Shown here: positions 1 through 64,000 of the stretch, piece after piece
Layout: each line of letters begins with the position of its first letter
Position numbering within the stretch: the first letter of the stretch is position 1
NCBI RefSeq assembly: GCF_026626745.1
Contig: NZ_JAPNJW010000002.1
Location: forward strand, 1,190,151-1,254,150
Reading direction: 5' to 3'
Source of the DNA: Nannocystis sp. RBIL2
GTDB taxonomy: Bacteria; Myxococcota_A; Polyangia; Nannocystales; Nannocystaceae
DNA length: 64,000 nucleotides
Made by a program: the position numbers and the translations under genes
The notes under the pieces: model-generated
The model's database searches: none
What the model was told of the DNA's origin: nothing
The model's input: the letters and a program-made list of their open reading frames with translations, nothing else

Positions 1-134
1 GTGTGACCGCAATGGTTGCAGCGCAGCTGGTCCGAGCCGGGCGAGTACTCGAGGGCCGAGCCGCACTGCTCGCAGGGGAACGTCAGCTTGCCCTCACCGA
101 GGGCCACGTTGGTTTCGGGGTCGCGCTCGGCCAT
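1..134 (-). CDS. zinc-ribbon domain protein, N-terminal fragment (continues beyond window start)
   Basis: Reverse-strand ATG near 132-134 reads MAERDPETNVALGEGKLTFPCEQCGSALEYSPGSDQLRCNHCGH with two CxxC pairs; truncated by the window edge and too short for the ORF track. Confidence 0.3.
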   Translation of the reverse strand, partial: MAERDPETNVALGEGKLTFPCEQCGSALEYSPGSDQLRCNHCGH

Positions 135-214
135 CCGGCGCGAGTGTACCCGAGCGCCCGGGTCGCTTGCGACGGACCGCACCGCACCGCTCGGCGGTGC
201 GCTATCGTGCCTCC

Positions 215-1858
215 ATGACCCGCCTCCGGCAGGCCCTTGCCTCGCTCGCGCTGCTCGTGCCTGCGGCCTCCGCCCGCGCCGCCGAGACCGTCCAGGAGCT
301 CAAGGGACAGGTCCCGATGGACAGCCTCGACCACTTCTTCGTCGCCTTCGACGTCCCGGCCGGCACGCGCGAGATCGAGATCGCCCACGACGACCTCTCG
401 GACGACAACATCCTCGACTGGGGCCTCGTCGACCCGCAGGGTGTGTTCCGCGGCTGGGGCGGCGGCAACGACGAGAACGCAGTCGTCGGCGAGGCCGCCG
501 CCTCGCGCTCCTACGTCCCCGGCCCGATCGCCGCCGGCACGTGGAGCGTCGTCGTCGGCAAGGCCAAGCTCGCCGCGCCGCCCGGCGAGTACCTGATCAC
601 CATCACCCTGCGCGACGCCCCGACCTTGCCGGCCCAGCCCGAGCGCGCGCCCTATCAGCCGGTCACGCTCGGCGGCGGCCCGCGCTGGTACGCCGGCGAC
701 TTCCACGTCCACTCGCGCGAGAGCGGCGACGCCTCGCCGACCCTCGACGCCATCGCCGAGTTCGCGCGCGGCCGCGGCCTCGACTTCGTGGTCGTCACCG
801 ACCACAACACCACCTCGCACCTCGACTTCTTCGCCGACGCCCAGGCCCGTCACCCTGACCTCCTGTTCGTCCCCGGCTGCGAGTTCACCACCTACGCCGG
901 CCACATGAACGCCATCGGCGCGACCGCCTGGGTCGACCACAAGCTCGGCCAGCCCGGCGTCAGCATCACCGCCGCGGCCGACGCCTACGACCTGCAGGGC
1001 GCCGTGCTCAGCGCCAATCACCCCGCCCTCGCGCTCGGCGATCTGTGCATCGGCTGCGCCTGGCAGCTCGACCTCGACCCTGCCCGCCTCGGCGCCGTCG
1101 AGATCGCGACCGGCGGCCTCGACAAGGCCGGCATGTTCTTCACCGACGACGCCATGCGCTTCTGGGACGACCTGTGCGACCAGGGCCATCGCCCGGCCCC
1201 GATCGGCGGCAGCGACGATCACAAGGCCGGCCTCGACCTCGGCGGCTTCGACAGCCCGATCGGCGACCCCACCACCCTCGTGTACGCCGACTCCCTCGGC
1301 GTCGACGCGATCCTCGCCGGACTCCGCGCCGGCCGCACCGTCGTCAAGCTGCAGGGCCCGGCCGATCCGATGCTCGAGCTGTCCTCCGGGACACACGTCC
1401 CCGGGGACAGCCTCGAAGCGAGCCAGGCCGTCGTCAGCGTGCGGGTCGCCGGCGCCCCTGCGGGCGCGAGCGTCCGTCTGGTCCGCGACCGCAAGCCCCT
1501 GGAGGCGGTGCCCGTCGCCGGCGACCCTTTCACCCACGAATTCCTCGTCGAGCCGCCCGCCGCCGGCTACACGCGCGTCCGCGCCGAGGTCCTCGTCGAC
1601 GGCAAGCCGCGCACCGTCACCAACCACCTGTGGATCGCCGCGCCGCCGGCCGAAGCCCCAACCACCGGCCCCGAGACCACCGGCGACCCGACCACCGGCC
1701 CCGAGCCCACCACGAACACCGGCAGCTCCGAGCCCGGCACCGCCAGCGACTCGGCCGGCGCGAGCCCGCCCGAGACCGGCTGCGGCTGCCGCAACGACGG
1801 CCCGCTCTCACCTGTCCTCGCGGCCAGCCTGCTCGCGCTCCGCCGCCGCCGCCGCTGA
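215..1858 (+). CDS. secreted PHP-domain metal-dependent phosphoesterase with MYXO-CTERM tail
   Basis: ORF 167..1858, Met at 215 begins signal peptide MTRLRQALASLALLVPAASARA; PHP motifs GDFHVHS and VVVTDHN; C-terminus GCGC followed by a hydrophobic helix and RRRRR matches the Myxococcales MYXO-CTERM pattern. Confidence 0.75.
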   Translation: MTRLRQALASLALLVPAASARAAETVQELKGQVPMDSLDHFFVAFDVPAGTREIEIAHDDLSDDNILDWGLVDPQGVFRGWGGGNDENAVVGEAAASRSYVPGPIAAGTWSVVVGKAKLAAPPGEYLITITLRDAPTLPAQPERAPYQPVTLGGGPRWYAGDFHVHSRESGDASPTLDAIAEFARGRGLDFVVVTDHNTTSHLDFFADAQARHPDLLFVPGCEFTTYAGHMNAIGATAWVDHKLGQPGVSITAAADAYDLQGAVLSANHPALALGDLCIGCAWQLDLDPARLGAVEIATGGLDKAGMFFTDDAMRFWDDLCDQGHRPAPIGGSDDHKAGLDLGGFDSPIGDPTTLVYADSLGVDAILAGLRAGRTVVKLQGPADPMLELSSGTHVPGDSLEASQAVVSVRVAGAPAGASVRLVRDRKPLEAVPVAGDPFTHEFLVEPPAAGYTRVRAEVLVDGKPRTVTNHLWIAAPPAEAPTTGPETTGDPTTGPEPTTNTGSSEPGTASDSAGASPPETGCGCRNDGPLSPVLAASLLALRRRRR

Positions 1859-1886
1859 CGCTCCACAGACCAAACGAGCATCTCAA

Positions 1887-1909
1887 GACATGTCCTTCAG
1901 GGCATGTCC
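1887..1909. repeat. GGACATGYCC-family palindromic element
   Basis: AGACATGTCC ... GGGCATGTCC between the PHP gene and the methyltransferase. Confidence 0.7.
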
Positions 1910-1935
1910 TTTCAATCACACTTAGCACCCGCCCG

Positions 1936-2697
1936 TCACACCGCCCGCAGCACGTAGAACGAGTACCCGTAGTCCTCGGCGTGCGCGCGGAACATCGCCA
2001 CCTCCGCCTCCGTCTCGCGGATGGCCGCTCGCATCGCAGCGTCCGCCGTCTCACGGACCTCGTCCACCCGGCGCAGGCGCGGCCCGTAGTAGTTGTCCCA
2101 CCACGCTCGCGCCGGCAGCCGATGCACGCTCAGCACCGCGAACCCTGCCTCACGCGCCCGCGCGGCGTTCGTCGCCTCGGTCCCCATCGTCGGATAACCG
2201 GCCGCCCAGTACTCGCGCGCCGCCGCGGCCGGCGTCTCGGTCCACCAGCTCGCCTCCGAGATCACCGCGACCCCGCCCTGCGCCACCAGCGGTCGCCAGC
2301 GCTGCACCGCGCCCGCGAACGTCAGGTGGTACGCAGCCCCCTCCGACCACAGCAAGTCGATCGATCCCGCCGGCCAGTCGAGCGCTGCGAAGTCGGCCTC
2401 CACCGCGCGCACGAGCGACGCGAGCCCGCGCTCGTGCGCCCGCGCCTCGAGCTGGTCGAGGAACGCCCGCAGGCCATCGACCGCGATCACCGGCACCCCG
2501 AACGTCTCCGCCAGGAGCAGCGCCCCGGCCCCCGCGCCGCAGCCGAGGTCGGCGATCCGCGGCGCCTCCGGCAGCGCCGGCAAGCCCGCCAGGATCTCCC
2601 GGCTGAACTGCGGGTCTCCCGGCCCCATGCGCTCGAGCCCGCGGTGCAGCTCGATGAGCGCGGCCATCATCTCGTCTGGTGTCGGCTCGTCGGCCAT
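1936..2697 (-). CDS. class I SAM-dependent methyltransferase
   Basis: ORF 1936..2955, internal Met MADEPTPDE at 2697; glycine-rich SAM motif LGCGAGAGALLLA; the upstream part of the ORF is Arg-rich frame noise. Confidence 0.8.
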   Translation of the reverse strand: MADEPTPDEMMAALIELHRGLERMGPGDPQFSREILAGLPALPEAPRIADLGCGAGAGALLLAETFGVPVIAVDGLRAFLDQLEARAHERGLASLVRAVEADFAALDWPAGSIDLLWSEGAAYHLTFAGAVQRWRPLVAQGGVAVISEASWWTETPAAAAREYWAAGYPTMGTEATNAARAREAGFAVLSVHRLPARAWWDNYYGPRLRRVDEVRETADAAMRAAIRETEAEVAMFRAHAEDYGYSFYVLRAV

Positions 2698-2830
2698 GCC
2701 GCCACGATACCACCCTTCACCGCCGTCGTCCCGCCAGCGACCGGCCGTCTCATCGCCTGTCTCTTCCATCATGTCCCTTCGGACATGCCCATCCTCCCGC
2801 CGCTCCGCCCCGCGGTGTATGCTCGCGCGC

Positions 2831-3616
2831 ATGTCCACGGACCGCCGGATCTCGACCCAGACACACGGCCACGTGCGGATGATCGGCCTCGACCGCGCCG
2901 CCAAGCGCAACGCCTTCGACCTCGCCATGCTGCGGCAGCTGGCGGAGGCCTTCACCGAATTCGAGGACGATCCGCAGCTGCGCTGCGCCGTCGTGTTCGC
3001 CCACGGCGATCACTTCACCGCCGGCCTCGACCTCGCCGAGGTCGGCCCCGCCGTCGCGCGCGGCGAGCCGCTGTTCCCCGAGGGCGCAGTCGATCCGCTC
3101 GGCCTCCACGGCCGCGTCCGCAGCAAGCCGGTCGTGCTGGCCGTCCAGGGCTTCTGCCTGACCCTCGGCATCGAGTTGATGCTGGCCGCCGACATCCGGA
3201 TCGCCGCCAGCGACGCGCGCTTCGGCCAGATCGAGATCCGGCGCGGGATCTTCCCGTTCGGCGGGGCGACCTTGCGGCTGCCGCAGGTCGCCGGGTGGGG
3301 CAACGCGATGCGCTGGCTCCTCACCGGCGACATGTTCGACGCCGCCGAGGCGCTGCGGATCGGCCTCGCGCAGGAAGTGGTCGAGCCCGGCAAGCAGGTC
3401 GAGCGGGCCGCCGAGATCGCGGCCACGATCGCCGCCCAGGCCCCGCTCGGCGTGCGGGCCACCCTCGCCACCGCCCGCACCACCGTGGAGCGCGGCCCCG
3501 AGGCCGCCCTCGCCGGCATGATGGCCGAGGTCCGCGCGATCATGGGCTCGGACGACGCGCGTGAGGGCATGCAGTCGTTCGTCGAGCGCCGGGCGGCGAA
3601 GTTCACCGGCGCCTGA
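2831..3616 (+). CDS. enoyl-CoA hydratase/isomerase (crotonase) family protein
   Basis: ORF 2627..3616, start MSTDRR at 2831; crotonase fold signatures (FTAGLDL, oxyanion-hole region GFCLTLGIELMLAADIRIAA). Confidence 0.85.
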   Translation: MSTDRRISTQTHGHVRMIGLDRAAKRNAFDLAMLRQLAEAFTEFEDDPQLRCAVVFAHGDHFTAGLDLAEVGPAVARGEPLFPEGAVDPLGLHGRVRSKPVVLAVQGFCLTLGIELMLAADIRIAASDARFGQIEIRRGIFPFGGATLRLPQVAGWGNAMRWLLTGDMFDAAEALRIGLAQEVVEPGKQVERAAEIAATIAAQAPLGVRATLATARTTVERGPEAALAGMMAEVRAIMGSDDAREGMQSFVERRAAKFTGA

Positions 3617-3748
3617 CCTTTGGGCCAGGCCCCGCGGTGAGTCCGCGCAGGACGCCCGTCCGCCGCCGCGCCGGTTCGTGGCGACCCGCGAGGACGGGGT
3701 TATACTCGCGCGGCACGGCGCGGCGACCGCGCCACGAAGGAGACAGCG

Positions 3749-4036
3749 ATGAAGATCGACCTGGAGAAGTTCCTCGCGGCCACCATGCTGCTCGCCACTG
3801 CCACCACCCCGGCCTGCGGCAGCAAGGACGCCAAGAAAGTCGAGACCAAGGCCGACACCAAGACCGCGGCCCCGCCGCCCGCTCAACCCCAGCCGACGCC
3901 GGCGCCGGTCGCCGCTCCGCCCGCCGCGCCCGAGGCTGCCCCGCCGGCGACCCCGCCCGCGCCCGACGCCGCCGACAAGCCCTCCGGCGCCGCCAAGCCC
4001 GACCCGGGCCCCGAGGAAGAGAAGCCGTCCTGGTGA
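3749..4036 (+). CDS. small secreted Pro/Ala-rich protein
   Basis: AAGGAG-like RBS aaggagacagcgATG; N-terminal hydrophobic signal MKIDLEKFLAATMLLATATTPACGS; (A/P)-rich low-complexity body. Confidence 0.55.
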   Translation: MKIDLEKFLAATMLLATATTPACGSKDAKKVETKADTKTAAPPPAQPQPTPAPVAAPPAAPEAAPPATPPAPDAADKPSGAAKPDPGPEEEKPSW

Positions 4037-4042
4037 CCTTTC

Positions 4043-4160
4043 GGGCATGTCCTCTGCGACATGCCCCATCGAACCTGACCTTTTTGCCATGCCCCGAGAG
4101 CCATCCGCGCTCTCGGGGTATTGCTATCTGTCCCGCAGGCCATGTCCCGCGGGACAGCGG
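4043..4160. repeat. cluster of GGACATGYCC-family elements plus palindrome CCGAGAGC-N7-GCTCTCGG
   Basis: GGGCATGTCC, GCGACATGCCCC, CCATGCCCC and TGTCCCGCGGGACA fill the whole 3'-3' intergenic space. Confidence 0.75.
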
Positions 4161-4161
4161 C

Positions 4162-5187
4162 TTAGATCCGCGTCTCGCTGCTCGCCAGGCGCTTCTTGCC
4201 GAGCATCCCCGCGGCGTCGAACCACTCGTAGATGTCGCGCACGCTGTCCGCGAACGGCCGGACCGTGTAGCCGAGCGCGCGCTCGGCCTTGCCGTGGTCG
4301 AAGCGCGCGCGCGTGGCCAGCACCGACAGCGACTCGTGGGTGTAGAGCGGCTCCTGCCGCATCACCGCGCCGGCGACCCCGAACAGCGGCACCCCGACGC
4401 GCGCGAACCAGATCGGCGCCACCAGCCGCGGCGGCTTCACGCCGGTGATCGCCTCGGCGATAGCTCCGATGTCGCGCACGTGCACCGTGTGCCCCGTCAG
4501 CAGGTAGTTCTCGCCGTTCTCGCCGCGGGCCTGCGCGGCCAGCATCCCGGCCACCACGTCGCGCACGTCGACGAAGTCGAACGCCCCGTCGATCAGGCTC
4601 GGCAGCGACCGCCGGTACAGCTGCAGGAACATCCGGCCCATGCGCGACGGTCCGAAGTCGTACGGCCCGATCACGCCCGAGGGATGCACGATCACAGCGT
4701 CGAGGCCGCGACCCATCACCTCGCGGAGCGCCCGCTCGCCGGCCGCCTTCGAGCGGTCGTAGGCGAAGTGGCTCGGCTCGTCGGGCACCCGCGGCCAGCG
4801 CTCGTCGACCTCCACGCCGCTCGTGCCCTCGCGGTAGAGGTCGAACGCGTGGACCGAGCTGCAGTGGACCAGCCGGCGCACGCCCGCGGCCAGCGCCGCC
4901 TCGGCGATCGAGCGCACGCCGTCGACGTTGACCGCGCGCACCAGCCCCCGCGGGTCGCCCGAGATCGAGATCTGGGCCGCGAGGTGATACACGACGTCGA
5001 CTCCCGCGGTCGCGCGGCGCGCCGCGTCCGGATCGCGCACGTCGCCGGTGACGCGTTCGACGTCGAGCCCCGCGAGCGCGCGCTGGGAATTGCGGACGAG
5101 CACGCGGACGCGCTCGCCGCGAGACAGCAACGTACGGACTAGATTCGCGCCGATGTGACCCGCGGCGCCGGTGACGAGGACGGTCAT
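4162..5187 (-). CDS. NAD-dependent epimerase/dehydratase (extended SDR) family protein
   Basis: ORF 4162..5373, Met at 5187 MTVLVTGAAGHIGANLV (Rossmann GxxGxxG); YxxxK region HFAYDRSK. Confidence 0.85.
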   Translation of the reverse strand: MTVLVTGAAGHIGANLVRTLLSRGERVRVLVRNSQRALAGLDVERVTGDVRDPDAARRATAGVDVVYHLAAQISISGDPRGLVRAVNVDGVRSIAEAALAAGVRRLVHCSSVHAFDLYREGTSGVEVDERWPRVPDEPSHFAYDRSKAAGERALREVMGRGLDAVIVHPSGVIGPYDFGPSRMGRMFLQLYRRSLPSLIDGAFDFVDVRDVVAGMLAAQARGENGENYLLTGHTVHVRDIGAIAEAITGVKPPRLVAPIWFARVGVPLFGVAGAVMRQEPLYTHESLSVLATRARFDHGKAERALGYTVRPFADSVRDIYEWFDAAGMLGKKRLASSETRI

Positions 5188-5275
5188 GCGATCGGCGGGA
5201 TGATACAGGCGCGCGGCATTGCGCCTCAAGCCCGACACGACAGCGCAGCACCGTCGGGATAACCTGGACCCGCAG

Positions 5276-8200
5276 ATGTCGCGCGCCGGCGGTGATCCCA
5301 CCCCGCGGTCCTCCGGGCCGGACCCCGATCTCACGCTTGTCGGCGACCCTCCTCCGCGGCCGGATTTCGCCACCGACGAGACTCTGGCCGGAGATCTGTC
5401 GCCCCGCCCGCGGCCCCCCGCGAGCCCGCCGATCCCGCCGCTGGCCCTCGACCGCTCCTCGCTGTCGCAGCGCGAGCGCGCGCTTCAGCTCACCCGCTAC
5501 GTCCTCATGCGTCGCCTCGGCGCCGGCGGCATGGGTGTCGTCTACCTCGCCTACGACCCCAGCCTCGATCGCAAGGTAGCGATCAAGCTGCTGCGCGTGG
5601 CCCCCGGCGACGGCCCGGCCCAGGCCGCGCACGCCCGCCTGCTGCGCGAGGCCCAGGCGCTGGCCCGGCTGTCGCACGGCAACGTCGTCGCGGTCCACGA
5701 CGTCGGCAGCTACGACGCCGACGCCCTCACCACCATGCGGATCGGCCCACACCGCACGGAACCTGTCCCGAAGGACAGGATACCGCAGGCCGCCGGCGTG
5801 TTCCTGGTGATGGAGTACGTCCCCGGCATCACCCTCGCCCAGTGGCTCGACGACCGCGTCCGCGGCGTGCGCGAGGTCCTCGACGTGTTCCTCGCCGCCG
5901 GCCGCGGCCTGGTCGCCGCCCACGCCGTCGGCATCATCCACCGCGACTTCAAGCCCGGCAACGTCCTGGTCGGAGAGACAGGTCGGATCTGCGTGTTCGA
6001 CTTCGGCCTGGCGCGGCCCGCCGGCGAGGTCGAGCCGACGAGCCCCGCTGCTGCGCCCGACCCCGGCGCCCCGATCGATCCGCTGTCCTCGTCGCTGGTG
6101 TCCGGCCCGCTCACCCGCGTCGGCACCCTCGTCGGCACGCCGGCCTACATGGCCCCGGAGCAGCGGGGCGGCGCCGCGATCGACGAGCGCGCCGATCAGT
6201 TCAGCTTCTGCGTCGCGCTCTACGAGGGCCTGTACGGCAACCGCCCGTTCAGCGGCGACAACCTGTTCGCGCTCGAGGCGGCCAAGGCCCGCGGCCGCGT
6301 CGATCCGCCGCGGCGCCCCGCCAAGGTCCCGCCGGCGATCCACCGCGCCATCCTCCGCGGCCTCTCGGCTGAACCCGGGGACAGGTGGCCGTCGATGCAG
6401 GCGCTGCTCGACGCGCTCGAGCGGACGCTGCGGCGCGATCGCAGGCGCTGGGCCCTCGCCGGCGGCGGCGCGCTGCTCGTCGGCGGCGCCGTCGCCTTCG
6501 CTCTCGCCGGTGAAGCGCCCGCGCTGTGCACCGGGGCCGCCGAGGCGCTCGCGCCGACGTGGAACCCCGAGCGCCGCGCCGCCCTCGACGCCGCCTTCGC
6601 GGCCACCGGCCTGCCCTACGCCCCCGACGCGGCCGCGCGCGCCGGCGCGCGCGTCGACGCCTGGGCCGAGGCGTGGATCGCCGGCCACACCGACGCGTGC
6701 GCGGCGGCCAACATCCGCGGCGAACAATCACATGACCTTTTGGACAGGCGCATGCACTGCCTCGAGGATCGCCGCCACGAGCTCGACGCCCTGCTCGGCG
6801 TGCTCGCCGGGGCCGACGCCGACGCAGTCGCGCACGCCCACGACGCCGTCGAGGCCTTGCCGCCCCCGGCCCGCTGCGCCGACCTCGACGCCCTGCGCGC
6901 CGACGTCGCCCCGCCCGCGCCCGCGCTCGTCGAAGCGGTGCAGGGCCTGCGCGACCAGCTCTCGCTCGCCAGCGCCGAGGCTGCGACGGGCCACCCGGGC
7001 GCCGGTCTCAACCTGCTCGAGGCCGCCGAGCAGCGCTCGCGCGACCTCGGCTATCGACCGCTGCGCGCCGAGGTGCTGGCGCAGCTCGCCGACCAGCTGT
7101 TCGTCGCCAGCAAGTACGACGACTGCGTCCGCGTCTACGGCGAGGCCTACTGGGAGGCGCTCGCCGCCGGTCACGATCGCCTGGCCTTCGAGACAGCCAG
7201 CGGCTTCGCCGGCCGCCTGGCGCAGACCCTCGGCCACCCCGACGACGCCCAGCCGTGGCTGCGCCACGCCGAGGCCCTGCACGAGCGCCTCGGTCGCCCG
7301 CCCCGCCTCGGCGGTGACCTCGAGTTCCGCCGCGGCCAGATCGCCGAGGCCCGCCGCGAGTACGGCACCGCCATCGACCACTACCGCCGCTCGCTCGCCG
7401 ACCTGCCCGAGCGCTCGGTCCCCTCCGTCACCACCCGCCAGAACCTCGCCAACGTCCACCTCAGCCTCGGTCAGCTCGAGCCGGCGCAGATCATCTTCGA
7501 GGACCTGCTGGCCCTGCGCCGCGACATCTACGGCGAGGGTCACCCGAACAACGCCTTCTCGCTGGCCGACCTCGGCAACGTCGCCACCCTGCGCGGCGAC
7601 TTCGACACCGCCGAGAAGCACCAGCGCGCCGCCCTGACGATCCTCCGCGCCGCCCTGCCGCCGCGCCACGAGCGGCTCGCGTACCCGCTGTCGGCGCTGG
7701 CCGACATCGCCGCCCAGCGCGGCGACTTCGGCGAGGCCCTCGACGCCTACGAGGAGGCGCGGGCGATCTGGGAGCACAACTTCGGCCCGCTGAGCACCCG
7801 CGTGGCCGCCATGCTCGAGCGCCTCGCTTCGGTCCAGCAGGTGCGCGGCGAGCTCGGTCTGGCCGAGCAGCACGCCACCCGCGCGCTCGCCATCTGGAGC
7901 GCCGCGCAGAGCCCCGACCCCCAGGGCATCGTGCTGGCCCACCTCGCCCTGGCGCAGATCGAGCTCGCCCGCGACAACTACGCCGCCGCCCGCGACCACA
8001 CCGACAAGGCCTTGCCCCTGTCCGTCTCGGTGCTCGGCGAAGACAACCTCTATACCGCCGTCAGCCGGGCGATCCGGGGGGTCGCGCTCGCGGGCCTCGG
8101 CGATCTGTCGGCGGCCGAGCGCGAGGCCGACGCCGCAGTCGCGGCGATCGAGCGCAACTACGGCGGCGACTCGCTGTGGATGTCCGAGGTCCTGACCCCT

Positions 8201-8464
8201 CGCGCCAAGGTGCGGCAGTCGCAAGGTCGCCTCGACGACGCGCGCCGCGACCTCGAGCGCAGCATTTCCTTGCTCGATCCGCGCAACGCCCCCATCCAGC
8301 GCGCCCAGGCCGAATTCCAGCTCGCACAGGTCCTCTGGGACTCTCGCGGAGATCGCGCACAGGCACGTGCCCTCGCTGTTTCGGCGCAGACCCTATTCCG
8401 GAAGGCAGGGGCGAAGCACTACCGGGCCGAGGTCGACGCCTGGCTCGAGCGTCACCCGGCCTGA
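5276..8464 (+). CDS. serine/threonine protein kinase with C-terminal TPR repeats
   Basis: ORF 5219..8464 (TTG); first ATG at 5276; kinase subdomains LGAGGMGVVYLA, VAIK, HRDFKPGNVLV, DFGLAR, GTPAYMAPE; long TPR-like C-terminal half. Confidence 0.9.
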   Translation: MSRAGGDPTPRSSGPDPDLTLVGDPPPRPDFATDETLAGDLSPRPRPPASPPIPPLALDRSSLSQRERALQLTRYVLMRRLGAGGMGVVYLAYDPSLDRKVAIKLLRVAPGDGPAQAAHARLLREAQALARLSHGNVVAVHDVGSYDADALTTMRIGPHRTEPVPKDRIPQAAGVFLVMEYVPGITLAQWLDDRVRGVREVLDVFLAAGRGLVAAHAVGIIHRDFKPGNVLVGETGRICVFDFGLARPAGEVEPTSPAAAPDPGAPIDPLSSSLVSGPLTRVGTLVGTPAYMAPEQRGGAAIDERADQFSFCVALYEGLYGNRPFSGDNLFALEAAKARGRVDPPRRPAKVPPAIHRAILRGLSAEPGDRWPSMQALLDALERTLRRDRRRWALAGGGALLVGGAVAFALAGEAPALCTGAAEALAPTWNPERRAALDAAFAATGLPYAPDAAARAGARVDAWAEAWIAGHTDACAAANIRGEQSHDLLDRRMHCLEDRRHELDALLGVLAGADADAVAHAHDAVEALPPPARCADLDALRADVAPPAPALVEAVQGLRDQLSLASAEAATGHPGAGLNLLEAAEQRSRDLGYRPLRAEVLAQLADQLFVASKYDDCVRVYGEAYWEALAAGHDRLAFETASGFAGRLAQTLGHPDDAQPWLRHAEALHERLGRPPRLGGDLEFRRGQIAEARREYGTAIDHYRRSLADLPERSVPSVTTRQNLANVHLSLGQLEPAQIIFEDLLALRRDIYGEGHPNNAFSLADLGNVATLRGDFDTAEKHQRAALTILRAALPPRHERLAYPLSALADIAAQRGDFGEALDAYEEARAIWEHNFGPLSTRVAAMLERLASVQQVRGELGLAEQHATRALAIWSAAQSPDPQGIVLAHLALAQIELARDNYAAARDHTDKALPLSVSVLGEDNLYTAVSRAIRGVALAGLGDLSAAEREADAAVAAIERNYGGDSLWMSEVLTPRAKVRQSQGRLDDARRDLERSISLLDPRNAPIQRAQAEFQLAQVLWDSRGDRAQARALAVSAQTLFRKAGAKHYRAEVDAWLERHPA
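5762..5779. repeat. perfect 7-bp inverted repeat CCTGTCC-cgaa-GGACAGG inside the kinase catalytic domain (in-frame)
   Basis: Encodes part of an about 20-aa insert (TTMRIGPHRTEPVPKDRIPQAAG) between kinase subdomains IV and V. Confidence 0.7.
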
Positions 8465-8698
8465 TCTTCGCATGTCCTTTCCGCCATGTCGCAATCGACA
8501 TCCGGCGGAAGCCCTAGGGGTTCGAGCGGGGCACCGGAGGCGTGACCGCGGCGACGCCTCGCCCCAGGAAGGTCGCGCCGCGGACCTACCTTGTGCGCCG
8601 GATCGCGGGCCGTCCGCTCGTCGGTCTTGCGACCACGTCACAGAAATTTCGTCGGTCGGCGCTGGCGCATCGGCGAACGTCGTGGGAAAGATCAGCGT

Positions 8699-10783
8699 AT
8701 GTTGTCCTGCTCTGGCCTGGTCTCGCGCGCGTGCCTCACGGTCACGTGGCTCGCCCTCGCCGGCTGTTACAGCGGCCCCTCGGGCGCCATCCCTGACGAC
8801 CAGACGCCCCCGACGCGCCCGCCCGTCAGCCAGGGCCCGCTGGGCGGCCCTCAGCTCTCGCCTCTCGAGCTCGACGCGCTCTCGCCCGACCCTGCGCCGG
8901 GCGGCGTCGCCTTCGACCTCCACGTCACCGGCGCCGGCTTCACGCGCTCCAGCGTCGTCGTCGTCGCCGGCCAGGAGCTGCCGACCACCTTCGTCTCGGG
9001 CGGCGAGTTGCACGCTCACAGCGGCCCGCGCAAGCGCGGCGATTACGAGGTGCTGGTCCGCCGCGACGACGAGGAGTCGCGCCCGCTGACCCTCGCCGTC
9101 GAACGCTCGGCCCCGCGGATCCTCGTCCCCGCCGAGGTCGGGGTCGACGAGGACACCGAGGTCGGCCTCGTCGTCGACGTCGTCGACGTCGCCGATCCCG
9201 CGGCCCTGCGCGTCCACGTGCTCGGCCTGCCGCCGGGCGCCACCTGGGACGAGCCGACCCGCACCTTCCGCTTCACCCCCGACTTCACCCAGGGCGGCGA
9301 TCGCTGGACCGTCACGGTGCTCGCCCACGACCACGAGTCGCGCGTCGAGGCCACCTTCGACGTCGTCGTCCGCGACACCATCCAGCCGCCGTGGCCCGAG
9401 GTCGTCGACACCGAGTTCCTCGACGCCAGCGGATATGTCCGTTACATCCTGTCCCAAAAGACAGATGAGTACCTCGACAGCCCGGGCTACGCCGGCCGCG
9501 AGTTCGTCGCCAAGGTCATGGTCCCGCTCGAGGTCCCGCTCGAGGGCGTGCCGGTGCGGATCGGCCTGCACGGCTTCGCCACCGCCAACCCCGGCGGCAC
9601 CGGCTCGGCCAACGAGATCCGGATCTCCCCGCACGACCCCGACAACACCTACTGGTGGGGCTACGCCGATTCGCTGCCCGACGTCGATCCCGCGGCCGGC
9701 GGCGCCGCGCCCGACTACACCATGCGCCGCGTGCTCCACCTCGTCGAGTACGTCCTGCGCCACCACCCCGAGGCCGACCCGCAGCGCGTCTACGTCTACG
9801 GCAGCTCGATGGGCGGCGCCGGGGCGATGCTGCTCGGCCTCCTGCGCGGGCGTCACTTCGCCTACATCGACGCGCGCCTCGGCCAGGCGATCGCGCGCAA
9901 TCACCGGCCGTCGCGGATCACCCAGCTGTCCGGCTGGTGGGGCGCGCCGGAGCTCGACCTCGACGGCGGCGGCGGCCTGTCGGCCTGGGATCACATGGAT
10001 CTGACGCGCGCCCTCGCCGAGTCAGTCGAGGCCCGCGACCAGTTCCTGTTCCTCAAGCACGGCAAGGACGACCCGACCATCCACTTCGGCGCCACCGTCC
10101 TGCCGAGCCCGCGCACCGGCGAGAGCTTCTATCAGGCGCTGCAGAGCCGCGGCGTCGGTCACTTCGCCATCTGGGACGAGGGCGGCCACGGCGTCGCCGA
10201 TCCTGTCCTCGGGGACAGCTGGTGGGCCGGCTCGTGGGCGCCGATCAGCGGCGACGAAGCCACGCTGCGCCGCGACCGGGCGTTCCCCGCCTTCTCGTAC
10301 TCCTCGCTCGACGACGACCCCGGCGTCGGCGTCGGCAACGGCAAGCAGGACTGGAGCGCCAACGCGGGCTTCGCCGGCGAGGTCGCCATCGCCGGCGACA
10401 CCGGCTGGGACGGCGCCATCGCCGGCGCGCTCGGCCGGTTCCTCCGCTGGGACGGCGCCTCGGTGGTCGACACCGTCGATCGCCTGCAATTCGCCCTGCG
10501 CGTCCACGCAGGCGACGGCGCCGACCCGCCGGCCCCCGGCTACCCGAGCGAGGGCGACCGCGTGATGGCAGAGCTGCCCGCGTTCGTCGACGTGACCCCG
10601 CGCCGCGCCCAGGCCTTCCGCTGTCACCCCGGCGAGCGCGTCGCCTGGTCCTTCGGCCAGGTCCACGGCGAGGTGGTCGCCGGCCCCGACGGCAGCGTCA
10701 CGATCCCCGCCCTGCCGCTGACCGACACCTGGACAAATCTGGTCCTGCGCCGCACGCTCACGGTGATCGCCGCCTCGCACTGA
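8699..10783 (+). CDS. lipoprotein, alpha/beta-hydrolase fold (esterase/peptidase-like)
   Basis: ORF 8591..10783; Met at 8699 MLSCSGLVSRACLTVTWLALAGC (lipobox LAGC); nucleophile elbow GSSMGGAGA. Confidence 0.7.
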   Translation: MLSCSGLVSRACLTVTWLALAGCYSGPSGAIPDDQTPPTRPPVSQGPLGGPQLSPLELDALSPDPAPGGVAFDLHVTGAGFTRSSVVVVAGQELPTTFVSGGELHAHSGPRKRGDYEVLVRRDDEESRPLTLAVERSAPRILVPAEVGVDEDTEVGLVVDVVDVADPAALRVHVLGLPPGATWDEPTRTFRFTPDFTQGGDRWTVTVLAHDHESRVEATFDVVVRDTIQPPWPEVVDTEFLDASGYVRYILSQKTDEYLDSPGYAGREFVAKVMVPLEVPLEGVPVRIGLHGFATANPGGTGSANEIRISPHDPDNTYWWGYADSLPDVDPAAGGAAPDYTMRRVLHLVEYVLRHHPEADPQRVYVYGSSMGGAGAMLLGLLRGRHFAYIDARLGQAIARNHRPSRITQLSGWWGAPELDLDGGGGLSAWDHMDLTRALAESVEARDQFLFLKHGKDDPTIHFGATVLPSPRTGESFYQALQSRGVGHFAIWDEGGHGVADPVLGDSWWAGSWAPISGDEATLRRDRAFPAFSYSSLDDDPGVGVGNGKQDWSANAGFAGEVAIAGDTGWDGAIAGALGRFLRWDGASVVDTVDRLQFALRVHAGDGADPPAPGYPSEGDRVMAELPAFVDVTPRRAQAFRCHPGERVAWSFGQVHGEVVAGPDGSVTIPALPLTDTWTNLVLRRTLTVIAASH

Positions 10784-10797
10784 CCTGGCCATCCGGC

Positions 10798-10860
10798 CAT
10801 GTCCTCTCCGACATTTTTAAGAGGACATGCTCCACCGAGCATGTCCTTTTAAACCTGTCC
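10798..10860. repeat. cluster of GGACATGYCC-family elements
   Basis: CCATGTCCTC, GAGGACATGCTC-cacc-GAGCATGTCC and CCTGTCC between genes; local GC drop (tttttaa, ttttaaa). Confidence 0.75.
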
Positions 10861-11100
10861 TCGTGGGCACCGGGCCGCGAGGGCGACAGCTCGTGGACCC
10901 GCCCAGCGAGCGCGCTCGTCGGACTTCCGCGATGCGACTTCAGGTCGCCATCGCCGGCAGCTCCACCGAGACCCTCGCCTCGGACCGCGCGATCGCCTGC
11001 GTCGCTTCGGGGCTCACTGGCTCGCGCGGCTCCGAGCAACCCGGCGCTCCCGGCCACCCGTCCCGCCGGCACCTCGACGAAGGCCGCCGGCCGCGGTTAG

Positions 11101-12120
11101 ATGCCTCCCGTGCGCGACCCGCGGGTGCTCACGGCTGGCCTGGCGGCCGCTCTCGCCTGCGGGGAGCCGGCGCCCGCTGCTGCGCCCGAGGAGGACGCGC
11201 CCGCACCGACCTCGCGCCCCGCCCCGCGCCCACTCGTCCACCTCGATCCGCTCGGCCCCCGCGACCTCGACCCCGCGCGCGGGTCCTCGCCTCGCCTCAC
11301 CGTCCACCTCGAGCCGGTCGACGCCCGCGACCTCGACCTCCTGGCGCGCTGGCCCTCGCTCGCGCACTACCCCCGTGTCCCGCAGGTGCTCGCCGCCGGC
11401 CTGCGCGCGCGCGACCCCGCCGCGATCTTCCGCGGCATGGAGCTCGCCTTCGAGCCCGATCGCTGGGCCGAGATCGACGCCTGGGAGCGCCTCGGCCACA
11501 TCCGCCTCGGCGATCCCGCCGGCTTCTGCCGCACCGACGCCGGCAGCCCCGTGCGGCTGTCCCCTGGGACATACGACCTCGGCTGCCTCGGCGGCTTCCT
11601 CGAGGGCGTCCGCCTGCTGTGGTTGCCGCGACTCGAGCTCGCGGACCTCGTGCCCTGCGATCCGCCCGCCGGCTTCGAGTCGTGCCAGGACGGCGCCCAC
11701 GCCGGCCGCGCCGCCCTCCTGCAGATAGCGGCGCGCCTGCCCGCCGATGACCTCCCCCACGGCCTCGAGCTGCTCGAGCTGCGCCTCGCCGAGCTCGGCC
11801 CCGACGCCTTGATCGCCGCCCTCGTCCCCGACGCGCTCAACCTCTGCAGCGTCTCGCACCGGGCCCGCGCCCGCGGCGGCGAGCGCATGTACCATCACAT
11901 GATGATCGTCGACCCCGCCCGCGATCGCCTCGGCCGCGTGCGCGTGTTCGACACCACCGGCGCCGCCGGCGTCGCCTGGCGGTCGATGCGACCCGAGCGC
12001 CTGCACGGCTACGCGCGCCGCCTCCTGGCCCTCCACGACACCTTCCGCTACGACCCCGAGTCCGCCCGGCTCACCTGCCTCCCCGTGCGCCCGCCGGACG
12101 GCGAAATCACAGGTCCTTGA
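11101..12120 (+). CDS. hypothetical protein, probable lipoprotein
   Basis: Strong GC3 codon bias in the + frame; N-terminus MPPVRDPRVLTAGLAAALACG; the overlapping minus-strand ORF 11014..12036 is a low-complexity shadow. Confidence 0.55.
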   Translation: MPPVRDPRVLTAGLAAALACGEPAPAAAPEEDAPAPTSRPAPRPLVHLDPLGPRDLDPARGSSPRLTVHLEPVDARDLDLLARWPSLAHYPRVPQVLAAGLRARDPAAIFRGMELAFEPDRWAEIDAWERLGHIRLGDPAGFCRTDAGSPVRLSPGTYDLGCLGGFLEGVRLLWLPRLELADLVPCDPPAGFESCQDGAHAGRAALLQIAARLPADDLPHGLELLELRLAELGPDALIAALVPDALNLCSVSHRARARGGERMYHHMMIVDPARDRLGRVRVFDTTGAAGVAWRSMRPERLHGYARRLLALHDTFRYDPESARLTCLPVRPPDGEITGP

Positions 12121-12131
12121 GGACAGGTCCC

Positions 12132-12716
12132 ATGCGCCAGGTGCGAAAGTACATCCTCCGCCTCCTCGCCGTCCTGTGCGTCTGGGGCCTCGTCCATCTG
12201 CTCGTCATCGCCGTCGACGGCTGCACTGACGAGGGCCGCCCCGCCGACGTCGCGGTCGTCCTCGGCAACCACGTCAGCCCCGCCGGCGAGCCCGCGCGCC
12301 GCCTCCAGCTGCGGCTCGATCGCGCCGCCGCCCTGTACGCCGCAGGCCTCGTCCCGCGCCTCATCGTCAGCGGCGGCCAGGATCCCGGCAGCCCGCACGA
12401 GGCCGACGTCATGCGCGACTACCTGGTCGCCCGCGGCGTCCCGGCCGAGCGGATCGCCGTCGACCGCGGCGGCATCAACACCCACGCCACCGCCCGCTTC
12501 GTCGCCGCCGACCTGCGCGCCCGCGGCGAGCGCTCCGCCATCGCCGTCAGCCAGTACTACCACGTCACCCGCACCAAGCTGGCGCTGCGCCGCTTCGGCG
12601 TCGAGGCCACCGGCGCGCACGCCGACCTCGAGCTCGAGCTGCGCGAGCCGTGGTCGTTGCTGCGCGAGGTCATCGGCTTCTACGCCTACCTGTTCAAGGA
12701 CTACCGCCTCGAATAA
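12132..12716 (+). CDS. YdcF/ElyC-like DUF218 family protein
   Basis: ORF 12117..12716; Met MRQVRKY at 12132; DUF218-like AVVLGNHVSPAG...RLIVSGGQ. Confidence 0.7.
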   Translation: MRQVRKYILRLLAVLCVWGLVHLLVIAVDGCTDEGRPADVAVVLGNHVSPAGEPARRLQLRLDRAAALYAAGLVPRLIVSGGQDPGSPHEADVMRDYLVARGVPAERIAVDRGGINTHATARFVAADLRARGERSAIAVSQYYHVTRTKLALRRFGVEATGAHADLELELREPWSLLREVIGFYAYLFKDYRLE

Positions 12717-12719
12717 ACG

Positions 12720-12752
12720 GAGAGGACATGTCCGTATGAACATGCCCTCTCG
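12720..12752. repeat. GGACATGYCC-family element
   Basis: AGAGGACATGtccgtatgaaCATGCCCTCT inverted repeat between convergent genes. Confidence 0.7.
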
Positions 12753-12769
12753 AACAGCCCGAGGGTGAC

Positions 12770-13858
12770 TCAGAACTCGTCGAGGCCCTGGCCGAGCTCG
12801 ACCCCGAGCGCCTCCTGGGCGGCGGTCGGGCACGGCGACGCGAAGCGCGACTCGTAGCGGGCCGTGAACTCGGCGTTGGCGACCATCGCCTGGTCGTCGG
12901 CCTGCAGCTCGGGCAGCAGGCCGCGGACCGCGAACACCTCGATCTCGCCGACGCTGCGGGTCACCGTCGTCTGCAGGAACTCGAGCGAGAAGAACGGCTC
13001 GATGAGCTGACGGACCGCCCCGGACACGCACACCGAGTCGGGCTGTCCGACGCGCTCGACGTGGCTGGCGACGCTGACGGTGTCGCCCCACAGGTCGTAG
13101 ACCGGCTTCTTCGAGCCGAGCACGCCGGAGATGCAGGGCCCCGAGTGGAGGCCGATGCGGAAGCTCCAGTCCCACTCGTCGACGATCGGCGTCAGCCCCG
13201 ACGCCACCACCTGGGCGCAGCGCAGCGCGGCGAACGTCGCGTCGACGGCGTGCGACAGGCGGCGGTGGGGGATGCCCGAGACCGCCACGTACGTGTCGCC
13301 GGCGGTGCGCAGCTTCTCGACGCCGAACGCCGTCGTGATCTGGTCGAAGGCCGAGAAGAAGAAGTCGAGCTGCTTGAGGCAGGTGACCGGGTCGACGCGG
13401 GCGGCCAGGCGCGAGAACTGGACCGCGTCGATGAACATCACCGTCGACTCGCGGTACGCCTTGGGCTGGAGCCGCTCGCCGAGCGGCGCCGCCGACTCAC
13501 GCGGCAACACCGCCAGCGCCAGGCTCTTGTCGAGCAGGGTCGCGGTCGCCAGCTGCGACGCCAGCGCCCGCGGCGAGCGGATCGCGACGCCCACCGCCAG
13601 CACCCCGTCGGATGGCTCCAAGGACAGGTCCCATGCGACAGGTCCTTCGGGCCAGGGGTTCTCGGGCACCGCCTTGCCGCTGCTCTCGGCCAGGCTGCGC
13701 AGGAACGCCGGCGACGCGGCGCCGAACAGCGCGCCGAGGCTGGGCGCGCCGGGGCGGGCGGCCAGCCAGCGGGCCGCCGCCGGCGACACCGGGGTCACCT
13801 TGCCGTCGGCATCGACGCGCAGCGCGATCGACTCCACCAGCTCGAGGATGGCCACCAT
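12770..13858 (-). CDS. class III adenylate/guanylate cyclase with N-terminal domain of unknown function
   Basis: C-terminal CYCc domain VMFIDAVQFSRLAARVD...LRTAGDTYVAVSGIP...RIGLHSGPCISGVLG; start ATG lies 1 nt after the stop of the upstream gene. Confidence 0.85.
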   Translation of the reverse strand: MVAILELVESIALRVDADGKVTPVSPAAARWLAARPGAPSLGALFGAASPAFLRSLAESSGKAVPENPWPEGPVAWDLSLEPSDGVLAVGVAIRSPRALASQLATATLLDKSLALAVLPRESAAPLGERLQPKAYRESTVMFIDAVQFSRLAARVDPVTCLKQLDFFFSAFDQITTAFGVEKLRTAGDTYVAVSGIPHRRLSHAVDATFAALRCAQVVASGLTPIVDEWDWSFRIGLHSGPCISGVLGSKKPVYDLWGDTVSVASHVERVGQPDSVCVSGAVRQLIEPFFSLEFLQTTVTRSVGEIEVFAVRGLLPELQADDQAMVANAEFTARYESRFASPCPTAAQEALGVELGQGLDEF

Positions 13859-13859
13859 G

Positions 13860-14267
13860 TCAGAACTCTCGCACGTCCTCGAAGGTCGTCCGGGCGGCGA
13901 TGGTTTCCTCGTCGAGGTTGAGCAGGATCGGCAGCGTCTCCTGCTGCCAGTCGTCCTCCTGCAGGCGGCGGACCAGCACCGGCCCGGGCAGCAGCAGGTA
14001 CACCAGCTCGACGATGTCCATGATCACGTAGAAGCCGTTGGAGTTGCAGAACTCGAGCTCGGTGAAGTCGAGCACGCTGCGCTGGATCTCGCGCTTCGGC
14101 AAGATCTCGCGCAGGTCCTGCAGCAGGGCCGACAGATAGCGATAGGGGTTGTCGATGCGGACCACGCCCGAGAACGTGAGGGAGAAGTTCCCCTCGTCCT
14201 CGCGGGCGACGCAGTGGAACACACTGACGCCGCCGTCCATGATCTCGCCGTAGGTGAGGACGTTCAT
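13860..14267 (-). CDS. SiaC-like DUF1987 partner-switch protein
   Basis: ORF 13860..14627 trimmed to Met MNVLTYGEIMDGG (the upstream part is R-rich noise); about 135 aa; RIDNPYRYLSALLQDL and LEFCNSNGFYVIMDIVELV resemble the SiaC/DUF1987 SYPEN...LNTSS pattern. Confidence 0.55.
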   Translation of the reverse strand: MNVLTYGEIMDGGVSVFHCVAREDEGNFSLTFSGVVRIDNPYRYLSALLQDLREILPKREIQRSVLDFTELEFCNSNGFYVIMDIVELVYLLLPGPVLVRRLQEDDWQQETLPILLNLDEETIAARTTFEDVREF

Positions 14268-14779
14268 TGCGCACCTCGCAAAGGAAACACCGCCTGCATC
14301 GTCAAGTTCTCGCCCGAGTACGTCGCGGACAAGCGGAAGCGGTTCTCGGACACCAGGCGGATGAGGCCGAGCCCGCCGCGCAGCCGCTGCATGCGGCGGG
14401 CGCGGAGCGTGTCGGCGAACAGGCGCTTGGGATCCGTCGCGGTCGTCAGCCGCTCGACGCGGTCCTTGACGTCCTGGTACTGCTCGAAGGTCGCCTTGTT
14501 GGTGACCTGGACCTGCAGCGCGTCGCCGTCGATGCGCAGGTCGACGCGCATCTGGCTGCCCGGATCGCTGACGTTGTCGATCACGTTCTGGACCAGCTCG
14601 GTGATGACCACGTTGGCCTTCTTGCACAGCGCCTGCGGGTAGAACACCGTCAGCATCGCCAGCAGCGACTCGCCGACGGTCGTCGCCAGGTTGCCACGCG
14701 CGTCGCCCATCGGCGCGACCGTCAGCGTCAGGCCGACGCTGGTCGTGATCGGTTCATCGTCGAACTCGTGCTCGCTCAC
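14264..14779 (-). CDS. RsbW/SiaB-like serine kinase (HATPase_c anti-sigma-factor-type)
   Basis: GTG start (VSEHEFDD) overlaps the upstream stop as GTGA; N-box-like ELVQNVIDN and G-box RGGLGLIRL. Confidence 0.55.
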   Translation of the reverse strand: MSEHEFDDEPITTSVGLTLTVAPMGDARGNLATTVGESLLAMLTVFYPQALCKKANVVITELVQNVIDNVSDPGSQMRVDLRIDGDALQVQVTNKATFEQYQDVKDRVERLTTATDPKRLFADTLRARRMQRLRGGLGLIRLVSENRFRLSATYSGENLTMQAVFPLRGAQ

Positions 14780-15702
14780 GCCGCCCGCCTCCGCAGCACG
14801 ATGAGGGTGATGTCGTCGGCGTCGACGCGACGGAACTGCCCGTAGTCGTCGAGGCACCGCTGAAGGATCTGATTGGCCGGCAGCTCCGAGTTGGTGCGCA
14901 CGAGCTCGTGCAGCCGGCGGGTGCTGTAGTCGGCGCCCGCGCTGTCCTGCGCCTCGACCATGCCGTCCGTGTACAGCGCCAGCACGTCACCTGTCTCGAA
15001 GGGCAGCTCGTACTCGCTGTACGCGCGGCGGCGCAGGCCGATGAACGGGTCGCCCTTGTTGAACGTGTGGACCTCTCCGCCGCGGACCAGCACCCCGTAG
15101 CCGCCGCCGCACACGTAGCGGAACGTGCGCTCGCCGAACGCGACGAAGTTGACGGTGGCGTAGCGGCGGACCTCGCGGAGGAACCCGACGGTCGCGTTGT
15201 TGAGGTACTCGACGATGTCGCGCGGGCGCGACACCTGCTCCATCGTCTGGACCAGCTGGGCCTTGAGGTAGGCCATGATCAGCGCCGCCGACACCCCGTG
15301 GCCGGAGATGTCGAACACGCCGATCGCGTGGCTGCCGTCGCGCAGGCGGTAGAAGTCGTAGTAGTCGCCGCCGACCTCGGTCATCTGCTTGTGGTAGACC
15401 GAGAACTCGAAGCGCGCGAGCATCTCCGGGTGGTCCTTCGGCAGCAGCGCGTGCTGGACCTGCTGGGCGATCTCGAGGTCCTGGCGGATGGTCTGGTAGG
15501 CGCGGGCCAGCTCGCGCTCCTGCTCGTCGAGCCGCTCGTACGCGGTGCGCAGGTTGTCGTTGGTCGCCTGCCAGTAGGCGGTGTCGCGCTCGACCCGCTT
15601 GAGCAGGCCCTTGTACATCCAGAACAGCCTGCGCATGTCCTCGCGCGACAGCTCGGACAGGCGGTCGGGGTCTCGCCCCTCGAGGATCTCGTCGAGCGTC
15701 AT
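14776..15702 (-). CDS. PP2C-family protein serine/threonine phosphatase (SpoIIE/RsbU/SiaA-like) with N-terminal coiled coil
   Basis: PP2C/SpoIIE signatures GGDYYDFY, DISGHGVSAALIMA, LYTDGMVEA; stop overlaps the next start. Confidence 0.85.
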   Translation of the reverse strand: MTLDEILEGRDPDRLSELSREDMRRLFWMYKGLLKRVERDTAYWQATNDNLRTAYERLDEQERELARAYQTIRQDLEIAQQVQHALLPKDHPEMLARFEFSVYHKQMTEVGGDYYDFYRLRDGSHAIGVFDISGHGVSAALIMAYLKAQLVQTMEQVSRPRDIVEYLNNATVGFLREVRRYATVNFVAFGERTFRYVCGGGYGVLVRGGEVHTFNKGDPFIGLRRRAYSEYELPFETGDVLALYTDGMVEAQDSAGADYSTRRLHELVRTNSELPANQILQRCLDDYGQFRRVDADDITLIVLRRRAA

Positions 15703-15703
15703 C

Positions 15704-16246
15704 TCAGTGGAACTCCACCACGAGCCGGTTGGGGTCGCCGTCGTTCGTCACGTCGACGTAGTAGAGGTCGCCGGGCGCCATCACCCCGCCGATCAGCACG
15801 CCGCGCTCGATCGTCTTGTCGAACGGCGTGGACGAGCGGATCACGGCGTGGCCGCGGTCCGAGTCGAACTCGGCGAGGTCGAACGAGCCGACCACCTCGC
15901 GCGGGCCACGGATGACGCTGGCGATGCCGTGGCTGCCGGTCTGAAAGTGCAGGAAGTCGGCGCCGCGGTGGATGAGCGCCTTGCCGGGCCCGCCGTGGTA
16001 CCACAGCCGCATCATCTCGATGCCGAGCTTGAGCCGGATCGGCTCCACGTTGGCGTACGACTCGCCGACCATCCGCTCGATCTCCATCCACTTCGACAGC
16101 GGGAACCACCGCCCCATGTCGATGTCGGCCAGCAGCGCGGTGGCTCGTCGACCGGCGACGATGTTGAGGTTGACGCACGCCTGGGCGAAGCCGCCCATGA
16201 GCGCCCCGTGGACCACCGGCTCGCTCGGCTCGCTCTCGCCGCTCAT
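15704..16246 (-). CDS. hypothetical 180-aa sensor-like protein (tentatively H-NOX/V4R-like fold)
   Basis: ORF 15704..17299 trimmed to MSGESEPSEP (upstream part is frame noise overlapping the real GRAS gene); ATG overlaps the upstream stop (ATGA); spacing of hydrophobic residues and an IRSST segment are reminiscent of H-NOX YxSxR proteins, but this is not proven. Confidence 0.45.
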   Translation of the reverse strand: MSGESEPSEPVVHGALMGGFAQACVNLNIVAGRRATALLADIDMGRWFPLSKWMEIERMVGESYANVEPIRLKLGIEMMRLWYHGGPGKALIHRGADFLHFQTGSHGIASVIRGPREVVGSFDLAEFDSDRGHAVIRSSTPFDKTIERGVLIGGVMAPGDLYYVDVTNDGDPNRLVVEFH

Positions 16247-17337
16247 CCCGCCTCCCCCGAGAACGCGAACACCGCGATGATCGGCACCCCGCGGTAGGAC
16301 AGCCGCACGAGCCCGGAGCTGACCGAGGAGCGGCAGTACTCGGGCAGATCGACGTCGAGGTCGATCGCCGGGTACGGCACGAAGCCCGACTTCTTCAGCC
16401 GGAGCAGCCACGACTCGAGCGTCTCGTGACGCTCGGTGCGGAAGGCGTCGCTGGTGCCGAGGATGTCGCGGACCTCGCGGCCGAAGAAGCCCTCCTTGAT
16501 GGCGAACTTCTCGTCCGGGGACGCGTCGCTGCGGTCGACCAGATCGAACACCGTCGCGAAGTGCTGCCAACAGTGATGCATGCGCCGGGTCAGGTGCTCG
16601 GTGTCGTGGTCCGAGCTCGGCTCCACCAGCGTGAACACCCGCGGCCTCAGGGCCCGCAGCCGCCGCAGCAGGCGGGTGCGCGCGTCGCTGTCGGGGCCCG
16701 TGGTGTGGTGCAGCGTGTAGGCCGCGTTGATCGACAAGCTCCCCTCGGCGAGCGCCTCGAAGTGCGCGTAGTCGGCATCCTCGCAGACCTCGATCAGCTT
16801 GACCAGCGGATAGATCTCGATGTCGAACGGCAGCTCGGCGCGGACCTCGTCGATCGCGGCCACGCCCTCGTTCAGGGCGGTGCGGTTCGGCTCCAGCGCG
16901 ATCACGCGGAGGCGCTCGATCTTGCCGGGATCGCGCGCGAGCGCCCGCAGCAGCGCGACGATCTGCAGGCCCTTGCCGATCCCGATCTCGAGCAGCGCCG
17001 GCGTGCTCGACTGCCGCATCGCGTGAACGAGGTACTGGTTGGCCAGCGCGTAGCCCTGCGGCACCGCCGGGATCGCCCGCTGCAGCAGCGTGAACAGGTC
17101 GATCTGCGGCCGCTTCTCGGCTTGCAGGTACAAGTTCCGCCCCGACAGCAGGTTGCGGTCGATCCGTCGCAACAGCGACTCGGCGACGATGTGGGACAAC
17201 AGCGCGTCGCTCGGGACATCGACGTCGAGGGCGTCGAGGAGCTGGCTCGCTATCACCGTCTTGGCGACCTGCTCGCGATGCCGGCGAATGTCCTGGCACG
17301 CGGCCAAAATCAGCTTGTAGCGGTCCTCGTAGAGCAT
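16243..17337 (-). CDS. bacterial GRAS-family protein (Rossmann methyltransferase-like fold)
   Basis: ORF 16243..17484 trimmed to ATG MLYEDRYKLIL at 17337; LEIGIGKGLQ nucleotide-binding-like motif; C-terminal RTERHETLESWLLRLKKSGF resembles the GRAS RVER/SAW region. Confidence 0.55.
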   Translation of the reverse strand: MLYEDRYKLILAACQDIRRHREQVAKTVIASQLLDALDVDVPSDALLSHIVAESLLRRIDRNLLSGRNLYLQAEKRPQIDLFTLLQRAIPAVPQGYALANQYLVHAMRQSSTPALLEIGIGKGLQIVALLRALARDPGKIERLRVIALEPNRTALNEGVAAIDEVRAELPFDIEIYPLVKLIEVCEDADYAHFEALAEGSLSINAAYTLHHTTGPDSDARTRLLRRLRALRPRVFTLVEPSSDHDTEHLTRRMHHCWQHFATVFDLVDRSDASPDEKFAIKEGFFGREVRDILGTSDAFRTERHETLESWLLRLKKSGFVPYPAIDLDVDLPEYCRSSVSSGLVRLSYRGVPIIAVFAFSGEAG

Positions 17338-17631
17338 GCGCCGCAGACTGAAGGTCACACAGGGGATCCGCCTTGGCAAGCTGATGCGCACCCGATCGTG
17401 GCCGAGAAGATTATCTCGGCCCTCGCGCGGAAACGCGCCGCGTAGCCTGGCGCAGGCCCCGTCGGCCTCTGTCTCAAAGACCACCCAGCGGCGCTACCGG
17501 ACCGCGGGCCACTGCGCAGGTCGCGTGCGGCAGAGGACCGCGACGGCGTGCGACGGACTGCATCTTGAGACATGGTCCGAAAACCATGACGCGGCGCGGC
17601 GAACCGGGCCAAAGTGGCACGAAAGCAGGCC

Positions 17632-18159
17632 TCACGCGGCGGCGGCGCCGCCAGCCATCTGCACCTCTGCAGCGGCGCTCGCCAGCGATCGCAGCTCGAG
17701 CCCGACCTCGAAGCTCAGCGCGGTCGCGCCGACGCGGCCGCGTTGGCTCTCGCGGTGAACTTCTACGGCGAGCGTCACGTGCGTCGCATTCGGTACTCTG
17801 CCGCTGCGGAAGCGCACCGTCGCGATCGCAGTCAGCGGCTCCCCCACCAGCACCTCACCGAAGCGCCGCACGCGGCTGATGCTGCGCAGCGTGAGCGCGA
17901 CGTCGCGGAACGGCTCGCTGTGGGCCAGGGCCGACAGCGCCCGACCGAATGCGACCGGCAGCGGACAAACTCGACCCCACGGCTCCGGCGCGCCGCCGCC
18001 GGACACGCTCCCGGTCGACAGCATCTCCTCTCCGCAACCCACTACCTGTCCCAAGAAGCTGGACTCCACATGCGCAGTCAGATCGGCCGGCTTCACCGTG
18101 AAGGTAGAAGTCGTCAAGACCGTTCCGACGCTGAGAGATCCGAGATCGTGTGCGAGCAT
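17632..18159 (-). CDS. hypothetical protein, possibly hotdog-fold (thioesterase/MaoC-like); atypical codon usage
   Basis: AGGAGG 8 nt upstream of ATG; many rare codons for this genome (gca, gga, tct, ttg, act, gta, aga); lies in a lower-GC island 17340-18440. Confidence 0.4.
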   Translation of the reverse strand: MLAHDLGSLSVGTVLTTSTFTVKPADLTAHVESSFLGQVVGCGEEMLSTGSVSGGGAPEPWGRVCPLPVAFGRALSALAHSEPFRDVALTLRSISRVRRFGEVLVGEPLTAIATVRFRSGRVPNATHVTLAVEVHRESQRGRVGATALSFEVGLELRSLASAAAEVQMAGGAAAA

Positions 18160-18438
18160 GACGCGGCCTCCTTGGAATTAGCGTGCCGCCCACTGCCGCG
18201 ATTTGCACGCCAGATCACGCCCAGCGACGATGTGTGCGTCTTCCTCCGCCGTGGATCGCGAGCATCGCCGCAGATCCGGCGAATTTCTCGGCGTCGGCGC
18301 CGATCGTGCGCATGACCGCCTGCTTGCATCGCACGGCGAAATGATCTTCACACGCCTCTTGCGCTGCGAATTCGACGCGATCTCCAGCGCGATCTCTTGC
18401 GCGTGCAACAACGACGGCGGTTCGCACGACCTCTCCGT

Positions 18439-19077
18439 GTGCTCCTCGACTTCCTCGCACCGCCGGTGTGCATCGCCTGTCGTCACCTCCTCCGGGCCCC
18501 GCCCACCGGGGGCATGCCGCCCCTGTGCAGTCGCTGCGCTCCCGAGCTCGCGCTGCTCGACCCGGCCGCGCGGCGCGTCGGCGACGTGGAGGCCTGCTTC
18601 CTTTATGACGGCCCGCTCGCCGCGGCCGTCCGGCGGCTCAAATTCGTCGGCGAGCTCGAGCTCGCCGGGCCGCTGGGCCGGCTCCTCGCCCACGCGTCGG
18701 TGTGGCGCGAGGGCTGGGATCTCGTCGCGCCGGTGCCCCTGCACTGGCGCCGCGCCCTCGCCCGCGGCTTCAACCAGGCCGCCTTGCTGGCTCGCTGGGC
18801 CGCCCGCGAGCACCCGACCGGCGCCCGCCTCGACCCGCGGCTCCTGCAGCGCACGCGCGCCACGCCGCCGCAGAGCGAGCTCGACGGTCCGGCGCGCCGC
18901 GACAACCTGGCGGGCGCGATCGTCGTGCGGGCCGGGCGGTCGCTCGTCGGCCGGCGCGTCCTCGTGGTCGACGACGTGACCACCACCGGCGCCACCCTGA
19001 CCGCCTGCCTCGCCGCCATACGGGCCGCAGGGGCCGCCCGCGCCGCCGGGCTTGCCCTCCTGCGGTCCGCTTTGTAG
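18439..19077 (+). CDS. comF: ComF-family phosphoribosyltransferase-domain protein
   Basis: ORF 18397..19077; likely GTG start at about 18439 (VLLDFLAPPVCIAC); two CxxC pairs then PRTase motif VLVVDDVTTTGATL. Confidence 0.75.
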   Translation: MLLDFLAPPVCIACRHLLRAPPTGGMPPLCSRCAPELALLDPAARRVGDVEACFLYDGPLAAAVRRLKFVGELELAGPLGRLLAHASVWREGWDLVAPVPLHWRRALARGFNQAALLARWAAREHPTGARLDPRLLQRTRATPPQSELDGPARRDNLAGAIVVRAGRSLVGRRVLVVDDVTTTGATLTACLAAIRAAGAARAAGLALLRSAL

Positions 19078-19092
19078 CTTTCCACCCCCGCC

Positions 19093-19569
19093 GTGAAGAA
19101 GACCGACAAGACCGCGACGAAGGACGGCCACATCTTCGTCCAGAACCGCCGAGCCACCTTCGAGTACGAGGTCCTCGAGCGCTACGAGGCCGGCCTCGCG
19201 CTCATGGGCAGCGAGGTCAAGTCGATCCGCGACGGCCGCGCCAGCCTGGGCGAGTCGTACTGCCAGTTCCAGGGCGACCAGCTCTTCCTCTATCAATCGC
19301 ACATCGGCGAGTACACGCAGGCGCACGACCGCAACCACCTGCCGCTGCGCCCGCGCAAGCTGCTGCTGCACCGCAAGGAGCTCGACCACCTGACCGAGGC
19401 GGTCGACCAGGCCGGGCTCACGCTGATCCCGCTCGCGCTGCTGGCCCGCAACGGCCGGATCAAGCTCGAGATGGCGCTGTGCCGCGGCAAGAAGACCTAC
19501 GACAAGCGGGCCTCGATCAAGGAGCGCGAGCAGAAGCGCGAGATCGACAGGGCCATGCGGGAGCGGTGA
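19093..19569 (+). CDS. smpB: SsrA-binding protein SmpB
   Basis: GTG start; HIFVQNRRATFEYEVLERYEAGLALMGSEVKSIR...LLLHRKELDHL is the canonical SmpB sequence. Confidence 0.95.
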   Translation: MKKTDKTATKDGHIFVQNRRATFEYEVLERYEAGLALMGSEVKSIRDGRASLGESYCQFQGDQLFLYQSHIGEYTQAHDRNHLPLRPRKLLLHRKELDHLTEAVDQAGLTLIPLALLARNGRIKLEMALCRGKKTYDKRASIKEREQKREIDRAMRER

Positions 19570-19570
19570 C

Positions 19571-20314
19571 GTGAGCGGCCGGCGCTCGGACGGACCTGTC
19601 CCATCGGACACCCTCGCGGCCCTCGACCGCGCCCGCGACCAGGCCGGCCCGCACCTCTGGTTGGTCCCCACTCCGCCCGCCACCGGCGACGCCGACGACG
19701 CCCTGCGCGAGCTCGACGACCTGCTCGCCCGCGGCGAGTTCGACGAGCCCGCCGTCGCCCGCCTGGTGGCCCTGGCGCCGCGCGCCCCGGGCCGCCTGCG
19801 GGCCGTCGTGGCCGCCCTCGCGGCCGCAGGCAGCCCCGCCGCGGTGGCCGGCCTGCTCACCCTGCCGCAGGTCCCCGGCGCGCTCGAGGCGGCCGCCCGG
19901 GCCCTCGCCCGCGGCCTCACCCGCGCCCTGCCCGGCTCCGCCGCGGCGCCGGTGTTCTTCGCCCTCGACTTCCGCGGCTCGCGAGCGCGGCCGTTCCCGG
20001 ACCTGCTGCGGCGCGCCCAGCTGGTCGCCGCCGATCCGAGCGGCGCCCTCCGGCTCGACGTCCTCCGCGTCGACGGCAAGCCCGCCTACCGCCTGTCCTT
20101 TTGGCCAGACACGATCCCGCCGCGCCCGCGCGCCGAGCTCGCCCGCGCCTGCGCCGCCGACCTCGCGCTGCTCCACGGCCGCCTCGCGCGCCTCCGCGGC
20201 GCCCGCCTGTGGCTGAACGGCTTCTGCTTCCCTGACGACGGCCCGGTGTCGGTCGCCGCTCAGGGCCACCTGCTGGTCGCGTGGCTGACATGGTCTGAGG
20301 GACATGCCCCGTGA
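19571..20314 (+). CDS. hypothetical protein
   Basis: GTG start 1 nt after the smpB stop; high GC3; no recognisable motif. Confidence 0.5.
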   Translation: MSGRRSDGPVPSDTLAALDRARDQAGPHLWLVPTPPATGDADDALRELDDLLARGEFDEPAVARLVALAPRAPGRLRAVVAALAAAGSPAAVAGLLTLPQVPGALEAAARALARGLTRALPGSAAAPVFFALDFRGSRARPFPDLLRRAQLVAADPSGALRLDVLRVDGKPAYRLSFWPDTIPPRPRAELARACAADLALLHGRLARLRGARLWLNGFCFPDDGPVSVAAQGHLLVAWLTWSEGHAP

Positions 20315-21807
20315 GACATGACCCGAAAGACACTCCGTTCGCGCGCGCGCGCACCCGCCTGCGCGAGGCGCTGCAGGCCGGCGCCCGCGGCCTCGGCCTG
20401 CGCGCGGTCGACGAGGCGCGGGCGCTGCGGCTGTGCGAGGACACAGGCGAGCGGCTCGACTGGCCCGTCCACACCTGGAGCGCCGCCGGCGGGCGCGACG
20501 GCCTCGGCGCGCCCGAGCCGCTGCTCGACCTCCTGCGCGGCCTCCTGCGCGACCCCGATCCCGGTCTGTGGGTGCTGCTCGATCCGCCCCCGCTCGAGCC
20601 CGTCGCCCTGCGGGCCCTCCGCGAGCTCGCGCAGCGCAGCGTCGGTCCCGCGGTCGTCGTCGTCGGCGACCTCGCGCCTGCGCTCGTCGCCATCCCCGAG
20701 CTCGAGCTGCTGGAGCTCGAGCTGCCCGACACCGACGAGCTCACCGGCCTCGCGGCCGACCTCGTCGACGAGCTGCGGATCGCCGGCCGCCCCGGCCCCG
20801 CCGCCGCGCTCGACCGTCGCGCGCCGCAGCTCGCCCACGCCGCTCTCGGCCTGTCCGAGCACCAGGCCCGTCGACTGCTGCGCCGCGCCGCCCACGTCCC
20901 CGCCGACGACGCCGCGCTCGCCGAGCTGGGCGCCGGCAAGGCCGAGCTGCTGCGCCGCGGCGGCCTGCTCGAGCGCGTCGAACCTGTCTCTTCAGACATG
21001 CTCGGCGGCCTCGCGCAGCTCAAGCAGTGGCTGGCCCGCCGCGCGCTCGCCCTCCGCCCCGAGGCCCGCGCCGCGGCGATCCCCGACCCCCGCGGCGTCC
21101 TGCTCGTCGGCGTGCAGGGCTGCGGCAAGAGCCTGGCCGCCCGCGTCTGCGCCCACGCGCTCGGCCTCGGCCTCCTGCGGCTGGAGCCGGGCCGGCTCTA
21201 CGGCGGCACGCTCGGCGAGAGCGAGGCCAACCTGCGCCGCGTCACCGCGACGGTCGAGCGCATCGCTCCGGTCGCGCTGTGGATCGACGAGCTCGACAAG
21301 GGCCTGGCCGGCAGCGAGGGCCCGGCGAGCGACGGCGGCACCGCGGCGCGAGTGCTGGGCGGGCTGCTGACGTGGCTGCAGGAGCGCCGACGTCCGGTGT
21401 TCGTGGTCGCCACCGCCAATCAGGTCACGCGCCTGCCGCCCGAGCTGACACGTCGGGGCCGTCTCGACGAGATCTTCTTCGTCGACCTGCCCGACGCGGA
21501 CGAACGCGCTGCCATCGCGGAGATCCATCTCGAGCATGCGCCCCGCTCGCACATGGGCGCCGCCCCGGTCCTCGCTGATCCGTTGCCCGACCTCGTCGAC
21601 CTCGTACGCGCGGCCGACGGACTCTCGGGCGCCGAGATCGAGGGCGCGATCGTGGAAGCTCGCCTCGACGCGTTCGCCGAGTCGCGACCGCTCGCGCGCC
21701 GCGACCTCGCTCGCGCGCTCACCGCGACCATCCCGTTGAGTCGCAGTCGTGCCGGCGAAATCACGGCCCTGCGTGCGTGGGCGAGCGCTGCGGCCCGCAG
21801 GGCTTGA
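20311..21807 (+). CDS. classic-clade AAA+ ATPase with N-terminal domain of unknown function
   Basis: GTG start overlaps the upstream stop (GTGA); Walker A GVQGCGKS, Walker B ALWIDELD, second region of homology TRRGRLDEIFFVDLP; no GAFTGA motif, so not a sigma54 activator. Confidence 0.85.
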   Translation: MRHDPKDTPFARARTRLREALQAGARGLGLRAVDEARALRLCEDTGERLDWPVHTWSAAGGRDGLGAPEPLLDLLRGLLRDPDPGLWVLLDPPPLEPVALRALRELAQRSVGPAVVVVGDLAPALVAIPELELLELELPDTDELTGLAADLVDELRIAGRPGPAAALDRRAPQLAHAALGLSEHQARRLLRRAAHVPADDAALAELGAGKAELLRRGGLLERVEPVSSDMLGGLAQLKQWLARRALALRPEARAAAIPDPRGVLLVGVQGCGKSLAARVCAHALGLGLLRLEPGRLYGGTLGESEANLRRVTATVERIAPVALWIDELDKGLAGSEGPASDGGTAARVLGGLLTWLQERRRPVFVVATANQVTRLPPELTRRGRLDEIFFVDLPDADERAAIAEIHLEHAPRSHMGAAPVLADPLPDLVDLVRAADGLSGAEIEGAIVEARLDAFAESRPLARRDLARALTATIPLSRSRAGEITALRAWASAAARRA

Positions 21808-22086
21808 AGAACCTGTCTTAAAGTTTCAATACGGTGCGTGGCCCGCGGTCGCGCAATGTCTGCACAACCGCGCCAATCGCCCGAGGATGGCCGGCGAACA
21901 GCGGTTCGCACGGTGTGCTGTTGAACACAATTCAAGTGAGCACGATGTCGCGAGCGAACGTGACTCGCACCGCCAAACCTGCTGCGAGCCTTGTGGGAAT
22001 TTGCGTGCTCACGTCCCACCCATCCTGCGAACTCCAGGTGCGTGACACTGCGATCACGGCTATGGGATATTGTACGAGCGCTCATT

Positions 22087-22818
22087 ATGACCGTGCAGCC
22101 GCCGATCACTCCCCTGTCTCAAGGAACAGGACCCGCGGACCAGCCCTCGTCGCCGGCGCGGGTCCTCCTCGTCGACGATCACCCGATCTTCCGCCTCGGC
22201 CTGTCGCAGCTCCTCGGAGCCGAGGCCGACCTGGAGATCGTCGGTGAGGCCGAGGACGCCGAGGCCGCCCTGGCGATCCTGCGCGAGAAGCCCGTCGACC
22301 TCGCGGTCGTCGACCTCTCGCTCAAGACCGGCAGCGGCATCGATCTGATCAAGCAGATCCGCGCCGCCTGGCCCGAGCTCAAGCTGCTGGTGCTGTCGAT
22401 GCACGACGAGCAGCTGTTCGGCGAGCGGGTGCTGCGGGCCGGCGCGCACGGCTACCTGATGAAGCACGTGCCGGCCGAGCGGATCGTCGGCGCCATCCGC
22501 AAGTCGCTGAAGGGCGAGCTGGCGGTGAGCGAGCAGCTGGCCGAGACGATGCTCAACGCCATGGTCTCGCGCCCGCGGGCCGGCACCGGCATCGAGAACC
22601 TCAGCGACCGCGAGCTCGAGGTGTTCGAGCTGCTCGGCCGCGGGCACGACACCCGCAACATCGCCGAGTCGCTCAAGATCTCGATCAAGACCGTCGAGAC
22701 CCATCAGTCCAACCTCAAGCTCAAGCTCGGGGCCCACAGCGCGCACCAGCTGCGCCGCCTCGCCGTCCTGTGGGCGACCGAGGGCCTGGCCGGCCAGCCC
22801 GCGGCCGGCCGCACCTGA
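22087..22818 (+). CDS. NarL/FixJ-family response regulator (REC + LuxR HTH)
   Basis: ORF 21991..22818, Met MTVQPPI at 22087; VLLVDDHPIFRLGL receiver; C-terminal LSDRELEVFELLGRGHDTRNIAESLKISIKTVETHQSNLKLKLG. Confidence 0.9.
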   Translation: MTVQPPITPLSQGTGPADQPSSPARVLLVDDHPIFRLGLSQLLGAEADLEIVGEAEDAEAALAILREKPVDLAVVDLSLKTGSGIDLIKQIRAAWPELKLLVLSMHDEQLFGERVLRAGAHGYLMKHVPAERIVGAIRKSLKGELAVSEQLAETMLNAMVSRPRAGTGIENLSDRELEVFELLGRGHDTRNIAESLKISIKTVETHQSNLKLKLGAHSAHQLRRLAVLWATEGLAGQPAAGRT

Positions 22819-22915
22819 GCCGTCCTGCTCGCCCTGAGCGCGCTCCTGCACGGCCCCCGGCGCGCTCATCCGGCGAGAATTTGCCAGGCCGGCCCGCTCG
22901 GGTCAGCCTCTGGCC

Positions 22916-23098
22916 GTGTCCCGCGCGCGCAACCTCGCCCAGCAGCAGCTCGAGCTGCCCGCGCTGGACGAGCCTGTCGCCGTCGCCGACCTGCCCGAGC
23001 CGACCCCCGCGGCCGCCTGCGCGCGCTGCGGCTGGCTGGTGCGCCAGGCCGAAGAGACATGTCCTTTGTGCCATGCCCCGAAGGACAGCAAGCCATGA
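22916..23098 (+). CDS. small zinc-ribbon-like protein (60 aa)
   Basis: GTG start; good GC3; CARCGW...ETCPLCHA; its last 14 codons are supplied by a GGACATGTCC-type palindromic element; stop overlaps the next ATG (ATGA). Confidence 0.35.
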   Translation: MSRARNLAQQQLELPALDEPVAVADLPEPTPAAACARCGWLVRQAEETCPLCHAPKDSKP

Positions 23099-23499
23099 GC
23101 CGCTACGTCCGCCTCGACCTCGGCGCCCGCGAGCTCGCGCGGGCTGATTTGGAGGCCGCGCTGAGCGAGCTGGGGCTTCGCGCCGAGGTCGCGGAGATCC
23201 CCGGCGGCCTCATGCTCGAGGGCAACTTCGAGTGCGCCGGCGAGCCGGTCGACCTGCGCCTGCCCGCCGGCACGCTGACGGCCGTCGCCGATTTCGGCCT
23301 GCGCGCGGCCGGCAGCACCTTCGTCCTGGTGTGCGGCGAGCACGATCGCGCAGTCCTGGCCGAGCGCCTGGTGGCCCCGCTCACCCGGGCGCTGGCGACC
23401 GCCCGCGTGCGCGCCGCGGCGAGCGCCGCCGGCCTGGCCGTCGACACCACCCAGGCGGCCGACGGTACTCTGCGGCTGCGGGTCCGCCCCCCGACGTAA
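23095..23499 (+). CDS. hypothetical protein
   Basis: ORF 23059..23499, Met MSRYVRLDLGA at 23095; high GC3. Confidence 0.5.
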   Translation: MSRYVRLDLGARELARADLEAALSELGLRAEVAEIPGGLMLEGNFECAGEPVDLRLPAGTLTAVADFGLRAAGSTFVLVCGEHDRAVLAERLVAPLTRALATARVRAAASAAGLAVDTTQAADGTLRLRVRPPT

Positions 23500-23542
23500 C
23501 ACTCGCCGGGGCCCCGCGTTGTCCGAGCCGGAAGGTCGAACG

Positions 23543-24265
23543 ATGTCCGCCTCTCGCCCGCTGCCTCCCGCCGTCTCCGCCGCCATGAGCCGGCGCGACT
23601 TCCTCGCCCGCGCCGCCAGCGGCACCGTCGTCGCCGCCATGGGCGGCGGCATGTTGTGGGTCCTGAACGACCGCCTCACGCGCGAGGCCAAGGCCATGAC
23701 CCTCGCCGACGGCCGCCCGCGCCTCCCGCCCGGCCAGCGCGTGCTCGAGGCGCTGCGGCCGATGGGCGGCGTGCCAGGCTCGCCGAGCCCCGCCGACGTC
23801 AAGATCAAGATCTACGGCGAGGTCGAGAAGCCGTTCGAGCTCGACTGGAACGGCCTGCTCGCCGAGCCGCAGACCGAGGTCGAAGCCGACGTCCACTGCG
23901 TCACCGGCTGGTCGCTGCTCGGCGCGGCGTGGAAGGGCGTGCGCGTCAGTCACCTGGCTGAAAAGGCAGGCCTCAAGAAGACCGCGCGCCACGTCGTGTT
24001 CGAGGGCGCCCACGGCTACACCGCCAACGTCCTGCTCGCCGAGGCGCTCGCGCCCGATGTCCTGGTCGCCCACCGCCACGCCGGCAAGCCGCTCGCGCGC
24101 CCGCACGGCAGCCCGGTGCGCGCCATGGTGCCGGGCCTCTACTTCTGGAAGAGCACCAAGTGGCTGACCGGCATCAAGTTCGTCGCCCGCGACGAGCCCG
24201 GCTACTGGGAGACCCGCGGCTATCACAACCACGCCGACCCGTGGAAGGAAGAGCGCTATGCCTGA
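23543..24265 (+). CDS. msrP: sulfite-oxidase-like molybdopterin oxidoreductase (MsrP/YedY family), Tat-secreted
   Basis: ORF 23519..24265, Met at 23543; twin-arginine signal SRRDFLARAASG; Mo-binding-region similarity HCVTGWS...WKGVRV. Confidence 0.75.
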   Translation: MSASRPLPPAVSAAMSRRDFLARAASGTVVAAMGGGMLWVLNDRLTREAKAMTLADGRPRLPPGQRVLEALRPMGGVPGSPSPADVKIKIYGEVEKPFELDWNGLLAEPQTEVEADVHCVTGWSLLGAAWKGVRVSHLAEKAGLKKTARHVVFEGAHGYTANVLLAEALAPDVLVAHRHAGKPLARPHGSPVRAMVPGLYFWKSTKWLTGIKFVARDEPGYWETRGYHNHADPWKEERYA

Positions 24266-24839
24266 GCCCGAGCGCCGGCGCCCGGTCCGCTGGCGGCCCT
24301 GGCTGCGCGCCCTCCACCGCGACATAGGCTACGTCGCCGTCGGCCTCACCTTCGTCTACGCGCTGTCGGGCCTCGCGGTCAATCACATCGCCGACTGGGA
24401 CCCGAACTTCGACAACTACGAGGCGCGCCACCAGGTCGCCGTGCCGCTGCCCGAGGACGACCGCGCCGCCGCCGACAAGGTCCTCGCCGAGCTCTCCATC
24501 CAAGACCCGCCGACCGAGGTCTACCGCAGCGACGCGCGCGAGCTGTCGATCCTCCTCGACGGCAGCACCCTCCACGTCGACCTCGACAGCGGCGTCGTCC
24601 TCGAGGACGGCCAGCGCCCGCGCCTCTTGCTGCGCGTCGCCAACTGGCTGCACCTGAACCGCGGCAAGAAGGCCTGGACCTACATCGCCGACGGCTACGC
24701 CGTGTTCCTGCTGTTCCTCGCCGCCTCGGGCCTGTTCATGTTGCCCGGCCGCAAGGGCCTGGTCGGCCGCGGCGGCGTGCTCGTGCTGCTCGGGATCGCC
24801 GTCCCCGTGCTGTACGTGACCCTGTCCGGCGGGCCATGA
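24258..24839 (+). CDS. PepSY-associated TM-helix membrane protein (partner of the MsrP-like gene)
   Basis: ATG overlaps the upstream stop; WLRALHRDIGYVAVGLTFVYALSGL is a typical PepSY_TM helix; second TM near the C-terminus. Confidence 0.65.
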   Translation: MPEPERRRPVRWRPWLRALHRDIGYVAVGLTFVYALSGLAVNHIADWDPNFDNYEARHQVAVPLPEDDRAAADKVLAELSIQDPPTEVYRSDARELSILLDGSTLHVDLDSGVVLEDGQRPRLLLRVANWLHLNRGKKAWTYIADGYAVFLLFLAASGLFMLPGRKGLVGRGGVLVLLGIAVPVLYVTLSGGP

Positions 24840-24845
24840 CCCCAA

Positions 24846-24898
24846 GGACATGCCCCTTCGGGCATGTTCAAGAGGGCATGCCCTTACGGACATGCCCT
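24846..24898. repeat. cluster of four GGACATGCCC / GGGCATG half-sites
   Basis: AAGGACATGCCCcttcGGGCATGTTCaAGAGGGCATGCCCttacGGACATGCCCTCT. Confidence 0.75.
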
Positions 24899-24920
24899 CT
24901 TGTTCATTCCCCTCCGCGGT

Positions 24921-25703
24921 CTACTGCAGCCGCTCGCGCAGGAACGACAGCGTGCGCTGCAGCGCCTGCTCGGTCGGGTGGCCGGTCTCGCGCACGAGGT
25001 CGACGGTCAGCACGCTGTGGGCCGACGGCTTGATCCCGTGGGCGTTGCCCGGGCCGGAGTCGATCTCGATCGCCTCGAAGCCCTCCTTGAGCTCGCGCTT
25101 CAGCGTCTCGAACCGCTCGCGCGGGACCTTGCCGTCGTGGGTGAAGCACAGGCCGAGCACCTTGAGGCCCTCGTCCTTGACCCGCCGCTTCACCGTGGCG
25201 AGCTCGTCCGGCGCGATCGCCAGCTGACCGCGGCGCGCCTTGCCGACCGGCAGCGGCAGCGCCGGCTGCGACATCACCGGCGCCATCAGCGACGGCTCGA
25301 CCGCCATCGACAGCGCGAAGTTCCCCGTCAGGCACATGCCGATCGCGCCGACGCCCTTGCCGCCGAGCTCCTTGTGCAGCGCGCGGGCCAGGCCCCGCAG
25401 CCAGTTCGTGATCGGGCTCGACTCTTGGCCGGCGAGCAGCTTGAACTCTTTGCTCACGCACAGCTTGAGCATCGTGCTGGCGAGGTAGCCGCCGGACACC
25501 GGCTTCATCGGCTCGCCGAACAGGTCGGGCAAGACCACGGTGAAGCCCGCGTCCGCCACCAGGTTGGCGAACGTGACCACCGCCTCGTGGATGCCGGGGA
25601 CCTCGGTGATGATGACGACCCCCGGGCCACGCCCGCGCCGATAGACCGTCTTGGTGACGCCCTCGTGGGTGAACTCCGATGCGCTGTAGCCCTGGATCGA
25701 CAT
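24921..25703 (-). CDS. dienelactone hydrolase family protein
   Basis: DLH-like alpha/beta hydrolase: GAIGMCLTGNFAL nucleophile region and overall length and fold pattern. Confidence 0.8.
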   Translation of the reverse strand: MSIQGYSASEFTHEGVTKTVYRRGRGPGVVIITEVPGIHEAVVTFANLVADAGFTVVLPDLFGEPMKPVSGGYLASTMLKLCVSKEFKLLAGQESSPITNWLRGLARALHKELGGKGVGAIGMCLTGNFALSMAVEPSLMAPVMSQPALPLPVGKARRGQLAIAPDELATVKRRVKDEGLKVLGLCFTHDGKVPRERFETLKRELKEGFEAIEIDSGPGNAHGIKPSAHSVLTVDLVRETGHPTEQALQRTLSFLRERLQ

Positions 25704-25779
25704 CGCCGCGAGTGTATCAGCCTTCGGGCCGGCGCGAGCTTGTCAAATCGCGCAGAGGCGTGCGAGGCTCGGCGCCGCC

Positions 25780-26142
25780 GTGTCCTACGAGCTCTTCCTG
25801 GTCCTCCACATCTTCGGCATCGTCCTCCTCTTTATGGGCCTCGGCGGCCTCGCGTTCCACGGCATCGCCGGTGGCACTCGTGAGACCAACCCCGCGCGTG
25901 GGCTGGTCGCTGCCACGCACGGCGTGGGAACGTTGCTCATCGTCGCGGCCGGCTTCGGCATGCTCGGGGTGAAGTACGGCGGCGCCATGCCTGGCTGGGT
26001 TCACCCCAAGTTGCTCGCGTGGATCTGCCTTGCGGCCGCCCCCGCGTTGGTGGCTCGCAAGCCCGGCGCCGGTCGCGTGCTGTGGTTCGTCGCGCCGCTG
26101 CTCGGCCTCCTCGCCGCGTACTTCGGCCTCAACCACAAGTAG
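25780..26142 (+). CDS. small integral membrane protein (4 predicted TM)
   Basis: GTG start; alternating hydrophobic helices LFLVLHIFGIVLLFMGLGGLAF... Confidence 0.55.
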   Translation: MSYELFLVLHIFGIVLLFMGLGGLAFHGIAGGTRETNPARGLVAATHGVGTLLIVAAGFGMLGVKYGGAMPGWVHPKLLAWICLAAAPALVARKPGAGRVLWFVAPLLGLLAAYFGLNHK

Positions 26143-26144
26143 CG

Positions 26145-27707
26145 CTAGAACCAGCGCGCTGCGTAGGCCCGCAGCACCTCGATGCGAGCCAGCGGCGCTC
26201 GCACTGCGATGTGGCCGTCGGGCCTGAGCAGCACGAGCTCAGGCGCGCGCACTCTCCACCCGCGGACCACTGCGCCCGAAGGATCGCCGAGAGTCTCCGC
26301 GTCGCCTGTACCCAGGACCAGGTCGCGAACTACCAGCGATCGGCCCCACTTCTCCGCCAGCTCCCGACCCGCGATCGCCAGCGCCTGCGAGCGCGACGAT
26401 CCGTGCATGAGCAAGAGCGTCATCTTCGCCTCGCTCGCCACCAGCGCGTGAAGTGACACCGTCGCATCGCCCGCGCGCAGCATCGCCGCCGGCGCTCGAT
26501 CACCGGCCTTCGGCGAGCGCCGCGGCCAGCTGCGAGCGTCGATCACCGCCGGCGACTCGCGATACGACACGCCCGTCTGCGACATGCGCCGCGCCATCCG
26601 TTGCTGCAGCGCGCGTGATCGCAGCCCCGCCCTGACGATCAGCTTGCGCAGCATCATCGTCCGTCGGCTCGTCGCGCCGCGGAACAGGCGGTCCGTCATC
26701 TCGAGCGTCCTTCTCGCCACCGGCAATCGCTCCGCGTCGTACGTCGCCAGCAGCTCGGGGCGAGCCGCGCCACGGGCCACCATCGCCAGCTTCCACGCCA
26801 GGTTGAAGGCGTCCTGGATCCCCGTGTTCATCCCCTGGCCGCCGGCGGGGCTGTGGATGTGCGCCGCGTCGCCGGCGAGGAACACCGAGCCCACGCCCAT
26901 CTTCGGCACCATGCGGTGGTGCAGGCGGAACCGCAGGATCCACTCCGGGTCGTACAGCACCGCTCCGGGTACCAGCTCGTCGGCCAGCTTCTGGAACATC
27001 TCGAGCGTCGGCTCGGGCCCGTGACCGTCGCCGCCCATGGCGATGATGCGATAGCGACCGCGCGGCAACGGAGCGAACACCACCAGCCCCGCGGGCCGCA
27101 GAAACCCGCAGCCGAGCCCTGGCGGGCGGTCCCAGCGGATCTTCAGATCTGCCTGATCGAACATGTCCTCATAGGCAGAACCTTCGAACGGCAGACCCAG
27201 GCCGTGACGCACCGCGCTGTGGGAACCATCGCAGCCGACCAGCCAGCGCGCAGTCACCGACTCGGTGCGACCCTCGTCGCCACCGATCGTCGCCACCACC
27301 TGCGAGCCCTCGTCGCGGAACGACAGCAGCCGCAGCCCGCGATCGACCGCGCCGCCGAGGTGCCCCAGGTGCTCGGCCAGGATCCGCTCCGTCGCGCTCT
27401 GATCGAGGAACACCGGCCGCGGCACGTCGGGCCCGAACCGCGCGACGTCCAGCGTCCCCAGCAGCTGCGTCTCGAAGTACAGCTGCACCGCCATCAGCGC
27501 CTCGGCCTCGGCCTCGACCGCCGCGCGCAGCCCCATCGCCTCGAACACCTCGCGCGTGCGCGCGTGGACGACCAGCGCCTTGGAGTGCTCGGTCGTGCGC
27601 GGCGCGGGATCGACCACCCGCACCGTCAGCCCGAACCGCCGCAGCTCGCACGCCATCGTCAAGCCCGTGGGCCCCGCTCCTGCCACCAGCACATCTATCG
27701 ACGCCAT
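26145..27707 (-). CDS. FAD-dependent aromatic-ring monooxygenase (PheA/TfdB family)
   Basis: N-terminal DVLVAGAGPTGLTMACEL (GxGxxG); GDAAHIHSPAGGQGMNTGIQDAFNLAWKL FAD-binding fingerprint. Confidence 0.9.
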   Translation of the reverse strand: MASIDVLVAGAGPTGLTMACELRRFGLTVRVVDPAPRTTEHSKALVVHARTREVFEAMGLRAAVEAEAEALMAVQLYFETQLLGTLDVARFGPDVPRPVFLDQSATERILAEHLGHLGGAVDRGLRLLSFRDEGSQVVATIGGDEGRTESVTARWLVGCDGSHSAVRHGLGLPFEGSAYEDMFDQADLKIRWDRPPGLGCGFLRPAGLVVFAPLPRGRYRIIAMGGDGHGPEPTLEMFQKLADELVPGAVLYDPEWILRFRLHHRMVPKMGVGSVFLAGDAAHIHSPAGGQGMNTGIQDAFNLAWKLAMVARGAARPELLATYDAERLPVARRTLEMTDRLFRGATSRRTMMLRKLIVRAGLRSRALQQRMARRMSQTGVSYRESPAVIDARSWPRRSPKAGDRAPAAMLRAGDATVSLHALVASEAKMTLLLMHGSSRSQALAIAGRELAEKWGRSLVVRDLVLGTGDAETLGDPSGAVVRGWRVRAPELVLLRPDGHIAVRAPLARIEVLRAYAARWF

Positions 27708-27717
27708 CGCTCCGCTC

Positions 27718-27783
27718 CTGCAAGTGAGTGCTCACTCACCGTGCCACGGCTCCAGGACGGTTGCAAGTGAGTGCTCACTCAGG
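27718..27783. promoter_or_regulatory. putative TetR operator pair in the divergent promoter region
   Basis: Two identical copies of CTGCAAGTGAGTGCTCACTCA (27718-27740 and 27761-27783), each with dyad AGTGAG-TG-CTCACT, located between the monooxygenase start (27707) and the tetR start (27800). Confidence 0.5.
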
Positions 27784-27799
27784 CCAAGCTCTCGGGGTC

Positions 27800-28423
27800 A
27801 TGGCCACGCGCGAAGACGATCCAGGGCCGGTGCGCGGCGTCGAGCGCATCGTCCGCGCCGCGATCGAAGTGATCGCGGAGCGCGGCTTTCGAGGCGCCGC
27901 GACCAGCGAGATCGCTAGGCGGGCGGGCGTCGCCGAGGGCACGATCTTCCGCCACTTCAAGACCAAGCAGCTGCTGCTCGACCACATCCTCGAGCCGTTC
28001 GTCGAGCGGGTGCTCGCGCCCATCGCCTTCCGCGACCTGCACCGGCTGATCGACACCGACTACCCGGACTTCGCCGAATTCCTGCGGGAGTTCGCGCGCA
28101 ACCGCCTCGCGGTCGCGCGCGAGCACGTGCCGGCGCTGCGGATCTTCTTACAAGAAGTCCCGCTCAGCCCGGAGCTGCGGACGATGGTGTTCCGCCACAT
28201 CGGCCGCCACGTCATCCCCGAGCTGCTGGCAGTCATCCGCAAGTACCAGGCGCGCGGACAGATCCGGAACGACCCCCCGGAGACCGTCCTGCGGCTCCTC
28301 ATGAGCGCCCTGGGCGGCTACATCATCACGCGCCTGGCCATCCTGCCCGACTACCCGTGGGACGACGACCGCGAGATCGAGCTCACCATCGGCGCGATGT
28401 CCCGCGGCCTGCGCCCCGACTGA
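27800..28423 (+). CDS. TetR/AcrR-family transcriptional regulator
   Basis: ORF 27728..28423, Met MATRED at 27800; HTH GFRGAATSEIARRAGVAEGTIFRHFKTKQ. Confidence 0.85.
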   Translation: MATREDDPGPVRGVERIVRAAIEVIAERGFRGAATSEIARRAGVAEGTIFRHFKTKQLLLDHILEPFVERVLAPIAFRDLHRLIDTDYPDFAEFLREFARNRLAVAREHVPALRIFLQEVPLSPELRTMVFRHIGRHVIPELLAVIRKYQARGQIRNDPPETVLRLLMSALGGYIITRLAILPDYPWDDDREIELTIGAMSRGLRPD

Positions 28424-29000
28424 CCTGTCCTCTCGGGCCAGCCTCAGACGCGCGCCCTCAGGACGTCGCCTCACCTGTTCCTGAGGTCCTGTCCTTTCGA
28501 ACAGCCTCTCGCGCGTTCTAGCGACGTCATCTCGCGGAACCCGGAGTCTGCCGACACAGCGCCTGTCCTTTCGACCAGCCTCACGAGCTCTCGAGACCGC
28601 CGAGGTACCGGTCGCATCGCTATCTCACTCGGAGCTCGGACTCTGCCCGGCACCCTTCTGTCCTCTCGACCAGCCTCACGCGCGATCCTCGGACGTCACC
28701 TCACTCGGAACTCGGACTCTGCCCGGCACCCTCCTGTCCTCTCGACCAGCCTCACGCGCGCTCCTCGGACGTCACCTCACTGGGCACTCGGACTCTGCCC
28801 GAAGCACACCTGTCCTTTCGACCATCACGCGCGTGCTGCAGGCGTCATCTCACGCGGAACTCGGAGCCTGCACGTCGAGCTCCTGTCCTTTCGACCAGCC
28901 TCCCGCGCGCGCCCCCGAGATGTCCGCCGCACGCCTGAGCCTGCCTGACGACGTCCTGCCCTTCTCACAGTCTCACGTACGCACCCGCCGGACGTCGCCT
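28424..29000. repeat. degenerate intergenic tandem array, about 8 units of 65-95 nt, each beginning CCTGTCCTYTCGAMCAGCCTC
   Basis: Read directly: units start at about 28424, 28488, 28562, 28657, 28733, 28809, 28883, 28956; units 4 and 5 are about 90% identical; no ORF with coding-like codon usage. Confidence 0.8.
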
Positions 29001-29073
29001 TGTTCCTGCTCCTGCCCCTCAGCAGCTGGTTCGGCCTCCTGCGCCCGCGCGCCGCGGTGCTACTCTGGCGCAC

Positions 29074-30780
29074 GTGTTCGGCTCGCTCCCGCCGCCGCCG
29101 CGGCGCTACTTGCCCGCGCGCGTGCGCCTCGATCGGCTCGCCGATCTCGAGGCCTGCTACGGCGAGCTCGGCGCGCGACCGTTGCCGGCCGACGATCCAT
29201 GGATCCTCGAGCAATGGCTACGCGACTGGTCCGAGCTCGAGAGCCACCTCGCCGAGGCCCAGGCGCGGCGACAGATCGCCACCAGCTGCAGCGCCGACGA
29301 GCCCGAGGCTGCGCGCGCCTGGCTCGTCCACGTCGACGTCCTCGGCCCCGCCTGCAAACCGCTGCGCCACGGCCTCACGCGGCGGCTCGTCGAGCACCCG
29401 GCGGCAGCTCGCCTCCCGCCCGGCCACGCCTGCGCCCTCGCGGTGCTGCGCAACCAGGCCGACCTCCACCGCCCCGCCCTCGTCCCGCTCGAGGCCGCCG
29501 AGCAGCACCTGTGCGCTGCCTACGGCCAGCTGCGGGCCGGCATGCGGTTCCCCTGGGACGGCGCCGACACTCCGCTGGCCCACGTCGAGCGCAGCGAGGA
29601 CGACCCTGACCGTTCGCGGCGCGAGGCCGCCTGGCGCACCGTCGCGGCCGAGTTCCGCGCAGTGAAGCCCGAGCTCGACCACCTGTTCGACCGCCTCCTC
29701 GACAACCGCAGGGCCCAGGCCGCCGCCGCCGAGCTGCCCGAGTACCGCGCCTATCGCTTCCGCCGCCTCGACCGCCTCGCCTACGGCCCCGCAGACTGCC
29801 TCGCGCTGCACGAGGCCATCGCCGCCGAGTTCGTCCCCCTCGCCGGCCTCGTCCTCCGTCGCCGCGCCGCCGCCCTCGGCCTCGACGTCCTGCGCCCGTG
29901 GGACCTCGGGGCCCTGCCCGGCGGCCCGCTCGTCCCGTTCACCCGCGAGGAGGCGCTGATCGCCGGCTGCGCCCGCGCCTTCGAGGCCGTCGACCCCGAG
30001 TTCGCCCGCCAGTTCTCGCGCCTCGCCGAACATGGCCTTTTGGACCTGATGTCGAGGCCAGGCAAGGCCGCCGGCGCCTTCCAGGTCCACCTCCACGCCA
30101 GCGGCCTCCCCTTCGTGTTCGCCGGCGCCGTCGGCCGCCACGAGGACGTGCTCACCGTCTTGCACGAGTCCGGCCACGCCTTCCACGCCCTCGCCTGCGC
30201 CGGCGATGCGCTGATCTGGAACCGCCAACCCCCGATCGAATTCTGCGAGGTCGCCGGCATGGGCATGGAGCTGCTCGCCGCCGCTCACCTGGGCGCCTTC
30301 TACGACGCCGACACCTGCACCCGCGCGGCGCGCCACCAGCTCGAGCAGCTCGTCCTGTTCCTCCCGCACGCCGCCGCCATCGACGCCTTCCAGCACTGGG
30401 TCTACACCCGCCCCGACGAGGCCAGCGACCGTGTGGCTCGCGACGCCGCCTGGCTCGCGCAGCACGGGCGGCTGTGCCCCGGCGTCGACTGGAGCGGCCT
30501 CGAGGCCGACCGCGCCGCCCTGTGGGGGCGTCGCCTGCACGTGTTCGAGCTGCCCTTCTACTACATCGAGTACGCGATCGCCGGCCTCGGCGCAGTGCAA
30601 CTCCACCGCCGCGCCCTCGCCGAGCCCGCCGCCGCCGTCGCCGACCTCCGCCGCGCCCTCGCCCTCGGCGCCCGCGCCCGCCTGCCCGACCTGTTCGCCG
30701 CCGCCGGTCTGAACTTCGGGACAGATCGCAGCACCGTGCGCCGGGCCGCCGCCGCCTGCCGCGAGCTCCTCGACCTGTGA
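29074..30780 (+). CDS. pepF: M3-family oligoendopeptidase F
   Basis: GTG start; zinc-binding HESGHAFH (HExxH) and overall PepF-like length and pattern. Confidence 0.8.
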   Translation: MFGSLPPPPRRYLPARVRLDRLADLEACYGELGARPLPADDPWILEQWLRDWSELESHLAEAQARRQIATSCSADEPEAARAWLVHVDVLGPACKPLRHGLTRRLVEHPAAARLPPGHACALAVLRNQADLHRPALVPLEAAEQHLCAAYGQLRAGMRFPWDGADTPLAHVERSEDDPDRSRREAAWRTVAAEFRAVKPELDHLFDRLLDNRRAQAAAAELPEYRAYRFRRLDRLAYGPADCLALHEAIAAEFVPLAGLVLRRRAAALGLDVLRPWDLGALPGGPLVPFTREEALIAGCARAFEAVDPEFARQFSRLAEHGLLDLMSRPGKAAGAFQVHLHASGLPFVFAGAVGRHEDVLTVLHESGHAFHALACAGDALIWNRQPPIEFCEVAGMGMELLAAAHLGAFYDADTCTRAARHQLEQLVLFLPHAAAIDAFQHWVYTRPDEASDRVARDAAWLAQHGRLCPGVDWSGLEADRAALWGRRLHVFELPFYYIEYAIAGLGAVQLHRRALAEPAAAVADLRRALALGARARLPDLFAAAGLNFGTDRSTVRRAAAACRELLDL

Positions 30781-30995
30781 CGATATCTGTCCCTCAGGAC
30801 ATCTCGCTGCGGCGTCGGCCCTGCGATGTCAGATGTCCCGAAGGGCATTTCGCTGCGGCGTCAGCCCTGCGATGTCAGATGTCCCGAAGGGCATTTCGCT
30901 GCGGCGTCAGCCATGCCGCTGACGGCCCCACGCGACCTGTCCTTCGAGCCAGCTCGCGGCAGCCGGCCGGCCTGCCGCGAGCTCCTCGACCTGTG
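30755..30995. repeat. 25-bp direct repeat (CCTGCCGCGAGCTCCTCGACCTGTG) flanking a 191-bp insert with an internal 48-bp tandem duplication
   Basis: Copy 1 at 30755-30779 is the last codons of pepF; copy 2 at 30971-30995; the insert carries GGACA/TGTCC palindromes and two copies of CGCTGCGGCGTCAGCCCTGCGATGTCAGATGTCCCGAAGGGCATTT. Confidence 0.8.
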
Positions 30996-30997
30996 GC

Positions 30998-32233
30998 TCA
31001 CTCGTACGCCGTCACGTACATGTGATAGGTCTCGAAGTCGACCGCGCCGGACGCGAAGATCGTCCCCGCGTCGTCGATCGCCACGTCGACCTCCCATGAC
31101 CCGCTGTCGCAGCGGTGCGCCGCCAGCGTCGCGCCGGACGGGTCGAGCCGCGCCACCATCCCGCGGAACGGCGTGTCGTTGTTGTGGTGGCCGCCGACCG
31201 CGATCTCGCCGCTCGCGTTGACCGCGAGGTCGCCGAAGCTCCACATGTCCTCGACATGCGTGTCCCACAGCGGCGTCCCGTCGGCCGCGAACTTCTCGAT
31301 CCTCACTCCCGACGACCCGATCTGAGCCCCGACCACCACCGCGCCCGCGCCGTCGATCGCCGCCGTGCTGAGCACCGAGAGCTCCCACGGGCGCGTCCAC
31401 AGCTCCTCGCCGGACGGGTCGAGCAGCCGGACGCCCTCGTTCCACACCAACGCCACCATCGTGCCCGCCGACCCGATCGCCGCCACCTCGAGTTGGTCCG
31501 CGACCTCGAGGTCCCACAGCAGCGTCCCGTCGGCCGCGTGCTTGACCATCCGCGTCCCGTCGCCGACGGCAGCGCGGTCGCTGTACACCGTCGTCCCGTC
31601 GGCCGCGATCGCTACGCCGTAGCCCGACCAGAAGCCCTGATCGCTCGGTCCCAGGTCGCTCTCCCACAGCATCGTCCCCGCCGGGTCGAACTTGCGCAGC
31701 CACTTCCGCGGCGACACGCCGCCCTCGTCGCGGAACATCGCGTAGCCGTTGCCCGCCGCGTCGATGTCCCAGTAGATCGCACCCGACGGGATCGGCAATG
31801 TCGCCACCAGCGTCCCTGCCGCGTCGAACTCGCGCGTCAGACCGTCGCTGAACACCCGCGCCCGCCCGTCGGCCGCGAGCGACACCTTGCCCGCGCCGCT
31901 GGTCTCCGGATTGACGAACAGCCACGCGCCGCCCTCGCACGCGAAGTCCTCCGGCGTCGACCCCGAGTCGGTGTCGTGCCCTCCCGATGTCGTCTCGGTC
32001 GTCGCGTCGCCCGGATCGTCGGTCGTCTCGTCCGGTCCGCCGGTCGTCTCCGGCACGCCGGTCGTCCCCTCGCTGTCAGTCCCGCCGCCCCCCGACGTCC
32101 CGTCGCTGTCGCTCCCGCCCGTGGTCGTCCCCGCGCTGAGCGTCCCGCCCGTGACCCCCGGGTCCTTCGGATCGCAACCTGTCACAACAGCCATGAATCC
32201 AAGGACATGTCCAATATACCATGTTCTAAGCAT
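30998..32233 (-). CDS. lipoprotein with beta-propeller-like repeats
   Basis: ORF 30998..32272, Met MLRTWYIGHVLGFMAVVTGC at 32233 (lipobox VTGC) preceded by GAGGAG RBS; Thr/Gly-rich linker, then repeated WD/PQQ-like blades. Confidence 0.7.
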   Translation of the reverse strand: MLRTWYIGHVLGFMAVVTGCDPKDPGVTGGTLSAGTTTGGSDSDGTSGGGGTDSEGTTGVPETTGGPDETTDDPGDATTETTSGGHDTDSGSTPEDFACEGGAWLFVNPETSGAGKVSLAADGRARVFSDGLTREFDAAGTLVATLPIPSGAIYWDIDAAGNGYAMFRDEGGVSPRKWLRKFDPAGTMLWESDLGPSDQGFWSGYGVAIAADGTTVYSDRAAVGDGTRMVKHAADGTLLWDLEVADQLEVAAIGSAGTMVALVWNEGVRLLDPSGEELWTRPWELSVLSTAAIDGAGAVVVGAQIGSSGVRIEKFAADGTPLWDTHVEDMWSFGDLAVNASGEIAVGGHHNNDTPFRGMVARLDPSGATLAAHRCDSGSWEVDVAIDDAGTIFASGAVDFETYHMYVTAYE

Positions 32234-32758
32234 ACTTTTCTCCTCGCTCGCGGCCGCCGAGGCCGTCCGCAATTCCTGGTTCGTCGCCCCATGACGGTGC
32301 AGCGCCGGCCGGCCCCAGACCGGTCCTGTCGGCTGCCCACGAGCGGGCCCGCGCGTCGCCCCGGAGCATCTTCGGGCCGATCCGACCTGAACCTGCCTCT
32401 TCGGTCAGCCTCGGCCTCGCGGAGCCCGCCGTCGTGCGCGCCTGCCTCCTCGGCAGCGAACTCCCGGCGACCCTCTCCGCGCGGAGACTCGTCACCGTGA
32501 ATCGCAGCCCGGAGCGACGCCGCATCTGCCGCTTCCGCAAGCAATTCCCGCACCTCCCGATCCTCACGAAAATCCCTAATCCTCTCGAAGATCGTTCGTG
32601 CGCGCGTAAGTCCCATCACGACCGCCGCGTCCGACCCAGCCGGCGCCGCGCCCGTCGCGAGTCCGGAGGGTCATGTCTCCGAGGACAGCTCGTGGGCGCC
32701 GCCGGCCCCGGTCCCCACCTCTTGCGCCGCTCGCCCGCGCTCGCGCATCCTTCGCCCC

Positions 32759-34573
32759 ATGTCGTCGTCCCGCGCCTCCTGGCTCCTCCTCGCCTCCTTG
32801 CTCGCCTGCCGGCCCGAGCAGTCCACGCAGGCCCCGACGAGCCAGCCCACCGCGAACGACGCCCCGCGCTCCGCCTCGCAGGACCCGCCGCCGGTCGAGC
32901 CGGGGCGCCTGCGCGGGCACCTCGCCTTCCTCGCCGACGACGCCCAGGAGGGCCGCCCGCCCGGCACCGCCGCCGACCAGCGGGTCGAGGAGCACATCGA
33001 GCAGGCCTTCCGCCAGCTCGGACTCCAACCTGGCTTTGGGGACAGCTTCCGTCAGAGCTTCGAGTTCACCGACGGCGTCGCCCTCCGCTCCGGCGAGCAG
33101 AGCGTCCTCCAGCTGGGCGGCAAGCCGGTCGTGCACACCCTCGTCCCCTTCGCCGCCGCCTCGTCCGCCCCCGTCAGCGCCAAGATCGTCTACGTCGGCC
33201 ACGGCATCCCCGGCGACACCCCCGACAGCGGCGACTACGCCAAGCTGCTCGACAAGGTGAAGGGCGCCATCGTCGTCGCGCGCAGCGGCGCCCCGGCCGA
33301 TCCTCACCTCGACCCGGCCAAGACCCGCGTGCAGTCGAAGGTCATCGCCGCCCGCGATCGCGGCGCCGTCGGCTTCATCCTGTGGGAGCCCGACGCCACC
33401 GTCCCGTACCCCAACCACGGCGAGGCCAACGACCTCCAGCTGCCCGCGCTCGCCGTGTCCGCCGCCGGCACCCCCGACCTCCTCAAGGCCTTCGGCAAGA
33501 AGGGCCCCGTCACCGCCGACAACCCGCACGGCGGCCTCAAGCCCGGCGCCGTCGCCAAGGGCTCGCTGCACAGCCCCGTCCAGCGCGTCACCGCCACCAC
33601 CGCCAACGTCGCCGGCCTGCTCAAAGGGACAGGTACGAAGCGAATCGTCCTCGGCGCGCACATGGACCACCTCGGCCGCGGCAGCAGCTCCTCGCTCGCG
33701 CCCGGCGTCGACGCCATCCACAACGGCGCCGACGACAACGCCTCCGGCGTCGCGGCTCTGCTCGGCGTCGCCGCGGCGCTCGCCGAGTTGCCGCCCGAGG
33801 CGCGGCCCTTCGACCTCCAGTTCGTCGCCTTCGCCGCCGAGGAGATGGGCCTCCTGGGCAGCAAGCGCGTCGTCGAATCGCTCTCGCCCGAGGCGCGCAA
33901 GGACATCGTCGCCATGCTCAACTTCGACATGGTCGGGCGCGTGCGCGACAACACCGTCGTCGTCGTCGGCACCGGCACCAGCAGCGCCTGGCCGGGCCTG
34001 CTCGACCGCGCCAAGGTCGACCCGCGGGACGCCGCGCGGACCCTCGTCATCAAGCCGAGCGAGGACGGCTTCGGCGCCTCCGACCAGGCCAGCTACTACG
34101 CCGTCGACATCCCGGTCCTCCACTTCTTCAGCGGCGCCCACGACGACTACCACCGGCCGACCGACGACTTCGACAAGATCAACCTCGACGGCGCCGTCGC
34201 GATCGCCGACCTCAGCGTCCGCCTGGTCGCCTTGATGCAGCGCGAGCAGCCTGTCCTCGACTTCAAGAAGATCGCGACCGCGGCCCCGCGCGGCGGCGGC
34301 TTCCGCGTCTCGCTCGGCACCGTCCCCGACTACGCCGCCAACGTCGACGGCATGAAGCTGACGGGCGTCCGCCCGCAGAGCCCCGCCGAGGCCGCCGGGC
34401 TCAAGGCCGGCGACATCATCGTCAAGATCGGCAAGCGCGAGATCCACAACATCGACGACTACATGGCCTGCTTCGGCGAGCTGCAGCCGGGCGTCGCCGT
34501 CCCGGTGGTCGTCGATCGCGAGGGGGCGAAGGTCGAGCTGACCATCACGCCGGCGGCTCCCACGCGTCGGTAG
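32759..34573 (+). CDS. M28-family aminopeptidase lipoprotein with PA and C-terminal PDZ domains
   Basis: Lipobox LLAC; M28 zinc ligands HMDHLGRG...DDNASG...EEMGLLGS...DMVG; C-terminal PDZ-like [16 protein letters not shown]. Confidence 0.85.
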
Positions 34574-34751
34574 TCGGCGGGTCCGATTCGGCGTCGGTCG
34601 TCCGTCCGGAACCGGCGCGATCCCGCACTTTTGGCGGAGATTCGCGGAGGAGCGCGAGATCAGCGTTCATCGGCCGCTCCGCCGCCGTTGCTCCGATGCC
34701 TCCGCGGCTGGTATATGCAGCGCGGACCTCCTAGGGGGAAAGATCTCGCAC

Positions 34752-35716
34752 ATGTCACGTCGCAACAAGATCACGATCGTGGGAGCCGGCAACGTCGGGG
34801 CGACGGCCGCGCACTGGGCCGCCCAGAAGCACCTCGGCGACATCGTCCTCGTCGACATCGCCCAGGGCGTACCGCAGGGCAAGGCCCTCGACCTCGCCGA
34901 GGCCGCGCCCGTCATGGGCTTCGACCTCAAGATCGTCGGCACCAACGGCTACGACGAGACGGCCGACAGCGATGTCGTCGTGATCACCGCCGGCGTGCCG
35001 CGCAAGAAGGACCCGGTCACCGGCAAGTTCACCAGCCGCGACGAGCTCGTCGAGATCAACCGCAAGATCGTCGGCGGCGTGACCCGCGAGATCGCCAGCC
35101 GCTCGCCGAACGCGGTGCTGATCTGCGTCTCGAACCCGCTCGACGCCATGTGCCACGTCATGTACGCCGAGTCGGGCTTCCCCAAGGAGCGCGTGATCGG
35201 CATGGCCGGCGTGCTCGACACGGCGCGCTACAAGTACTTCATCTCCGAGGCGCTGAACGTCAGCGTCGACGACATCCACGGCATGGTCCTCGGCGGCCAC
35301 GGCGACACCATGGTCCCGCTGCCGAGCCACACCTCGGTGGCCGGCATCCCGCTGACCGAGCTGCTGCCGCAGGACAAGATCGACGCCATCATCCAGCGCA
35401 CCCGCGGCGGCGGCGGCGAGATCGTCGGCCTGCTCGGCTACTCCGGCTACTACGCGCCGGCGGCGGCCTCGGTGGCGATGGTCGAGTCGATCGTCCGCGA
35501 CCGCAAGCGCGTGCTCCCGTGCGCCGCGCTGCTGGGTGGCGAGTACGGCTACAGCGACCTCTTCATCGGCGTCCCGTGCGTGCTCGGCAAGGGCGGCGTC
35601 GAGAAGGTCATCGAGATGAAGCTCGGCGACAAGGAGAAGGGCATGCTCGAGGTCTCGGCCAACGCCGTGCGCGAGCTGGTGGCCCTCCTGCCCTACGGGA
35701 AAGGCCAGGCGACCTG

Positions 35717-35717
<1 letters not shown>
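34752..35717 (+). CDS. mdh: malate dehydrogenase (LDH-like type)
   Basis: [13 protein letters not shown] Rossmann motif; [25 protein letters not shown]; catalytic region GGHGDTMVP. Confidence 0.95.
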
Positions 35718-36912
<1,195 letters not shown>

Positions 36913-36916
<4 letters not shown>

Positions 36917-37806
36917 GCGTCCTCGTCGACAAGAACACCCGCCTCATCGTCCAGGGCATCACCGGCAAGGTCGGCCTCTTCCACGCCGAGCAGTCGCTCG
37001 CCTACGGCACTCAAGTCGTCGGCGGCGTCACGCCCGGCAAGGGCGGCGAGACCGTGCTGAACGGCCGCGTCCCGGTGTTCCACACCGTGCGCGACGCCGT
37101 CGAGAAGACCGGCGCCAACGCCAGCGTCATCTTCGTGCCGCCGCCGTTCGCCGCCGACGCGATCATGGAGGCCGCGGACGCCGGCGTGCCGCTGATCGTC
37201 TGCATCACCGAGGGCATCCCGGTGGCCGACATGGTCAAGGCCAAGCGGTTCCTGCAGGACAAGCCCGGCTCGCGCCTGCTCGGCCCCAACTGCCCCGGCA
37301 TCATCACGCCGAAGCAGTGCCGGATCGGCATCATGCCCGGCTACATCCACACCCCCGGCCGCGTCGGCGTCGTCTCGCGCTCCGGCACCCTCACCTACGA
37401 GGCCGTGCATCAGCTGACCACGCTCGGCCTCGGCCAGAGCACCGCCATCGGCATCGGCGGTGATCCGGTCAACGGCACCAACTTCGTCGACTGCCTCAAG
37501 TTGTTCCAGGACGACCCGGAGACCGAGGGCATCATCATGATCGGCGAGATCGGCGGCTCGGCCGAAGAGGACGGCGCGGCCTTCATTCGCGAGCACGTCA
37601 CCAAGCCGGTGGTCGGCTTCATCGCCGGCGTCACCGCCCCGCCGGGCAAGCGCATGGGCCACGCGGGCGCCATCATCTCGGGCGGCAAGGGCACCGCCGA
37701 CGCCAAGCTGGCCGCGCTGCGCGAGGCTGGCGTGACGATCGCCGACACGCCCTCCGACCTCGGCTCGACCATGGCTCGCGTGCTCGGGGCCAAGACCAGC
37801 GCGTAA
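36913..37806 (+). CDS. sucD: succinyl-CoA synthetase alpha subunit
   Basis: [19 protein letters not shown]...; phosphohistidine loop GHAGAII; ATGA overlap with sucC. Confidence 0.95.
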
Positions 37807-37960
37807 GCATCGACACCGTGCGCGCGCGGGCCCGCGATGTCCTGGCGACATCCGGGCCTTTCGTGTTTGTTCGGCGCGGAGTTGCGCTCGATCGACGTTC
37901 GCATCGACGCGCGCGGCAAACACGCTTGCAAACGCGCAGTGGCCGGCCTAACGTTCGGAT

Positions 37961-39058
37961 ATGCGCAGATTGGGATGGATGCTGGCGCTCGCGGCCTGCA
38001 CACCGACGCAGAACATGATGACCACCGGGTCACCGACGTCGACCACCGGCTCGACCACCGAGGACGAGGACACCGGCATCCAGACCGTCACCGGCCATCC
38101 GACCACCGTCGACACCGACGGCACCGCGACCACCGATCCCACCGACACCGGCGTCACCTCGCAAGGTCCCACCAGCGAGCCCACCACCTCCACCACCGAG
38201 CCCGTCGGCGAGTGCGGCAATGGCGTCCAGGAGGGCGACGAGCTGTGCGACGACGGCAACGCCGACGACCTCGACAGCTGCACCTCGAAGTGTCGGCCGC
38301 CCGAGTGCGGCGACGGCATCATGCACGAGGGTGAGGACTGCGACGACGGCAACCAGGACAGCACCGACGACTGCACCGCCGAGTGTCTGTTCCCGGTGTG
38401 CGGCGACGGCTGGGCCCAGCCCGGCGAAGAGTGCGACGACGGCAACACCAAGGACAACGACGCCTGCCTCGATGGTTGTGTCGCCGCCGCCTGCGGCGAC
38501 GGACTGATCTGGGACGGCGTCGAGGCCTGCGACGACGGCTTCAACGACAACAGCTACAACGGCTGCGCGCCCGGCTGCGGCAAGCTCGGCCCGCACTGCG
38601 GCGACGGCATCGTCGACAAGGTCGACATCAATCAGCCCAAGGGCTTCGAGTACTGCGACGACAAAGATCCGTTCGCCGGCGTCGGCTGCACCGAGGACTG
38701 CATCTACGACTTCTCGTCGGTCCCGCAGCTGTACTGCGCCGGCACCTGCTCGTGGGGCGGCGCGTCGGGCTGCGACCAGGCCGACGCCGACGTGTTCTGC
38801 AAGCTGCGCACCGGCGACCCCGCCGCGAAGGCCACCGCCTTCACGCTCGGGATGCCGCTCGAGGCCGGCGGCTTCCCGTGTTCGAACATCGGCGTCCCCA
38901 TCGAACTCGACGGCAAGGACCCCCGCATCTCGCTCGGTCCGCTCCCCGACTTCAACATCGCCAAGACCGTTTATTATCAGGTCGCCCAGATCAAGACCTC
39001 GCACGGCGGCAACGCCAGCTCGACCATCATCGGCGCCACGCTGAAGTGCTCGCCCTAG
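37961..39058 (+). CDS. lipoprotein with Myxococcus cysteine-rich repeats
   Basis: Lipobox LAAC; Thr-rich linker; at least 5 repeats of [16 protein letters not shown] (TIGR02232-type pattern). Confidence 0.8.
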
Positions 39059-39274
39059 CCTCGCCCCGGGGTTGCTTCGCGTCGCCCTCGCGCCGGAGCC
39101 CGGGCGCGCGAGGGCATGGGAGCGCCGCTCGAAATGCCGCAGCCGCGGCAGTGGTACCGCCCCGGCGCGCGGTCCGGACCGCAGCGTCCTGAGCCATGCA
39201 GAACCTCGCTCGCCGCGGCTTCTCGCGTGCGACTTGCTTCAGGACCCGCGCCGCCTGAGACTTCTTCGAGCCGG

Positions 39275-40195
39275 ATGGGACCGTTCCGCCTCGAGACTCT
39301 CACCAGCCGCGACGTCCGGGACCGCCTCGAACGTCTCGAGCTACCGTTCAATCAATACGGCATGGATCCGTTCGGGATCTCCAAGAAGCACCTCGGCGTC
39401 TTCTATTCGATGCTCGAGGTCTTCTACAAAAATTACTTCCGGGTGAAGTGTTTCGGCATCGACAACGTGCCGGAGCGCGGCGGCGCGATGCTCGTCGGCA
39501 ACCACTCGGGCGGCCTGCCGGTCGACGGCGGCATGGTGCTCGCCTCGCTGTTCTTCGGCCGCGACCTCCCGCGCCACGCCACCGGCATGGTCGAGAAGTT
39601 CGCCGGCAACTGGCCCTTCGTCTCGGAGTGGTTCTCGCGCGTCGGTCAGCTCCCCGGCCTGCCCGAGCACGCCTTGCGGCTGCTGCAGGACGGCCGCCTG
39701 CTGATGATCTTCCCCGAGGGCGCGCGCGGCACCGGCAAGCTCTTCAAGGATCGCTACCGCCTGGTCCAGTTCGGCACCGGCTTCATGCGGATCGCCCTGC
39801 AGACCGGCGCGCCGATCGTCCCCTTCGCCTTCATCGGCGGCGAGGAAGCGCTCCCCACCATCTACCACGCCAAGACTCTGGCCAAGATCGTCGGCGCGCC
39901 CTACTGGCCGGTCCCTCCGTACCTCGTCCCGTTCCCGCTGCCGCTCGGCTGCGAGATCCACTACGGCAAGCCGATGCACTTCCCCGGCACCGGCCGCGAG
40001 CCCGACGAGGTCATCGAGGGCTACGTCGAGCAGGTCAAGAGCGTCGTCGAGCTGCTGGTCCTCCGCGGCTGCGCGCTCCACCGCCAGCGCACCGACGGAA
40101 CTTTCGCACAGGAACCCGAGGACAGCTCGTCCGGCTCGTCCTCCGCCGCGCCCGCCTCGACCTCCGGCCCGACCGACCCCGACTCCGAACCATGA
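39275..40195 (+). CDS. lysophospholipid (1-acyl-sn-glycerol-3-phosphate) acyltransferase family protein
   Basis: ORF 39116..40195, Met MGPFRLE at 39275; acyltransferase motifs VGNHSGGLPVDG and IFPEGARG. Confidence 0.75.
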   Translation: MGPFRLETLTSRDVRDRLERLELPFNQYGMDPFGISKKHLGVFYSMLEVFYKNYFRVKCFGIDNVPERGGAMLVGNHSGGLPVDGGMVLASLFFGRDLPRHATGMVEKFAGNWPFVSEWFSRVGQLPGLPEHALRLLQDGRLLMIFPEGARGTGKLFKDRYRLVQFGTGFMRIALQTGAPIVPFAFIGGEEALPTIYHAKTLAKIVGAPYWPVPPYLVPFPLPLGCEIHYGKPMHFPGTGREPDEVIEGYVEQVKSVVELLVLRGCALHRQRTDGTFAQEPEDSSSGSSSAAPASTSGPTDPDSEP

Positions 40196-41103
40196 AGATC
40201 CTGATCACCGGCATCAACGGCGCCCACGCGCGCATGGTCGCCCTGCGCCTGCGCGCCCGCGGCGACGAGATCCTCGGCATCGACCGCCGCCCCTGGCCCG
40301 ACGCGCCCGAGGGCGTGCACGTGTTCCAGACCGACGTGCGCAAGCGGCCGGCCGCCGACGTGTTCCGCCAGCACCGGCCCGACGTCGTCATCCACATGGC
40401 GACGATCACTCACTTCACCGCCAGCGCCGAGGAGCGGCTGCGCATCAACCTCCACGGCACGCGCCTCGTGTTCGAGTACTGCCACGAGTTCGGCGTCAAG
40501 CAGGCCGTGTTCGTCGGCCGCCACACGATCTACGGCGCCGCCCCCGACGCGCCGCTGTACCGCACCGAGGAGGAGCCGCCGCTGGCCGTCTCGACCTTCC
40601 CCGAGCTGGCCGACCTCGTCGCCGCCGACCTGTTCGCCGCCGCCGCGCTGTGGCGCTGGCCCGGGCTCAAGACCGCCGTCCTGCGCATGGTCTACATGCT
40701 CGGCCCGACGCACCGCGGCACCCTCGCCAGCTTCCTCGCCGGCCCGCGGGTGCCGATGATCCTCGGCTTCGATCCGCTCTACCACTTCATGCACGACGAG
40801 GACGGCGTCGAGGCGATCGTGCGCGCCGTCGATCACCAGCTCAACGGGATCTACAACGTCGCCGGCCCGCCGCCCGTCCCGCTGTCGACGCTGGCCCGCG
40901 GCACCGGCCGCCAGCCGATCCCGATCCCCGAGCCGCTCTTCAAGTACAGCGCCGGCCGCTTCGGCCTGCCCTACCTGCCGCCCGGCGCCGTCGCCCACAT
41001 CAAGCACCCGATCGTCGTCGACGCCACCGCCTTCCGCCGCGCCACCAACTTCGAGCACAAGCACGACGCCCACGCCGTCATGGTCAGCTTCCGCGAGTCC
41101 TGA
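40192..41103 (+). CDS. NAD-dependent epimerase/dehydratase family protein
   Basis: ATGA overlap with the upstream gene; MKILITGINGAHARMVALRL Rossmann start; SDR-like body. Confidence 0.75.
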   Translation: MKILITGINGAHARMVALRLRARGDEILGIDRRPWPDAPEGVHVFQTDVRKRPAADVFRQHRPDVVIHMATITHFTASAEERLRINLHGTRLVFEYCHEFGVKQAVFVGRHTIYGAAPDAPLYRTEEEPPLAVSTFPELADLVAADLFAAAALWRWPGLKTAVLRMVYMLGPTHRGTLASFLAGPRVPMILGFDPLYHFMHDEDGVEAIVRAVDHQLNGIYNVAGPPPVPLSTLARGTGRQPIPIPEPLFKYSAGRFGLPYLPPGAVAHIKHPIVVDATAFRRATNFEHKHDAHAVMVSFRES

Positions 41104-41150
41104 AGGACATGTCGCGGTGGACATGTCGTGACAGACATGTCCCTCAGGAC
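41104..41150. repeat. cluster of GGACATGTC elements
   Basis: AGGACATGTCgcggtGGACATGTCgtgacAGACATGTCCCTCAGGAC. Confidence 0.75.
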
Positions 41151-41878
41151 CCGCGGTAGGTCCCCGGCCGGTAGCGCAGCAGCGCCACCTCGAACGCCTC
41201 GAAGTGCTCGGCCAGCAGCTCGACCCGGCGCACCAGCACCGCCAATTCGACCGGTGCCAGCCGCGGACCCCGTCCCGCCGCGCGCCTGGCCGGCAGCGCG
41301 GGGTTGTCCACGGGGCCGTCCGCCGGGCCGGCGTCGAGCGCCTCGCCGAGCAGCACCGCCTCGACGTCATGGGTCGAGATCCCGACGTGGGCGATCAGCT
41401 CGCGCTCCTCGGGCCCGAGCTCGCGGACGCTGCGGATCCAGCTCCACACCCAGGCGTCGATCGCCGCGTCGGCCGGGTCGGCGGCCTCGACCGCGAGCCG
41501 CAGCGCGCGTGTCTCTCGGGCCAGCTCGGCCACGCGAGGCGGCAGGTGGTCGAGGGCCAGCGCCGCGTCTGCGCCCGCCAGCGCTTGCCGCTCCATCATC
41601 GGCAGCGGGCGAGCGAGCACCCCGGAGAACGACGCGAACGCGATCGTCCCCAGCGTGCTCGCGAAAAACACCAGCTCGAGCGGGTCAAACACCCCACGGA
41701 TGAGCGCGGTGACGACGACCGCGATCGTCGACACGACCGCCCAGATCGCCAGGATCTTCGCTCGCCGGCGGCGCTCGAGCCGACGCGTCTCGATCGCCGC
41801 AGCGAGCCGCTGGTGGCGAGCGGTGCGCGTCTGCGCACGAATGCTAATCGCCGCCTCGTCGCCTCGATCACCTGGCAC
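41144..41878 (-). CDS. hypothetical membrane protein (two N-terminal TM helices)
   Basis: GTG start; TM segments ILAIWAVVSTIAVVVTALI and LVFFASTLGTIAFASF; the plus-strand ORFs here are Arg/Pro-rich shadows. Confidence 0.5.
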   Translation of the reverse strand: MPGDRGDEAAISIRAQTRTARHQRLAAAIETRRLERRRRAKILAIWAVVSTIAVVVTALIRGVFDPLELVFFASTLGTIAFASFSGVLARPLPMMERQALAGADAALALDHLPPRVAELARETRALRLAVEAADPADAAIDAWVWSWIRSVRELGPEERELIAHVGISTHDVEAVLLGEALDAGPADGPVDNPALPARRAAGRGPRLAPVELAVLVRRVELLAEHFEAFEVALLRYRPGTYRGS

Positions 41879-42049
41879 CGACCGCAGCGTAGATCACACT
41901 CGCGTCGGCGGCAGTGCCTTGGGTGCCTTCACCCCCGGGAGTTTCTCCGAGCAACCCCGAACTTCCGTGCTCGCCGCAAGACACGTTAGAATCACCGCGC
42001 GCGCCCCGGTCTACGGAGCGTGCCCCTTCCCTCGCTCGCAGGAGTCCCC

Positions 42050-42802
42050 ATGACCCAGGCCACCACCTCGGACCGTCCCCTGCCTGTCACTACTGGTCGT
42101 CGCCGACGTCGCTTCGGCCTCGCCACCGCGGCGCTCGGCGCCGCCCTCCTCGGCAGCACGGTCGCCCCCTCGAACGCTGAAGCGGCCGTTCCTCGAGTGC
42201 TGCGACCAGGCACCCGCCCGATGCAGTTCCTGTTCGGCCTCGGCCCCTCGTGGGGCATCGGCGGTTCGTCGCACTACTACGACGCCGGCTACTACGGCCC
42301 CGGCTGCGGAGCACCCGGCTTCCCGTGTCGCTACGGCGGCTTCGGCTACTGGGGCTCGTTCAAGCTGACCCAGGAGTTCAGCGGCCACTTCAGCGGCAAC
42401 GCCTCCGGCCCGGCGCTGGGCGTCCTCCTCAACGAGGAGTTCGGCTACCGCCGCTTCGGCTTCGTCATCGCGCCCAAGTTCACCTACGACATCCAGGTCA
42501 AGCGCGACCTCGGCCTCTACATCTCGCCGAACGTCTCGCTGGGCTACCAGCTGCTGTCGGACCGCTGGAACTACTACAACGGCGCCTACTACCACTACAC
42601 GAACCACGCCGCGAACCTGCAGTTCGGCGTCGGTCTCAAGCTCATGCTCGACGACCGCTGGATCGTGTGGCTGCAGTTCCCGCAGTTCGACATGAGCTTC
42701 GGCCCGCGCTACGGCTACGGCTGCGGCGCCGCCCCAGGCGCCTGCCCGGCCTTCTTCATCGCCCGCCTGAACCTCCTGCTCGGCGGCGGCGTGTCGTTCT
42801 GA
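42050..42802 (+). CDS. secreted Gly/Tyr-rich protein, possible outer-membrane beta-barrel
   Basis: ORF 42020..42802, Met at 42050 after GGAG; signal peptide ending SNAEAAVP; aromatic and Gly-rich alternating pattern; terminal ...GVSF. Confidence 0.55.
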   Translation: MTQATTSDRPLPVTTGRRRRRFGLATAALGAALLGSTVAPSNAEAAVPRVLRPGTRPMQFLFGLGPSWGIGGSSHYYDAGYYGPGCGAPGFPCRYGGFGYWGSFKLTQEFSGHFSGNASGPALGVLLNEEFGYRRFGFVIAPKFTYDIQVKRDLGLYISPNVSLGYQLLSDRWNYYNGAYYHYTNHAANLQFGVGLKLMLDDRWIVWLQFPQFDMSFGPRYGYGCGAAPGACPAFFIARLNLLLGGGVSF

Positions 42803-42813
42803 GCGAGCCGCGC

Positions 42814-43695
42814 GTGCCCAGCGGCGCGTCTCCCCTCGCTCGCCCGGTCGCCGTCGTCGGCGCCGGCTTCCTCGGCGCCCCCGTCGCTGCCGCGCTCGCG
42901 GCGACCGGGGGCGCTGGCGATCCGCCTGTCCTTGCGACCACGCGCTCCGGGACATGGCCCAACGGACATGTCCCGGAGGGCATCGAGCTCCGCCCGCTCG
43001 ACGTCGCCGCGCTCACCCCTGCCGACATCGCCGCGGTCCTCGCCGACGCGCGTGCGCTGGTCGTCTGCTACGCCCCCGGCCAGCAGCAGGACCGCCGCGA
43101 GCTCTACGTCGAGGGCACCCGTCGGCTGCTCGCGGCCGCAGTCACCCTCCCGCTCACCCGCCTCGTCTACGTCTCATCCACCTCGGCCCTGCCCGACCGC
43201 GATGGCTGGCTCGACGACGACTGCCTCGAGTGGCCCGAAGAGCCGCGGGGCCGCGTGCAGCGCGAGGCCGAGGAGCTGGTGCGCGACACCTGCACGCGCC
43301 ATGCGGTGCCGTGGACGATCCTCCGTCTCGGCGGCCTCTACGGTCCGGGTCGCGAGCTGTTCCGCCTCTACCGCGGCGCCGGCGACGACGCAGTCCTGGC
43401 GGGCGACGGCATGCAGCCGACCAACCTCATCCACTGCGAGGACGCAGTGCAGGCCGTCCTCGCCGCCTTGACCCTCGCGCCGGACGAGCGCGGCGTCATC
43501 AACGTCGTCGACGACGACCACACCCCGCGGCGTGAGATCTTCGCTCGCCTCGCCGCCCTCGCCGGACGGCCGCCCCCCCGATGGGAGCGGCCCGCGGGTC
43601 CGGCCGCGATCGGCAAGCGGGTCGGCAACGCGCGCCTGAAGACGCTGCTGCGCGTGGCCCTCCGGCATCCCTCTCACACCCCGGCGAGCCCCTGA
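42814..43695 (+). CDS. NAD(P)-binding Rossmann-fold protein (SDR/epimerase-like)
   Basis: GTG start at 42814 in the frame of ORF 42250..43695; VAVVGAGFLG motif; carries an in-frame hairpin element at 42947-42976. Confidence 0.6.
   Translation: MPSGASPLARPVAVVGAGFLGAPVAAALAATGGAGDPPVLATTRSGTWPNGHVPEGIELRPLDVAALTPADIAAVLADARALVVCYAPGQQQDRRELYVEGTRRLLAAAVTLPLTRLVYVSSTSALPDRDGWLDDDCLEWPEEPRGRVQREAEELVRDTCTRHAVPWTILRLGGLYGPGRELFRLYRGAGDDAVLAGDGMQPTNLIHCEDAVQAVLAALTLAPDERGVINVVDDDHTPRREIFARLAALAGRPPPRWERPAGPAAIGKRVGNARLKTLLRVALRHPSHTPASP
42947..42976. repeat. perfect 10-bp stem hairpin CCGGGACATG-N10-CATGTCCCGG inside a CDS (in-frame)
   Basis: Encodes SGTWPNGHVPEG within the NAD(P)-binding protein. 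Confidence 0.75.
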
Positions 43696-43737
43696 TCTTG
43701 CGTGCCTCGGGCGGGTGGTTAAACCCCTGAGCACGCC

Positions 43738-44637
43738 ATGAACGTCGCCGCCGCCGTCACCCACCTCCTTCCTCTCCCGGCCGGTGGCGGCGTCGCCGCC
43801 CCTCTTGATGTGGTGGAGCTCCAGTCCGAGCTCGACGTCCTCGCCGACGAGGCCCTGCGCGCGCGCCGCCAGGGCCTTTCTTTGTTGACCGCGGTCCGCG
43901 ACCCGCGTTTCCCGGCCCTCCAGGGCTTCCACCAGGGCCTGCGCGACGCCCTCTTCCTCGAGATACCGGAAGAGCTGGAGCCGTGGGCCCGGCTCGCCGC
44001 CAACGGAGCCGGCAATCCGCCGCTGCAGCACATGCTCTTCGACTTCGCCCGCGGCGGCGACGAGGACGACCGGCGCAGCGCCCTCCAGGCTGCCCTGGCC
44101 GAGCTGCTGGTGTTCGAGGCCATCCGCCTGCGCCTGTTCGTCACCGCCTTCCGCGGCGAGGAGTTCGAGGTCGTCGGCGGCGAGGAGTCCGACGTCGACG
44201 CGATCGCCTACACCGAGGTCGCGACGCTCCTCCACCGCCCCGAGCTCGCCGATCCCGAGGTCCGCCCGCTGACCGTCCTGCTCGCGTCCGCCTCGGTCTC
44301 GCTCGCCCGCGACGCCCAGTCGCGCGCCGAGGAGCTGCGCGACACCGGCGAGGACACCCGCGAGGAGCTGCGCATGCGCGCCCGCCTCCGCGCCGCCCTC
44401 CGCGAGCTCCGCCTGCCCGAGGCCGTCCTGCTGGAGAACGCCCTGGCCGCGCTGCTGGGCGAGGAGCGGCGCGAGCTCACCGAACTGCAGGCCGAGCGGC
44501 CCGTCGCCCTCGACGGCATGACTCGCCAGGCCATGGACCAGCGGGTCTCTCGCGGTCGGCGAGCGCTCGCCCACCCGCGCTCGACGTGGCCCCGCCGCCG
44601 CCGCCCGGCCCTGTTCGATCTGCTCCAGCGCGCCTGA
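43738..44637 (+). CDS. hypothetical protein
   Basis: High GC3 in the + frame; the 466-aa minus-strand ORF 43174..44574 is a G/R/A-rich shadow. Confidence 0.5.
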   Translation: MNVAAAVTHLLPLPAGGGVAAPLDVVELQSELDVLADEALRARRQGLSLLTAVRDPRFPALQGFHQGLRDALFLEIPEELEPWARLAANGAGNPPLQHMLFDFARGGDEDDRRSALQAALAELLVFEAIRLRLFVTAFRGEEFEVVGGEESDVDAIAYTEVATLLHRPELADPEVRPLTVLLASASVSLARDAQSRAEELRDTGEDTREELRMRARLRAALRELRLPEAVLLENALAALLGEERRELTELQAERPVALDGMTRQAMDQRVSRGRRALAHPRSTWPRRRRPALFDLLQRA

Positions 44638-45125
44638 GCCAAACGAAAGCGCGACGGCTCAGCGGCGCCAGCGCCTGTAAATCAAGATTAGAAGCTCTGC
44701 TTCGAGTCGCACCGCTGTTCGAAGCAGAGTTGACCTACTGCGCCCGAGACGATCGAGGGCGCAGCAGACCCGACAGCAGGCCAGCGGCTTCGCGTCGAGC
44801 TATCCGCTCCGTGAGGCTCACGTGCGCCTCGTTGGACGGCCCCTGGCCTGACTGCCTCCCTGCGTCGTTCGAAGCATCCTCGCTCCGGCAACACGCGTTC
44901 GCTGTGGCGCTCGCCGGTCCGCGCGCAGCGGAGCATCGCCTGTACCTCCCGGGATCGCCACCGAGCCGGCGCGAACCGACGAACCGCCGCTGACGACGAG
45001 CGCCGGCCTCGAGGCCCTGGAGCCGCGGCTTCAGGGGCGCGTCGTGCGTGCGAGGTCGACGTCACGGATCTCGCCTCGCGAACGGGTTCACGGCGGGCGC
45101 GACCCTGGTATGCTCCGCGCCCGCC

Positions 45126-45662
45126 ATGGCCGCCCCACCCGAACCCACACGCGGACCGCGGATCGCCCTCGCAGCGGTGATCGCCGGTCTCAGCCTCGGC
45201 CTCGACCTTTGGAGTAAGGCGTGGGTCTGGAACAATTTGCGGGACCAGGCCGCCTGGAAGGTCAGCGACAAGCTGCTGCACTTCGACTTCGCCTGCAATC
45301 CCGGCTCTGCCTTCGGCTTCCTCAACGACGTCGACTGGGCGCGCTACTTCTTCATCGTCATCACCCTGGCCGCGGTCGGCTACCTCGTCCACCTCGCGCG
45401 GACCTTGCCGACCACCAGCCGGGCCGCCTTCATCGCCATCGGCCTGATCGCCGGCGGCGCCCTCGGCAACCTGCACGACCGCCTGGTCCGGGTCTACGCC
45501 GGCGACTACTGCGTGGTCGACTTCATCGTCGTCTACCTGTGGGGCGGCAAGACCTGGCCGGCCTTCAACATCGCCGACGCCGTCCTGGTCGCGGGCGTGC
45601 TGTTGTTCCTGCTCGTGCTGCCGCGCACCGAGGCCGCCGCCGACAATCGGACCGCCGCCTGA
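45126..45662 (+). CDS. lspA: lipoprotein signal peptidase II, copy 1
   Basis: ORF 45048..45662, Met MAAPPEP at 45126; LspA signatures NPGSAFGF, GGALGNLHDRL, FNIADA; 4 TM segments. Confidence 0.85.
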   Translation: MAAPPEPTRGPRIALAAVIAGLSLGLDLWSKAWVWNNLRDQAAWKVSDKLLHFDFACNPGSAFGFLNDVDWARYFFIVITLAAVGYLVHLARTLPTTSRAAFIAIGLIAGGALGNLHDRLVRVYAGDYCVVDFIVVYLWGGKTWPAFNIADAVLVAGVLLFLLVLPRTEAAADNRTAA

Positions 45663-45985
45663 GCCTCGTGCGGCCCCAAGCGTCGAGGCAACCATCTGCC
45701 TGAGTCTCTTGCGGCCACCCCCGACAATCGGACCTCCGCCTGAGCCGCGAGCTCTCGCGCCGCGAGGCAGCCGTCATCGGACCTTCGCCCGGACCCTCGA
45801 GCTGCCCCTCAGGGCACCGAGGCGGCGCCCGACAATCGGGCCTCAGCCTGAGCCATGAGCTCTCGCCCCGAGGCAGCCGTCATCGGACCTTCGCCCGAAC
45901 CATCGAGCTCCCGCCCCAGGGCACCGCGGCCACCCCCGGACCTCCCCTCAGCCTCGAGCTCCCGCTCCGGACCTGCCTCGTCCTG
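45636..45985. repeat. tandem repeat (about 110 nt x2 plus partial copies) seeded from the 3' end of lspA copy 1
   Basis: CCGACAATCGGACC(G/T)CCGCCTGAGCC occurs at 45643 (last codons of lspA), 45722 and 45836; full units 45717-45828 and 45829-45934. Confidence 0.8.
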
Positions 45986-46160
45986 CTGCGCCCCGGGCCG
46001 CCGCCGGTCGAACCCGCCAGAGCACCGCGGCAACCGCGCTACCGAACCCGCAACCCTGCCCGGCAGCCCTTCGGACCGTCTCTGCGGCCCGCGGCGCAGC
46101 GGTGGCTGCGCTTGCTCGCCCTGGTGCCTCGGGTACACTGGCCAGGTTTTTCGGCCCTAC

Positions 46161-46745
46161 ATGAGCGACACGCCAGCATCGAACCGGCTCCGGCCGATCC
46201 TCGTCACCGCGTCCGCAGCCGCGGTGTTTCTGATCCTCGATCTCGTGACCAAGAGCTGGGCCTGGGACAACCTCCGGCCGCCGAACCGGCAGATTGCCGC
46301 GATCGGCAACTGGTTCCACTGGTCCTACAGCTTCAACACCGGCTCCGCCTTCGGCTTCCTGCGCGGCCAGGACTTCTCGCGTCCCCTGTTCATCGTCGTC
46401 ACCCTCGTGACGGTGGTCTACATGGCCGCCCTCGTCCGCAAGCTGCCGACCGACCGCCTCTACGGCTTCTTCGCCATCGGCTGCATCATCGGCGGCGCCC
46501 TCGGCAACATGCACGACCGCCTGCTGCGCCAGGACTCCGACCCCCACGGCAACCTCACCCACGGCGTGGTCGACTTCATCCGCGTCTGCTCCCCGTGGAA
46601 CCCTCGCGGTCTGTGCTGGCCGAACTTCAACGTCGCCGACATCGCCCTCGTCGTCGGCGTCCTGCTGCTCATCCCTTACTTGATGTTCCACGCGCAACCG
46701 CCGGAAATCAAAGAAAATACGCCCGATGCAAAGCCCGCCAGCTGA
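46161..46745 (+). CDS. lspA: lipoprotein signal peptidase II, copy 2 (paralogue)
   Basis: ORF 45855..46745 trimmed to Met MSDTPASNRL at 46161 (the upstream part runs through the tandem repeats); NTGSAFGF, GGALGNMHDRL, FNVADIA. Confidence 0.85.
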   Translation: MSDTPASNRLRPILVTASAAAVFLILDLVTKSWAWDNLRPPNRQIAAIGNWFHWSYSFNTGSAFGFLRGQDFSRPLFIVVTLVTVVYMAALVRKLPTDRLYGFFAIGCIIGGALGNMHDRLLRQDSDPHGNLTHGVVDFIRVCSPWNPRGLCWPNFNVADIALVVGVLLLIPYLMFHAQPPEIKENTPDAKPAS

Positions 46746-47008
46746 GCCGCGGTCGGGGCCCCGACTTCTCGAAGCGAAGCGCCCCCCAGTCGCTCTTGAA
46801 CCCAGGGCAAGGCCCTCCCACCGGAGCCGCAGTCGCGCCGCCGGCTCCGGGCAAGGCGACACCTGAACCTCGTCGGCCGCCCAATCCGCAGGCGGCAGCG
46901 CTGCGGGCGGCGATTTGATGAGCCCCCCGTTCCTCGCCCCGGAAGCTCCGCGGCTCACCGAGCACTCGCCACCGCCTGTGGAGTCCGCCCAGCCCTGAAG
47001 CCGGCCGC

Positions 47009-48274
47009 TCAGGCTCGCTCGAACGCGCGCACCTTGTCCCAGGACTCGCGGCGTTCGGCCTCCGGGTCGGAGTCGATCACGATCCCCCCGCCACTCTGCA
47101 GCCACAGCCCGGCCGCGTCCGCCACCCCGGTGCGGATCGGGATGCTGCAGCGCAGACCGTCGGGCAGCAGCGCCACGATCGCCCCGCAGTAGATCCCGCG
47201 AGCGCGCTGCTCGAGCCGCTCGATGTGCTCGGCCGTGCGCCGCTTGGGGGCTCCTGTCACGCTGCCGCCGGGGAACACCGCCGCCATCACCTCCGCCAGC
47301 GTCCATCCCTGGCGCAGCGTGCAGCGGACCTCCGACACCAGGTGATGCACCGTCGGCAGCGTCACCAGCTCGGGCCGGGCCGGCGCGCGGACCGAACCCG
47401 GACGCGCGAGCCGGCCGAGATCGTTGCGCACAAGATCAACGATCATCACGTGTTCAGCGAGATCTTTGATGCTCTGCTGCAACTCTTCTTGGGCCGCCCG
47501 ATCGCCCTCCGGATCGGCCCCTCGCGGGCGCGTCCCCTTGATCGGCCACGAGCGCGCCAGGTCGCCCCCGTCCTCTCCTGCCCCCAGCTCGATCGCCAGC
47601 AGCGTCTCCGGCGAATTGGAGATCGCCCAGCGTCCGCACGGCCGGCCGGGCTCGATCGCCAGCAGGCCTCCCATGCTCGCCGGCGTCGCCGCCTGCACCG
47701 CGGCATACACGGCCGCCGCCCTGGCCGCCACCGGCCGACTCGCCCATTCCGGCAGCCACCGCGCCACGAACGGCTGCGTCAGGTTGATCTGGTACGTCTC
47801 CCCGGCCGCGATGAATTCCTGCGCCCGGCGCACGCGCGCCCGGTAGTCCTCGGCAGCGACCAGCGCCTCGACCGGACCCAGCGGCCAGTCCTGTCCCCAG
47901 AGCCAGGTGGCGGTCGCCAGCCGCGCCAGCAGTTCCGCCCCGGCGCGAGCGTCCCCATGGATCTGCTCGCGCGCCCCGAGCTCGAGCGCCGCCCGGTAAC
48001 GGCGGAGCACCAGCCCCGGCAAACTCGCCGCCGTCCGCGGGCGGCCGAGCAGCGCCGCAGTGCCCACCTCGTACGTCAGCCAGCCGAACCACGGCAGCCT
48101 CGGCTCCGCCCGCCAGAGCGCCTCGATCGTCGGCAACGCCGTCAGATCGTCGGCCACCACCTCGAGGTCGGGCTCGAGCGCCACGAACCCGCGGCCCGCT
48201 CCGCCGTCGAGCCACGCCAACGCGCCGCCCGGCTCCGACGCGGCCAGCGCCGCGATCTGGCGCGCCCGGCTCAC
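47009..48274 (-). CDS. pabB: aminodeoxychorismate/anthranilate synthase component I family (chorismate-binding enzyme)
   Basis: GTG start overlaps the pgsA stop; C-terminal chorismate-binding signature PGGSVTGAPKRRTAEHIERLE...GIYCGAIV. Confidence 0.8.
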   Translation of the reverse strand: MSRARQIAALAASEPGGALAWLDGGAGRGFVALEPDLEVVADDLTALPTIEALWRAEPRLPWFGWLTYEVGTAALLGRPRTAASLPGLVLRRYRAALELGAREQIHGDARAGAELLARLATATWLWGQDWPLGPVEALVAAEDYRARVRRAQEFIAAGETYQINLTQPFVARWLPEWASRPVAARAAAVYAAVQAATPASMGGLLAIEPGRPCGRWAISNSPETLLAIELGAGEDGGDLARSWPIKGTRPRGADPEGDRAAQEELQQSIKDLAEHVMIVDLVRNDLGRLARPGSVRAPARPELVTLPTVHHLVSEVRCTLRQGWTLAEVMAAVFPGGSVTGAPKRRTAEHIERLEQRARGIYCGAIVALLPDGLRCSIPIRTGVADAAGLWLQSGGGIVIDSDPEAERRESWDKVRAFERA

Positions 48275-48822
48275 TCGGCGTTCTTCTGCGCCAGCGCCTC
48301 GCGGAAGCCGAACGTGTAGTCGACCGCGCTCTTGATCGACACGAACACCGACAGCCCGAGCAGCACCAGGCCGACTCGATGGAAGTCGAGCGCCTCCTCG
48401 ATGCCCGGCAGGCGGTAGCGGTAGTGCATCAGCAGGAACGAGATGCCCGTCAGCTGGAACGCCGTCTTCGCCTTACCGCCGGCGCTGGCGGCGATGATGA
48501 TGTTCTCCGAGCTGGCGAGCGAGCGCAGGCCGTTGATGTAGAACTCGCGGGTCAACAACAGCACCACCAGCCAGGCGGGCGCGCGGTCGTCCATCACCAA
48601 GTAGATGAGCACCGCCGACACCATGATCTTGTCGGCGAGCGGGTCGACGAACTTGCCGAACACCGTCACCAGGCCGGAGCGGCGGGCCAGCCAGCCGTCG
48701 ATCAGGTCGAGCAGCGACGCGACCGTGAACAGCAGCGACGCGAGCACGCAGCGCCACGGATCGGTCTTGTCGATCAGCATGAGCACCGGCGGGATGAGGA
48801 ACACCCGGCCGATGGTGATCAT
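48271..48822 (-). CDS. pgsA: CDP-diacylglycerol--glycerol-3-phosphate 3-phosphatidyltransferase
   Basis: ORF 48271..48918, ATG MITIGRVFLIPP at 48822 (start uncertain); CDP-alcohol phosphatidyltransferase motif DLIDGWLARR...GKFVDPLADK. Confidence 0.8.
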   Translation of the reverse strand: MITIGRVFLIPPVLMLIDKTDPWRCVLASLLFTVASLLDLIDGWLARRSGLVTVFGKFVDPLADKIMVSAVLIYLVMDDRAPAWLVVLLLTREFYINGLRSLASSENIIIAASAGGKAKTAFQLTGISFLLMHYRYRLPGIEEALDFHRVGLVLLGLSVFVSIKSAVDYTFGFREALAQKNAE

Positions 48823-48948
48823 GTTGGGGAGATTCAGGATCTCCCGGCGGAAGCCTTCGTACCTCTTCACAGAAAGCCGCGGGAGCCTACCGCGAAGCCA
48901 GGGCCACGTCCAAGACAAGACGCGAGGCCCTGCGAGATCGGCGTCGGC

Positions 48949-49692
48949 TCACGGACTGGCGATCGCCCGCGCGGGGCTCGCCCCGCCGGCCCCGTCCTGA
49001 AGCAGCCGCTCGTACGCATAAAACCGGCGCAGGACCGCCTTCACGTACGCACGCACCCCCGGGTGTGGCGGTACCCCGCCGTACTTCTGCACCGCGCCGG
49101 CGCCCGAGAAGTAACCGGCCGCCACCAGCACCATGTCGCCGCCGAACCGGTTGGCCAGGAGGCGCAGGAACTTGGCCCCGCCGTAGATGCTCTGGCGTGG
49201 GTCGAACGCCTGCTGGACCCCGAGGAAGCGCGCGGTCGACGGCATCAGCTGCATCAGCCCCATCGCCCCCGTGCTGCTGACCGCCCCGGGATAGTAGTTG
49301 CTCTCGGTGTGAATCACCGCGCGCACCAGCGACTCCGGCAGCTGATACAGCCGCGCCGCCCCGCGGATGTGCGTCTCCCAGCGGCGCGAGCGTTCGTCGG
49401 CCAGCGCCTCGGCGACCTCGACCTGCGGATCGCGGCGCGGCGCCGACGGTTCCGCCTCGGCCGCCGCAGTCTTCGGCGCCCCGCCTTCGCCGCCGCTGCC
49501 CGGCATCTCCTCGACCTCGCGCCGTCCCGCGCCGACAGCGCGCACGGGCGTCACGTGGACCACCCCCTGCGCGTCCGTGTAGCGGCGGTAGGTCGGTTCG
49601 GCTGCCCCCGCAGGGCCCGGAAGCGTGATCGAGATCGCCGCCAACACCGCTGCGCAGCCGCGCCGCGTCTGCCAGGTCCGCCGCAGCGGCAT
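48949..49692 (-). CDS. lytic transglycosylase (SLT domain), secreted
   Basis: ORF 48949..49710, Met MPLRR at 49692; signal peptide; SLT catalytic motif ESNYYPGAVSSTGAMGLMQLMPSTA. Confidence 0.8.
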   Translation of the reverse strand: MPLRRTWQTRRGCAAVLAAISITLPGPAGAAEPTYRRYTDAQGVVHVTPVRAVGAGRREVEEMPGSGGEGGAPKTAAAEAEPSAPRRDPQVEVAEALADERSRRWETHIRGAARLYQLPESLVRAVIHTESNYYPGAVSSTGAMGLMQLMPSTARFLGVQQAFDPRQSIYGGAKFLRLLANRFGGDMVLVAAGYFSGAGAVQKYGGVPPHPGVRAYVKAVLRRFYAYERLLQDGAGGASPARAIASP

Positions 49693-49781
49693 GGGCCGAT
49701 CCGCTCCCACGGGCCCAGCCTATCGCCGCCGCGGACCCTTGTCGACCGGCCCCGCCGCTCTGCTACTTTCGCCCCACCACC

Positions 49782-51395
49782 ATGACCGCCAGCACGCCGA
49801 TCCACCACGCGCGCTACCTCGTGCTCGGCAGCGGGCTCGCGGGCCTCTACTTCGCCCTCGAGGTCGCGGATCGCGGACCGGTGGTGATCCTCACCAAGCA
49901 CCGCGCCGAGTCGAGCAACACCCGCTGGGCCCAGGGCGGGATCTCGGCCGTGTTCGCGGGCGACGACTCGCTCGAGGAGCACATCGAGGACACGCTGACC
50001 GTCGGCGCCGGCCTGTGCAACCGCGACATGGTCACCTACGCCGTCCAGCGCGGACCCACCCTCGTGCGGCGCCTGGCCGAGCGCTACGGCGTCCGCTTCG
50101 ACCGCGTCGGCGGCGACGAGCACGCCCCCTTCGAGCTCGGGCGGGAAGGCGGCCACTCGCGCCGGCGCGTCGTGCATCACCGCGACACCACCGGCTACGA
50201 GATCGAGCACGCCCTGCTGGCGGCCGCGCACGCCCACCCGAACATCACGATCCACGAGCACCACACCGTCATCGACCTCCTGAGCTGGACCAAGGTCGAC
50301 GGCAGCCGCGGCTGCTTCGGCGTATACGCGCTGAACAACGCCGCCGATCGCGTCGAGGCATTCGTCGCCCCGATCACCGTCCTCGCCACCGGCGGGGCCG
50401 GCCGCGTCTACCGCTATACGACCAACCCGGCGGTCGCCACCTCCGACGGCGTCGCGGTCGCCTACCGGATCGGCGCCTCGGTCGGCAACCTCGAGTTCAT
50501 GCAGTTCCACCCGACCTGCCTGCACCACCCCGATGCCAACACCTTCCTGATCTCGGAGGCGCTGCGCGGCGAGGGCGGCATTTTGCGGCGGGCCGACAGC
50601 AGCGACCTCATGGCCGAGCGGCACCCGATGGGCTCGCTCGCCCCGCGCGACGTGGTCGCCCGCGAGATCGACGCCGAGCTCAAGCGGTCGGGCGAGCGCT
50701 GCGTGTTCCTCGACATGACGCACCTCGATCCCGACTACGTGGTCAGCCGCTTCCCGGCGATTCACGCCCGCTGCATGTCGGTCGGCATCGACATGCGCAA
50801 GGACCCGATCCCCGTGGTCCCCGCGGCCCATTACATGTGCGGCGGCGTCGTCGTCGATCGCCACGGCCGCACCGACATCCCCGGCCTGATGGCGATCGGC
50901 GAGGTCGCTATGAGCGGCCTCCACGGCGCCTGCCGCCTGGCCTCCAACAGTTTGCTCGAGGCGGTCGTCCTCGCCGACGGCGCCGCCCAGGCCTGCGACG
51001 ACTTCGGCCGCGGCCCGCCCGATCAGGTCAGCCCGTGGAACGAGGGCGCCGCCCGCGATTCGGACGAGGCGGTCATGGTCTCGGCCAACTGGGAGGAGGT
51101 GCGCGCCGCCATGTGGAACTTCGTCGGCATCGTCCGCTCGGACAAGCGCCTCGAGCGCGGGCGGCGGCGGCTCGACCTCATCCGCGAGGAGATCCTCGAG
51201 TACTACTGGAAATTCCGCGTCACCCGCGACGTGCTCGAGCTGCGCAACATCTCTCTGGTCGGCAGCCTCATCATCGAGTGCGCCCGCCAGCGCAAGGAGT
51301 CGCGCGGCCTCCACTACACGATCGACTACCCGACCACGCGCGACGAGTACGCGCACGACATCATCCTCGACAAGCGCAGCGGGCCCAGGGCCTGA
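49782..51395 (+). CDS. nadB: L-aspartate oxidase
   Basis: YLVLGSGLAGLYFALE FAD motif; RWAQGGISAV; flavoprotein fumarate-reductase family architecture; length 537 aa. Confidence 0.9.
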   Translation: MTASTPIHHARYLVLGSGLAGLYFALEVADRGPVVILTKHRAESSNTRWAQGGISAVFAGDDSLEEHIEDTLTVGAGLCNRDMVTYAVQRGPTLVRRLAERYGVRFDRVGGDEHAPFELGREGGHSRRRVVHHRDTTGYEIEHALLAAAHAHPNITIHEHHTVIDLLSWTKVDGSRGCFGVYALNNAADRVEAFVAPITVLATGGAGRVYRYTTNPAVATSDGVAVAYRIGASVGNLEFMQFHPTCLHHPDANTFLISEALRGEGGILRRADSSDLMAERHPMGSLAPRDVVAREIDAELKRSGERCVFLDMTHLDPDYVVSRFPAIHARCMSVGIDMRKDPIPVVPAAHYMCGGVVVDRHGRTDIPGLMAIGEVAMSGLHGACRLASNSLLEAVVLADGAAQACDDFGRGPPDQVSPWNEGAARDSDEAVMVSANWEEVRAAMWNFVGIVRSDKRLERGRRRLDLIREEILEYYWKFRVTRDVLELRNISLVGSLIIECARQRKESRGLHYTIDYPTTRDEYAHDIILDKRSGPRA

Positions 51396-51467
51396 GCCGA
51401 CCTGGCCTTTGTGACAGGAATTAATCGAGCTGTGCCCACGCTCCGCGAACCCGGCATTCGCCCGCCG

Positions 51468-52109
51468 ATGCGTCGCCGCCGGTCCTTGTTGCTCGCCGGT
51501 CTGTTGCTGATGGCCTGTCGCGGCGGCGGCGGCGCGCGCAGCCCCGAAGCGTTGCGCGAGGCTTATGCCCGGGCTCTGGCCGCCGACGATCCGGCCGCCG
51601 CGTACGCCTTGCTCAGCCCGGAGCTGCGCGCGGCGACCTCGAAGGAGGCGTTCACGGCGCGCTGGAAGGCGCAGGCGGCCGAGCGCTCGGCGGCCAAGGC
51701 CGCGCTCGACACGCTGCCGCCCGCGCTCAAGACGCCGGTGCGCGGCGGCGAGACCGTCCACGACGGCGCCGTGCTCGCATGGGCGCAAACCGGCGGCCAT
51801 TACCAGGTCGTGAGCGGCCTGCCGGGCTTGCCGGACCTCTCGACCCCGGCTAGCGCGATTCGGGCCTTTCTGACCGCCGTCCGGCGGGCCGATCTCGGCG
51901 CGCTTTCCACGCTGCTCGCAGACGATCTCTCTTCGCGCCTCCGCGACGACTGGAACCGCCGGGCGGACCTTCTGGAGCAACTCCTGAAGCAACCTGGGGC
52001 AATTGAGTTCACGCCGGGGATGGAACGCGCGATCCTGCGCTACGAGCCCGGGCGCGCCCTGACGCTCGAGCAGACTCCTCAGGGATGGCGGATCGTGGCC
52101 CTGCAGTGA
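51468..52109 (+). CDS. hypothetical lipoprotein
   Basis: ORF 51411..52109, Met MRRRRSLLLAGLLLMAC at 51468 (lipobox LMAC). Confidence 0.55.
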   Translation: MRRRRSLLLAGLLLMACRGGGGARSPEALREAYARALAADDPAAAYALLSPELRAATSKEAFTARWKAQAAERSAAKAALDTLPPALKTPVRGGETVHDGAVLAWAQTGGHYQVVSGLPGLPDLSTPASAIRAFLTAVRRADLGALSTLLADDLSSRLRDDWNRRADLLEQLLKQPGAIEFTPGMERAILRYEPGRALTLEQTPQGWRIVALQ

Positions 52110-52393
52110 GATATGCCAGGTTCACACCGTTCTTTTCACTGGACGCGCCTTACCCGGCTGCTATCTACTTTGCCCGACAGGCGGGCAAACCCGCTCGTCC
52201 GGGGTGGCTACAATCGTAGCCACTCGCAGTAGCCCCCTGACTGCTGGCCTCGCGATGGCCGGCAAGTGGCCGACCGGTGTCCGGGCGGCCGTCCGATACC
52301 GACCCCCTTGGCTTGTCGCTGCTTCTTCGCCCTTTCCGCCGCGCCATCCACCGGCGGCGCCGTCACCTGCAGGATTGCCCCGATCGGCCCCCT

Positions 52394-52412
52394 GGGCCTT
52401 TTTTCCGCTTAA
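52394..52412 (+). terminator. possible intrinsic terminator (GGCCC-cct-GGGCC + T6)
   Basis: GC stem followed by TTTTTT at 52407-52412, about 290 nt downstream of the lipoprotein gene and 160 nt upstream of cdnL. Confidence 0.35.
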
Positions 52413-52571
52413 GGAGCACCCTGCGCCGACGCGCCGAGCCCGACTGCACCGGGCCCAACTGTCCCGAACTACTTTGAAGGTGGGGGATTTCGTCCCCACG
52501 ACGCCCGTCGACGAGTCGGCGGCACAAGAGGTGCAGAGGGGCGCGCGCAAACGCCTGGAGACGAACTGCCG

Positions 52572-53063
52572 ATGCAACCCCGATTCAACGTTGGTGAGAA
52601 GGCCGTTTACCCGACTCACGGTGTCGCCGAGGTCATGGCCCTCGAGACGAAAATCATCGAGTCGCGCCCCTTCCAGTTCTATCACCTGCGCGTCTTCGGC
52701 TCCGGCCTGAAGATCATCGTGCCGGTGGCCAAGGCCGAAGAGAACGGCATGCGTCCCCTCGCCGACGGCGAGATGATCGACGAGCTCTACGATCTGCTGC
52801 GCGACCACGAGGTCCCGTGCGATCGCCAGACCTGGAACCGGCGTTACCGCGGCTTCATGGAGAAGATCCGCACGGGTTCGCTGTTCGAGGTCGGCGAGGT
52901 GTACCGCGATCTGAGCCTCCTCAAGCACACCAAGAATCTTTCGCACGGCGAGCGGCAGATGCTGCAGACCGCCCGGAACCTGGTCATTCGCGAGCTCTCG
53001 ACCGTCCGCAACGAGCCCGAGTCCGCGATCGCCGCTGAGCTGGACTCGATGCTGCAGGCTTGA
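52572..53063 (+). CDS. cdnL: CarD-family transcription regulator CdnL
   Basis: FNVGEKAVYPTHGVAEVMALE...TWNRRYRGFMEKIRTGSLFEVGEVYRDLSLLK... aligns closely with Myxococcus xanthus CdnL. Confidence 0.9.
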   Translation: MQPRFNVGEKAVYPTHGVAEVMALETKIIESRPFQFYHLRVFGSGLKIIVPVAKAEENGMRPLADGEMIDELYDLLRDHEVPCDRQTWNRRYRGFMEKIRTGSLFEVGEVYRDLSLLKHTKNLSHGERQMLQTARNLVIRELSTVRNEPESAIAAELDSMLQA

Positions 53064-53076
53064 GTAAGGTCCGCGC

Positions 53077-53604
53077 GTGGCCACCGACATCAATGAGTCC
53101 GTCGAGATCCAGATCTCGACCTTGCCCTGGGAGCAGATCGCGGTCGACGCCTTCGTCTGTCCGACCAACTCCGAGGGCGTGATGAGTCACTTCCCGGCCA
53201 ACAAGATCCGCGACCTGGCCGGCCGCGAGATCGAGGCGATGGTGAAGGAGCACACCCCGCTGGCGATCGGCGCCGCGTTCGTGACGCCCGCGGGCAAGAT
53301 GAAGGCGAAGTACCTCATCCACGTGCCCAACACCGATCGCCCCGGCGGTCGCGTCCAGGTCGAGGACGTCCTGCGCGCCACCGCGGCGGTGCTGGTGGCC
53401 TGCAAGGTCAAGGGCTTCACGAGCGTCGCCGTCCCGTTGATGGGTGCGTTCGAGCTCGGGATCCCTGCCGAGGAAGCCGCTCGCGCGATCCACAGCGAGC
53501 TCAAGGTCTACCGCGGCGAGCGCCCGCTCCGCGCCTTCCTCATGGCCAAGGACGCCGACGACGTCGAGGTGTTCGAGTTGGCCATGGAAGGGAACATCCC
53601 GTAG
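53077..53604 (+). CDS. macro-domain protein (ADP-ribose/O-acetyl-ADP-ribose processing family)
   Basis: GTG start; IAVDAFVCPTNSEG...YLIHVPNTDRPGG...VAVPLMGAFELGIP macro-domain pattern. Confidence 0.75.
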   Translation: MATDINESVEIQISTLPWEQIAVDAFVCPTNSEGVMSHFPANKIRDLAGREIEAMVKEHTPLAIGAAFVTPAGKMKAKYLIHVPNTDRPGGRVQVEDVLRATAAVLVACKVKGFTSVAVPLMGAFELGIPAEEAARAIHSELKVYRGERPLRAFLMAKDADDVEVFELAMEGNIP

Positions 53605-53952
53605 ATGAGCCCCCTGCTCGACTACCTGCCTCTCGTCGCAGCCGTCGGGCTCATCGGGGTCCTCGCCGGCCTGGTCCGCGCGCGTGCGAGGCAGCAGGCC
53701 GCGCCCGACGCCGGCGAGAGCCTGGTTCAGCTGCGCCCGCGTCAGCCCGTCGACACCGGCGGCCTCCTCGCGCTGGCCGGCCTCGGCTTCGCGCTCGCGC
53801 TGGCCCTGGTCCTGTTCGCGCCGACCGCCGCGGTCTGCCTGTCCAGCACGACATGTCCGGAAGGACCTGCCCTTTGGGTCAGCGCCGCCGGCCTGGGTCT
53901 GCTGGGTCTGGCGACCGCGATCGCGTGGCCCTCGCTGACCCGCGCGCCATGA
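53605..53952 (+). CDS. small membrane protein
   Basis: ATG directly after the macro-gene stop; three hydrophobic segments; contains an in-frame GGACATGTCC-type element (STTCPEGPALW). Confidence 0.45.
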   Translation: MSPLLDYLPLVAAVGLIGVLAGLVRARARQQAAPDAGESLVQLRPRQPVDTGGLLALAGLGFALALALVLFAPTAAVCLSSTTCPEGPALWVSAAGLGLLGLATAIAWPSLTRAP

Positions 53953-56105
53953 TCCGCCCGCGCGCCGCCGCCTCGCCTGCGCCCGCGTCGGCGAGCGGCG
54001 TCGTCGCGCTGGGTGTCTCGGCGAGTAACCTGGCCCAAAGCGCCTGCGACGGCCCGGCGCTGGACGTCGTGTCGCGCGAGCTGGCGTCGCCGCTTCGCGG
54101 CTTCAGGGTCCGTGCGAGCTCCTCGCTCGAGCTCGCGGGGCAGGACTTCCCGCTGCACCCGCCCGCTTCGGCCATGCCAGGCGTCGACGAGATGTCTGCG
54201 AGCTCCTCGCTCGCGGTCGTCTCGCCGCCTCTACTTCTTCGCGGCTTCGAAGCAAGCACTTGCACTGGGCTTGAGGTCGCGTCGCTGCGCTCGTCCGCTT
54301 CGGTCGACGAGACGCCGACGAGTTCGCCGCGCGAGGCCGCGTCGCCGCTTCCACTTCTCTGCCGCTTCGAAGCAAGCGCGAGCACTCGGCTCGAGGTCGC
54401 GTCGCTGCGGTCGACCGCCTCGGTCATGCAAGTTGTCGGCGAGACGCTGGCGAGCTCCTCGCGCGAGGCCGCGTCACCGCTTCCACTTCCTCGCGACTTC
54501 GAGGCAAGCGCGAGCACCCGGCCCGAGGTCGCGTCGCCGCTTCCGCCCGCTTCGGTCATGCGTGGTGTCGACGAGACGCTGGCGAGCTCCTCGCCCGAGG
54601 CCGCGTCACCGCTTCCACTTCCTCGCGACTTCGAGGCAAGCGCGAGCACCCGGCCCGAGGTCGCGTCGCCGCTTCCGCCCGCTTCGGTCATGCGTGGTGT
54701 CGACGAGACGCCGGTGAGCTCCGCGCCCGAGATCGCATCGCCGCTTCTTCGCAATTTCGACGCGAGCGCGAGCTCCTCGCCCGAGTCCCTGTCGCAGGAC
54801 GTCGCCCTGCGGCTGTCCACTTCGGTCGTCTCGCCGCTCCCACTCGCCCGCGTCGCGCACGCGAGCTCGCCGCTCCCTCGTCGCAACTTCCTCCGCGCCG
54901 CGCTCTCGCCCGCAGCGCCTTGCGTCCTCTTCTTCGCGCTCGGGCTCGGCTGCGGGGCCCCTCCGACGGGAGTGCGCGCCGAACCGGGGACGCTGGTGTT
55001 CACGCCGGCGGCGCAGCGTCTCGAGCTGCGACTCGTGAATCACGGCGCGGCGCCCGTCCCGTTGACGCGGATCCGCTTCGACACCCGCACCCCCGACTGG
55101 GGCGCCTTCTCGATCGAGAACCGCGAGTACCCGCGGGAGATCGCTGCTGGCGGAGCCGTGAGCCTGCGCCTCCGCGTCGACCGCGACCACTTCGATCGCA
55201 CCGGCGCCTCCGGCTCCGGCAGCGCGCGCCTCCTCTTCGCGGCGGGAGAGGCGCCCCAGATCGTCGAGCTCCGCTGGGAGCCACCCGATCTCGCGAGCGA
55301 TCTGCGGCGCACGGCGATCCGCACCGCCCTGGCGCTCGCGCTCGTCGCGCTGGCGTGGATCTCGACGCGCCGCACCCGGCTGAACTGGACCGCCTGGCTG
55401 CCGGTGGTGGCCGTCCTGGCGCTGTTCCCGTTCGGTCCGGGCCTGTGCTTCGACGGCCTCGGCAGCAGCCTTTCCGCCGCGGACGTCGAGCAGTGCGCCG
55501 CGGGACGGGGAGGTGCTTCGCTGTCGCTGATCGCCGTCGGCGAAGGCTGGCTCGTCTATCTCGTCGCCCTCGTGCTCGCCGGTCTCGGTCGCCTCGTCGA
55601 CCGGGCTGCGCTGGCCCGCCGCCTGGCGTCGCGCGACCTCGCCCTCGCCGCCGCATTCGCCGGCCCTTTGCTGGCCTTTGGCACCCTCGATCCACGGCAG
55701 CTCGTGGGGGAGCAAGCAGCGGGGCTCGTCGGCGGTGCTGCGATCCCCCCCGCCTGGGGAATCTTCGTGCAACCGATCGCCGCTGCCGTCGCCCTCGCGG
55801 TCGCGGCCGCGCCGCCGGCAGGACGGCTCGAGCGGCTCGTCTTCGCGGCGGCGTTCGTCGCCTGTTTCCTCGGCGGTGGTGTGCCCGCGACGGTACTCGC
55901 CGGCAGCGGCCACGGCCTCGTGCTGTTCATCGGCGCAGTCGTGGCGGCGGCGAAGATCGCTGCGGTCGTGTGGTTCGTGCAGCGGCTGCACGCGTCGGCC
56001 ACCGGCTCGCGTGCGCGCGCCGCTCTCTTCTTTCTCGAGCGGGCCGCGATGCCCCTGGCGATCGCCAATCTGCTGGCGACGTCGGTCTACGCCCTGCTGT
56101 GGTGA
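53949..56105 (+). CDS. repeat-containing protein with Tat/lipobox-like internal signal and a multi-TM C-terminal domain (start uncertain)
   Basis: ATGA overlap with the upstream gene; frame open through the 120-bp repeat array; PRRNFLRAALSPAAPCVLFFALGLGC looks like a twin-arginine lipoprotein signal; C-terminal 300 aa has at least 6 hydrophobic helices; the true start may lie downstream of the repeats. Confidence 0.45.
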   Translation: MIRPRAAASPAPASASGVVALGVSASNLAQSACDGPALDVVSRELASPLRGFRVRASSSLELAGQDFPLHPPASAMPGVDEMSASSSLAVVSPPLLLRGFEASTCTGLEVASLRSSASVDETPTSSPREAASPLPLLCRFEASASTRLEVASLRSTASVMQVVGETLASSSREAASPLPLPRDFEASASTRPEVASPLPPASVMRGVDETLASSSPEAASPLPLPRDFEASASTRPEVASPLPPASVMRGVDETPVSSAPEIASPLLRNFDASASSSPESLSQDVALRLSTSVVSPLPLARVAHASSPLPRRNFLRAALSPAAPCVLFFALGLGCGAPPTGVRAEPGTLVFTPAAQRLELRLVNHGAAPVPLTRIRFDTRTPDWGAFSIENREYPREIAAGGAVSLRLRVDRDHFDRTGASGSGSARLLFAAGEAPQIVELRWEPPDLASDLRRTAIRTALALALVALAWISTRRTRLNWTAWLPVVAVLALFPFGPGLCFDGLGSSLSAADVEQCAAGRGGASLSLIAVGEGWLVYLVALVLAGLGRLVDRAALARRLASRDLALAAAFAGPLLAFGTLDPRQLVGEQAAGLVGGAAIPPAWGIFVQPIAAAVALAVAAAPPAGRLERLVFAAAFVACFLGGGVPATVLAGSGHGLVLFIGAVVAAAKIAAVVWFVQRLHASATGSRARAALFFLERAAMPLAIANLLATSVYALLW
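54060..54900. repeat. tandem array of about 7 units of about 120 nt (two adjacent near-identical copies at about 54453-54572 and 54573-54692)
   Basis: Unit GAGACGCTGGCGAGCTCCTCGCNCGAGGCCGCGTCACCGCTTCCACTTCCTCGCGACTTCGAGGCAAGCGCGAGCACCCGGCCCGAGGTCGCGTCGCCGCTTCCGCCCGCTTCGGTCATGCGTGGTGTCGAC; all six frames stay open across it. Confidence 0.85.
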
Positions 56106-56490
56106 CGCGGGATGCGAGCAGGGCCGGGCGGCCAGGTCCCGAGAGACGGGTGCGGCGCTGCGCACTCAGCGCGCAGCGTGTCCGGTGTCTCCAACGTAGC
56201 TTTTTTCCGAAGCTGGTGTTAGCGTGGCCGGCGAAAAGCCTTGACCGCAGGCTTGCCCGGCGAGCGCGGATGCTAGTTCGGACGCCAAACCTCGTAATCC
56301 GAGTGAGACGGGACACACGCGACGCCGTTACGGCCCCACGGACCTGGGCTGAGATGGCGTCGCCGCAGGCTCGCGTGAAGAACCTGTCCCAAAGATATGA
56401 GCAGGCGCGGTATTGTACCCAGACCAACATCGGTGGGAGCTGCCCCTCCGATCGCGGTCGCGGCCCACGTGGGCCACGGGGAGGCGAATA

Positions 56491-57420
56491 ATGGCAACCA
56501 CGATCGCCCAGATCGGTGGATTTGAACTTTGGGACATCCTGCAACTTGCGCAGACATCGCGCATGTCGATCAAGCTGTCCGTCGAGTCGCCGCATGGCGT
56601 CGGCGCGATGTTTTTCCAGGGCGGCAACCTCGTCCACGCCGAGACCGGCGCGGCCCAGGGTGACGACGCCGTCAACACGATCCTCGACTGGCGCGAGGGC
56701 AGCGTCTCGTCTTCGCAGTTGCCCGAGAACTGCCCGCAGACGGTACGACACACCTCGATCGTCGCGTTGTTGATGGACCGAGCTCGTCAGCGCGACGAGG
56801 CTTCGCGCAACGAGCCGCCGCCACGCAGCGAGCCGCCGCGTAGCGAGCCACCGCCGCGAAGCGAGCCACCGCCACGCGCCGCGACGCCGCCCTCCCCTCC
56901 GCCGGTGCCGGTGATCGAGAAGCCGCAGCGAGCTGCGCCGGTCACCGTCCCGCCACTTCCGCCGCTGCCCGTCTCTACACCGACGCCGGCCTACGCGGCC
57001 GCCCCCAACGTTGCAGCGCGCGACAAGGAGCTGTCAGACATGGACCTCAAGGTCGTGAAGGCCATCCTCGAGGAGCTCGACGACCACCTCATGGGCGGCC
57101 TCATCAGCGTCGACATCATCAGCAAAGCCTCGGGCATGTCGCTCGCGGGCATCAACTCGGCGCCGAAGGCGTGCGCCATGTTCAACCGCCTCTCCGAGCA
57201 GCTGCACAACGCGCTGACCCGCTCGGAGGATGCCCTCGCCAAGGGCATCAACAAGTTCATCATCGAAGGCGACAATGGCCTCCTGATCTTCGTCATCGAG
57301 CTCGACGACCGTCACCGCTGGGCGATCCTCGTCGACGGCGTCAAGGCGCAGCTCGGGTGGGTGTTCGTCATCATCCCCGAGCTCCAGCCGCGCCTGATCG
57401 CCGCGCTGAAGGGTCGCTGA
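56491..57420 (+). CDS. DUF4388-domain protein fused to a Roadblock/LC7 (MglB-like) domain via a Pro-rich linker
   Basis: ORF 56413..57420, Met MATTIAQIGG at 56491 after GGGGAGG; N-terminal DUF4388-like IGGFELWDILQLAQTSRMSIKL; PPRSEPP repeats; C-terminal roadblock-like segment GLLIFVIELDDRHRWAILVD. Confidence 0.65.
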   Translation: MATTIAQIGGFELWDILQLAQTSRMSIKLSVESPHGVGAMFFQGGNLVHAETGAAQGDDAVNTILDWREGSVSSSQLPENCPQTVRHTSIVALLMDRARQRDEASRNEPPPRSEPPRSEPPPRSEPPPRAATPPSPPPVPVIEKPQRAAPVTVPPLPPLPVSTPTPAYAAAPNVAARDKELSDMDLKVVKAILEELDDHLMGGLISVDIISKASGMSLAGINSAPKACAMFNRLSEQLHNALTRSEDALAKGINKFIIEGDNGLLIFVIELDDRHRWAILVDGVKAQLGWVFVIIPELQPRLIAALKGR

Positions 57421-57426
57421 GTCGGC

Positions 57427-57465
57427 TGTCCTGAGGGACATGTCCTCACGGGCATGTCCCTCGGC
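57427..57465. repeat. GGACATGYCC-family element
   Basis: CTGTCCtgaGGGACATGTCCtcacGGGCATGTCCC downstream of the DUF4388 gene. Confidence 0.75.
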
Positions 57466-57515
57466 ACCTGCTCCCGAGCACCTGGCCGAACAAACCTGGC
57501 CGATCGGACAGCCCC

Positions 57516-58121
57516 GTGGTCTACATCAGCAAGGTCTACACGAAGTTCGGCGACCGCGGCGACACGATGCTCGCCAGTGGCGACACCGTCGGCAAGGACG
57601 CCCCGCGGGTCGCCGCCTACGGCGAGGTCGACGAGCTCAACGCGGTGCTCGGCGTGCTGCGCGTCGAGCTCTCCCGCATCGGCGAGCCCGGCGAGCGCCG
57701 CGAGTTCCTGGCCGCGCTCGACGCCTCGCTCGCGCGGATCCAGCAAGAGCTGTTCGACCTCGGGGCCGAGCTGGCGACGCCCGGCGCGACCGAAGGCAAG
57801 GCGCCGCTCAAGGTCGAGGAGGCCGACGTCACGCGCCTCGAGCACGAGCTCGACGCATGGAACGCCGACCTGCCGCCGCTGCGCAGCTTCATCCTGCCGG
57901 GCGGCGGGCCGCTCGGTGCGTGGGCCCACCTCGCACGCACCGTGTGCCGCCGCGCCGAGCGCAGCGTCGTCGCGCTCGCCCGCGTCGAGCCGGTCCGCGG
58001 CGAGGCCGTCCGCTACATCAACCGCCTGAGCGACTGGTTCTTCGTCGTCGCCCGCGCCGCGGCCCATGCCTTCGCCGTCCCCGAGGTGCTGTGGGATACC
58101 CACCGGAAGCCCGCCCCGTGA
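57516..58121 (+). CDS. PduO-type ATP:cob(I)alamin adenosyltransferase
   Basis: GTG start; IYTKxGDxGxT pattern (VYTKFGDRGDTML), then RVAAYGEVDELNAVLG. Confidence 0.8.
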   Translation: MVYISKVYTKFGDRGDTMLASGDTVGKDAPRVAAYGEVDELNAVLGVLRVELSRIGEPGERREFLAALDASLARIQQELFDLGAELATPGATEGKAPLKVEEADVTRLEHELDAWNADLPPLRSFILPGGGPLGAWAHLARTVCRRAERSVVALARVEPVRGEAVRYINRLSDWFFVVARAAAHAFAVPEVLWDTHRKPAP

Positions 58122-58345
58122 CCCCGCCCCTCCTGAAGTTCCGCTACGAGTACCCGCCCGGCGAGGCGCACTTCCTCGAGGCGCCGACAGCCGAGGCCGC
58201 GGTGCTGTTCCTGCGCCGCACGTACCCGCACAACCCCGTCGACGTGCTGCCGACGCTGCGCGAGATCTCGCGCTGGCCCGCGTTTTGGAAGACCGTCGAC
58301 ACGCAGGGGCTCGTCCTCCCCGACAACGCCAAGCCGCGCTCCTGA
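58118..58345 (+). CDS. small hypothetical protein (75 aa)
   Basis: GTG overlaps the upstream stop (GTGA); strong GC3 bias. Confidence 0.45.
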   Translation: MTPPLLKFRYEYPPGEAHFLEAPTAEAAVLFLRRTYPHNPVDVLPTLREISRWPAFWKTVDTQGLVLPDNAKPRS

Positions 58346-58408
58346 GCGGTTTCTGCAGCGCCGGGGCTCGCTTGACAGGGCCCGAGGCCCCGCCCACCCT
58401 CCGAGGCG

Positions 58409-59212
58409 ATGGCCGACGACGATCCGATCACCGAGGGAACTCTCGATCGCCACCTCCATCGGCCGCTCGCAGCGTGGGTCCTCGAGCGGGTGCGACCGGC
58501 GCCGAGCGTCGAGCTGCTCACCCTCGCCGGACTGGTGGTCGGCCTCACCGGCGCCGTCGCCGTGCTGCTGGCCGCGCCGAGCGGCGTCGACTGGATCTTC
58601 CCCGCCTGGCTGTTGTTCGCGTTCACCGTCGCCAGCCGTTGTCGCCGCCTCGTCGCCGGCGCCGCGGAGGCCGAGGCCGGCACGCTCGAGTTTGCGATCG
58701 GCGCCGCCTTCTGGGTCGCGCTGACGCTGCGAGCCGCGCCCGCCAACCCGTGGGCCTGCACCCTCGCGTCGGTGGCGCTCGTCAGCGCGCTGATCCACGT
58801 CGGGCTCCACGCCGAGCTGCGTCGCCGGTTCCGCGACCTGACCGGCGGTGGCAGCGACGCAGCGCCGCCCTCGCCGCGGCCCTCGGTGACCGCGCTGTCC
58901 CGCGGGCTCGGCCCCGCTGTGTTCCACGACATCGCCGCCGCGCTGCTCGGACCGGAGCACACCGGCCCCCGTCCCACCCCCGGCGCTGCCCGCTCCCTGC
59001 TGGCCCCGCCCCTGCGCATGGCCGCACCGCTGAGCCACGACACTCACCTCGCGCTGCTCTACGTCGCCACCGCCGCCGCGGCGGTCCGGCTCGACCTGTC
59101 CTTCTGGACAGCCGCACTCGCGGTCGCGCTCGGGCTCAACGTGTGGGCGCTCCTGGTCGTGTCGGCCTGGCGCCGCGCCGAGGCGTTGGTCTGCCGACTT
59201 CCGCCCGCCTGA
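58409..59212 (+). CDS. hypothetical integral membrane protein
   Basis: Several hydrophobic helices (LLTLAGLVVGLTGAVAVLLAA, WLLFAFTVA, LALLYVATAAAAV). Confidence 0.5.
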   Translation: MADDDPITEGTLDRHLHRPLAAWVLERVRPAPSVELLTLAGLVVGLTGAVAVLLAAPSGVDWIFPAWLLFAFTVASRCRRLVAGAAEAEAGTLEFAIGAAFWVALTLRAAPANPWACTLASVALVSALIHVGLHAELRRRFRDLTGGGSDAAPPSPRPSVTALSRGLGPAVFHDIAAALLGPEHTGPRPTPGAARSLLAPPLRMAAPLSHDTHLALLYVATAAAAVRLDLSFWTAALAVALGLNVWALLVVSAWRRAEALVCRLPPA

Positions 59213-59581
59213 GCTGCAAGCGTGGTGTGACTGGGTGCCGACGCGCGGGCTCAACCGAGCCGCGTACCTGGCCCAAAGGTCAGACGCATCCTCGCCGCAG
59301 CGCTGGCCCGCCCGAAGTCCGCACCTGCCCCTCGGGCAAAGTGTGACCGCGCGTTTTCCGCCCGAAGTCCGCACCTGCCCCGAAGGCCAGGCGCGTCACG
59401 TGGCTCGCCCAGCTACCAGCGCCGCGCACGACTCCGCTCGAGCCACGCGGCTGAACGACGCGCGAGGTCCAGGTACGACGAGCGCGCCCGGGCTGCGGCG
59501 AGCGCAGCGCGGGCGCGAATGTGTCTGGCCGATCGCGCATGTCCCCGGGACCCTGTCCGCGGGGACACACGCCGACGGCGC

Positions 59582-59848
59582 TCAGGACGCGGCGGCCTGC
59601 TTCTCTTGCACCGTCTTGTGCAGCAGGTCGACGAGCTCGTCGATGTTCGTCAACTTGTTGAGCTCGGCGCGGGGGACCTTCACCTTGAGCTCGCGCATGC
59701 TGCAGGAGACGACCTCGACGATGTCGAGGCTGTTGGCGCCGAGGTCCTTCATCGACTTGGCGGGGTCGACCTGGGCCGCATCGATCCCTTCGACGGTGTC
59801 CACGAGGTGGCGCTTGACGACGGCCAAGACATCATCGCGGGTGCTCAT
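59582..59848 (-). CDS. acyl carrier protein
   Basis: AAGGAG RBS 7 nt upstream; phosphopantetheine site DLGANSLDIVEVV; 88 aa. Confidence 0.85.
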   Translation of the reverse strand: MSTRDDVLAVVKRHLVDTVEGIDAAQVDPAKSMKDLGANSLDIVEVVSCSMRELKVKVPRAELNKLTNIDELVDLLHKTVQEKQAAAS

Positions 59849-59911
59849 TCTCGGTTCTCCTTGGTGGGCGCGGTGCAGGTTGCCCGCAGCGAATCTCGCA
59901 GGAAGCGAAGG

Positions 59912-60727
59912 TCAAAAACTCAGCCCGTGACGCTCGCGCGCCGAAAACAGGCGAACGACGTTGTCGGCGAAACCGAGGCCCCTGTCCAGTAGCAGAATCT
60001 GCCCCTTGACGCCGTCCATGAGGCCGCTGCAGAGGGCCAGCGCCGCGGCCGCGACCTCGTCGGGGTCGATGAACCAGCCTTCCGAGTAGTACTTCTTGCA
60101 GAACGGCACGAAGTCGGGCCCGAAGGTGGCCTCCAGCGATGCAGTCTCGACCGGGTTCGCGCGCAGGATGTTGATGCGAACATCCTCACTGAGCAGATCT
60201 GCCGTGAGGTAGCGACAGAAGGTCTCCATCACGGTCTTGCTCGCGGCCACGAAGTCGTAGCCCGGGAGGAAGTACTCGGGCCCGCGCGACGACATTCCCA
60301 CCGCGTAGCGCGGCCAGCGACCGAAGGTCTCGCGGATGGCCTGCAGGTAGCCGACGAACGGCCACGCGCTGTAGCCGAGGCTGCGCAGGAAGCTCTTCTT
60401 GTCGAGGTCCTCGTGCGACTTGCTGACGTGGGCGAACGACACGTTGCTGATCAGCGCGAACACGGCGTCGTGGTCGCGCTTGACCGCCTCCATCAGCGCC
60501 TCGGTGTCCTCGTCCTGCGACGCGTCGGCCTCGACGATCGTCGGCGCCGGCGCGCCCGCGGCTTCGAAGCGAGCCCGCAGCTCGTCCTCGTCGGCCGAGC
60601 CCCAGCGGTGCGTCAGGTACACGTGTGCGCCGTACTTGCCGAACAACAGGCCGGTCGCCAGGCCGATGCCCGCCGTCCCGCCGGTGACGATGACGGCCTT
60701 GCCCTTGAGGTCGTTGCGGAGGATCAC
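59912..60727 (-). CDS. SDR-family enoyl reductase-like protein (FabL-type TGxxxGxG with Y-x6-K)
   Basis: GTG start (VILRNDLKGKAVIVTGGTAGIG) preceded by GGAAGGAG and overlapping the upstream stop (GTGA); YDFVAASK active-site spacing as in FabI/FabL; paralogue of the upstream gene. Confidence 0.75.
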   Translation of the reverse strand: MILRNDLKGKAVIVTGGTAGIGLATGLLFGKYGAHVYLTHRWGSADEDELRARFEAAGAPAPTIVEADASQDEDTEALMEAVKRDHDAVFALISNVSFAHVSKSHEDLDKKSFLRSLGYSAWPFVGYLQAIRETFGRWPRYAVGMSSRGPEYFLPGYDFVAASKTVMETFCRYLTADLLSEDVRINILRANPVETASLEATFGPDFVPFCKKYYSEGWFIDPDEVAAAALALCSGLMDGVKGQILLLDRGLGFADNVVRLFSARERHGLSF

Positions 60728-61539
60728 GCCGGAGCTCCTTCCTTGTCGCTGCCGCCGACGAGCCGCGGCCCGAGCGTGGCGACGTTGTCGACGAACGCCG
60801 CGCCGCGGTCGAGCGTCAGCACCTGCCCGCCCATCGCGTCGAACAGCCCGCTGCACAGCGCGAGGGTCGTGTCGGCGACCTCGTCGACGGTGCACGCGAA
60901 CTCGGGGAACTTGCCCGCCAGCTCGCGCTGCTGGGCGGCGAACATCTGCTCGTAGCTCTCGGTCATCACCTGGCGGGTGCGCAGGGCGTTGACGATGCAG
61001 CCGTGCTCGTACAGGTGCGTGCTCATGTAGCGCACGAACGTCTCCAGCACCGCCTTGGCCACCGCCACGTAGTCGTAGCCGGGGTAGTGCGTGTCGGGCC
61101 CGTCGGACGACATCGCCAGCGCGTAGCGGGGGTAGCGGCCGAACGCGGCGTGCAGCGCCTGCAGGTAGCCGACGAACGGCCAGCTCGAGTACTCGAGGCT
61201 CTTGTACAGCGCGCGCCGGGTGTGCTTCTCCGGCCCTTCGCCGCGCTGGACCACGCAGACGTTGCTGATGAACGCCCACACGCCGTCGCACTCCTCCTTG
61301 AGCCGCGCGGTCAGCTTGTCGGTGTCCTCCTCGCGCGACGCGTCGGCCTCGATCACCAGCGGCGCCGGGGCTCCGGCGGCGATGAAGCGGGCCTTGAGCT
61401 CGTCCTCGTCGGCCGAGCCCCAGCGGTGCGTCAGCACCGTGCGCGCACCCTGGCGCCCGAACGCGAGCGCGCACGCGAGGCCGATGCCGCGCGTCCCGCC
61501 CGTGATCAAGACGACCCTGTCCTTGAAGTCATTGAGCAA
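60724..61539 (-). CDS. SDR-family enoyl reductase-like protein (paralogue)
   Basis: TTG start after GGGAGG RBS; VVLITGGTRGIG; YDYVAVAK (Y-x6-K). Confidence 0.75.
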   Translation of the reverse strand: MLNDFKDRVVLITGGTRGIGLACALAFGRQGARTVLTHRWGSADEDELKARFIAAGAPAPLVIEADASREEDTDKLTARLKEECDGVWAFISNVCVVQRGEGPEKHTRRALYKSLEYSSWPFVGYLQALHAAFGRYPRYALAMSSDGPDTHYPGYDYVAVAKAVLETFVRYMSTHLYEHGCIVNALRTRQVMTESYEQMFAAQQRELAGKFPEFACTVDEVADTTLALCSGLFDAMGGQVLTLDRGAAFVDNVATLGPRLVGGSDKEGAPA

Positions 61540-61542
61540 GCG

Positions 61543-62319
61543 TCATCCTCCCTGGCCTGGCCCGTAGTTCGTGCGGATCCGCGCCACCGTCTCCGGGTCG
61601 GCGAAGCATACCTCGTGCATCATCGACTCGACCGTGCGCGCCTCCTCGAAGGCCCGTCGGCGCGGCAACGCCAGCGCACGTTTGAGCAACAGCAGCGCAG
61701 CCCGCGGCTTGTCGGCGATCCGCGCCGCCATGTCGAGGGCCCGCGGCAGCACCTCGACGCGCGGCACGACCGCGTTGACCTGGCCGCGCCCCGCCAGCTG
61801 CTCGCCGCGGAAGTACTGCGAGCCGTACAGCATCTCGGCCCCGACGTACTCGCCGAACGCGAACTGCACGAGGCGCGTCGCGCCCATCCCCGGCGTGAAG
61901 CCGAGGTCCATGAAGTTGGCGCCGTAGCGGCTCTCGCGGGCCATCACGACCATGTCGCAGGCGAGGCCGAACACCAGGCCGCCGCCGACCGCGGGCCCCG
62001 CCATCGCGGCGATCGTCGGCACCGGCACCTCGAGCAGCGCCCGCGTCAGCAGCAGGTCGTACGGGGCGATCGTGCCGTCGGCGAGGCCGAGCAGGACGTC
62101 GCGGTCGCCGCCGGCGGAGAACGCCTCGGGCAAGCCAGCGACCACGCACACGCGCACGTCGGCGCGCCGGCCGAGGTCCTCGAGCGCGCGCGTCAACGCG
62201 GCCGCGAACGCCCGGCTGAACGCGTTCTTACCGGCCGCGTCGCGCATGGTCAGCACTGCCACGCCGTCGCGCTCGAGCGTCACCTCGACGAGGCTGTCTG
62301 TTGGGACATGCGCGTTCAT
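61543..62319 (-). CDS. enoyl-CoA hydratase/isomerase family protein (ECH2-like position in a beta-branching cassette)
   Basis: ORF 61543..62730 trimmed to Met MNAHVPTDSLVEVTLERDGVAVLTM at 62319; crotonase fold; ATGA overlap with the upstream ECH. Confidence 0.75.
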   Translation of the reverse strand: MNAHVPTDSLVEVTLERDGVAVLTMRDAAGKNAFSRAFAAALTRALEDLGRRADVRVCVVAGLPEAFSAGGDRDVLLGLADGTIAPYDLLLTRALLEVPVPTIAAMAGPAVGGGLVFGLACDMVVMARESRYGANFMDLGFTPGMGATRLVQFAFGEYVGAEMLYGSQYFRGEQLAGRGQVNAVVPRVEVLPRALDMAARIADKPRAALLLLKRALALPRRRAFEEARTVESMMHEVCFADPETVARIRTNYGPGQGG

Positions 62320-63071
62320 TCCTGTCCTTTCAGCCTGGCGAACCACGGCGGCGCCTGCCCCTCGGCCAGCAGGGCCGCCAGCGCCGCCCGCAGCTCGGGG
62401 TCTTCGAGGTCGGCCGCGGTCTGGGCCACCCCGCCCTGCCCCGCCGGCCCGGTGATCCGCTTGAGCGTCGCTACCGCCTGCGGCCGCGCGCGCAGCAACG
62501 AGCGCAAGAGGCCGCGCAGCGCCTTGTCCGGGTCGTCCGCGACCACGTCCACGAGACCCCACGGCTCGGCCTGGGCGGCAGTCACCAGCTCGCCGGTCAG
62601 CGCCAGCCGCCGGGTCCGCCGCGCGCCGATCCGGGCCTCGAGCGCCGGGAAGATCACCGCCGGCACCAGCCCGTAGCGCAGCTCCGGCAGCGCGAACGTG
62701 GCGGTCGGCGCCGCCACCACCAGGTCGCACGCGGCCGCCAGGCCGACCCCGCCGCCGCTGGCCGCGCCGGTGACCACCGCGAGGGTCGCCAGCTTCGCGC
62801 TCGCCAGCAGCTCGAGGCAGCCGGCGAAGCGCTGCATCGCCTCGCGCATCTGCGCCGACGGGGTCCGCAGCGCCGCCGCCAGGTCCATGCCGGCGCAGAA
62901 CTCGGGGCCCTCGCTGGCGATCACCAGCGCGCGCGCCGGGCCGGCGACCGCCTGCTCGACCGCGTCGGCCAGCGCGGCGATCCCGTCGGTGTCCAATGCG
63001 ACATGTCCTCCGGGACCTGCCCCGAGGAACAGCCGATGGATCAGCTCGCCCTCTTCGCAGCGGACGCGCAC
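62316..63071 (-). CDS. enoyl-CoA hydratase/isomerase family protein (ECH1-like position)
   Basis: GTG start; crotonase-fold pattern ...ALVIASEGPEFCAGMDL...; directly follows the HMGS homologue. Confidence 0.75.
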   Translation of the reverse strand: MRVRCEEGELIHRLFLGAGPGGHVALDTDGIAALADAVEQAVAGPARALVIASEGPEFCAGMDLAAALRTPSAQMREAMQRFAGCLELLASAKLATLAVVTGAASGGGVGLAAACDLVVAAPTATFALPELRYGLVPAVIFPALEARIGARRTRRLALTGELVTAAQAEPWGLVDVVADDPDKALRGLLRSLLRARPQAVATLKRITGPAGQGGVAQTAADLEDPELRAALAALLAEGQAPPWFARLKGQE

Positions 63072-63179
63072 GCGATCACCTCCGAAGTGCAGAAACGAGG
63101 GGACGAGCGGCCGGGCCGCACGACGCCGAGAGGCGGCGCGGCCGGCGTGGCGAGGGACATGCGCGGCATGGTCGGAGCC

Positions 63180-64000
63180 TCAGGACAGGCGGTACTCCCG
63201 CTGGAAGCCGCGCACCGCGTCGAGCACGAGGCGGCCCTTGCCGGCGTAGGCGCGCTCGTAGAGCCCGCGCAGGCCCGACTGGTCGACCTCGTAGTCGCTC
63301 TGGTCGATGAAGGCGGCGCGCTGGCGCTCGAGCGCCTCGTACTCCTCGATGGTCAGCGGCATGCGGCGATCGAGGCCGGCGCCGACGCGCTGGCTCGCGA
63401 CCTGCTCGCGCGCGCGCTCGCCGACGGTCGCGCGGTAGAACTCGGCGCAGGAGCCCGAGCCGTAGGAGAAGATCGAGACCTTGTCGCCCGCGCGCAGCTC
63501 GGGGTCGGCGTCGATGAGGCCGAGCATGGCGATGAAGGTCGCCGAGGTATAGGTGCCGCCGAAGCGCGAGTTGTAGCGCAGCGCCTGCTTCGACTTGCGC
63601 TCGAAGTGCGCCTTGGCCTCGCGCAGCGACATCTCGTGCGGACCGCGGCGCAGCAGCGCCCGGTGGGCCCTGAAGGTCATGCCGCCGAACGGCACGTGGT
63701 AGATGTGGCGCGCGAACTCGGCGTCGTAGTCGACCATGCCCGAGCGGGCGACGAAGTGGTCGTAGGCGCCCTCGAGCGCGTCGAGGTAGCCGTACAGGCT
63801 GGTGTCGGCGTGGCCGACCTCCTTCGTCGAGGTCGGGCGGTAGGTGTCGAAGATCTCCTGCGTCCAGTAGCCGCAGGTGTCGAGGTCGAGCTCGAGCACG
63901 TCGGGCTGGGCGCTGACCAGCATCGCAGTGGCCGCCGCGCCGAGCACGTACTCCCACGGCTGGCCGAGGTGCACGCGGCTCTGATCGGTGCAGACCACCA
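63180..64000 (-). CDS. HMG-CoA synthase family protein (polyketide beta-branching HCS-type), C-terminal part; continues beyond window
   Basis: FSYGSGSCAEFY signature and the overall HMGS C-terminal pattern; the N-terminus lies past 64000. Confidence 0.85.
   Translation of the reverse strand, partial: VVCTDQSRVHLGQPWEYVLGAAATAMLVSAQPDVLELDLDTCGYWTQEIFDTYRPTSTKEVGHADTSLYGYLDALEGAYDHFVARSGMVDYDAEFARHIYHVPFGGMTFRAHRALLRRGPHEMSLREAKAHFERKSKQALRYNSRFGGTYTSATFIAMLGLIDADPELRAGDKVSIFSYGSGSCAEFYRATVGERAREQVASQRVGAGLDRRMPLTIEEYEALERQRAAFIDQSDYEVDQSGLRGLYERAYAGKGRLVLDAVRGFQREYRLS

Follow-up and report, generated by a model that had tools for sequence, protein, structure and literature searches.

The RsbQ/RsbP-PAS pair is a bipartite signalling module found with PPM, HK or GGDEF outputs (PMC3183031), and coiled-coil linkers are common to PPM phosphatases, DGCs and HKs (PMC12143880). 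In another described system, SiaC activates the cyclase SiaD (PMC8457831). As for sensor domains, hydrophobic-ligand cavities recur across the H-NOX/V4R/TRAPPC3 fold (PMC10933270). A soil-bacterial gene is the presumed ancestor of the plant GRAS regulators, namely DELLA, SCARECROW and NSP1/2 (PMC9942845, PMC12448838). In the literature searched, we found no description of a GRAS protein coupled to an H-NOX-fold sensor, a PP2C switch and a cyclase. Here, we describe such a combination in Nannocystis sp. RBIL2, within a window that comprises the whole 64,000-nucleotide stretch of DNA analysed.

Organization of the operon

Genes A and B fill positions 15704-17337 exactly, on the minus strand, as established by the GC3 frame plot and the translations. 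They are the first two of six genes of a fully translationally coupled signalling operon, in which the order is A-B-C-D-E-F and every junction is either an overlap or a 1-nt spacer.

16243..17337, minus strand: gene A, bacterial GRAS-family protein of 364 aa, ATG at 17337
16243..16246, minus strand: ATGA overlap of the A stop and the B start, read directly from the sequence
15704..16246, minus strand: gene B, 180 aa, ATG at 16246, cytoplasmic sensor with an H-NOX fold
14776..15702, minus strand: gene C, PP2C/SpoIIE-type phosphatase of 308 aa, beginning 1 nt past the B stop
14264..14779, minus strand: gene D, GHKL-like (RsbW/SiaB-like) protein of 171 aa, GTG at 14779, GTGA overlap with the C stop
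13860..14267, minus strand: gene E, STAS/SiaC-like putative phosphoprotein of 135 aa, ATGA overlap with D
12770..13858, minus strand: gene F, class III nucleotide cyclase of 362 aa, beginning 1 nt past the E stop
12720..12751, minus strand: terminator-like hairpin at the operon end, a 14-bp stem with a T-rich tail, 19 nt past the F stop

An earlier note on this DNA had proposed that A and B are coupled through an ATGA and stand at the head of an operon, and both points are borne out by this layout. The same A/B overlap occurs in five Nannocystis genomes, and short gaps are found elsewhere. The start of A annotated by NCBI is a GTG at 17358, 21 nt upstream; the orthologue alignment starts at the ATG. 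Upstream of A lies a 175-aa ORF with conserved counterparts in Nannocystis; because these are not always adjacent to A, it was left out of the system. The Rfam scan of positions 12000-19000 gave zero matches, and scanning detected no sigma-70 promoter, as is expected for a myxobacterium of 72% GC.

The GRAS protein and the adjacent sensor

Protein A is a genuine GRAS protein in which the predicted SAM-binding site is intact. It matches Pfam GRAS (PF03514) over residues 43-323 with 123.4 bits (E 1.4e-35, cutoff 27), in agreement with the earlier note, and a near-identical NCBI protein already bears the name 'GRAS family protein [Nannocystis pusilla]'. The likeness might have been limited to the generic Rossmann fold; instead, A has the full-length GRAS architecture, a helical cap together with the Rossmann core. 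Conservation among orthologues delineates the following motif:

16969..16995, minus strand: SAM-binding motif I of A, LLEIGIGKG, residues 115-123

Within and next to this motif, G119, G121 and Q125 are invariant in the cassette orthologues, residue 117 is always acidic, and G123 never varies in A2 and reaches 90% conservation or more in A4. D/E149, which closes strand 2, is also at least 90% conserved, so that A carries the class I methyltransferase pattern, acidic-x-G-x-G-x-G with an acidic strand-2 end. Its invariant charged residues include N204, H210, H211, E239, H244 and ERHE at 302-305. On these sequence grounds, A is a probable SAM-dependent methyltransferase. The closest structural relatives of A are plant GRAS proteins, followed by small-molecule and natural-product methyltransferases and CmoA, with no protein methyltransferases among these next neighbours. 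To our knowledge, a function is yet to be assigned to any member of the bacterial GRAS group. Bacterial GRAS proteins were reportedly predicted to be methyltransferases by Zhang, Iyer and Aravind (2012, Bioinformatics 28:2407; see also PMC4279901).

The H-NOX fold spans the whole of B, all 180 residues, and its best structural matches are H-NOX proteins. That B is a real gene is shown by its 82 homologous clusters in a homologue search, by 209 representative clusters in an exhaustive profile search, where the domain is N-terminal in multidomain members, and by an AlphaFold model that reaches a pLDDT of 90.9. At the sequence level, family scans gave no Pfam or NCBIfam match for B, and Pfam HNOB (PF07700) was not matched even at E up to 10. 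The B profile searched against the PDB returned noise only, with no H-NOX among the matches, and hhalign against Tt H-NOX, using a sequence identical to 1U4H, gave a probability of 0.2. Among 54 sequences of the B family, no position holds a His or Arg at 90% conservation or more, and B thus lacks both the proximal His and the YxSxR motif. For instance, His100 is replaced by E, R, Q, Y, A, S, T or K, and position 137 is H, R or Y. The latter position belongs to a segment that the earlier note had considered reminiscent of H-NOX/V4R sensors:

15827..15841, minus strand: IRSST segment of B, residues 136-140, within the (H/R)-S-(S/T)-T-P-F motif

This motif lies where strand 2 meets helix G, and S138, T140 and P141 within it each reach 90% conservation or more. 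By secondary-structure register, it would sit about where H-NOX proteins have YxSxR. The H-NOX half of the H-NOX/V4R likeness is borne out by the fold; for V4R, the structural match is lower, Pfam V4R (PF02830) is not matched and the four-Cys zinc site is missing. Collectively, these data point to B as a cytoplasmic sensor of H-NOX fold, presumed to bind a small molecule, whose haem ligands have apparently been lost; its role as a sensor is well supported.

The putative partner switch, its conservation and a proposed circuit

The B domain is found fused to PAS-HisKA-HATPase-RR and to GGDEF, and the sequences read also include fusions to a class III cyclase, a Ser/Thr kinase and a Zn-ribbon. 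In 44 of the 44 fusions inspected, it is followed by one signature helix, which also opens phosphatase C:

15529..15627, minus strand: signature helix of C, LFWMYKGLLKRVERDTAYWQATNDNLRTAYERL, residues 26-58

The histidine kinases adjoining B in L017 and L028 start with the same helix, as does an HPt-kinase in L030. A stand-alone B that lacks a PP2C is followed by a histidine kinase gene with this N-terminal helix of C. The helix is probably a coiled-coil linker, and B would be in effect the detached sensor domain of C, with which it presumably makes contact. The B domain thus represents a sensor family new to Pfam and NCBIfam, with its own signature linker helix. Such a grammar of B, helix and output, along with the conserved cassette, favours the earlier proposal that A and B form an input module as far as sensing is concerned, and A would contribute as maker or modifier of the ligand.

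The genes downstream of B would supply the elements of a partner switch. C matches Pfam SpoIIE with 98 bits (residues 122-306), its translation shows the metal-binding motifs DISGHG, YTDG and DDIT, and its match to the NCBIfam SiaA-like model (2e-20) is far below the curated cutoff of that model; it is the PPM/PP2C phosphatase expected of a partner-switching system. D matches the slr1658 superfamily of NCBIfam at 8e-9 with 35 bits, for a cutoff of 100, and HATPase_c below cutoff (E 0.0036). Its N-box and G2-box are conserved; the Asp of the G1-box is replaced by an invariant Asn, hence D may be no ordinary ATP-dependent kinase. A literature search on slr1658/slr1659 gave nothing relevant. The idea that A and B feed a phosphatase/kinase switch fits the phosphatase encoded in the same operon; D is kinase-like with an atypical G1-box. 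The best PDB match of E is SpoIIAA (E 0.035, below the family threshold); its invariant FCNSNGF aligns with FMDSSG of SpoIIAA, so that S76 falls on the phosphorylated Ser58. Per-member Pfam scans of the E family found SiaC in 9/28 and STAS or STAS_2 in 7/28, all below the family thresholds. E is thus predicted to be STAS-like, with S76 as the putative phosphosite. Finally, F matches Pfam Guanylate_cyc with 125 bits (residues 131-295). The sole PADLOC hit paired F with PycC, at the level of a generic cyclase, and a reading of the locus as a defence system was dropped.

The order A-B-C-D-E is kept in 42 of the 45 assessable genome loci, in Myxococcota and Spirochaetota. Orthologues of F follow E in 24 loci, while 12 loci have A-E but no F behind E, indicating that the cyclase is no universal output. 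Two diverged loci, L050 and L060, have another architecture, in which GRAS accompanies a methylesterase-family alpha/beta hydrolase (matched family SABP2/MES/PNAE) and a fusion of B, helix and cyclase, and PP2C, D and E are all absent. GRAS thus accompanies B and a cyclase even without the partner switch, and these loci provide an independent second link between GRAS and the sensor. On the other hand, GRAS is absent near six of the seven fused B-domain proteins looked up; the seventh, P0176, has the L050 arrangement. The L060 locus came to light independently, by way of its GRAS gene. B, in turn, is absent near the related-subfamily GRAS genes of L047, L061, L063 and L065. At the loci with a stand-alone B in the genome scan, GRAS goes together with PP2C-D-E and is lacking wherever the partner of B is a histidine kinase. 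B of these kinase-linked loci is about 70% identical to B of the GRAS-linked cassettes, so B works without an adjacent GRAS, which weakens the idea that A makes its ligand.

Our preferred model, to which we give an even chance of being right as a whole, is that GRAS and the H-NOX-fold sensor feed a PP2C partner switch controlling the class III cyclase. A would make, or alter by methylation, a small molecule read by B, the two forming an 'enzyme plus sensor' input module in two parts, like RsbQ and RsbP-PAS. A change in the ligand state of B would act on the conserved helix at the N-terminus of C and thereby switch its PP2C domain. C and D would then determine whether Ser76 of E is phosphorylated, and E in its unphosphorylated form would control F in the way that SiaC controls SiaD, and through F the level of cAMP or a related nucleotide. 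The six-gene switch thus probably sets cyclic-nucleotide levels. The data show the gene structure, the folds, the families to which A, C and F belong, the conserved linkage and the grammar of B, helix and output. Ligand binding by B, its contact with C, the phosphorylation steps and the action of E on F are inferred, and the catalytic role and substrate of A are the most inferential part of the model.

A could instead be a non-catalytic regulatory subunit that binds SAM, SAH or another metabolite and, by contact, relays this as a further input to either B or the phosphatase. Plant GRAS proteins, the closest structural relatives of A, work as binding scaffolds, via partners, and the strict co-occurrence and translational coupling would fit a stoichiometric complex. 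However, motif I and the ribose-binding acidic residue of A show the conservation seen in active class I methyltransferases, and the invariant charged residues of A resemble an active site. We consider this reading unlikely, if a serious one, since A may bind SAM without turning it over. It is rather improbable that GRAS is the output of the switch, with B sensing, C and D setting E, E (or D) controlling GRAS and the cyclase as an optional second target. The co-occurrence of GRAS with PP2C-D-E at the stand-alone-B loci, and its absence there beside B with a histidine kinase, would agree with such a role, and the 12 loci devoid of F leave A as the sole conserved candidate effector of the cassette; but L050 and L060 link GRAS to a B-cyclase fusion in the absence of PP2C, D and E.

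Two further explanations concern the chemistry of A and B. GRAS might methylate a cassette protein, at a Glu or Cys of B or E, in a CheR-like adaptation or memory, with the hydrolase of L050-type loci acting as demethylase. That L050 and L060 encode both a methyltransferase and a hydrolase of the methylesterase family beside the sensor, and that Cys24 and Glu147 of B are near-invariant, would suit this scheme, which we regard as very unlikely: the neighbours of A beyond plant GRAS are those methyltransferases of small molecules and natural products and CmoA, the SABP2/MES/PNAE family acts on small-molecule methyl esters, and the cassette of the window has no esterase. Least probable is that B is a true haem-based gas sensor with unconventional ligands. 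Its top structural matches are H-NOX proteins, and the conserved Cys24, Met78, Met79 and Tyr64 could ligate a metal centre; nevertheless, neither HNOB nor any H-NOX similarity emerged from the profile searches, the canonical His and YxSxR are missing, and distant fused members have lost Cys24 and the STTP motif.

Returning to the model of an enzyme and sensor feeding the switch, the locus sets a bacterial GRAS protein in a defined, conserved and tractable circuit, of which substrate, ligand and output are all assayable, and offers a testable setting for GRAS function before its acquisition by plants. We speculate, with considerable doubt, that the ancestral job of GRAS was to methylate a hormone-like small molecule read by an H-NOX-fold receptor, the mark being erased in some lineages by a methylesterase of SABP2/MES type. 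If true, this would be a bacterial circuit of writer, eraser and reader, in which a methyl-ester signal drives cAMP, a forerunner of the way in which plants pair GRAS proteins with hormone receptors of the alpha/beta-hydrolase type.

Comparison with known systems

A belongs to the bacterial GRAS group of predicted methyltransferases and keeps the SAM-binding residues. As in H-NOX systems (HnoX-HnoK, soluble guanylate cyclase), B lies beside, or is fused N-terminally to, signalling enzymes including cyclases. Sequence similarity of B to H-NOX is, however, undetectable and its proximal His and YxSxR are lacking, so canonical haem or gas binding is not expected; its linker is a distinct signature helix, whereas H-NOX systems use HNOBA/PAS. 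V4R/XylR-DmpR sensory domains and TRAPPC3 (PMC10933270) match B less well than H-NOX does, and B differs from them in having the helical subdomain that H-NOX proteins typically carry at the N-terminus.

The gene set resembles SiaABCD of Pseudomonas aeruginosa (PMC8457831, PMC7647112), in which one operon encodes a PP2C phosphatase, a kinase, a STAS-like phosphoprotein and a nucleotide cyclase. There, the unphosphorylated small protein activates the cyclase, and a similar control of F by E is proposed. SiaD is a GGDEF protein, whereas F is of class III (cAMP/cGMP type), and the membrane/HAMP sensor part of SiaA contrasts with the soluble H-NOX-fold B. Furthermore, the cassette has an extra GRAS gene, and the ATP site of D is atypical.

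The cassette is also similar to RsbQ/RsbP, of the energy-stress sigma-B branch of Bacillus subtilis, in that a small-molecule enzyme, a presumed one in the case of A, is encoded beside a cytoplasmic sensor domain. RsbP-PAS signals through a helical/coiled-coil linker to a PPM/PP2C domain acting on a STAS protein, as our model would have it for the cassette. RsbQ is an alpha/beta hydrolase, whereas A is a GRAS-type protein of methyltransferase fold, and the sensor of RsbP is a PAS domain, whereas B has an H-NOX fold and is a separate polypeptide. Finally, the output of RsbQ/RsbP is a sigma factor, whereas that of the cassette is likely the class III cyclase.

Operon structure and the GRAS protein

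The GC content of the window is 72%, and raw ORF lists are crowded because of it. According to the third-position GC frame plot, the interval 15704-17337 is filled exactly by two minus-strand genes, A and B. They are followed by genes for a PP2C phosphatase (C), a GHKL-like protein (D), a STAS-like protein (E) and a class III cyclase (F), with these features:

16243..17337, minus strand: gene A (GRAS), 364 aa, N-terminus MLYEDRYKL
15704..16246, minus strand: gene B (sensor), 180 aa, N-terminus MSGESEPS
16243-16246, minus strand: A/B junction, TGA of A and ATG of B overlapping as ATGA
B/C junction, minus strand: 1 nt between the genes
C/D junction, minus strand: GTGA overlap
D/E junction, minus strand: ATGA overlap
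E/F junction, minus strand: 1 nt between the genes
19 nt past the stop of F: terminator-like hairpin

The packed junctions and the hairpin thus delimit a six-gene operon, from 17337 to 12770, without intergenic space, and the C/D overlap places the start of D at GTG 14779. Upstream lies a 175-aa ORF (17632-18159, minus strand) of moderate GC3 and without family match, which is 52-100% identical across Nannocystis genomes and adjoins the GRAS gene in only some of them; about 295 nt, apparently non-coding, separate it from gene A. Farther upstream, about 1 kb from the operon, a divergent gene (18397-19077, plus strand) encodes a phosphoribosyltransferase of ComF/GntX type that has a double zinc ribbon.

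Gene A matches Pfam GRAS with 123 bits (cutoff 27), and a near-identical protein has already been named 'GRAS family protein' by NCBI. Plant GRAS proteins are its only matches among PDB sequences, the best being SCL7 (1.9e-15, residues 24-324), followed by SCL3, RGA, SCR, NSP2 and SHR. The match thus extends over the full length, is specific to GRAS and goes beyond the generic Rossmann fold. The earlier note correctly recognized both the GRAS protein and its ATGA coupling to B. In the cassette, i.e. the order A-B-C-D-E, often with F, of Myxococcota and Spirochaetota, GRAS proteins retain the canonical SAM motif I, (E/D)-I-G-x-G-x-G-x-Q, with G119, G121 and Q125 invariant, whereas many plant members differ from them. 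Their strand 2 ends in an acidic residue (D/E149), and a dense set of polar residues is invariant (N204, H210, H211, E239, H244 and ERHE 302-305). Zhang, Iyer and Aravind are said to have predicted in 2012 that the GRAS proteins of bacteria act as methylases of small molecules (cited through PMC4279901). As judged from sequence, the SAM motif and the invariant polar residues of the cassette proteins fit such a role.

Fold of B and its signature helix

Neither Pfam nor NCBIfam gave any match to B, permissive thresholds included, and its family profile retrieved nothing meaningful from PDB sequences. The family comprises 82 clusters, every one labelled hypothetical, with a mean column identity of 38% (54 sequences). 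When the structure model predicted from the 54-sequence alignment (pLDDT 90.9, pTM 0.88) was submitted to Foldseek, the best 47 matches were all H-NOX or sGC (probability 0.99-1.0). The H-NOX-like fold, which the earlier note had guessed from hydrophobic periodicity, is therefore right, and the IRSST segment pointed out there is present at residues 136-140. Against the verified Tt H-NOX sequence, hhalign gave a probability of 0.2, and at the sequence level the assignment of B to the H-NOX family proper fails. The columns conserved at 90% or more in the 54 sequences include no His and no Arg; B therefore lacks both the proximal His and the propionate clamp YxSxR. The conserved elements are AQAC (C24), Y64, IEMM-x2-WY (residues 76-83), GPG, F-Q-T-G-S (101-105), (H/R)-S-(S/T)-T-P-F (137-142), E147, G-V-L-I-G-G and P-G-D. 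By the secondary-structure register of the model, they would map to the helices and strands walling the H-NOX haem cavity. In the H-NOX/V4R/TRAPPC3 fold class, a cavity of this kind generally holds hydrophobic ligands (PMC10933270).

When 1.84 billion representatives were searched exhaustively with the profile, 209 B-domain proteins were retrieved at E<=1e-3, 170 of them at E<=1e-10. The full-length matches extend in size from ~180 aa, where B stands alone, to the 300-1500 aa of multidomain proteins, in which B is the N-terminal domain. Pfam, run on ten of these, assigned no domain to their first ~180 residues and revealed PAS-HisKA-HATPase-receiver(-Hpt) hybrids, one bare HATPase protein and one GGDEF protein; reading of the sequences added Ser/Thr kinases, class III cyclases, a Zn-ribbon and more GGDEF proteins. 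A signature helix, L-x-W-(K/R)-(Y/H)-(K/R)-x-L, ~10 residues, (F/Y)-W-x-x-(T/S)-N-x-x-L-x-x-A, occurs 20-40 residues past the B domain in all 44 fusions inspected (24 found by regular expression, the remainder matched by eye). The phosphatase C of the window opens with this same helix (LFWMYKGLLKRVERDTAYWQATNDNLRTAYERL, residues 26-58), and its PP2C domain comes after it (residues 122-306). Furthermore, B precedes the helix with another output in three GRAS-less loci: at L017 and L028 it is followed by the gene of a histidine kinase that has the helix at its N-terminus, and at L042 B and the helix share one frame on a contig that stops short of the output domain. An additional HPt-kinase at L030 also bears the helix. 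Collectively, the fusions, the N-terminal helix of C and the GRAS-less loci indicate that B plus C is a split 'sensor, helix, output' protein.

At L053 (23-3049), a B domain-GGDEF fusion is flanked by a cytochrome P450 fragment on one side and by an FA_hydroxylase gene with translational overlap on the other, neighbours that hint that the ligand of that sensor branch is like a lipid or a terpenoid. P0079, P0080, P0082 and P0165 (L058:5168-6097) carry the B domain, the signature helix and a short C-terminal Cys-rich module (LPICASCKKIRDD-GYW...FSHGICPEC), which received no Pfam assignment in P0165, the one protein with domains returned.

Conservation of the cassette and its probable partner switch

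One genome per species was scanned by pattern, which yielded 46 loci, and tblastn with the six window proteins followed. GRAS is directly upstream of B in 42 of the 45 assessable loci, and GRAS-B pairs occur in Nannocystis, Polyangiaceae, other Myxococcota and many Spirochaetota MAGs. The genes are closely spaced throughout, with C, D and E next in the same order wherever the contig extends; F follows E in 24 loci and was not found after it in 12, in some of which the contig ends soon past E. The phosphatase/kinase partner switch that A and B feed according to the earlier note is probably present, as PP2C (C), GHKL-like (D) and STAS-like (E) genes, the matches of D and E being weak. At L046 (2655-3020), in a spirochaete cassette without cyclase, a small protein with PilZ-like motifs (RRxxxR ... 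NxSxxG) comes after the STAS-like gene.

C matches NCBIfam SiaA well under the curated cutoff of the model. D (14264-14779, minus strand) keeps the GHKL N-box (ELVQNVIDN) and G2-box (GGLGLIRL), and the adenine-contacting Asp of its G1-box is replaced by Asn (VTNKA), invariant in 29/29 orthologues; from these motifs, kinase activity is plausible but not assured, and D may be a pseudokinase or use another nucleotide. The best PDB match of the E family profile is SpoIIAA, and when the invariant FCNSNGF is aligned with its FMDSSG, S76 falls on phospho-Ser58. Single E members reach at best 9.7e-5 for SiaC and 7e-5 for STAS in Pfam, all under curated thresholds. In class III adenylate cyclases, a particular Lys specifies the substrate. 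F orthologues mostly have the adenylate-type Lys (EKIKTIGD); Arg occupies this position (EKLRTAGD) in F of the window (12770-13858, minus strand) and in L002 and L005, the two nearest of the Nannocystis genomes compared, and the 17 other orthologues have Lys, bar one Thr (L007). The N-terminal ~130 residues of F are without family assignment.

Proposed role of GRAS and comparison with known systems

A second architecture, at L050 (1268-5126) and L060 (1769-5741), ties GRAS to B outside the 42 cassette loci and has the order GRAS, alpha/beta hydrolase, B-helix-class III cyclase fusion. The two GRAS proteins are 69% identical, both with a TerB-like C-terminal tail, and the B domain of the L060 protein was confirmed by hmmsearch (1.5e-67). 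The hydrolase is closest to the uncharacterised hydrolase 6tj2 (1e-26), then to the plant SABP2, hydroxynitrile lyase, polyneuridine-aldehyde esterase and pheophorbidase group, several members of which are small-molecule methylesterases. Since a protein of methyltransferase fold, one of a methylesterase family and a sensor with a hydrophobic cavity stand in a row, these sequences suggest a write/erase/read layout for a methylated small molecule. Against a firm tie, no GRAS was present near six of seven B fusions inspected for it, and B of the GRAS-less L017, L028 and L042 is ~70% identical to B of GRAS-linked spirochaete cassettes. For L017 (4667-6121) and L028 (4958-6423), on contigs binned as Thorarchaeota and Heimdallarchaeota MAGs, this identity suggests recent transfer or mis-binning. 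Several related GRAS genes are solitary or have other partners, e.g. FA-desaturase and MBOAT genes at L061. A more distant one (34% identical), at L047 (2-2595), has a GAF-HisKA-HATPase histidine kinase gene upstream that overlaps it translationally. B is thus sufficient by itself as a sensor, and GRAS is an accessory to certain circuits built around B. The L047 gene, another bacterial GRAS set among signalling genes, also faces a convergent alpha/beta hydrolase.

The best-supported reading, by analogy, is that A and B could form an input module in two parts, comparable to RsbQ plus RsbP-PAS, itself a bipartite sensing module (PMC3183031). GRAS would supply or alter the ligand of B, which would read it and drive C via the linker helix; C and D would set the phosphorylation state of E, and E would control the cyclase F. 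The action of B on C is very probable and that of the partner switch on the cyclase is somewhat favoured; the odds are even for the whole chain from A to F, and the action of GRAS on the ligand of B is proposed tentatively.

GRAS could instead be a non-catalytic, SAM-sensing partner, which we consider unlikely. That it is the target of the partner switch is more doubtful still: its co-occurrence with C-D-E and the loci without F speak for this reading, and L050 and L060, with GRAS and no switch, speak against it. A CheR-like protein methylase is quite improbable, and an unconventional haem protein, in the case of B, even slightly more so.

The GRAS identity (annotated), the fold classes and the partner-switch logic are already known. 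Within the domain libraries and literature searched, three elements appear new: a sensor family of H-NOX fold, apparently non-haem, that has its own signature linker helix; the split layout of this sensor and a PP2C phosphatase; and the conserved coupling of the sensor to a GRAS protein of bacteria and to a class III cyclase. The GRAS genes of plants are regarded as having come from soil bacteria (PMC9942845, PMC12448838), and the ancestral GRAS function becomes directly testable through a defined bacterial circuit. The L050/L060 layout recalls the plant pairing of GRAS with an alpha/beta-hydrolase hormone receptor. The gene layout of the cassette also resembles that of SiaABCD, in which SiaC, when unphosphorylated, switches on the cyclase SiaD (PMC8457831, PMC7647112), but differs from it in that the cassette cyclase is of class III.

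Follow-up and report, generated by a model that had tools for sequence, protein, structure and literature searches.

The window analysed here, a stretch of 64,000 nucleotides of Nannocystis DNA to which all positions refer unless another genome is named, carries on its plus strand a gene for a TetR-family regulator (tetR, 27800-28423, 207 aa, Pfam TetR_N with E = 1.8e-15) followed by a gene for a pepF-like M3 oligoendopeptidase (pepF, 29074-30780, 568 aa, Pfam Peptidase_M3). Orthologues of tetR, also of 207 aa, were called at three related loci (L001, L002 and L021), and the pepF homologues P0001-P0005 are all 568 aa long with 100% coverage, the protein from the window being 96% identical to that of N. 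pusilla, to which the source of the window is close, and 88% identical to those of N. radixulma and N. bainbridge. In the divergent promoter region that separates an FAD monooxygenase gene from tetR, the palindrome GTGAGTG-CT-CACTCAC occurs twice (27724-27739 and 27767-27782), both copies being kept at five loci (the window, L001, L002, L020 and L021). These palindromes are the likely TetR operators and are unrelated to the heads of the repeats described below; the idea that the repeats contain further operator copies was rejected, as the shared 7-mer CTCACTC occurs 7 times in the window and is not enriched.

Between tetR and pepF we mapped a tandem array of eight head-to-tail units of 64-95 bp each on the plus strand (28424-29027), which agrees with the original prediction of about eight units starting at the tetR stop codon. 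The first base of the array is the base right after the stop (TGA at 28421-28423), and the first head starts with CCTGTCC at 28424. The opening sequence of the units, which we refer to as the head, is CCTGTCCTYTCGACCAGCCTC, and all heads in the array point in the same direction as tetR and pepF. Unit 1 (28424-28487, 64 bp) has the degenerate head CCTGTCCTCTCGGGCCAGCCTC, is closed by a weak, terminator-like hairpin, GCCTCACCTGTTCCTGAGGT (28468-28487), and is the positional orthologue of units 1 and 2 of N. pusilla Na p29, with a tail identity of 0.60-0.65. Units 2 to 6 (28488-28881) form a strain-private subfamily that is missing from N. pusilla Na p29 and has tails that are 56-85% alike: unit 2 (28488-28561, 74 bp), unit 3 (28562-28656, 95 bp), unit 4 (28657-28732, 76 bp), unit 5 (28733-28808, 76 bp) and unit 6 (28809-28881, 73 bp). 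Nearer to pepF are units 7 (28882-28954) and 8 (28955-29027), both of 73 bp and the latter with a degenerate head. These are older units, orthologous to the last units of the Logan contig L019 and of L001, and their tails are closest to the units of N. exedens. Identity reaches 88% (69/78) between units 4 and 5 and is 56-70% between the outer units and the remaining ones, close to the earlier estimate of about 90% for the former pair and more divergence at the edges. In total, 3 of the 8 heads are decaying.

The array was also recovered by programs for repeat detection. Tandem Repeats Finder (TRF) reported the segment 28624-28909 with a period of 76, 3.8 copies, 83% matches and a score of 356, and a gap-free repeat finder gave families of 4-6 copies with spacings of 63-95 bp, including one double step of 149 bp where a degenerate copy was skipped. 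When the 21-nt head pattern was searched for with up to 3 mismatches, six matches were found in the window, five of them within the array, against a shuffle expectation of 0.02. The array thus consists of direct repeats with units within the range of about 10-100 bp that characterises a bacterial intergenic minisatellite, or VNTR. It is furthermore the extreme 650-nt plus-strand stretch of the window with respect to both C-over-G skew and pyrimidine content (99.9th percentile), with a C/G ratio of 1.72 and 62% pyrimidines.

As originally predicted, the DNA downstream from the tetR stop is a tandem array, but only up to about 29027; the last 48 bp ahead of pepF (29026-29073, plus strand) are a conserved promoter-proximal block separate from the repeat units. 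Between the window and L019 this block is 100% identical, whereas the adjoining tails are about 71% identical. Extended -10 promoter elements follow the pattern TGnTAnnnT, and a candidate for such an element, TGCTACTCT, is found at 29058-29066, ending 7 nt ahead of the GTG start codon of pepF. The string GGTGCTACYYT-N7-start codon is invariant at 8 of 8 loci, with surroundings that vary. Since the block fits the extended -10 pattern, and since pepF has neither a Shine-Dalgarno sequence nor an earlier in-frame start codon, we infer that TGCTACYYT-N7-GTG represents an extended -10 element and that the pepF mRNA would be leaderless. A pepF promoter at this position would place the array upstream of the promoter and downstream of tetR. 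The distance between the head and the putative promoter varies among the loci (24, approximately 100, approximately 112 and 190 bp), unlike the contact between the head and the tetR stop, which is conserved. In N. radixulma and L021 the head is placed 28-29 nt ahead of the candidate -10 and overlaps the -35 position, but a role of the head as the pepF -35 element fits these two loci only and was rejected in view of the distances of 24-190 bp elsewhere.

The array is non-coding, as had been claimed and as a minisatellite should be. No third-position GC periodicity is present over 28420-28960, where the flanking genes have GC3 values of about 0.9; the unit lengths are not divisible by 3, and on the minus strand all frames are interrupted by stop codons in nearly every unit. 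Stop codons are almost missing from the plus strand as well, for no other reason than its richness in pyrimidines. We consider two readings, a CRISPR-like array that has degenerated and a protein-coding repeat that has decayed, to be refuted. What speaks for the former is the alternation of a conserved 21-bp "repeat" with "spacers" of 50-55 bp, and for the latter that the head is readable as PVPSTS in genes of other genomes. True CRISPR arrays, however, have unique spacers between identical repeats of approximately 23-47 bp, whereas the "spacers" of the present array are mutually homologous (53% on average, with tail identities up to 85%, and a TRF period of 76 at 83%), the repeat measures only about 21 bp, and a Pfam scan of 37 window ORFs found no Cas domain; the earlier claim that the array is not CRISPR-like therefore stands. 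Transposase and Y1 domains were likewise absent from these 37 ORFs. A decayed coding repeat is contradicted by the missing GC3 signal, by the unit lengths, which break the frame, and by the minus-strand stops, as well as by the orthologous spacer of N. radixulma, which is just 45 bp long.

The suggestion that the array might be a set of small or antisense RNAs did not survive. In such a model the units would be tandem small RNAs, or the array would give rise to an antisense or otherwise structured RNA, which would suit the repetitive and intergenic nature of the DNA, its nearly stop-free plus strand and the hairpin closing unit 1. We reject this model as very improbable. With Rfam at a permissive threshold the sole match with E <= 1 was a spurious HOTTIP (E = 0.16), and no sigma-70-like promoter was found in the units on either strand. 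Motifs for sigma-54 or ECF factors (GGCAC-N5-TGTC and GGAAC-N12/17) were compared by eye and dismissed, as the spacing or key bases do not fit and the candidates are not conserved between units. The predicted folding energies gave z-scores relative to shuffled sequences between -1.05 and +2.27 for the individual units, the highest belonging to unit 4, and +1.59 and -0.45 for the two strands of the whole array, and the whole arrays of N. exedens and N. pusilla gave +0.41 and -1.71, respectively, the last being slightly better than shuffles. Neither a covariance-model match nor, as far as predicted folds can tell, an excess stability marks the array as a structured RNA. Moreover, the tails are not conserved between species, and three species have no repeated units altogether.

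The orthologous loci of related genomes were also compared. In N. radixulma (L002) the 45-bp spacer between tetR and pepF consists of one head, CCTGTCCTTTCGACCAGCCTC, right after the tetR TGA, and the pepF-proximal block. In N. bainbridge (L003), where the monooxygenase gene is lost and only a remnant of tetR is left, a single head is present in the same place, and the metagenome relative L020 has a single head right after a TAA stop. N. pusilla Na p29 (L001, L004) has a spacer of 327 bp with approximately 3 units, and N. exedens DSM 71 (L013) a spacer of 545 bp with 7-8 units of 67-74 bp, in which 3 of 7 heads are decaying. The contig L019, which is 96% identical to the window, starts exactly at a head, as one would expect of an assembly that breaks within a repeat. 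The copy number over the orthologous loci is consequently 1, 1, 1, ~3, ~8 and ~8, the last being the window, so that the comparison between genomes proposed as a check on the original prediction shows the variation that defines a VNTR and bears out its option of an expanded satellite. In the pepF tree all multi-unit arrays (the window, L019, N. pusilla and N. exedens) fall in one derived clade, and the genomes with single heads branch below it. It follows that the genus started out with one head behind the tetR stop and that the array, a derived state, arose by expansion afterwards.

When the 19 units found at 4 loci, namely those of three reference genomes and of the L019 contig, are aligned, all of them share one architecture, where the head is followed by CACGCGCG and then by a variable C-rich tail. 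The two parts behave very differently. Column identity is 93% in the head and 70% in the tail; pairwise head identity is 0.83 within genomes and 0.84 between genomes, while the corresponding values for the tails are 0.53 and 0.44. Between the window and L019 the four-fold sites of pepF are 92% identical and the last 195 bp of the spacer only 81%, and within the latter the head is kept at 19/19 positions, against the tail and block values given above. It is clear from this comparison that the tails diverge faster than synonymous sites. In approximately 1 Mb of fetched Nannocystaceae DNA the tail sequences had no match besides the array itself, and the tails are thus locus-specific and without conserved information. 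As to the proposed search for the unit consensus, the head recurs at other loci, and the tails match only the array in the DNA fetched. We read these patterns, in which similarity peaks among the middle units, old units are found at the edges, each lineage has subfamilies of its own and tail divergence outpaces that of synonymous sites, as probable minisatellite turnover.

The explanation we prefer, with a probability of roughly 0.6, is that the array is a young, copy-number-variable, non-coding and near-neutral minisatellite (VNTR). In the ancestor of the genus the tetR stop would have been followed immediately by one copy of a dispersed Nannocystaceae element, the roughly 21-bp head (CCTGTCCYTTCGACCAGCCTC). 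In the clade of N. pusilla and N. exedens this head would then have been duplicated in tandem along with approximately 50 bp of adjoining sequence. With two identical 21-bp heads at a distance of about 70 bp, whole units could be gained or lost through slipped-strand mispairing or unequal recombination between them, and such events would account both for the alike inner units between old and diverged edge units and for the differences in unit number and the private subfamilies among close relatives. The effect of the array would most likely be at most a longer spacer between tetR and pepF. Three observations sit less easily with near-neutrality, namely that the head is far better conserved than the tail, perhaps as a result of selection (for instance for protein binding) and not of homogenisation, that the composition, extreme for the window in C/G ratio and pyrimidines, is not required of a neutral sequence, and that heads follow the stop codons of co-oriented genes at 5 independent loci, which hints at an orientation-dependent role.

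The head is not confined to the array. Of 185,579 species genomes, only those of Nannocystis contain the exact 20-mer of the head, if 4 matches in other phyla are set aside, and by our own calculation approximately 4 non-Nannocystis matches are expected by chance. The head also resembles the 3' end of a tRNA, as one tRNA-Pro from Chloroflexota ends in CCTGTCCCCTCGACCA, but with the number of foreign matches at the chance level we regard this as a coincidence. Matches to an 18-mer in metagenomes were likewise discarded as chance: many are in unrelated high-GC organisms, where the reverse strand reads GGTCGARRGGACAG-N3-9-ATG, which is a ribosome-binding region. In each Nannocystis genome scanned the exact 20-mer is present at 2-3 further loci, often as 2-4 copies 40-80 bp apart. 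At all 5 loci where this could be decided, such clusters of heads come after a co-oriented gene, and at 5 independent loci the first head of the cluster is no more than 50 bp 3' of the stop codon of the co-oriented gene. In every tetR-bearing genome that carries the head it begins right after the stop, as it does in L006 and at position 19953 of L142, another Nannocystaceae genome.

The head of the array is itself a variant of a palindrome, (A)CCTGTCC-N4-GGACAG, in which GACCAG replaces GGACAG and the symmetry is lost. The 16-bp palindrome CTGTCC-N4-GGACAG, with at most one mismatch, is found 15 times in the window against 0.26 expected, which agrees with the earlier observation that each unit carries the CTGTCC half-site of a dispersed element, and 19 times in 21.8 kb of L142. 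The family has a density of approximately 1 copy per 1-4 kb, about half of the copies are inside ORFs, and copies often form adjacent pairs phased by 14 bp. Palindromes also lead other tandem repeats: a minisatellite of 46 bp x 2.8 at 30788-30916 in the window, three copies of a 63-bp unit at 20000-20190 in L142, which start after a gene as TGA|CCTGTCC and end at the ATG of the next gene, and an array with a 27-bp period at 9774-9906 in L142. Metagenome contigs contain many small clusters with spacings of 21-76 bp in which both variants are mixed. The array between tetR and pepF is the largest example, among those found here, of this recurrent palindrome-led pattern.

The excess of the palindrome, together with the contrast between heads and tails, could also be understood if the heads were iterated sites for a DNA-binding protein, i.e. 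a multi-site platform serving the expression of pepF or tetR or the local organisation of DNA. The binder would be either a regulator of the helix-turn-helix type that acts as a dimer or a nucleoid-associated protein of high abundance, recognising sites like CTGTCC-N4-GGACAG. Conservation of the head columns that is equally high within and between genomes would be expected of such sites, pairs of palindromes phased by 14 bp are the usual look of dimer sites, the head overlaps the -35 position in N. radixulma and L021, and the inner periods of 73-76 bp are near 7 helical turns. Helical phasing was nevertheless rejected, as the clusters elsewhere have periods of 21, 27, 33, 48, 51 and 63 bp with no common phase. 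The element is also far too abundant, with half of its copies in genes, for a local regulator; the array head has no palindromic symmetry, heads decay in the window as well as in N. exedens, and what is conserved is the anchoring of the head to the tetR stop and not its distance to the pepF promoter. From the sequences at hand we therefore find the binding-site model unlikely.

We find equally unlikely a model where the RNA of the array is an untranslated tail of the tetR transcript that would load Rho, end transcription of tetR ahead of the pepF promoter and so insulate both genes, although several features could be quoted in its favour. Rut sites are C-rich, G-poor and unstructured, and the array, located after a stop codon, is likewise C-rich, G-poor and weakly structured, its predicted fold being at most as good as that of shuffled sequence, or worse (whole-array and unit 4 z-scores above); the resemblance is one of composition only. 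The position of the first head directly after the stop, and of the clusters 3' of co-oriented genes, would also suit termination. On the other hand, the whole plus strand of the window is already C-skewed (median C/G of 1.22), a single head is enough in three species, so that 8 units are not required, the same element is translated inside ORFs, and the N. pusilla array folds slightly better than its shuffles. Rho loading would thus be an improbable function of the array, and the near-neutral minisatellite remains our preferred reading.

The copies inside genes deserve a separate description. Wherever the head lies in an ORF that has a clear coding signal, it is read as CCT GTC CCT TCG ACC AGC, giving PVPSTS and using the rare CCT codon twice in genes with a GC3 of at least 0.9. 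When the in-ORF copies of the window and L142 were considered together, two reading frames accounted for 19 and 14 cases, and the Cys-Pro frame for 2 of 35. This looks like a DNA-level element that is filtered by selection on the encoded peptide, a behaviour described for the Rickettsia palindromic elements (PMC10969869). A conserved family of membrane proteins offers an example. Its distant homologues have a loop of approximately 6 residues (alignment A2), at which position the L124 protein has PVPSTSPPVPSTSP with 2 copies of the element, and P0121, which is 77% identical to L124, has four in-frame copies of CACCTGTCC-N4-GRCAGC with spacings of 27, 27 and 33 bp, so that the loop has 0, 2 or 4 in-frame copies depending on the lineage. 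This expansion of the palindromic element in genes is a side result, separate from the array.

A broader proposal, which we put forward tentatively and would not yet bet on, is that the array is one product of a self-propagating Nannocystaceae element of about 20 bp that spreads, lands by preference right after stop codons or in frame within genes, and amplifies in tandem. The element would be (A)CCTGTCC-N4-GGACAG(CC), plus the TCGACCAG subfamily. If the proposal is true, the same element makes minisatellites between genes and Pro/Ser/Thr-rich loop insertions (PVPSTSP, PVLSDS) inside them, and would amount to a small-scale version of the Rickettsia palindromic elements that expands in tandem. 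We found no description of the dispersed palindromic element in the searchable literature, and the element behind the array, which looks undescribed, appears to be a more interesting lead than the rather ordinary array itself. In Nannocystaceae this very abundant palindromic element marks the ends of genes, gives rise to several arrays and, where it falls in protein loops, expands in frame; if it is mobile or actively amplified, it adds plasticity of genome and protein length in these very large genomes. The array, for its part, is a possible marker for strain typing in the N. pusilla/N. exedens group, and it warns of breaks in short-read assemblies, as seen for L019.

Among known systems, a CRISPR array is the one that the locus recalls at first sight, since a conserved short repeat alternates regularly with a longer segment. 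In addition to the homologous segments, the 21-bp repeat and the lack of cas genes discussed above, the existence of orthologous loci with a single head sets the array apart from CRISPR.

The MIRU elements (mycobacterial interspersed repetitive units) are a closer parallel. They are direct tandem repeats of 40-100 bp that lie in one orientation between co-oriented genes at multiple loci and vary in copy number between isolates; in MIRUs the whole unit is dispersed, and small reading frames within it are translationally coupled to the flanking genes by overlap with their stop and start codons (PMC5056196). Like a VNTR of the MIRU type, the array has a period of 64-95 bp, is intergenic between co-oriented genes, has a single orientation relative to the adjacent transcription and varies from 1 to about 8 copies. 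Unlike MIRUs, it shares only the 21-bp head between loci, with tails that are specific to the locus, and it has no coupled ORF, as no start codon overlaps the tetR TGA and the pepF start is preceded by the conserved -10-like block and not by the end of an ORF. There is no sequence relationship between the two, and the phyla are different.

The dispersed element, in turn, resembles the REP/BIME, BOX and ERIC families of Gram-negative and pneumococcal genomes, which are dispersed short imperfect palindromes (20-40 nt in REP/BIME) usually found 3' of genes, often in clusters of variable size, and which seed the local expansion of repeats (see also the review PMC10969869). As in REP/BIME, the present family is a palindrome of 16-20 bp in strong excess that forms clusters, and the array was seeded by a dispersed palindrome. 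The clusters found here are direct, however, whereas REP/BIME alternate in orientation; REP/BIME are extragenic, whereas about half of our copies are inside ORFs and the array head is non-palindromic; and no Y1/RAYT transposase was found in the 37 window ORFs scanned.

Rickettsia palindromic elements (RPEs) combine a dispersed palindrome between genes with in-frame insertions in unrelated genes, where they add a peptide (PMC10969869). The dispersed element likewise occurs in frame in unrelated genes and is missing from homologues, as the loop of the membrane protein illustrates, but it is approximately 20 bp long and expands in tandem, whereas RPEs are approximately 150 bp and usually single. 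This likeness concerns the dispersed element and not the array between tetR and pepF, which, taken as an array, is ordinary, an intergenic minisatellite of the general bacterial kind for which a short dispersed repeat served as the seed.

The head of roughly 21 bp with which each unit of the tetR-pepF array (28424-29027) opens is a variant of a palindrome, (A)CCTGTCC-N4-GGACAG(CC), that is some 20 bp long and very abundant: the window contains 15 copies where 0.26 would be expected, and a 21.8-kb stretch of another Nannocystaceae genome (L142) contains 19. The copies, intergenic as well as within ORFs, are frequently paired with a 14-bp phase or grouped in small tandem clusters. Copies are found, for example, at 1891/1905, 4128/4142, 5763, 9436/9449, 10203, 10842/10856, 19596, 30787, 57426-57455 and 59540/59553 in the window and at 9774-9906, 10449-10536, 14120-14189 and 19953-20126 in L142. 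Where the element lies within an ORF, its translation gives PV.. or LS..T, and the Cys-Pro frame is almost absent (2/35). In a loop of one conserved membrane-protein family the element has been expanded in frame: distant homologues in our alignment (A2) carry no copy, while two members with 77% identity carry two (L124, PVPSTSPPVPSTSP) and four (P0121). These in-frame loop copies are located at 624-665 in L124 and at 10449-10551 in L142. A head-like match, CCTGTCCTCGCGGCCAGCCTG, was also seen at 1811-1858 in the window, within the final 16 codons of an ORF ending ...PVLAASLLALRRRRR*, a tail which we take to resemble a C-terminal sorting signal; the match may be a chance resemblance or a further in-frame copy of the element.

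Downstream from pepF a second, small array (within 30781-30997) consists of 2.8 copies of a 46-bp unit, each unit starting with a TGTCC palindrome. On either side of this array stands a copy of the last 26/27 bp of pepF (30755-30781 and 30971-30997). At this position only one copy is present in N. pusilla, and in N. exedens a segment containing ...CCTCGACCGTGACTCACTCG... is repeated several times 3' of pepF. Other tandem repeats of the window, at 45720-45930 (106 bp), 54303-54747 (132 bp) and 11227-11368 (66 bp), show no obvious TGTCC head.

Two copies of GTGAGTG-CT-CACTCAC (27724-27739 and 27767-27782) are situated between the divergent FAD monooxygenase gene and tetR; both are kept in five orthologous loci and are probably TetR operators. 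At this locus N. bainbridge (L003 5423-5890) is devoid of the FAD monooxygenase gene and retains only a 3' remnant of tetR, and the head is still intact past the former tetR stop position.

Comparison of the window with the loci of N. pusilla Na p29, N. radixulma, N. bainbridge and N. exedens DSM 71, a Logan contig with 96% identity to the window (L019), a metagenome relative (L020) and a further orthologous locus (L021) revealed an invariant TGCTACYYT exactly 7 nt 5' of the pepF start codon (window 29058-29076), and no Shine-Dalgarno sequence before that start. TGCTACYYT is a candidate extended -10 promoter, from which a leaderless, GTG- or ATG-started pepF mRNA would be made. In N. pusilla Na p29, the annotation splits pepF (L001 5522-7227) into two genes that overlap, of 196 and 408 aa, which points to a frameshift in that genome or else to an error in its assembly.

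Finally, one head variant is identical to the 3' end of tRNA-Pro(CGG), CCTGTCCCCTCGACCA, in two Chloroflexota MAGs (L016 2585-2661, and L058), an identity that, in this comparison with Chloroflexota tRNA only, is probably due to chance.

Follow-up and report, generated by a model that had tools for sequence, protein, structure and literature searches.

The window, by which is meant the whole 64-kb stretch of Nannocystis DNA analysed here, carries on its forward strand a pepF-like gene for an M3 oligoendopeptidase of 568 aa (29074-30780), recognised from its open reading frame, its homologues and a match to Pfam PF01432 (E 6e-29). Its product is identical to WP_267708075.1 of Nannocystis sp. 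ILAH1 (cluster member P0121). Converging on it from the reverse strand is an open reading frame whose translation is 411 aa from Met (30998-32233), referred to below as the orphan gene. Its product has a lipoprotein-like N-terminus (...VVTGC) and no match in Pfam, the GC3 of the gene is 0.90, and only six homologous clusters of the protein were found (three from Nannocystis and three from Logan). The gene is restricted to the N. exedens/pusilla/punicea group, and is missing from loci L003, L004, L005 and L007.

The final 26 nts of pepF ahead of the last A of its TGA stop (30754-30779, forward strand; DR1, GCCTGCCGCGAGCTCCTCGACCTGTG) code for the conserved C-terminus ...ACRELLDL, and recur perfectly at 30970-30995 on the same strand (DR2), with a start-to-start spacing of 216. 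The initial annotation had described this repeat as perfect and 25 nts long, and it proves to be one base longer; the segment that it placed between the copies is present, with a length of 190 nts and not 191. A search with DR1 allowing up to three mismatches gave exactly two matches in the 64 kb and none in 100 shuffles. DR2 is non-coding, is followed by TGG and then C, and ends 2 nts from the stop codon of the orphan gene (30998-31000). The position of DR2 in relatives keeps ...CCTGTGA-C-TCA: the last pepF-end copy is followed by TGA at four of the seven loci from relatives and at the others by a triplet one base off (GGA, TGT), and then by C and TCA. Judged from this comparison, the TGG of the window appears to be a decayed copy of the pepF stop.

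Between the two copies the forward strand can be divided into modules. The tandem duplication reported here was thought to have a 48-bp unit (30803-30850 and 30851-30898), which is wrong; the period is 46, exact over 30818-30912 (about 2.07 copies), with 30818-30866 and 30864-30912 identical for 49 nts, head to tail, at an offset of 46. TRF reported 30788-30916 with period 46 and 2.8 copies, and a third, upstream copy of the unit lies at 30774-30824 with 76-78% identity. Each 46-nt unit contains TGTCCCGAAGGGCA. The first hairpin module (30781-30819; -5.7 kcal/mol), which consists of TGTCCCTCAGGACA (30788-30801) and the tail TCTCGCTGCGGCGTCGGC, is a diverged first copy of the unit (78%) and is present in all pusilla-group relatives. 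The GGACA/TGTCC palindromes described earlier were found as TGTCC-N4-GGACA, perfect at 30788-30801 and with one mismatch at 30834-30847 and 30880-30893. At the 3' edge of the array lies a small G+C hairpin, GTCAGC-CATGCC-GCTGAC (30906-30923), which is paired in the predicted folds.

The last module (30932-30969) includes a weak palindrome, CTGTCCTTCGAGCCAG (30937-30952). N. pusilla (L009) has an identical module and L091 one with a single-nt difference, and the module has only marginal similarity to pepF positions -110 to -27 (p about 0.015). It also holds, at 30951-30962, a 12-nt inverted copy of the repeat, AGCTCGCGGCAG, designated a', which was detected by inverted-repeat search and in predicted folds. 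This sequence can form a perfect hairpin with DR2 (12/12 pairs, 9-nt loop) or, alternatively, a long-range stem with DR1 (17 nts, 94%), and the latter appears in the MFE fold. Similarity to pepF extends, with gaps, for about 12 nts past the 26-nt repeat; beyond that, the 190-nt interior does not significantly resemble either gene end (p 0.08-0.09), and the same holds for the interiors of L001 and L091.

The same junction was then compared across relatives. At least two pepF-end copies are present in all eight loci that carry the orphan gene, the window included, and in the seven others the last copy adjoins the orphan gene. Four relatives that lack the orphan gene have a single pepF-end copy (L003, L004, L006 and L007), and in a fifth (L005) the end of pepF has diverged too far for a match. 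The flanking coding sequence of the eight loci is nearly identical, and their spacers are 91, 91, 130, 162, 177, 217, 234 and 264 nts long. A supposed repeat remnant in N. radixulma (L003, at about 8010) was rejected as it belongs to a conserved region upstream of an M28 peptidase gene.

The spacer of N. punicea (L010) consists of two head-to-tail copies of about 117 nts, the unit being the last ~93-102 nts of pepF, one base and the last ~22 nts of the orphan gene. When compared with a reference junction (the last 102 nts of pepF, C and the last 22 nts of the orphan gene), L010 positions 4724-4848 align unbroken (113/125, z 44) and the second copy at 4849-4941 aligns at 85/97. Both carry a GACCTCC variant that is specific to L010's own pepF, and therefore the duplication is either specific to this lineage or its copies have been homogenised. 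Four copies in N. exedens (L008), all decayed, extend across the junction (54/66, 38/48, 41/54 and 22/25). The pusilla-group spacers align colinearly, and the differences among them are of entire modules; the count of the 46-nt unit is 0 in L001 and L092, 1 in N. pusilla (L009) and L091, and 2 in the window. In L002 the interior is homologous to both gene ends (p 0.001 and 0.008) and includes a perfect 16-nt inverted match to pepF, CTTCGGGACAGATCGC.

Taken together, the 26-nt repeat is probably the relic of a tandem duplication that crossed a tail-to-tail gene junction. The slippage-generated duplication that the initial annotation offered as an alternative is thus supported, in an older and larger form than was supposed, the duplicated segment being the convergent-gene junction itself. 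The ancestor of the N. exedens/pusilla/punicea group would have had pepF and the orphan gene ending one base apart (...CTC GAC CTG TGA-C-TCA CTC GTA...), the reconstructed spacer-free junction reading ...CTCGACCTGTGA-C-TCACTCG... Replication slippage or unequal exchange would then have doubled a segment spanning this junction. Such a duplication would be harmless, as the first copy still ends pepF and the last copy still ends the orphan gene, while the gene ends in the middle become a non-coding spacer. DR2 would be the pepF fragment of the terminal copy, which would explain why it always adjoins the orphan gene stop. Events of this kind appear to have been repeated, with units of about 117 nts in N. 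punicea and about 56 nts in N. exedens, and an older event in the group of the window and N. pusilla, whose interior would since have been reshaped through deletions, more slippage and perhaps an inverted copying of the pepF end, which would have given a'. The latest step in the window would be the perfect 46-nt duplication. The 26-nt repeat is common to several species and, on the sequences compared, only the 46-nt unit appears to be a recent, strain-specific slip.

The geometry of the junction in relatives, its variation in copy number and the lack of mobile-element features are direct observations. The ancestral state is a reconstruction, as no unexpanded 1-nt junction was found in any of the eight loci carrying the orphan gene; a metagenome scan for the junction TGACTCACTCGNACGCNGTC gave six matches, all of them chance matches on unrelated contigs of 48-64% G+C. 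As the interior in the window lacks significant similarity to the gene ends, its proposed origin is inferred from the other species. Slippage as the mechanism is suggested by the presence of head-to-tail copies of one contiguous segment and by copy-number polymorphism among close relatives; at the L010 breakpoint there is, by reading of the alignment, little or no shared sequence. In the pusilla group DR2 is far better preserved than the interior, so an extra assumption is needed: DR2 may have undergone gene conversion by DR1, the a'/DR2 hairpin may be under selection, or the interior may have been replaced.

The spacer resembles VNTR or minisatellite-like intergenic repeats in its head-to-tail copies, its perfect newest unit and its strain-variable copy number. 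It differs from these in that each unit reaches across both stops of a convergent gene pair, which makes the repeats former coding ends, and in that the event recurs at one junction in at least two or three lineages. A second parallel is tandem duplication with random loss, a model of mitochondrial gene rearrangement in which intergenic spacers hold pseudogene remnants. There too a duplication that crosses a gene boundary leaves intact outer copies and decaying partial copies as spacer, whereas here the remnants are gene ends of only tens of nts, gene order is unchanged, and the genome is a bacterial one of 11-13 Mb.

Whether DR2 is retained for a function is a matter of maintenance and not of origin, and such retention is compatible with junction duplication. 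DR2 and a' would form a hairpin 13 nts past the orphan gene stop, acting as a terminator or 3'-end stabiliser that is possibly bidirectional, or else the hairpin would compete with the long-range DR1/a' stem in the pepF transcript. We regard this as possible, if somewhat unlikely. The hairpin is found in all pusilla-group relatives, with a predicted energy of -33 kcal/mol whichever strand is folded (z -3.2 to -4.5), and the spacer as a whole also gives a better fold than shuffled sequences do (z -4.2 to -4.7). Within a spacer that otherwise varies greatly, conservation is highest in DR2 and a', although among close relatives it is to be expected anyway. Two one-sided changes stay paired as G.U, and only on the RNA strand of the orphan gene, but none of the 20 pairs shows compensatory covariation. 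The spacers of N. punicea and N. exedens have no a'. As for a canonical Rho-independent terminator, no T run follows the hairpin on either strand and a terminator scan of 30500-31300 gave 0 sites. Rfam gave no match at gathering thresholds for the whole window and none at E<=1 for 30700-31050, and a promoter scan found nothing. The junction-duplication reading does not call for the spacer to have a function, and any role of the modelled a'/DR2 hairpin as a terminator or 3'-end structure of the orphan gene may be incidental.

The TGTCC/GGACA palindromes of the spacer belong to a Nannocystis-wide motif found at gene 3' ends, where the DNA just past stop codons holds arrays of a 10-bp palindrome in a strict 14-nt register. 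The motif (TGTCC-N4-GGACA / GGACATGTCC) shows a 6-fold over-representation and clusters past stop codons: 19 of its 45 matches in the window lie just downstream of stops, in 6.9% of the sequence. L005 has a variant, GGCCATGAAC, which is non-palindromic. Like REP or BIME elements, these are short palindromes that form clusters between convergent genes, differ in number from strain to strain and occur abundantly at 3' ends, but here the core is only 14 nts, the register is a strict 14 nts, and in the more distant relative L005 the motif is not a palindrome. Literature searches returned no bacterial account of the palindrome, nor of such repeats in Nannocystis or other myxobacteria; searching with the palindrome led to p53 and unrelated eukaryotic papers.

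It is conceivable, though we think it improbable, that the interior in the window and pusilla group did not derive from gene ends but was seeded by this genome-wide motif (as a REP-like sequence or a protein-binding 3'-end motif), and was then amplified by slippage between two older pepF-end copies. The sequences that would point this way are the over-representation of the motif past stops across the window, its occurrence directly after the pepF stop in species without the orphan gene (L004 and L006), its absence from the L008 and L010 spacers, and the lack of significant similarity to gene ends noted above for the window, L001 and L091. Against such seeding, other sites share the 14-nt core alone with no extended similarity, the hairpin of L002 contains the perfect inverted match to pepF coding sequence, and the spread of so short a motif has no known mechanism.

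The first explanation put forward for the locus, insertion of an element with a long target duplication, was not borne out. The element would be non-autonomous and MITE-like, with a length of about 190 bp, and its insertion at the pepF end would have duplicated 26 bp of target; this is now very improbable. A hairpin-rich segment does lie between perfect direct repeats, as is seen around transposable elements and MITEs, and the interior is not significantly similar to the flanking genes. However, no terminal inverted repeats were detected in 30745-31000 with 6-nt seeds, which returned only the repeat/a' pairs and copies of the hairpin motif, with no pairing between the two ends of the interior. 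At up to ~20% substitutions, the 46-nt unit and the first and last modules have no further copy in 162 kb (the 64-kb window and about 98 kb from 12 Nannocystaceae loci). The insert-free site expected in relatives was not found, as every relative with the orphan gene has an occupied site; a second copy is present at all seven other loci with both genes, with spacers of 91-264 nts that are colinear and differ by internal modules, and the genomes with a single copy lack the orphan gene altogether. In L010 and L008 one copy follows another head to tail, no sequence intervening, and the copies take in the ends of the two flanking genes, an arrangement that target-site duplication could not produce. 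Target duplications are usually 2-15 bp, and 26 bp is far outside this range. Unlike a target-site duplication, the 26-nt repeat holds a gene end and adjoins a second gene in all relatives with the orphan gene. Finally, no transposase or integrase is encoded within ~6 kb in the annotated relatives.

Integrative elements are known to duplicate the 3' end of a target gene, as with attL/attR at tRNA genes and e14 in icd, and here too a gene 3' end is present twice and the gene stays intact. The copies, however, flank only 63-240 nts of repeats (190 nts in the window) and no element, the orphan gene is outside the repeat pair, and no integrase or transposase family is listed in the relatives' gene tables over ~6 kb. 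Integron attC sites were dropped as no GTTRRRY-type core sites are visible in the spacer, and CRISPR was dropped as no repeat-spacer structure is visible there.

An assembly artefact, in which a collapsed or mis-joined repeat made the duplicate, is very improbable: the 46-nt duplication is perfect and confined to the window among the strains compared, but copy numbers of 0, 1 and 2 are what is expected of a slippage-prone repeat, and for the 26-nt repeat itself an artefact is excluded by its presence in eight loci of different strains and species, the repeat and its position recurring in seven loci besides the window, two complete genomes among them.

The parallel drawn with lspA is real. The 3' end of this gene (45048-45662) including its TGA (45640-45665) recurs on the forward strand at 45721-45746 with one mismatch and at 45829-45854 with three (45640-45854 in all). 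These two copies fall within a 106-nt tandem repeat, downstream of which lies a second lspA paralogue; both paralogues match Pfam Peptidase_A8. Downstream copies of the 3' end were found for only two of 48 genes in the window, pepF (z 12.5) and lspA (z 10.2), and no such copy follows the TetR-like gene at 27728-28423 (z -0.8). The suggestion that gene 3' ends are copied recurrently is therefore supported within the window, and the event also recurs across lineages at the pepF junction.

The pepF finding is itself of little weight. It is a well-documented case of a non-coding spacer that probably arose from the duplicated ends of genes with stops one base apart. From the comparison of sequences it appears to be a strain-variable spacer built by an ordinary slippage-type process, not the footprint of a mobile element. 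As it turns over between strains, the locus could be used as a strain marker. It also carries a warning for genome scans: when a long and perfect direct repeat takes in the end of a gene, it need not be a target-site duplication, and comparing a few relatives is enough to decide. The arrays of 14-nt palindromes downstream of stop codons are a more interesting and more unusual lead than the pepF repeat. Speculatively, and with little expectation that it will prove correct, Nannocystis may systematically make and keep 3'-end spacers, with junction duplications at abutting convergent genes being fixed time and again and turned into the genus-specific GGACATGTCC-type arrays of 14-nt period after most stop codons. 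If this were true, the arrays would represent a class of 3'-end element not yet described, serving to bind some protein or as an unconventional terminator, and the pepF spacer would be a snapshot of such an element arising from coding sequence.

The gene pepF (29074-30780, + strand), in a window of 71.6% G+C, encodes an M3 oligoendopeptidase of 568 aa (Pfam PF01432) that is identical to WP_267708075.1 of Nannocystis sp. ILAH1 except for its GTG start. It lies tail to tail with a convergent gene on the - strand (30998-32233), an ORF whose product, 411 aa when counted from the first Met, has a lipoprotein-like N-terminus and no match in Pfam, and 217 nt separate the two stops. The direct repeat of the pepF end reported in the initial annotation is real and perfect, with an exact extent of 26 nt (DR1, 30754-30779; DR2, 30970-30995); only these two matches were found in the 64 kb with up to 3 mismatches allowed, and none in 100 shuffles. 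The tandem repeat described within the 190-nt interior also exists, but its period is 46 and not 48: the unit is exact over 49 nt at offset 46 (30818-30866 and 30864-30912), and a third copy, 76-78% identical, extends back to 30774. The TGTCC-N4-GGACA palindromes are present as described, at 30788, 30834 and 30880. Two features had not been recorded previously: DR2 ends 2 nt before the convergent-gene stop, and the repeat has a 12-nt inverted copy, a' (30951-30962), which pairs perfectly with DR2 as a hairpin or, alternatively, forms a 17-nt stem (94%) with DR1.

A homology search returned only six clusters of convergent-gene homologues, three of which are from N. pusilla, N. exedens and N. 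punicea and three from Logan contigs; the gene is a lineage-restricted orphan that occurs only in the N. exedens/pusilla/punicea group. The interval from pepF to the M28 peptidase gene lacks it in N. radixulma (L003) and in two further Nannocystaceae loci (L004 and L007), and because the approximately 180 nt upstream of the M28 peptidase gene are conserved and intact in genomes with and without it, this represents a clean gene gain or loss.

The comparison of the pepF locus took in a further 12 genomes or contigs of Nannocystaceae. A second pepF end was found in all seven loci that carry the convergent gene, namely N. pusilla L001, L009 and L091 (spacers of 91, 162 and 177 nt), Logan contigs L002 and L092 (130 and 91 nt), N. 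exedens L008 (264 nt) and N. punicea L010 (234 nt), and it is always located right before the convergent-gene stop, as ...CCTGTGA-C-TCA... or a close variant. The pepF end is single-copy in four relatives without the convergent gene (L003, L004, L006 and L007); in a fifth, L005, it is too diverged for a match. From this distribution, the repeat is old and shared and occurs together with the convergent gene, and the assembly artefact that had been considered is dismissed by its reproduction in seven other loci. Separately, the ORF calls for pepF are split or truncated in two assemblies of N. pusilla (L001 5522-7227, 196 + 408 aa; L091 4375-5241, 288 aa), either a frameshifted pseudogene or sequencing errors, and the gene is intact at 568 aa elsewhere.

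The N. punicea spacer is free of foreign sequence. Positions 4724-4848 of L010 align without interruption (113/125) to a reconstructed junction composed of the last 102 nt of pepF, a C and the last 22 nt of the convergent gene, and 4849-4941 are a second copy of the pepF part (85/97; z 44). The N. exedens spacer comprises four units that are shorter and more decayed, and which likewise span the junction. As the internal copies keep the pepF TGA, one base and the convergent-gene TCA, the two genes would have been separated by 1 nt at the time of the duplications. The L010 copies share a GACCTCC variant specific to the pepF of that locus, and the repeat unit measures about 117, about 56 or 46 nt depending on the species, which means that duplication of the junction took place independently or repeatedly.

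Insertion of an element with a long target-site duplication, the origin initially suggested by the flanking repeats, has no support. An inverted-repeat search of the spacer detected no terminal inverted repeats, and 162 kb of Nannocystaceae DNA contained no further copy of any spacer module. None of the relatives with both genes showed an insert-free site, and annotated relatives encode no integrase or transposase nearby. The best explanation, and one we consider likely, is a relict of recurrent tandem duplication across the tail-to-tail gene junction. Such a duplication would leave both genes intact, and the partial ends in between would become the spacer.

The five distinct spacers of the ILAH1/pusilla group are colinear, with a first hairpin module, 46-nt units, and a last module with a' and DR2. 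The unit is present in 0 copies in L001, one in L009 and L091 and two in ILAH1, which identifies the perfect 46-nt duplication as a recent strain-specific slip. In relatives DR2 matches its own DR1 imperfectly (24/26 in L001; one deletion and one substitution in L009), ILAH1 DR2 has a T where L001, L002, L091 and L092 have a G and L009 is deleted, and the CTG/CTC variation seen in DR1 is synonymous and widespread; that the two copies match perfectly in ILAH1 is in part luck or short-tract conversion. Outside DR2, the ILAH1 interior resembles either gene end only marginally (p 0.015 in one test, 0.08-0.09 in another); the resemblance is clearer for the L002 interior (p 0.001 and 0.008) and includes a perfect 16-nt inverted match to pepF. 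We infer that the ILAH1 interior derives from the gene ends, with seeding by the genome-wide palindrome as a less probable alternative.

The GGACA/TGTCC palindromes of the spacer are local cases of a window-wide motif, a 10-bp palindrome with consensus GGACATGTCC, equivalently TGTCC-N4-GGACA. The window contains 44 such sites (up to 2 mismatches) against 7 expected, and spacing is a multiple of 14 in 22 of the 23 site pairs within 60 nt, the single exception being 46. About half of the sites fall within the non-coding 150 nt after stop codons, which make up 6.9% of the window. Arrays in strict 14-nt register, mostly no more than 150 nt past a stop codon, occur at 1886-1909, 4043-4066, 10795-10846, 12724-12747, 20300-20323, 24832-24897, 41105-41142, 42950-42973 and 57436-57459, and at 7722-7800 in L004. 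Density was 0.65-1.6 per kb in most Nannocystis-related loci examined, with two lower (0.26 and 0.41), and 14-nt-periodic pairs were found in the window, L001, L003, L004 and L006; 1.25 Mb of unrelated control loci had 0.14 per kb, about 5-fold below the window, and lacked periodic pairs. Four species retain the array at one orthologous convergent spacer, with varying 4-nt linkers and unit number. The more distant L005 carries a non-palindromic version, GGCCATGAAC (about 225-265), with the same period, which hints at a protein-binding array and not RNA hairpins. Literature searches turned up no account of the palindrome in bacteria, nor of repeats of this kind in Nannocystis or other myxobacteria.

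When each gene 3' end in the window was compared with the 350 nt that follow it, just two of 48 genes stood out, pepF (z 12.5) and lspA (z 10.2), which supports the proposal of a recurrent process copying gene 3' ends with lspA as its second case. The end of lspA including its TGA (45640-45665) has further 26-nt copies at 45721-45746 and 45829-45854, both within a 106-nt tandem repeat that lies between this gene and a second, tandem lspA paralogue (signal peptidase II, Peptidase_A8, for both; the pair spans 45048-46745). In related loci, beyond pepF, only the orphan convergent gene of L010 exceeded z 5 (7.5; its L008 counterpart scored 4.7), and these scores reflect the same junction copies. 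All remaining genes were below z 5, and a convergent pair in L004 came closest (4.9 and 4.4). What recurs is tandem duplication that by chance spans a stop codon.

Other repeats were also observed. The 650-nt spacer (28424-29073) between the TetR-like gene (27728-28423) and pepF carries a 76-nt tandem repeat in about 4-5 copies, whose core, CCTGTCCTYTCGACCAGCCTC, is found again with 3 mismatches at 30936-30953, within the last module of the pepF spacer; according to gene tables the spacer between the TetR-like gene and pepF measures 45 nt in N. radixulma and 100-545 nt in other relatives. A perfect 20-nt direct repeat, TGCAAGTGAGTGCTCACTCA (27719-27738 and 27762-27781), which includes the palindrome TGAGTGCTCACTCA, lies between the divergent FAD-monooxygenase-like and TetR-like genes, and the pair are probably TetR operator sites. 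A 132-nt tandem repeat (54303-54747) has 3.4 copies, including a 116-nt perfect match. At 60339-61434 several exact repeats, 18-38 nt long, all share an offset of 818 nt, which suggests two neighbouring paralogues or the tandem duplication of a segment the size of a gene. Downstream of pepF in L005, a metagenome contig, four tandem copies of a ~29-nt unit, GCGCACGGCCGTCGATCCGCTTCGATCGT (about 5760-5880), are another lineage-specific tandem expansion at the pepF end.

The a'/DR2 hairpin is strong, with a predicted fold of -33 kcal/mol on either strand, and every pusilla-group relative has it. Compensatory changes were not found, and two one-sided changes keep G.U pairing only on the RNA strand of the convergent gene. 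The predicted fold of the spacer as a whole is more stable than those of shuffled sequences (z -4.7 and -4.2); there is no match in Rfam, and a scan gave no promoter or canonical terminator. The hairpin is plausible as a putative non-canonical 3'-end structure, a role not required to account for the repeat. The mechanism of tandem duplication across the gene junction is ordinary; it is the setting that is instructive.

Follow-up and report, generated by a model that had tools for sequence, protein, structure and literature searches.

A tandem array between two lspA genes of the Nannocystis pusilla clade that resembles a minisatellite seeded from a gene end

Bacterial intergenic minisatellites, or variable-number tandem repeat (VNTR) loci, serve in MLVA typing, and the edge units of tandem arrays are typically degenerate. 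Copies of gene ends are known from a different context: phages and islands integrate into the 3' ends of tRNA, tmRNA, or protein genes, which gives rise to attL/attR duplications. MIRUs, of the kind present in the senX3-regX3 spacer, are repeats between co-directional genes, and Supply et al. are said to have described, in 1997, units of about 53 and 77 nt. MIRUs are dispersed and apparently mobile; their insertion sites are start codons, and the ORF within them is coupled in translation to the neighbouring gene with a -4 nt spacing (PMC12548453).

The locus described here lies in a window (the whole stretch of DNA that was analysed, 64 kb in length) and consists of two co-directional signal peptidase II genes, lspA-1 and lspA-2, with a spacer of 498 nt between them (Table 1). 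Both proteins match PF01252 over its full length (106.3 and 110.7 bits; gathering cut-off 25). The LspA-1 protein is identical to WP_267708087.1 from Nannocystis sp. ILAH1, the flanks of the array are 95-97% identical to N. pusilla strains, and the locus, assigned to Nannocystis by a scan of one genome per species, belongs to the N. pusilla clade. Extra lspA copies in myxobacteria are associated with self-resistance to LspA-targeting antibiotics, for example myxovirescin. LspA is the target of myxovirescin (PMC8401837).

Table 1. Features of the lspA-1/lspA-2 locus, in positions of the window
Feature	Coordinates	Strand	Basis or detail
lspA-1 (signal peptidase II, 178 aa)	45126..45662	+	Pfam Peptidase_A8 E=2e-30; GC3 0.95-1.0
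Gene-end source segment GCACCGAGGCCGCCGCCGACAATCGGACCGCCGCCTGAGCC, TGA stop 45660-45662 inside	45625..45665	+	alignments, pattern search
Rest of short degenerate first unit U0 (U0 = 45640-45720; period 81 nt from 45640)	45663..45720	+	repeat search, alignment
Stop-codon segment duplicated internally in U0	45698..45716		89% identical to 45657-45675; repeat search
Unit U1, 108 nt	45721..45828	+	gene-end head with 1 mismatch = P D N R T S A stop
Unit U2, 106 nt	45829..45934	+	88-90% identical to U1; gene-end copy with 3 mismatches
Truncated third unit U3, head deleted	45935..45982	+	local alignment and repeat search
Distal, older, degenerate copy of the lspA-1 end CTGCTGCGCCCCGGGCCGCCGCCGGTCGAACCCGCCAGAGC	45983..46023	+	score 33 vs 99% shuffle level 27
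Non-repetitive spacer segment, conserved within the N. pusilla clade alone	46027..46096	+	blastn vs L004, L036: 96%
Near-invariant block: TTGCTC (46112-46117), 16 nt, TACACT (46134-46139), 21 nt to ATG	46097..46160	+	ten-genome alignment
lspA-2 (signal peptidase II, 194 aa), ATG 46161	46161..46745	+	Pfam Peptidase_A8 E=8.6e-32; GC3 profile

The best explanation, to which a probability of roughly three in four is given, is that the spacer from 45663 to 46026 is a non-coding, locus-specific minisatellite (VNTR) that originated from the 3' end of lspA-1 and most probably serves no function by itself. The array looks like a real but ordinary, neutrally evolving minisatellite with ordinary bacterial VNTRs as its closest analogues. 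The likeness lies in head-to-tail units (tens to about 150 nt), a position in non-coding spacer outside the coding sequence, a unit number and structure that vary between strains, growth by slippage or unequal exchange, and edge units that are more degenerate than the rest. Unlike in other bacterial VNTRs, the founder unit in Nannocystis is recognisable as the last codons and stop of the upstream gene, and unlike a clean, recent VNTR expansion, the array is strongly degenerate (73-95% identity between units).

The end of lspA-1 is the 26-nt string CCGACAATCGGACCGCCGCCTGAGCC at 45640-45665, found without mismatches in a pattern search and inclusive of the TGA stop; it reads (G)CC GAC AAT CGG ACC GCC GCC TGA GCC, which in the CDS 45126-45662 encodes ...A D N R T A A and the stop. 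The same string occurs again at 45721-45746 (1 mismatch) and at 45829-45854 (3 mismatches), and matches to it were found in none of 100 dinucleotide-preserving shuffles. The initial annotation had described a gene-end string of 24 nt that recurs at 45722 and 45836 at the head of two units of about 110 nt, the first starting at 45717, with a partial third unit behind them. The recurrence, the two further copies, and the two units (108 and 106 nt) stand, but the string is 26 nt long, the copies start at 45721 and 45829 by pattern search, and the first unit starts at 45721 as well. A partial third unit does exist: the stretch 45937-45969 aligns with positions 9-42 of U1 at a score of 40, reached by none of 300 shuffles. 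U3 lacks the CCGACAAT head, and its TGA has been changed to TCA.

Tandem Repeats Finder reported an array at 45720-45930 with a period of 106, 2.0 copies, and 88% matches; the local alignment of U1 and U2 scored 139, against a shuffle maximum of 32, and that of U0 and U1 scored 49 (reached in 0/300 shuffles). At the U1/U2 junction, 41 nt are homologous to the gene end (45625-45665 and 45814-45854, 85% identical), a stretch that starts further 5' than the initial annotation had described. The second half of each 106-108-nt unit is itself weakly similar to the gene end, with scores of 28-29 that are barely above the 99% shuffle level, and the window has five gene-end copies above the shuffle level. 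Judged by the sequence, it looks as if nearly the whole of the variable spacer has been built from a single founder of about 50 nt. The most degenerate copies are found at the distal edge of the array, which is what unequal exchange would be expected to produce, and the distal copy at 45983-46023 has a positional counterpart in the N. pusilla strains L004 (4738-4770), L034, and L036. A 17-nt inverted repeat, with arms that are 94% complementary and 82 nt apart (45985-46001, GCTGCGCCCCGGGCCGC, and 46084-46100, GCGGCCCGCGGCGCAGC), pairs this old gene-end copy with bases just upstream of the conserved block before lspA-2; in DNA of 77% GC it may well be due to chance.

Conserved repeats of 26-41 nt at regular spacing are also a feature of CRISPR arrays. 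The gaps between the 26-nt copies are about 66-82 nt, with start-to-start distances of 81 and 108 nt; however, the intervening segments are 88-90% identical between units, and the sequences are hence tandem repeats. A CRISPR-like reading was ruled out by this homology of the supposed spacers to one another, and neither a CRISPR leader nor cas context was seen among the surrounding ORFs.

The direction in which the copies were derived can be read from related species. The lspA-1/lspA-2 tandem is kept in N. exedens, N. punicea, N. radixulma, and N. bainbridge, where the spacers lack an array and measure 132, 143, 267, and 207 nt, respectively; none of these four spacers contains a gene-end copy above the 99% shuffle level. 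Homologous LspA-1 tails are nonetheless present in N. exedens (...ADGRTTA*), N. punicea (...ADGRAAS*), and N. bainbridge (...PPDARPAA*), the tail of N. radixulma (...PAGNASPST*) being diverged. Species without an array thus have homologous tails but lack copies of the gene end, which makes the gene end ancestral and the copies in the spacer derived. These homologous tails, together with the variable arrays within the clade, bear out the origin that had been proposed from the sequence alone, namely the duplication of a segment that included the gene end.

A comparison with related strains had been suggested as a check on unit-number variation, and such variation was found: in the N. pusilla clade the spacers range from 283 to 692 nt, and both the unit counts and the periods differ. 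The spacer measures 283 nt in the JGI metagenome contig L038, 334 nt in L036 and L037, 424 nt in strain Na p29 (L004), 498 nt in the window, 620 nt in L034, and 692 nt in L035. The other genomes of the clade have one to four further gene-end copies above the shuffle threshold, in arrays of differing lengths. For example, L034 has 2.5 copies of a 110-nt unit at 73% identity, and L035 has 2.2 copies of a 149-nt unit at 93% identity plus 1.9 copies of a 74-nt unit, whereas L004 and L036 have differently arranged, short units of about 50-75 nt that are derived from the gene end. Since both the number and the structure of the units differ among these genomes, the array is a variable-number tandem repeat.

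Single positions within the copies suggest how the array grew. GAGGCGG is common to all spacer copies of the window, L034, and L035, while the genes have GAGGCCGCC at this place; after the first seeding, therefore, growth was mostly from unit to unit rather than by seeding anew from the gene. The distal copy keeps the outgroup-like GGT state of the N. exedens gene end, most clearly in L004 (Na p29), where it reads CCGACGGTCGGA, while inner copies have AAT (window, L034, and L035) or a CAT-like triplet (L004 and L036), as do the clade's own gene ends. This pattern shows that duplication or seeding took place in more than one round, or else that the gene end and the units next to it underwent gene conversion.

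In the DNA searched, the unit does not occur as a dispersed element. A profile of the unit (nhmmer) found this locus alone in 144.6 kb of Nannocystis DNA, and there are no unit copies elsewhere in the 64-kb window; a dispersed repeat family was ruled out on these grounds. Exact-pattern scans with a unit-internal 24-mer and the gene-end motif gave no matches in metagenome contigs, and neither did an exact-pattern scan of viral contigs, exact matching being stringent for a sequence that evolves this fast. This single location in the DNA searched separates the array from MIRUs, which it otherwise resembles in having repeats of 40-100 nt, often in tandem and variable in number, that lie between co-directional genes and touch a gene boundary. 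The Nannocystis unit, unlike a MIRU, comes from the end of its own upstream gene; its units (81, 108, and 106 nt) lack a consistent ORF and a consistent start codon, and the reading frame varies from strain to strain. Among U0-U2, only U2 has an ATG after its TGA, and no coupling ORF that overlaps the stop and start codons of the flanking genes was found.

The arrangement of an intact gene followed by a direct repeat of its 3' end is shared with attL/attR duplications. The repeats could accordingly be scars of a mobile or integrative element that targeted the 3' end of lspA-1 and restored the gene end, the copies being att-like or target-site duplications. The order of gene end, variable insert, degenerate gene-end copy, and conserved downstream DNA would fit such an event, as would the M3 peptidase gene in the same window (end at 30780), of which a 25-nt end segment is repeated without change 216 nt downstream, flanking an unrelated 46-nt array, with an insert that differs in length in two other genomes. 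Against this, the copies at lspA-1 are multiple and in tandem, and the interior consists of the gene-end unit itself rather than foreign sequence. Within the 498 nt of the spacer there is no integrase or transposase ORF, no recombinase-encoding element between the direct repeats, and no coding signal, and terminal inverted repeats flanking the array are absent. The unit is also missing from every other locus in the 144.6 kb and from the exact-pattern viral and metagenome scans, and the nested copies of graded divergence fit array dynamics better. An origin from a mobile element is thus very improbable.

Whether any part of the spacer is translated bears on the start of lspA-2. The initial annotation held that the 305-nt N-terminal extension of the ORF 45855-46745, which runs through the repeats, is probably non-coding; the extension is in fact 306 nt (102 codons) long, and its non-coding nature is upheld by several lines of evidence. 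GC3 is 0.95-1.0 within both lspA genes but 0.68-0.82 in the extension; across 45660-46140 the GC content is 0.6-0.9 in all three phases and three-base periodicity is absent. No Pfam match was found in the extension. In an alignment of ten genomes, ATG 46161 and the preceding 65 nt are nearly invariant, and the other spacers of the clade (283, 334, 424, 620, and 692 nt) are none of them divisible by three, so that a frame across the spacer is not kept. LspA-2 is annotated as 194 aa in three other genomes (L034, L035, and L038), and the true start of lspA-2 is ATG 46161.

The view that part of the spacer is translated, whether as an extended LspA-2 from ATG 45855, as small coupling ORFs of the MIRU kind, or by read-through of the lspA-1 TGA, can draw on the fact that the ORF 45855-46745 continues into lspA-2 in the same frame without interruption, and on a public annotation in one N. 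pusilla genome (L036 3174-3956) that calls LspA-2 as 260 aa and reaches into the repeat spacer. In addition, from the start of lspA-1 to the stop of lspA-2 this frame is interrupted by three TGA codons, all in gene-end copies, and by no other stop. In 166 codons, however, about 2.6 stops would arise from base composition, close to the three observed, and their shared frame is argued to be a coincidence. With the low GC3 of the extension, its lack of a Pfam match, the spacer lengths of the other genomes, and an invariant promoter-like block inside the supposed extension also against it, translation of the spacer is hardly credible. Read-through of the three in-frame TGAs was ruled out by GC3, the unconserved frame, and the expected number of stops; an antisense ORF at 45809-46138 was rejected as coding by GC3, its unconserved frame, and a stop count that follows from composition. 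The array does mislead annotation: the public 260-aa LspA-2 carries a false N-terminal extension, and the 296-aa ORF of the window is of the same kind. Another public annotation gives LspA-1 as 161 aa from an internal start (L034 2501-2986).

The near-invariant block upstream of lspA-2 is probably the lspA-2 promoter with a very short leader, although it was not called by the consensus scan. It reads CAGCGG.GGCTGCGCTTGCTC, 16 nt, TACACT, and 21 nt to the ATG, before which there is no obvious Shine-Dalgarno sequence. Because lspA-2 has a conserved promoter-like region of its own, the paralogues are probably expressed separately.

A role at the RNA level would require the units to be functional cis elements, such as tandem stem-loops in the 3' UTR of lspA-1 that terminate or stabilise the transcript and insulate lspA-2, with their core under selection. 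A gene-end hairpin, GAGGCGG...CCGA-CAA-TCGG...CCGCCT, can be drawn in which AGGC/GCCT and CCGA/TCGG pairs are possible in the gene end and in most, if not every, spacer copy; 78% of its cells are paired, against 15-47% in slid controls, but this advantage is expected since the hairpin was derived from one of the sequences. The junction of U1 and U2 (45807-45860) folds at -26.5 kcal/mol with z=-2.9, and in the spacer copies of three strains the CCGACAATCGG...CCGCCTGAGC core has changed less than the sequence around it and is the best-conserved part of the unit, which could reflect constraint rather than recent common descent. On the other side, the whole units have fold z-scores of -0.85 to +0.11 (-0.96 to +0.11 for the remaining units and junctions), and the covariation of the hairpin does not exceed that of shuffles: the observed score was reached by 88 of 500, and the two pairs with double changes were matched by 128 of 500. 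The hairpin core is lost in the type-B arrays (L004 and L036), and four related species do without any array.

Searches for known RNA signals gave a similar picture. No Rfam match at E<=1 was found in 44000-47500. Two terminator-like sites were called in 44600-47100, both of them inside the lspA genes and in a number equal to the shuffle expectation; within the array the consensus scan called neither terminator-like nor promoter-like sites, and the spacer has no U-tract that could complete a hairpin as an intrinsic terminator. On this evidence a function of the units as RNA elements is unlikely.

The neutral minisatellite remains the preferred reading, and its history would run as follows. In the ancestor of the pusilla clade, a tandem duplication would have placed, immediately behind the gene, a second copy of the last ~45 nt of lspA-1, with the stop included, and of a few downstream bases. 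From two copies onward, slippage or unequal recombination could add, delete, fuse, and homogenise units, with the higher-order units of 81, 106-108, 110, and 149 nt that are seen across strains as the outcome, and the edge copy farthest from the gene would have decayed. The site would be a tolerant one, bounded on one side by the cytoplasmic tail of LspA-1, which is unconstrained, and on the other by the promoter-like block of lspA-2, which is conserved and separate; from this position it follows that the array would evolve at about the neutral intergenic rate. Slippage or unequal exchange is presumably the molecular mechanism, and neutrality is likewise presumed. One counterpoint to neutrality is that unit periods of about 106-110 nt correspond to about ten helical turns, which is argued to be a coincidence.

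Within the clade, the tail of LspA-1 has diverged more rapidly than third codon positions, and it has done so equally between species without an array. The idea that the array speeds the evolution of the tail was ruled out by the comparison of N. exedens with N. punicea, both array-less, in which the tail has 0.33 differences per nt, a value that matches the general intergenic rate. The tail is simply unconstrained. The lspA genes of L034 and L035, by comparison, have 98-100% nucleotide identity, against 60-85% in every flanking spacer, which reflects either very strong synonymous constraint or recent recombinational exchange. In its rate of change the array is thus like the rest of the intergenic DNA around these genes. 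Between L034 (2001-4300) and L035, third positions of lspA-1 differ at 1 of 169, and the neighbouring pabB-like gene is about 95% identical.

The practical consequences are small, although the array could be used as a strain-typing marker for the N. pusilla clade. It also provides a clean, datable example of a tandem array that was born from a gene end and then evolved by unit-to-unit exchange, and it would be of more interest only if the process were frequent genome-wide or if the array affected the expression of the lspA paralogues. Within the 64-kb window, two genes, lspA-1 and that for the M3 peptidase, have downstream copies of their own last codons beside strain-variable arrays. That the copying of gene 3' ends into the downstream spacer is a recurrent, genome-wide process in Nannocystis is conceivable, but doubtful. 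If it were true in general, such arrays would drive the turnover of C-terminal tails and stop codons, and gene-end-seeded minisatellites would form a distinct class.

The M3 peptidase gene (29074-30780, +) ends with CCTGCCGCGAGCTCCTCGACCTGTG, and the exact 25-mer appears again at 30971-30995, 2 nt before the stop of a convergent gene (30998-32404, -). Between the two copies (30755-30995) lie a 46-nt tandem array of 2.8 copies (30788-30916) and the hairpin CGTCAGC-CATGCC-GCTGACG. Both copies are also found in N. pusilla Na p29 (L039) and in a Logan contig (L041), with inserts of about 91 and 130 nt and two differences between the copies. The identity of 25/25 in the window, as opposed to the differences in L039 and L041, therefore suggests gene conversion, which on these sequences may be ongoing between the gene end and its downstream copies.

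Several other medium-period arrays are present in the same window, so such repeats are common in this genome. A degenerate array with units of about 76 nt (28424-28910) fills the spacer between a TetR-family gene (27728-28423), at whose stop codon it starts, and the M3 peptidase gene. The core motif of this array, CCTGTCCTTTCGACCAGCCTC, has five occurrences against 0.01 expected. A related CCTGTCC motif occurs at 30936, and the version in Na p29 is arranged differently (L039 693-870). A further array at 54303-54747 has 3.4 copies of a 132-nt unit at 89%, with sub-periods of 60 and 72 nt, and is located inside the ORF 53853-56105, which has a moderate coding signal (GC3 0.84 overall and about 0.8 across the array) and a Pfam NADHdh match below the gathering score.
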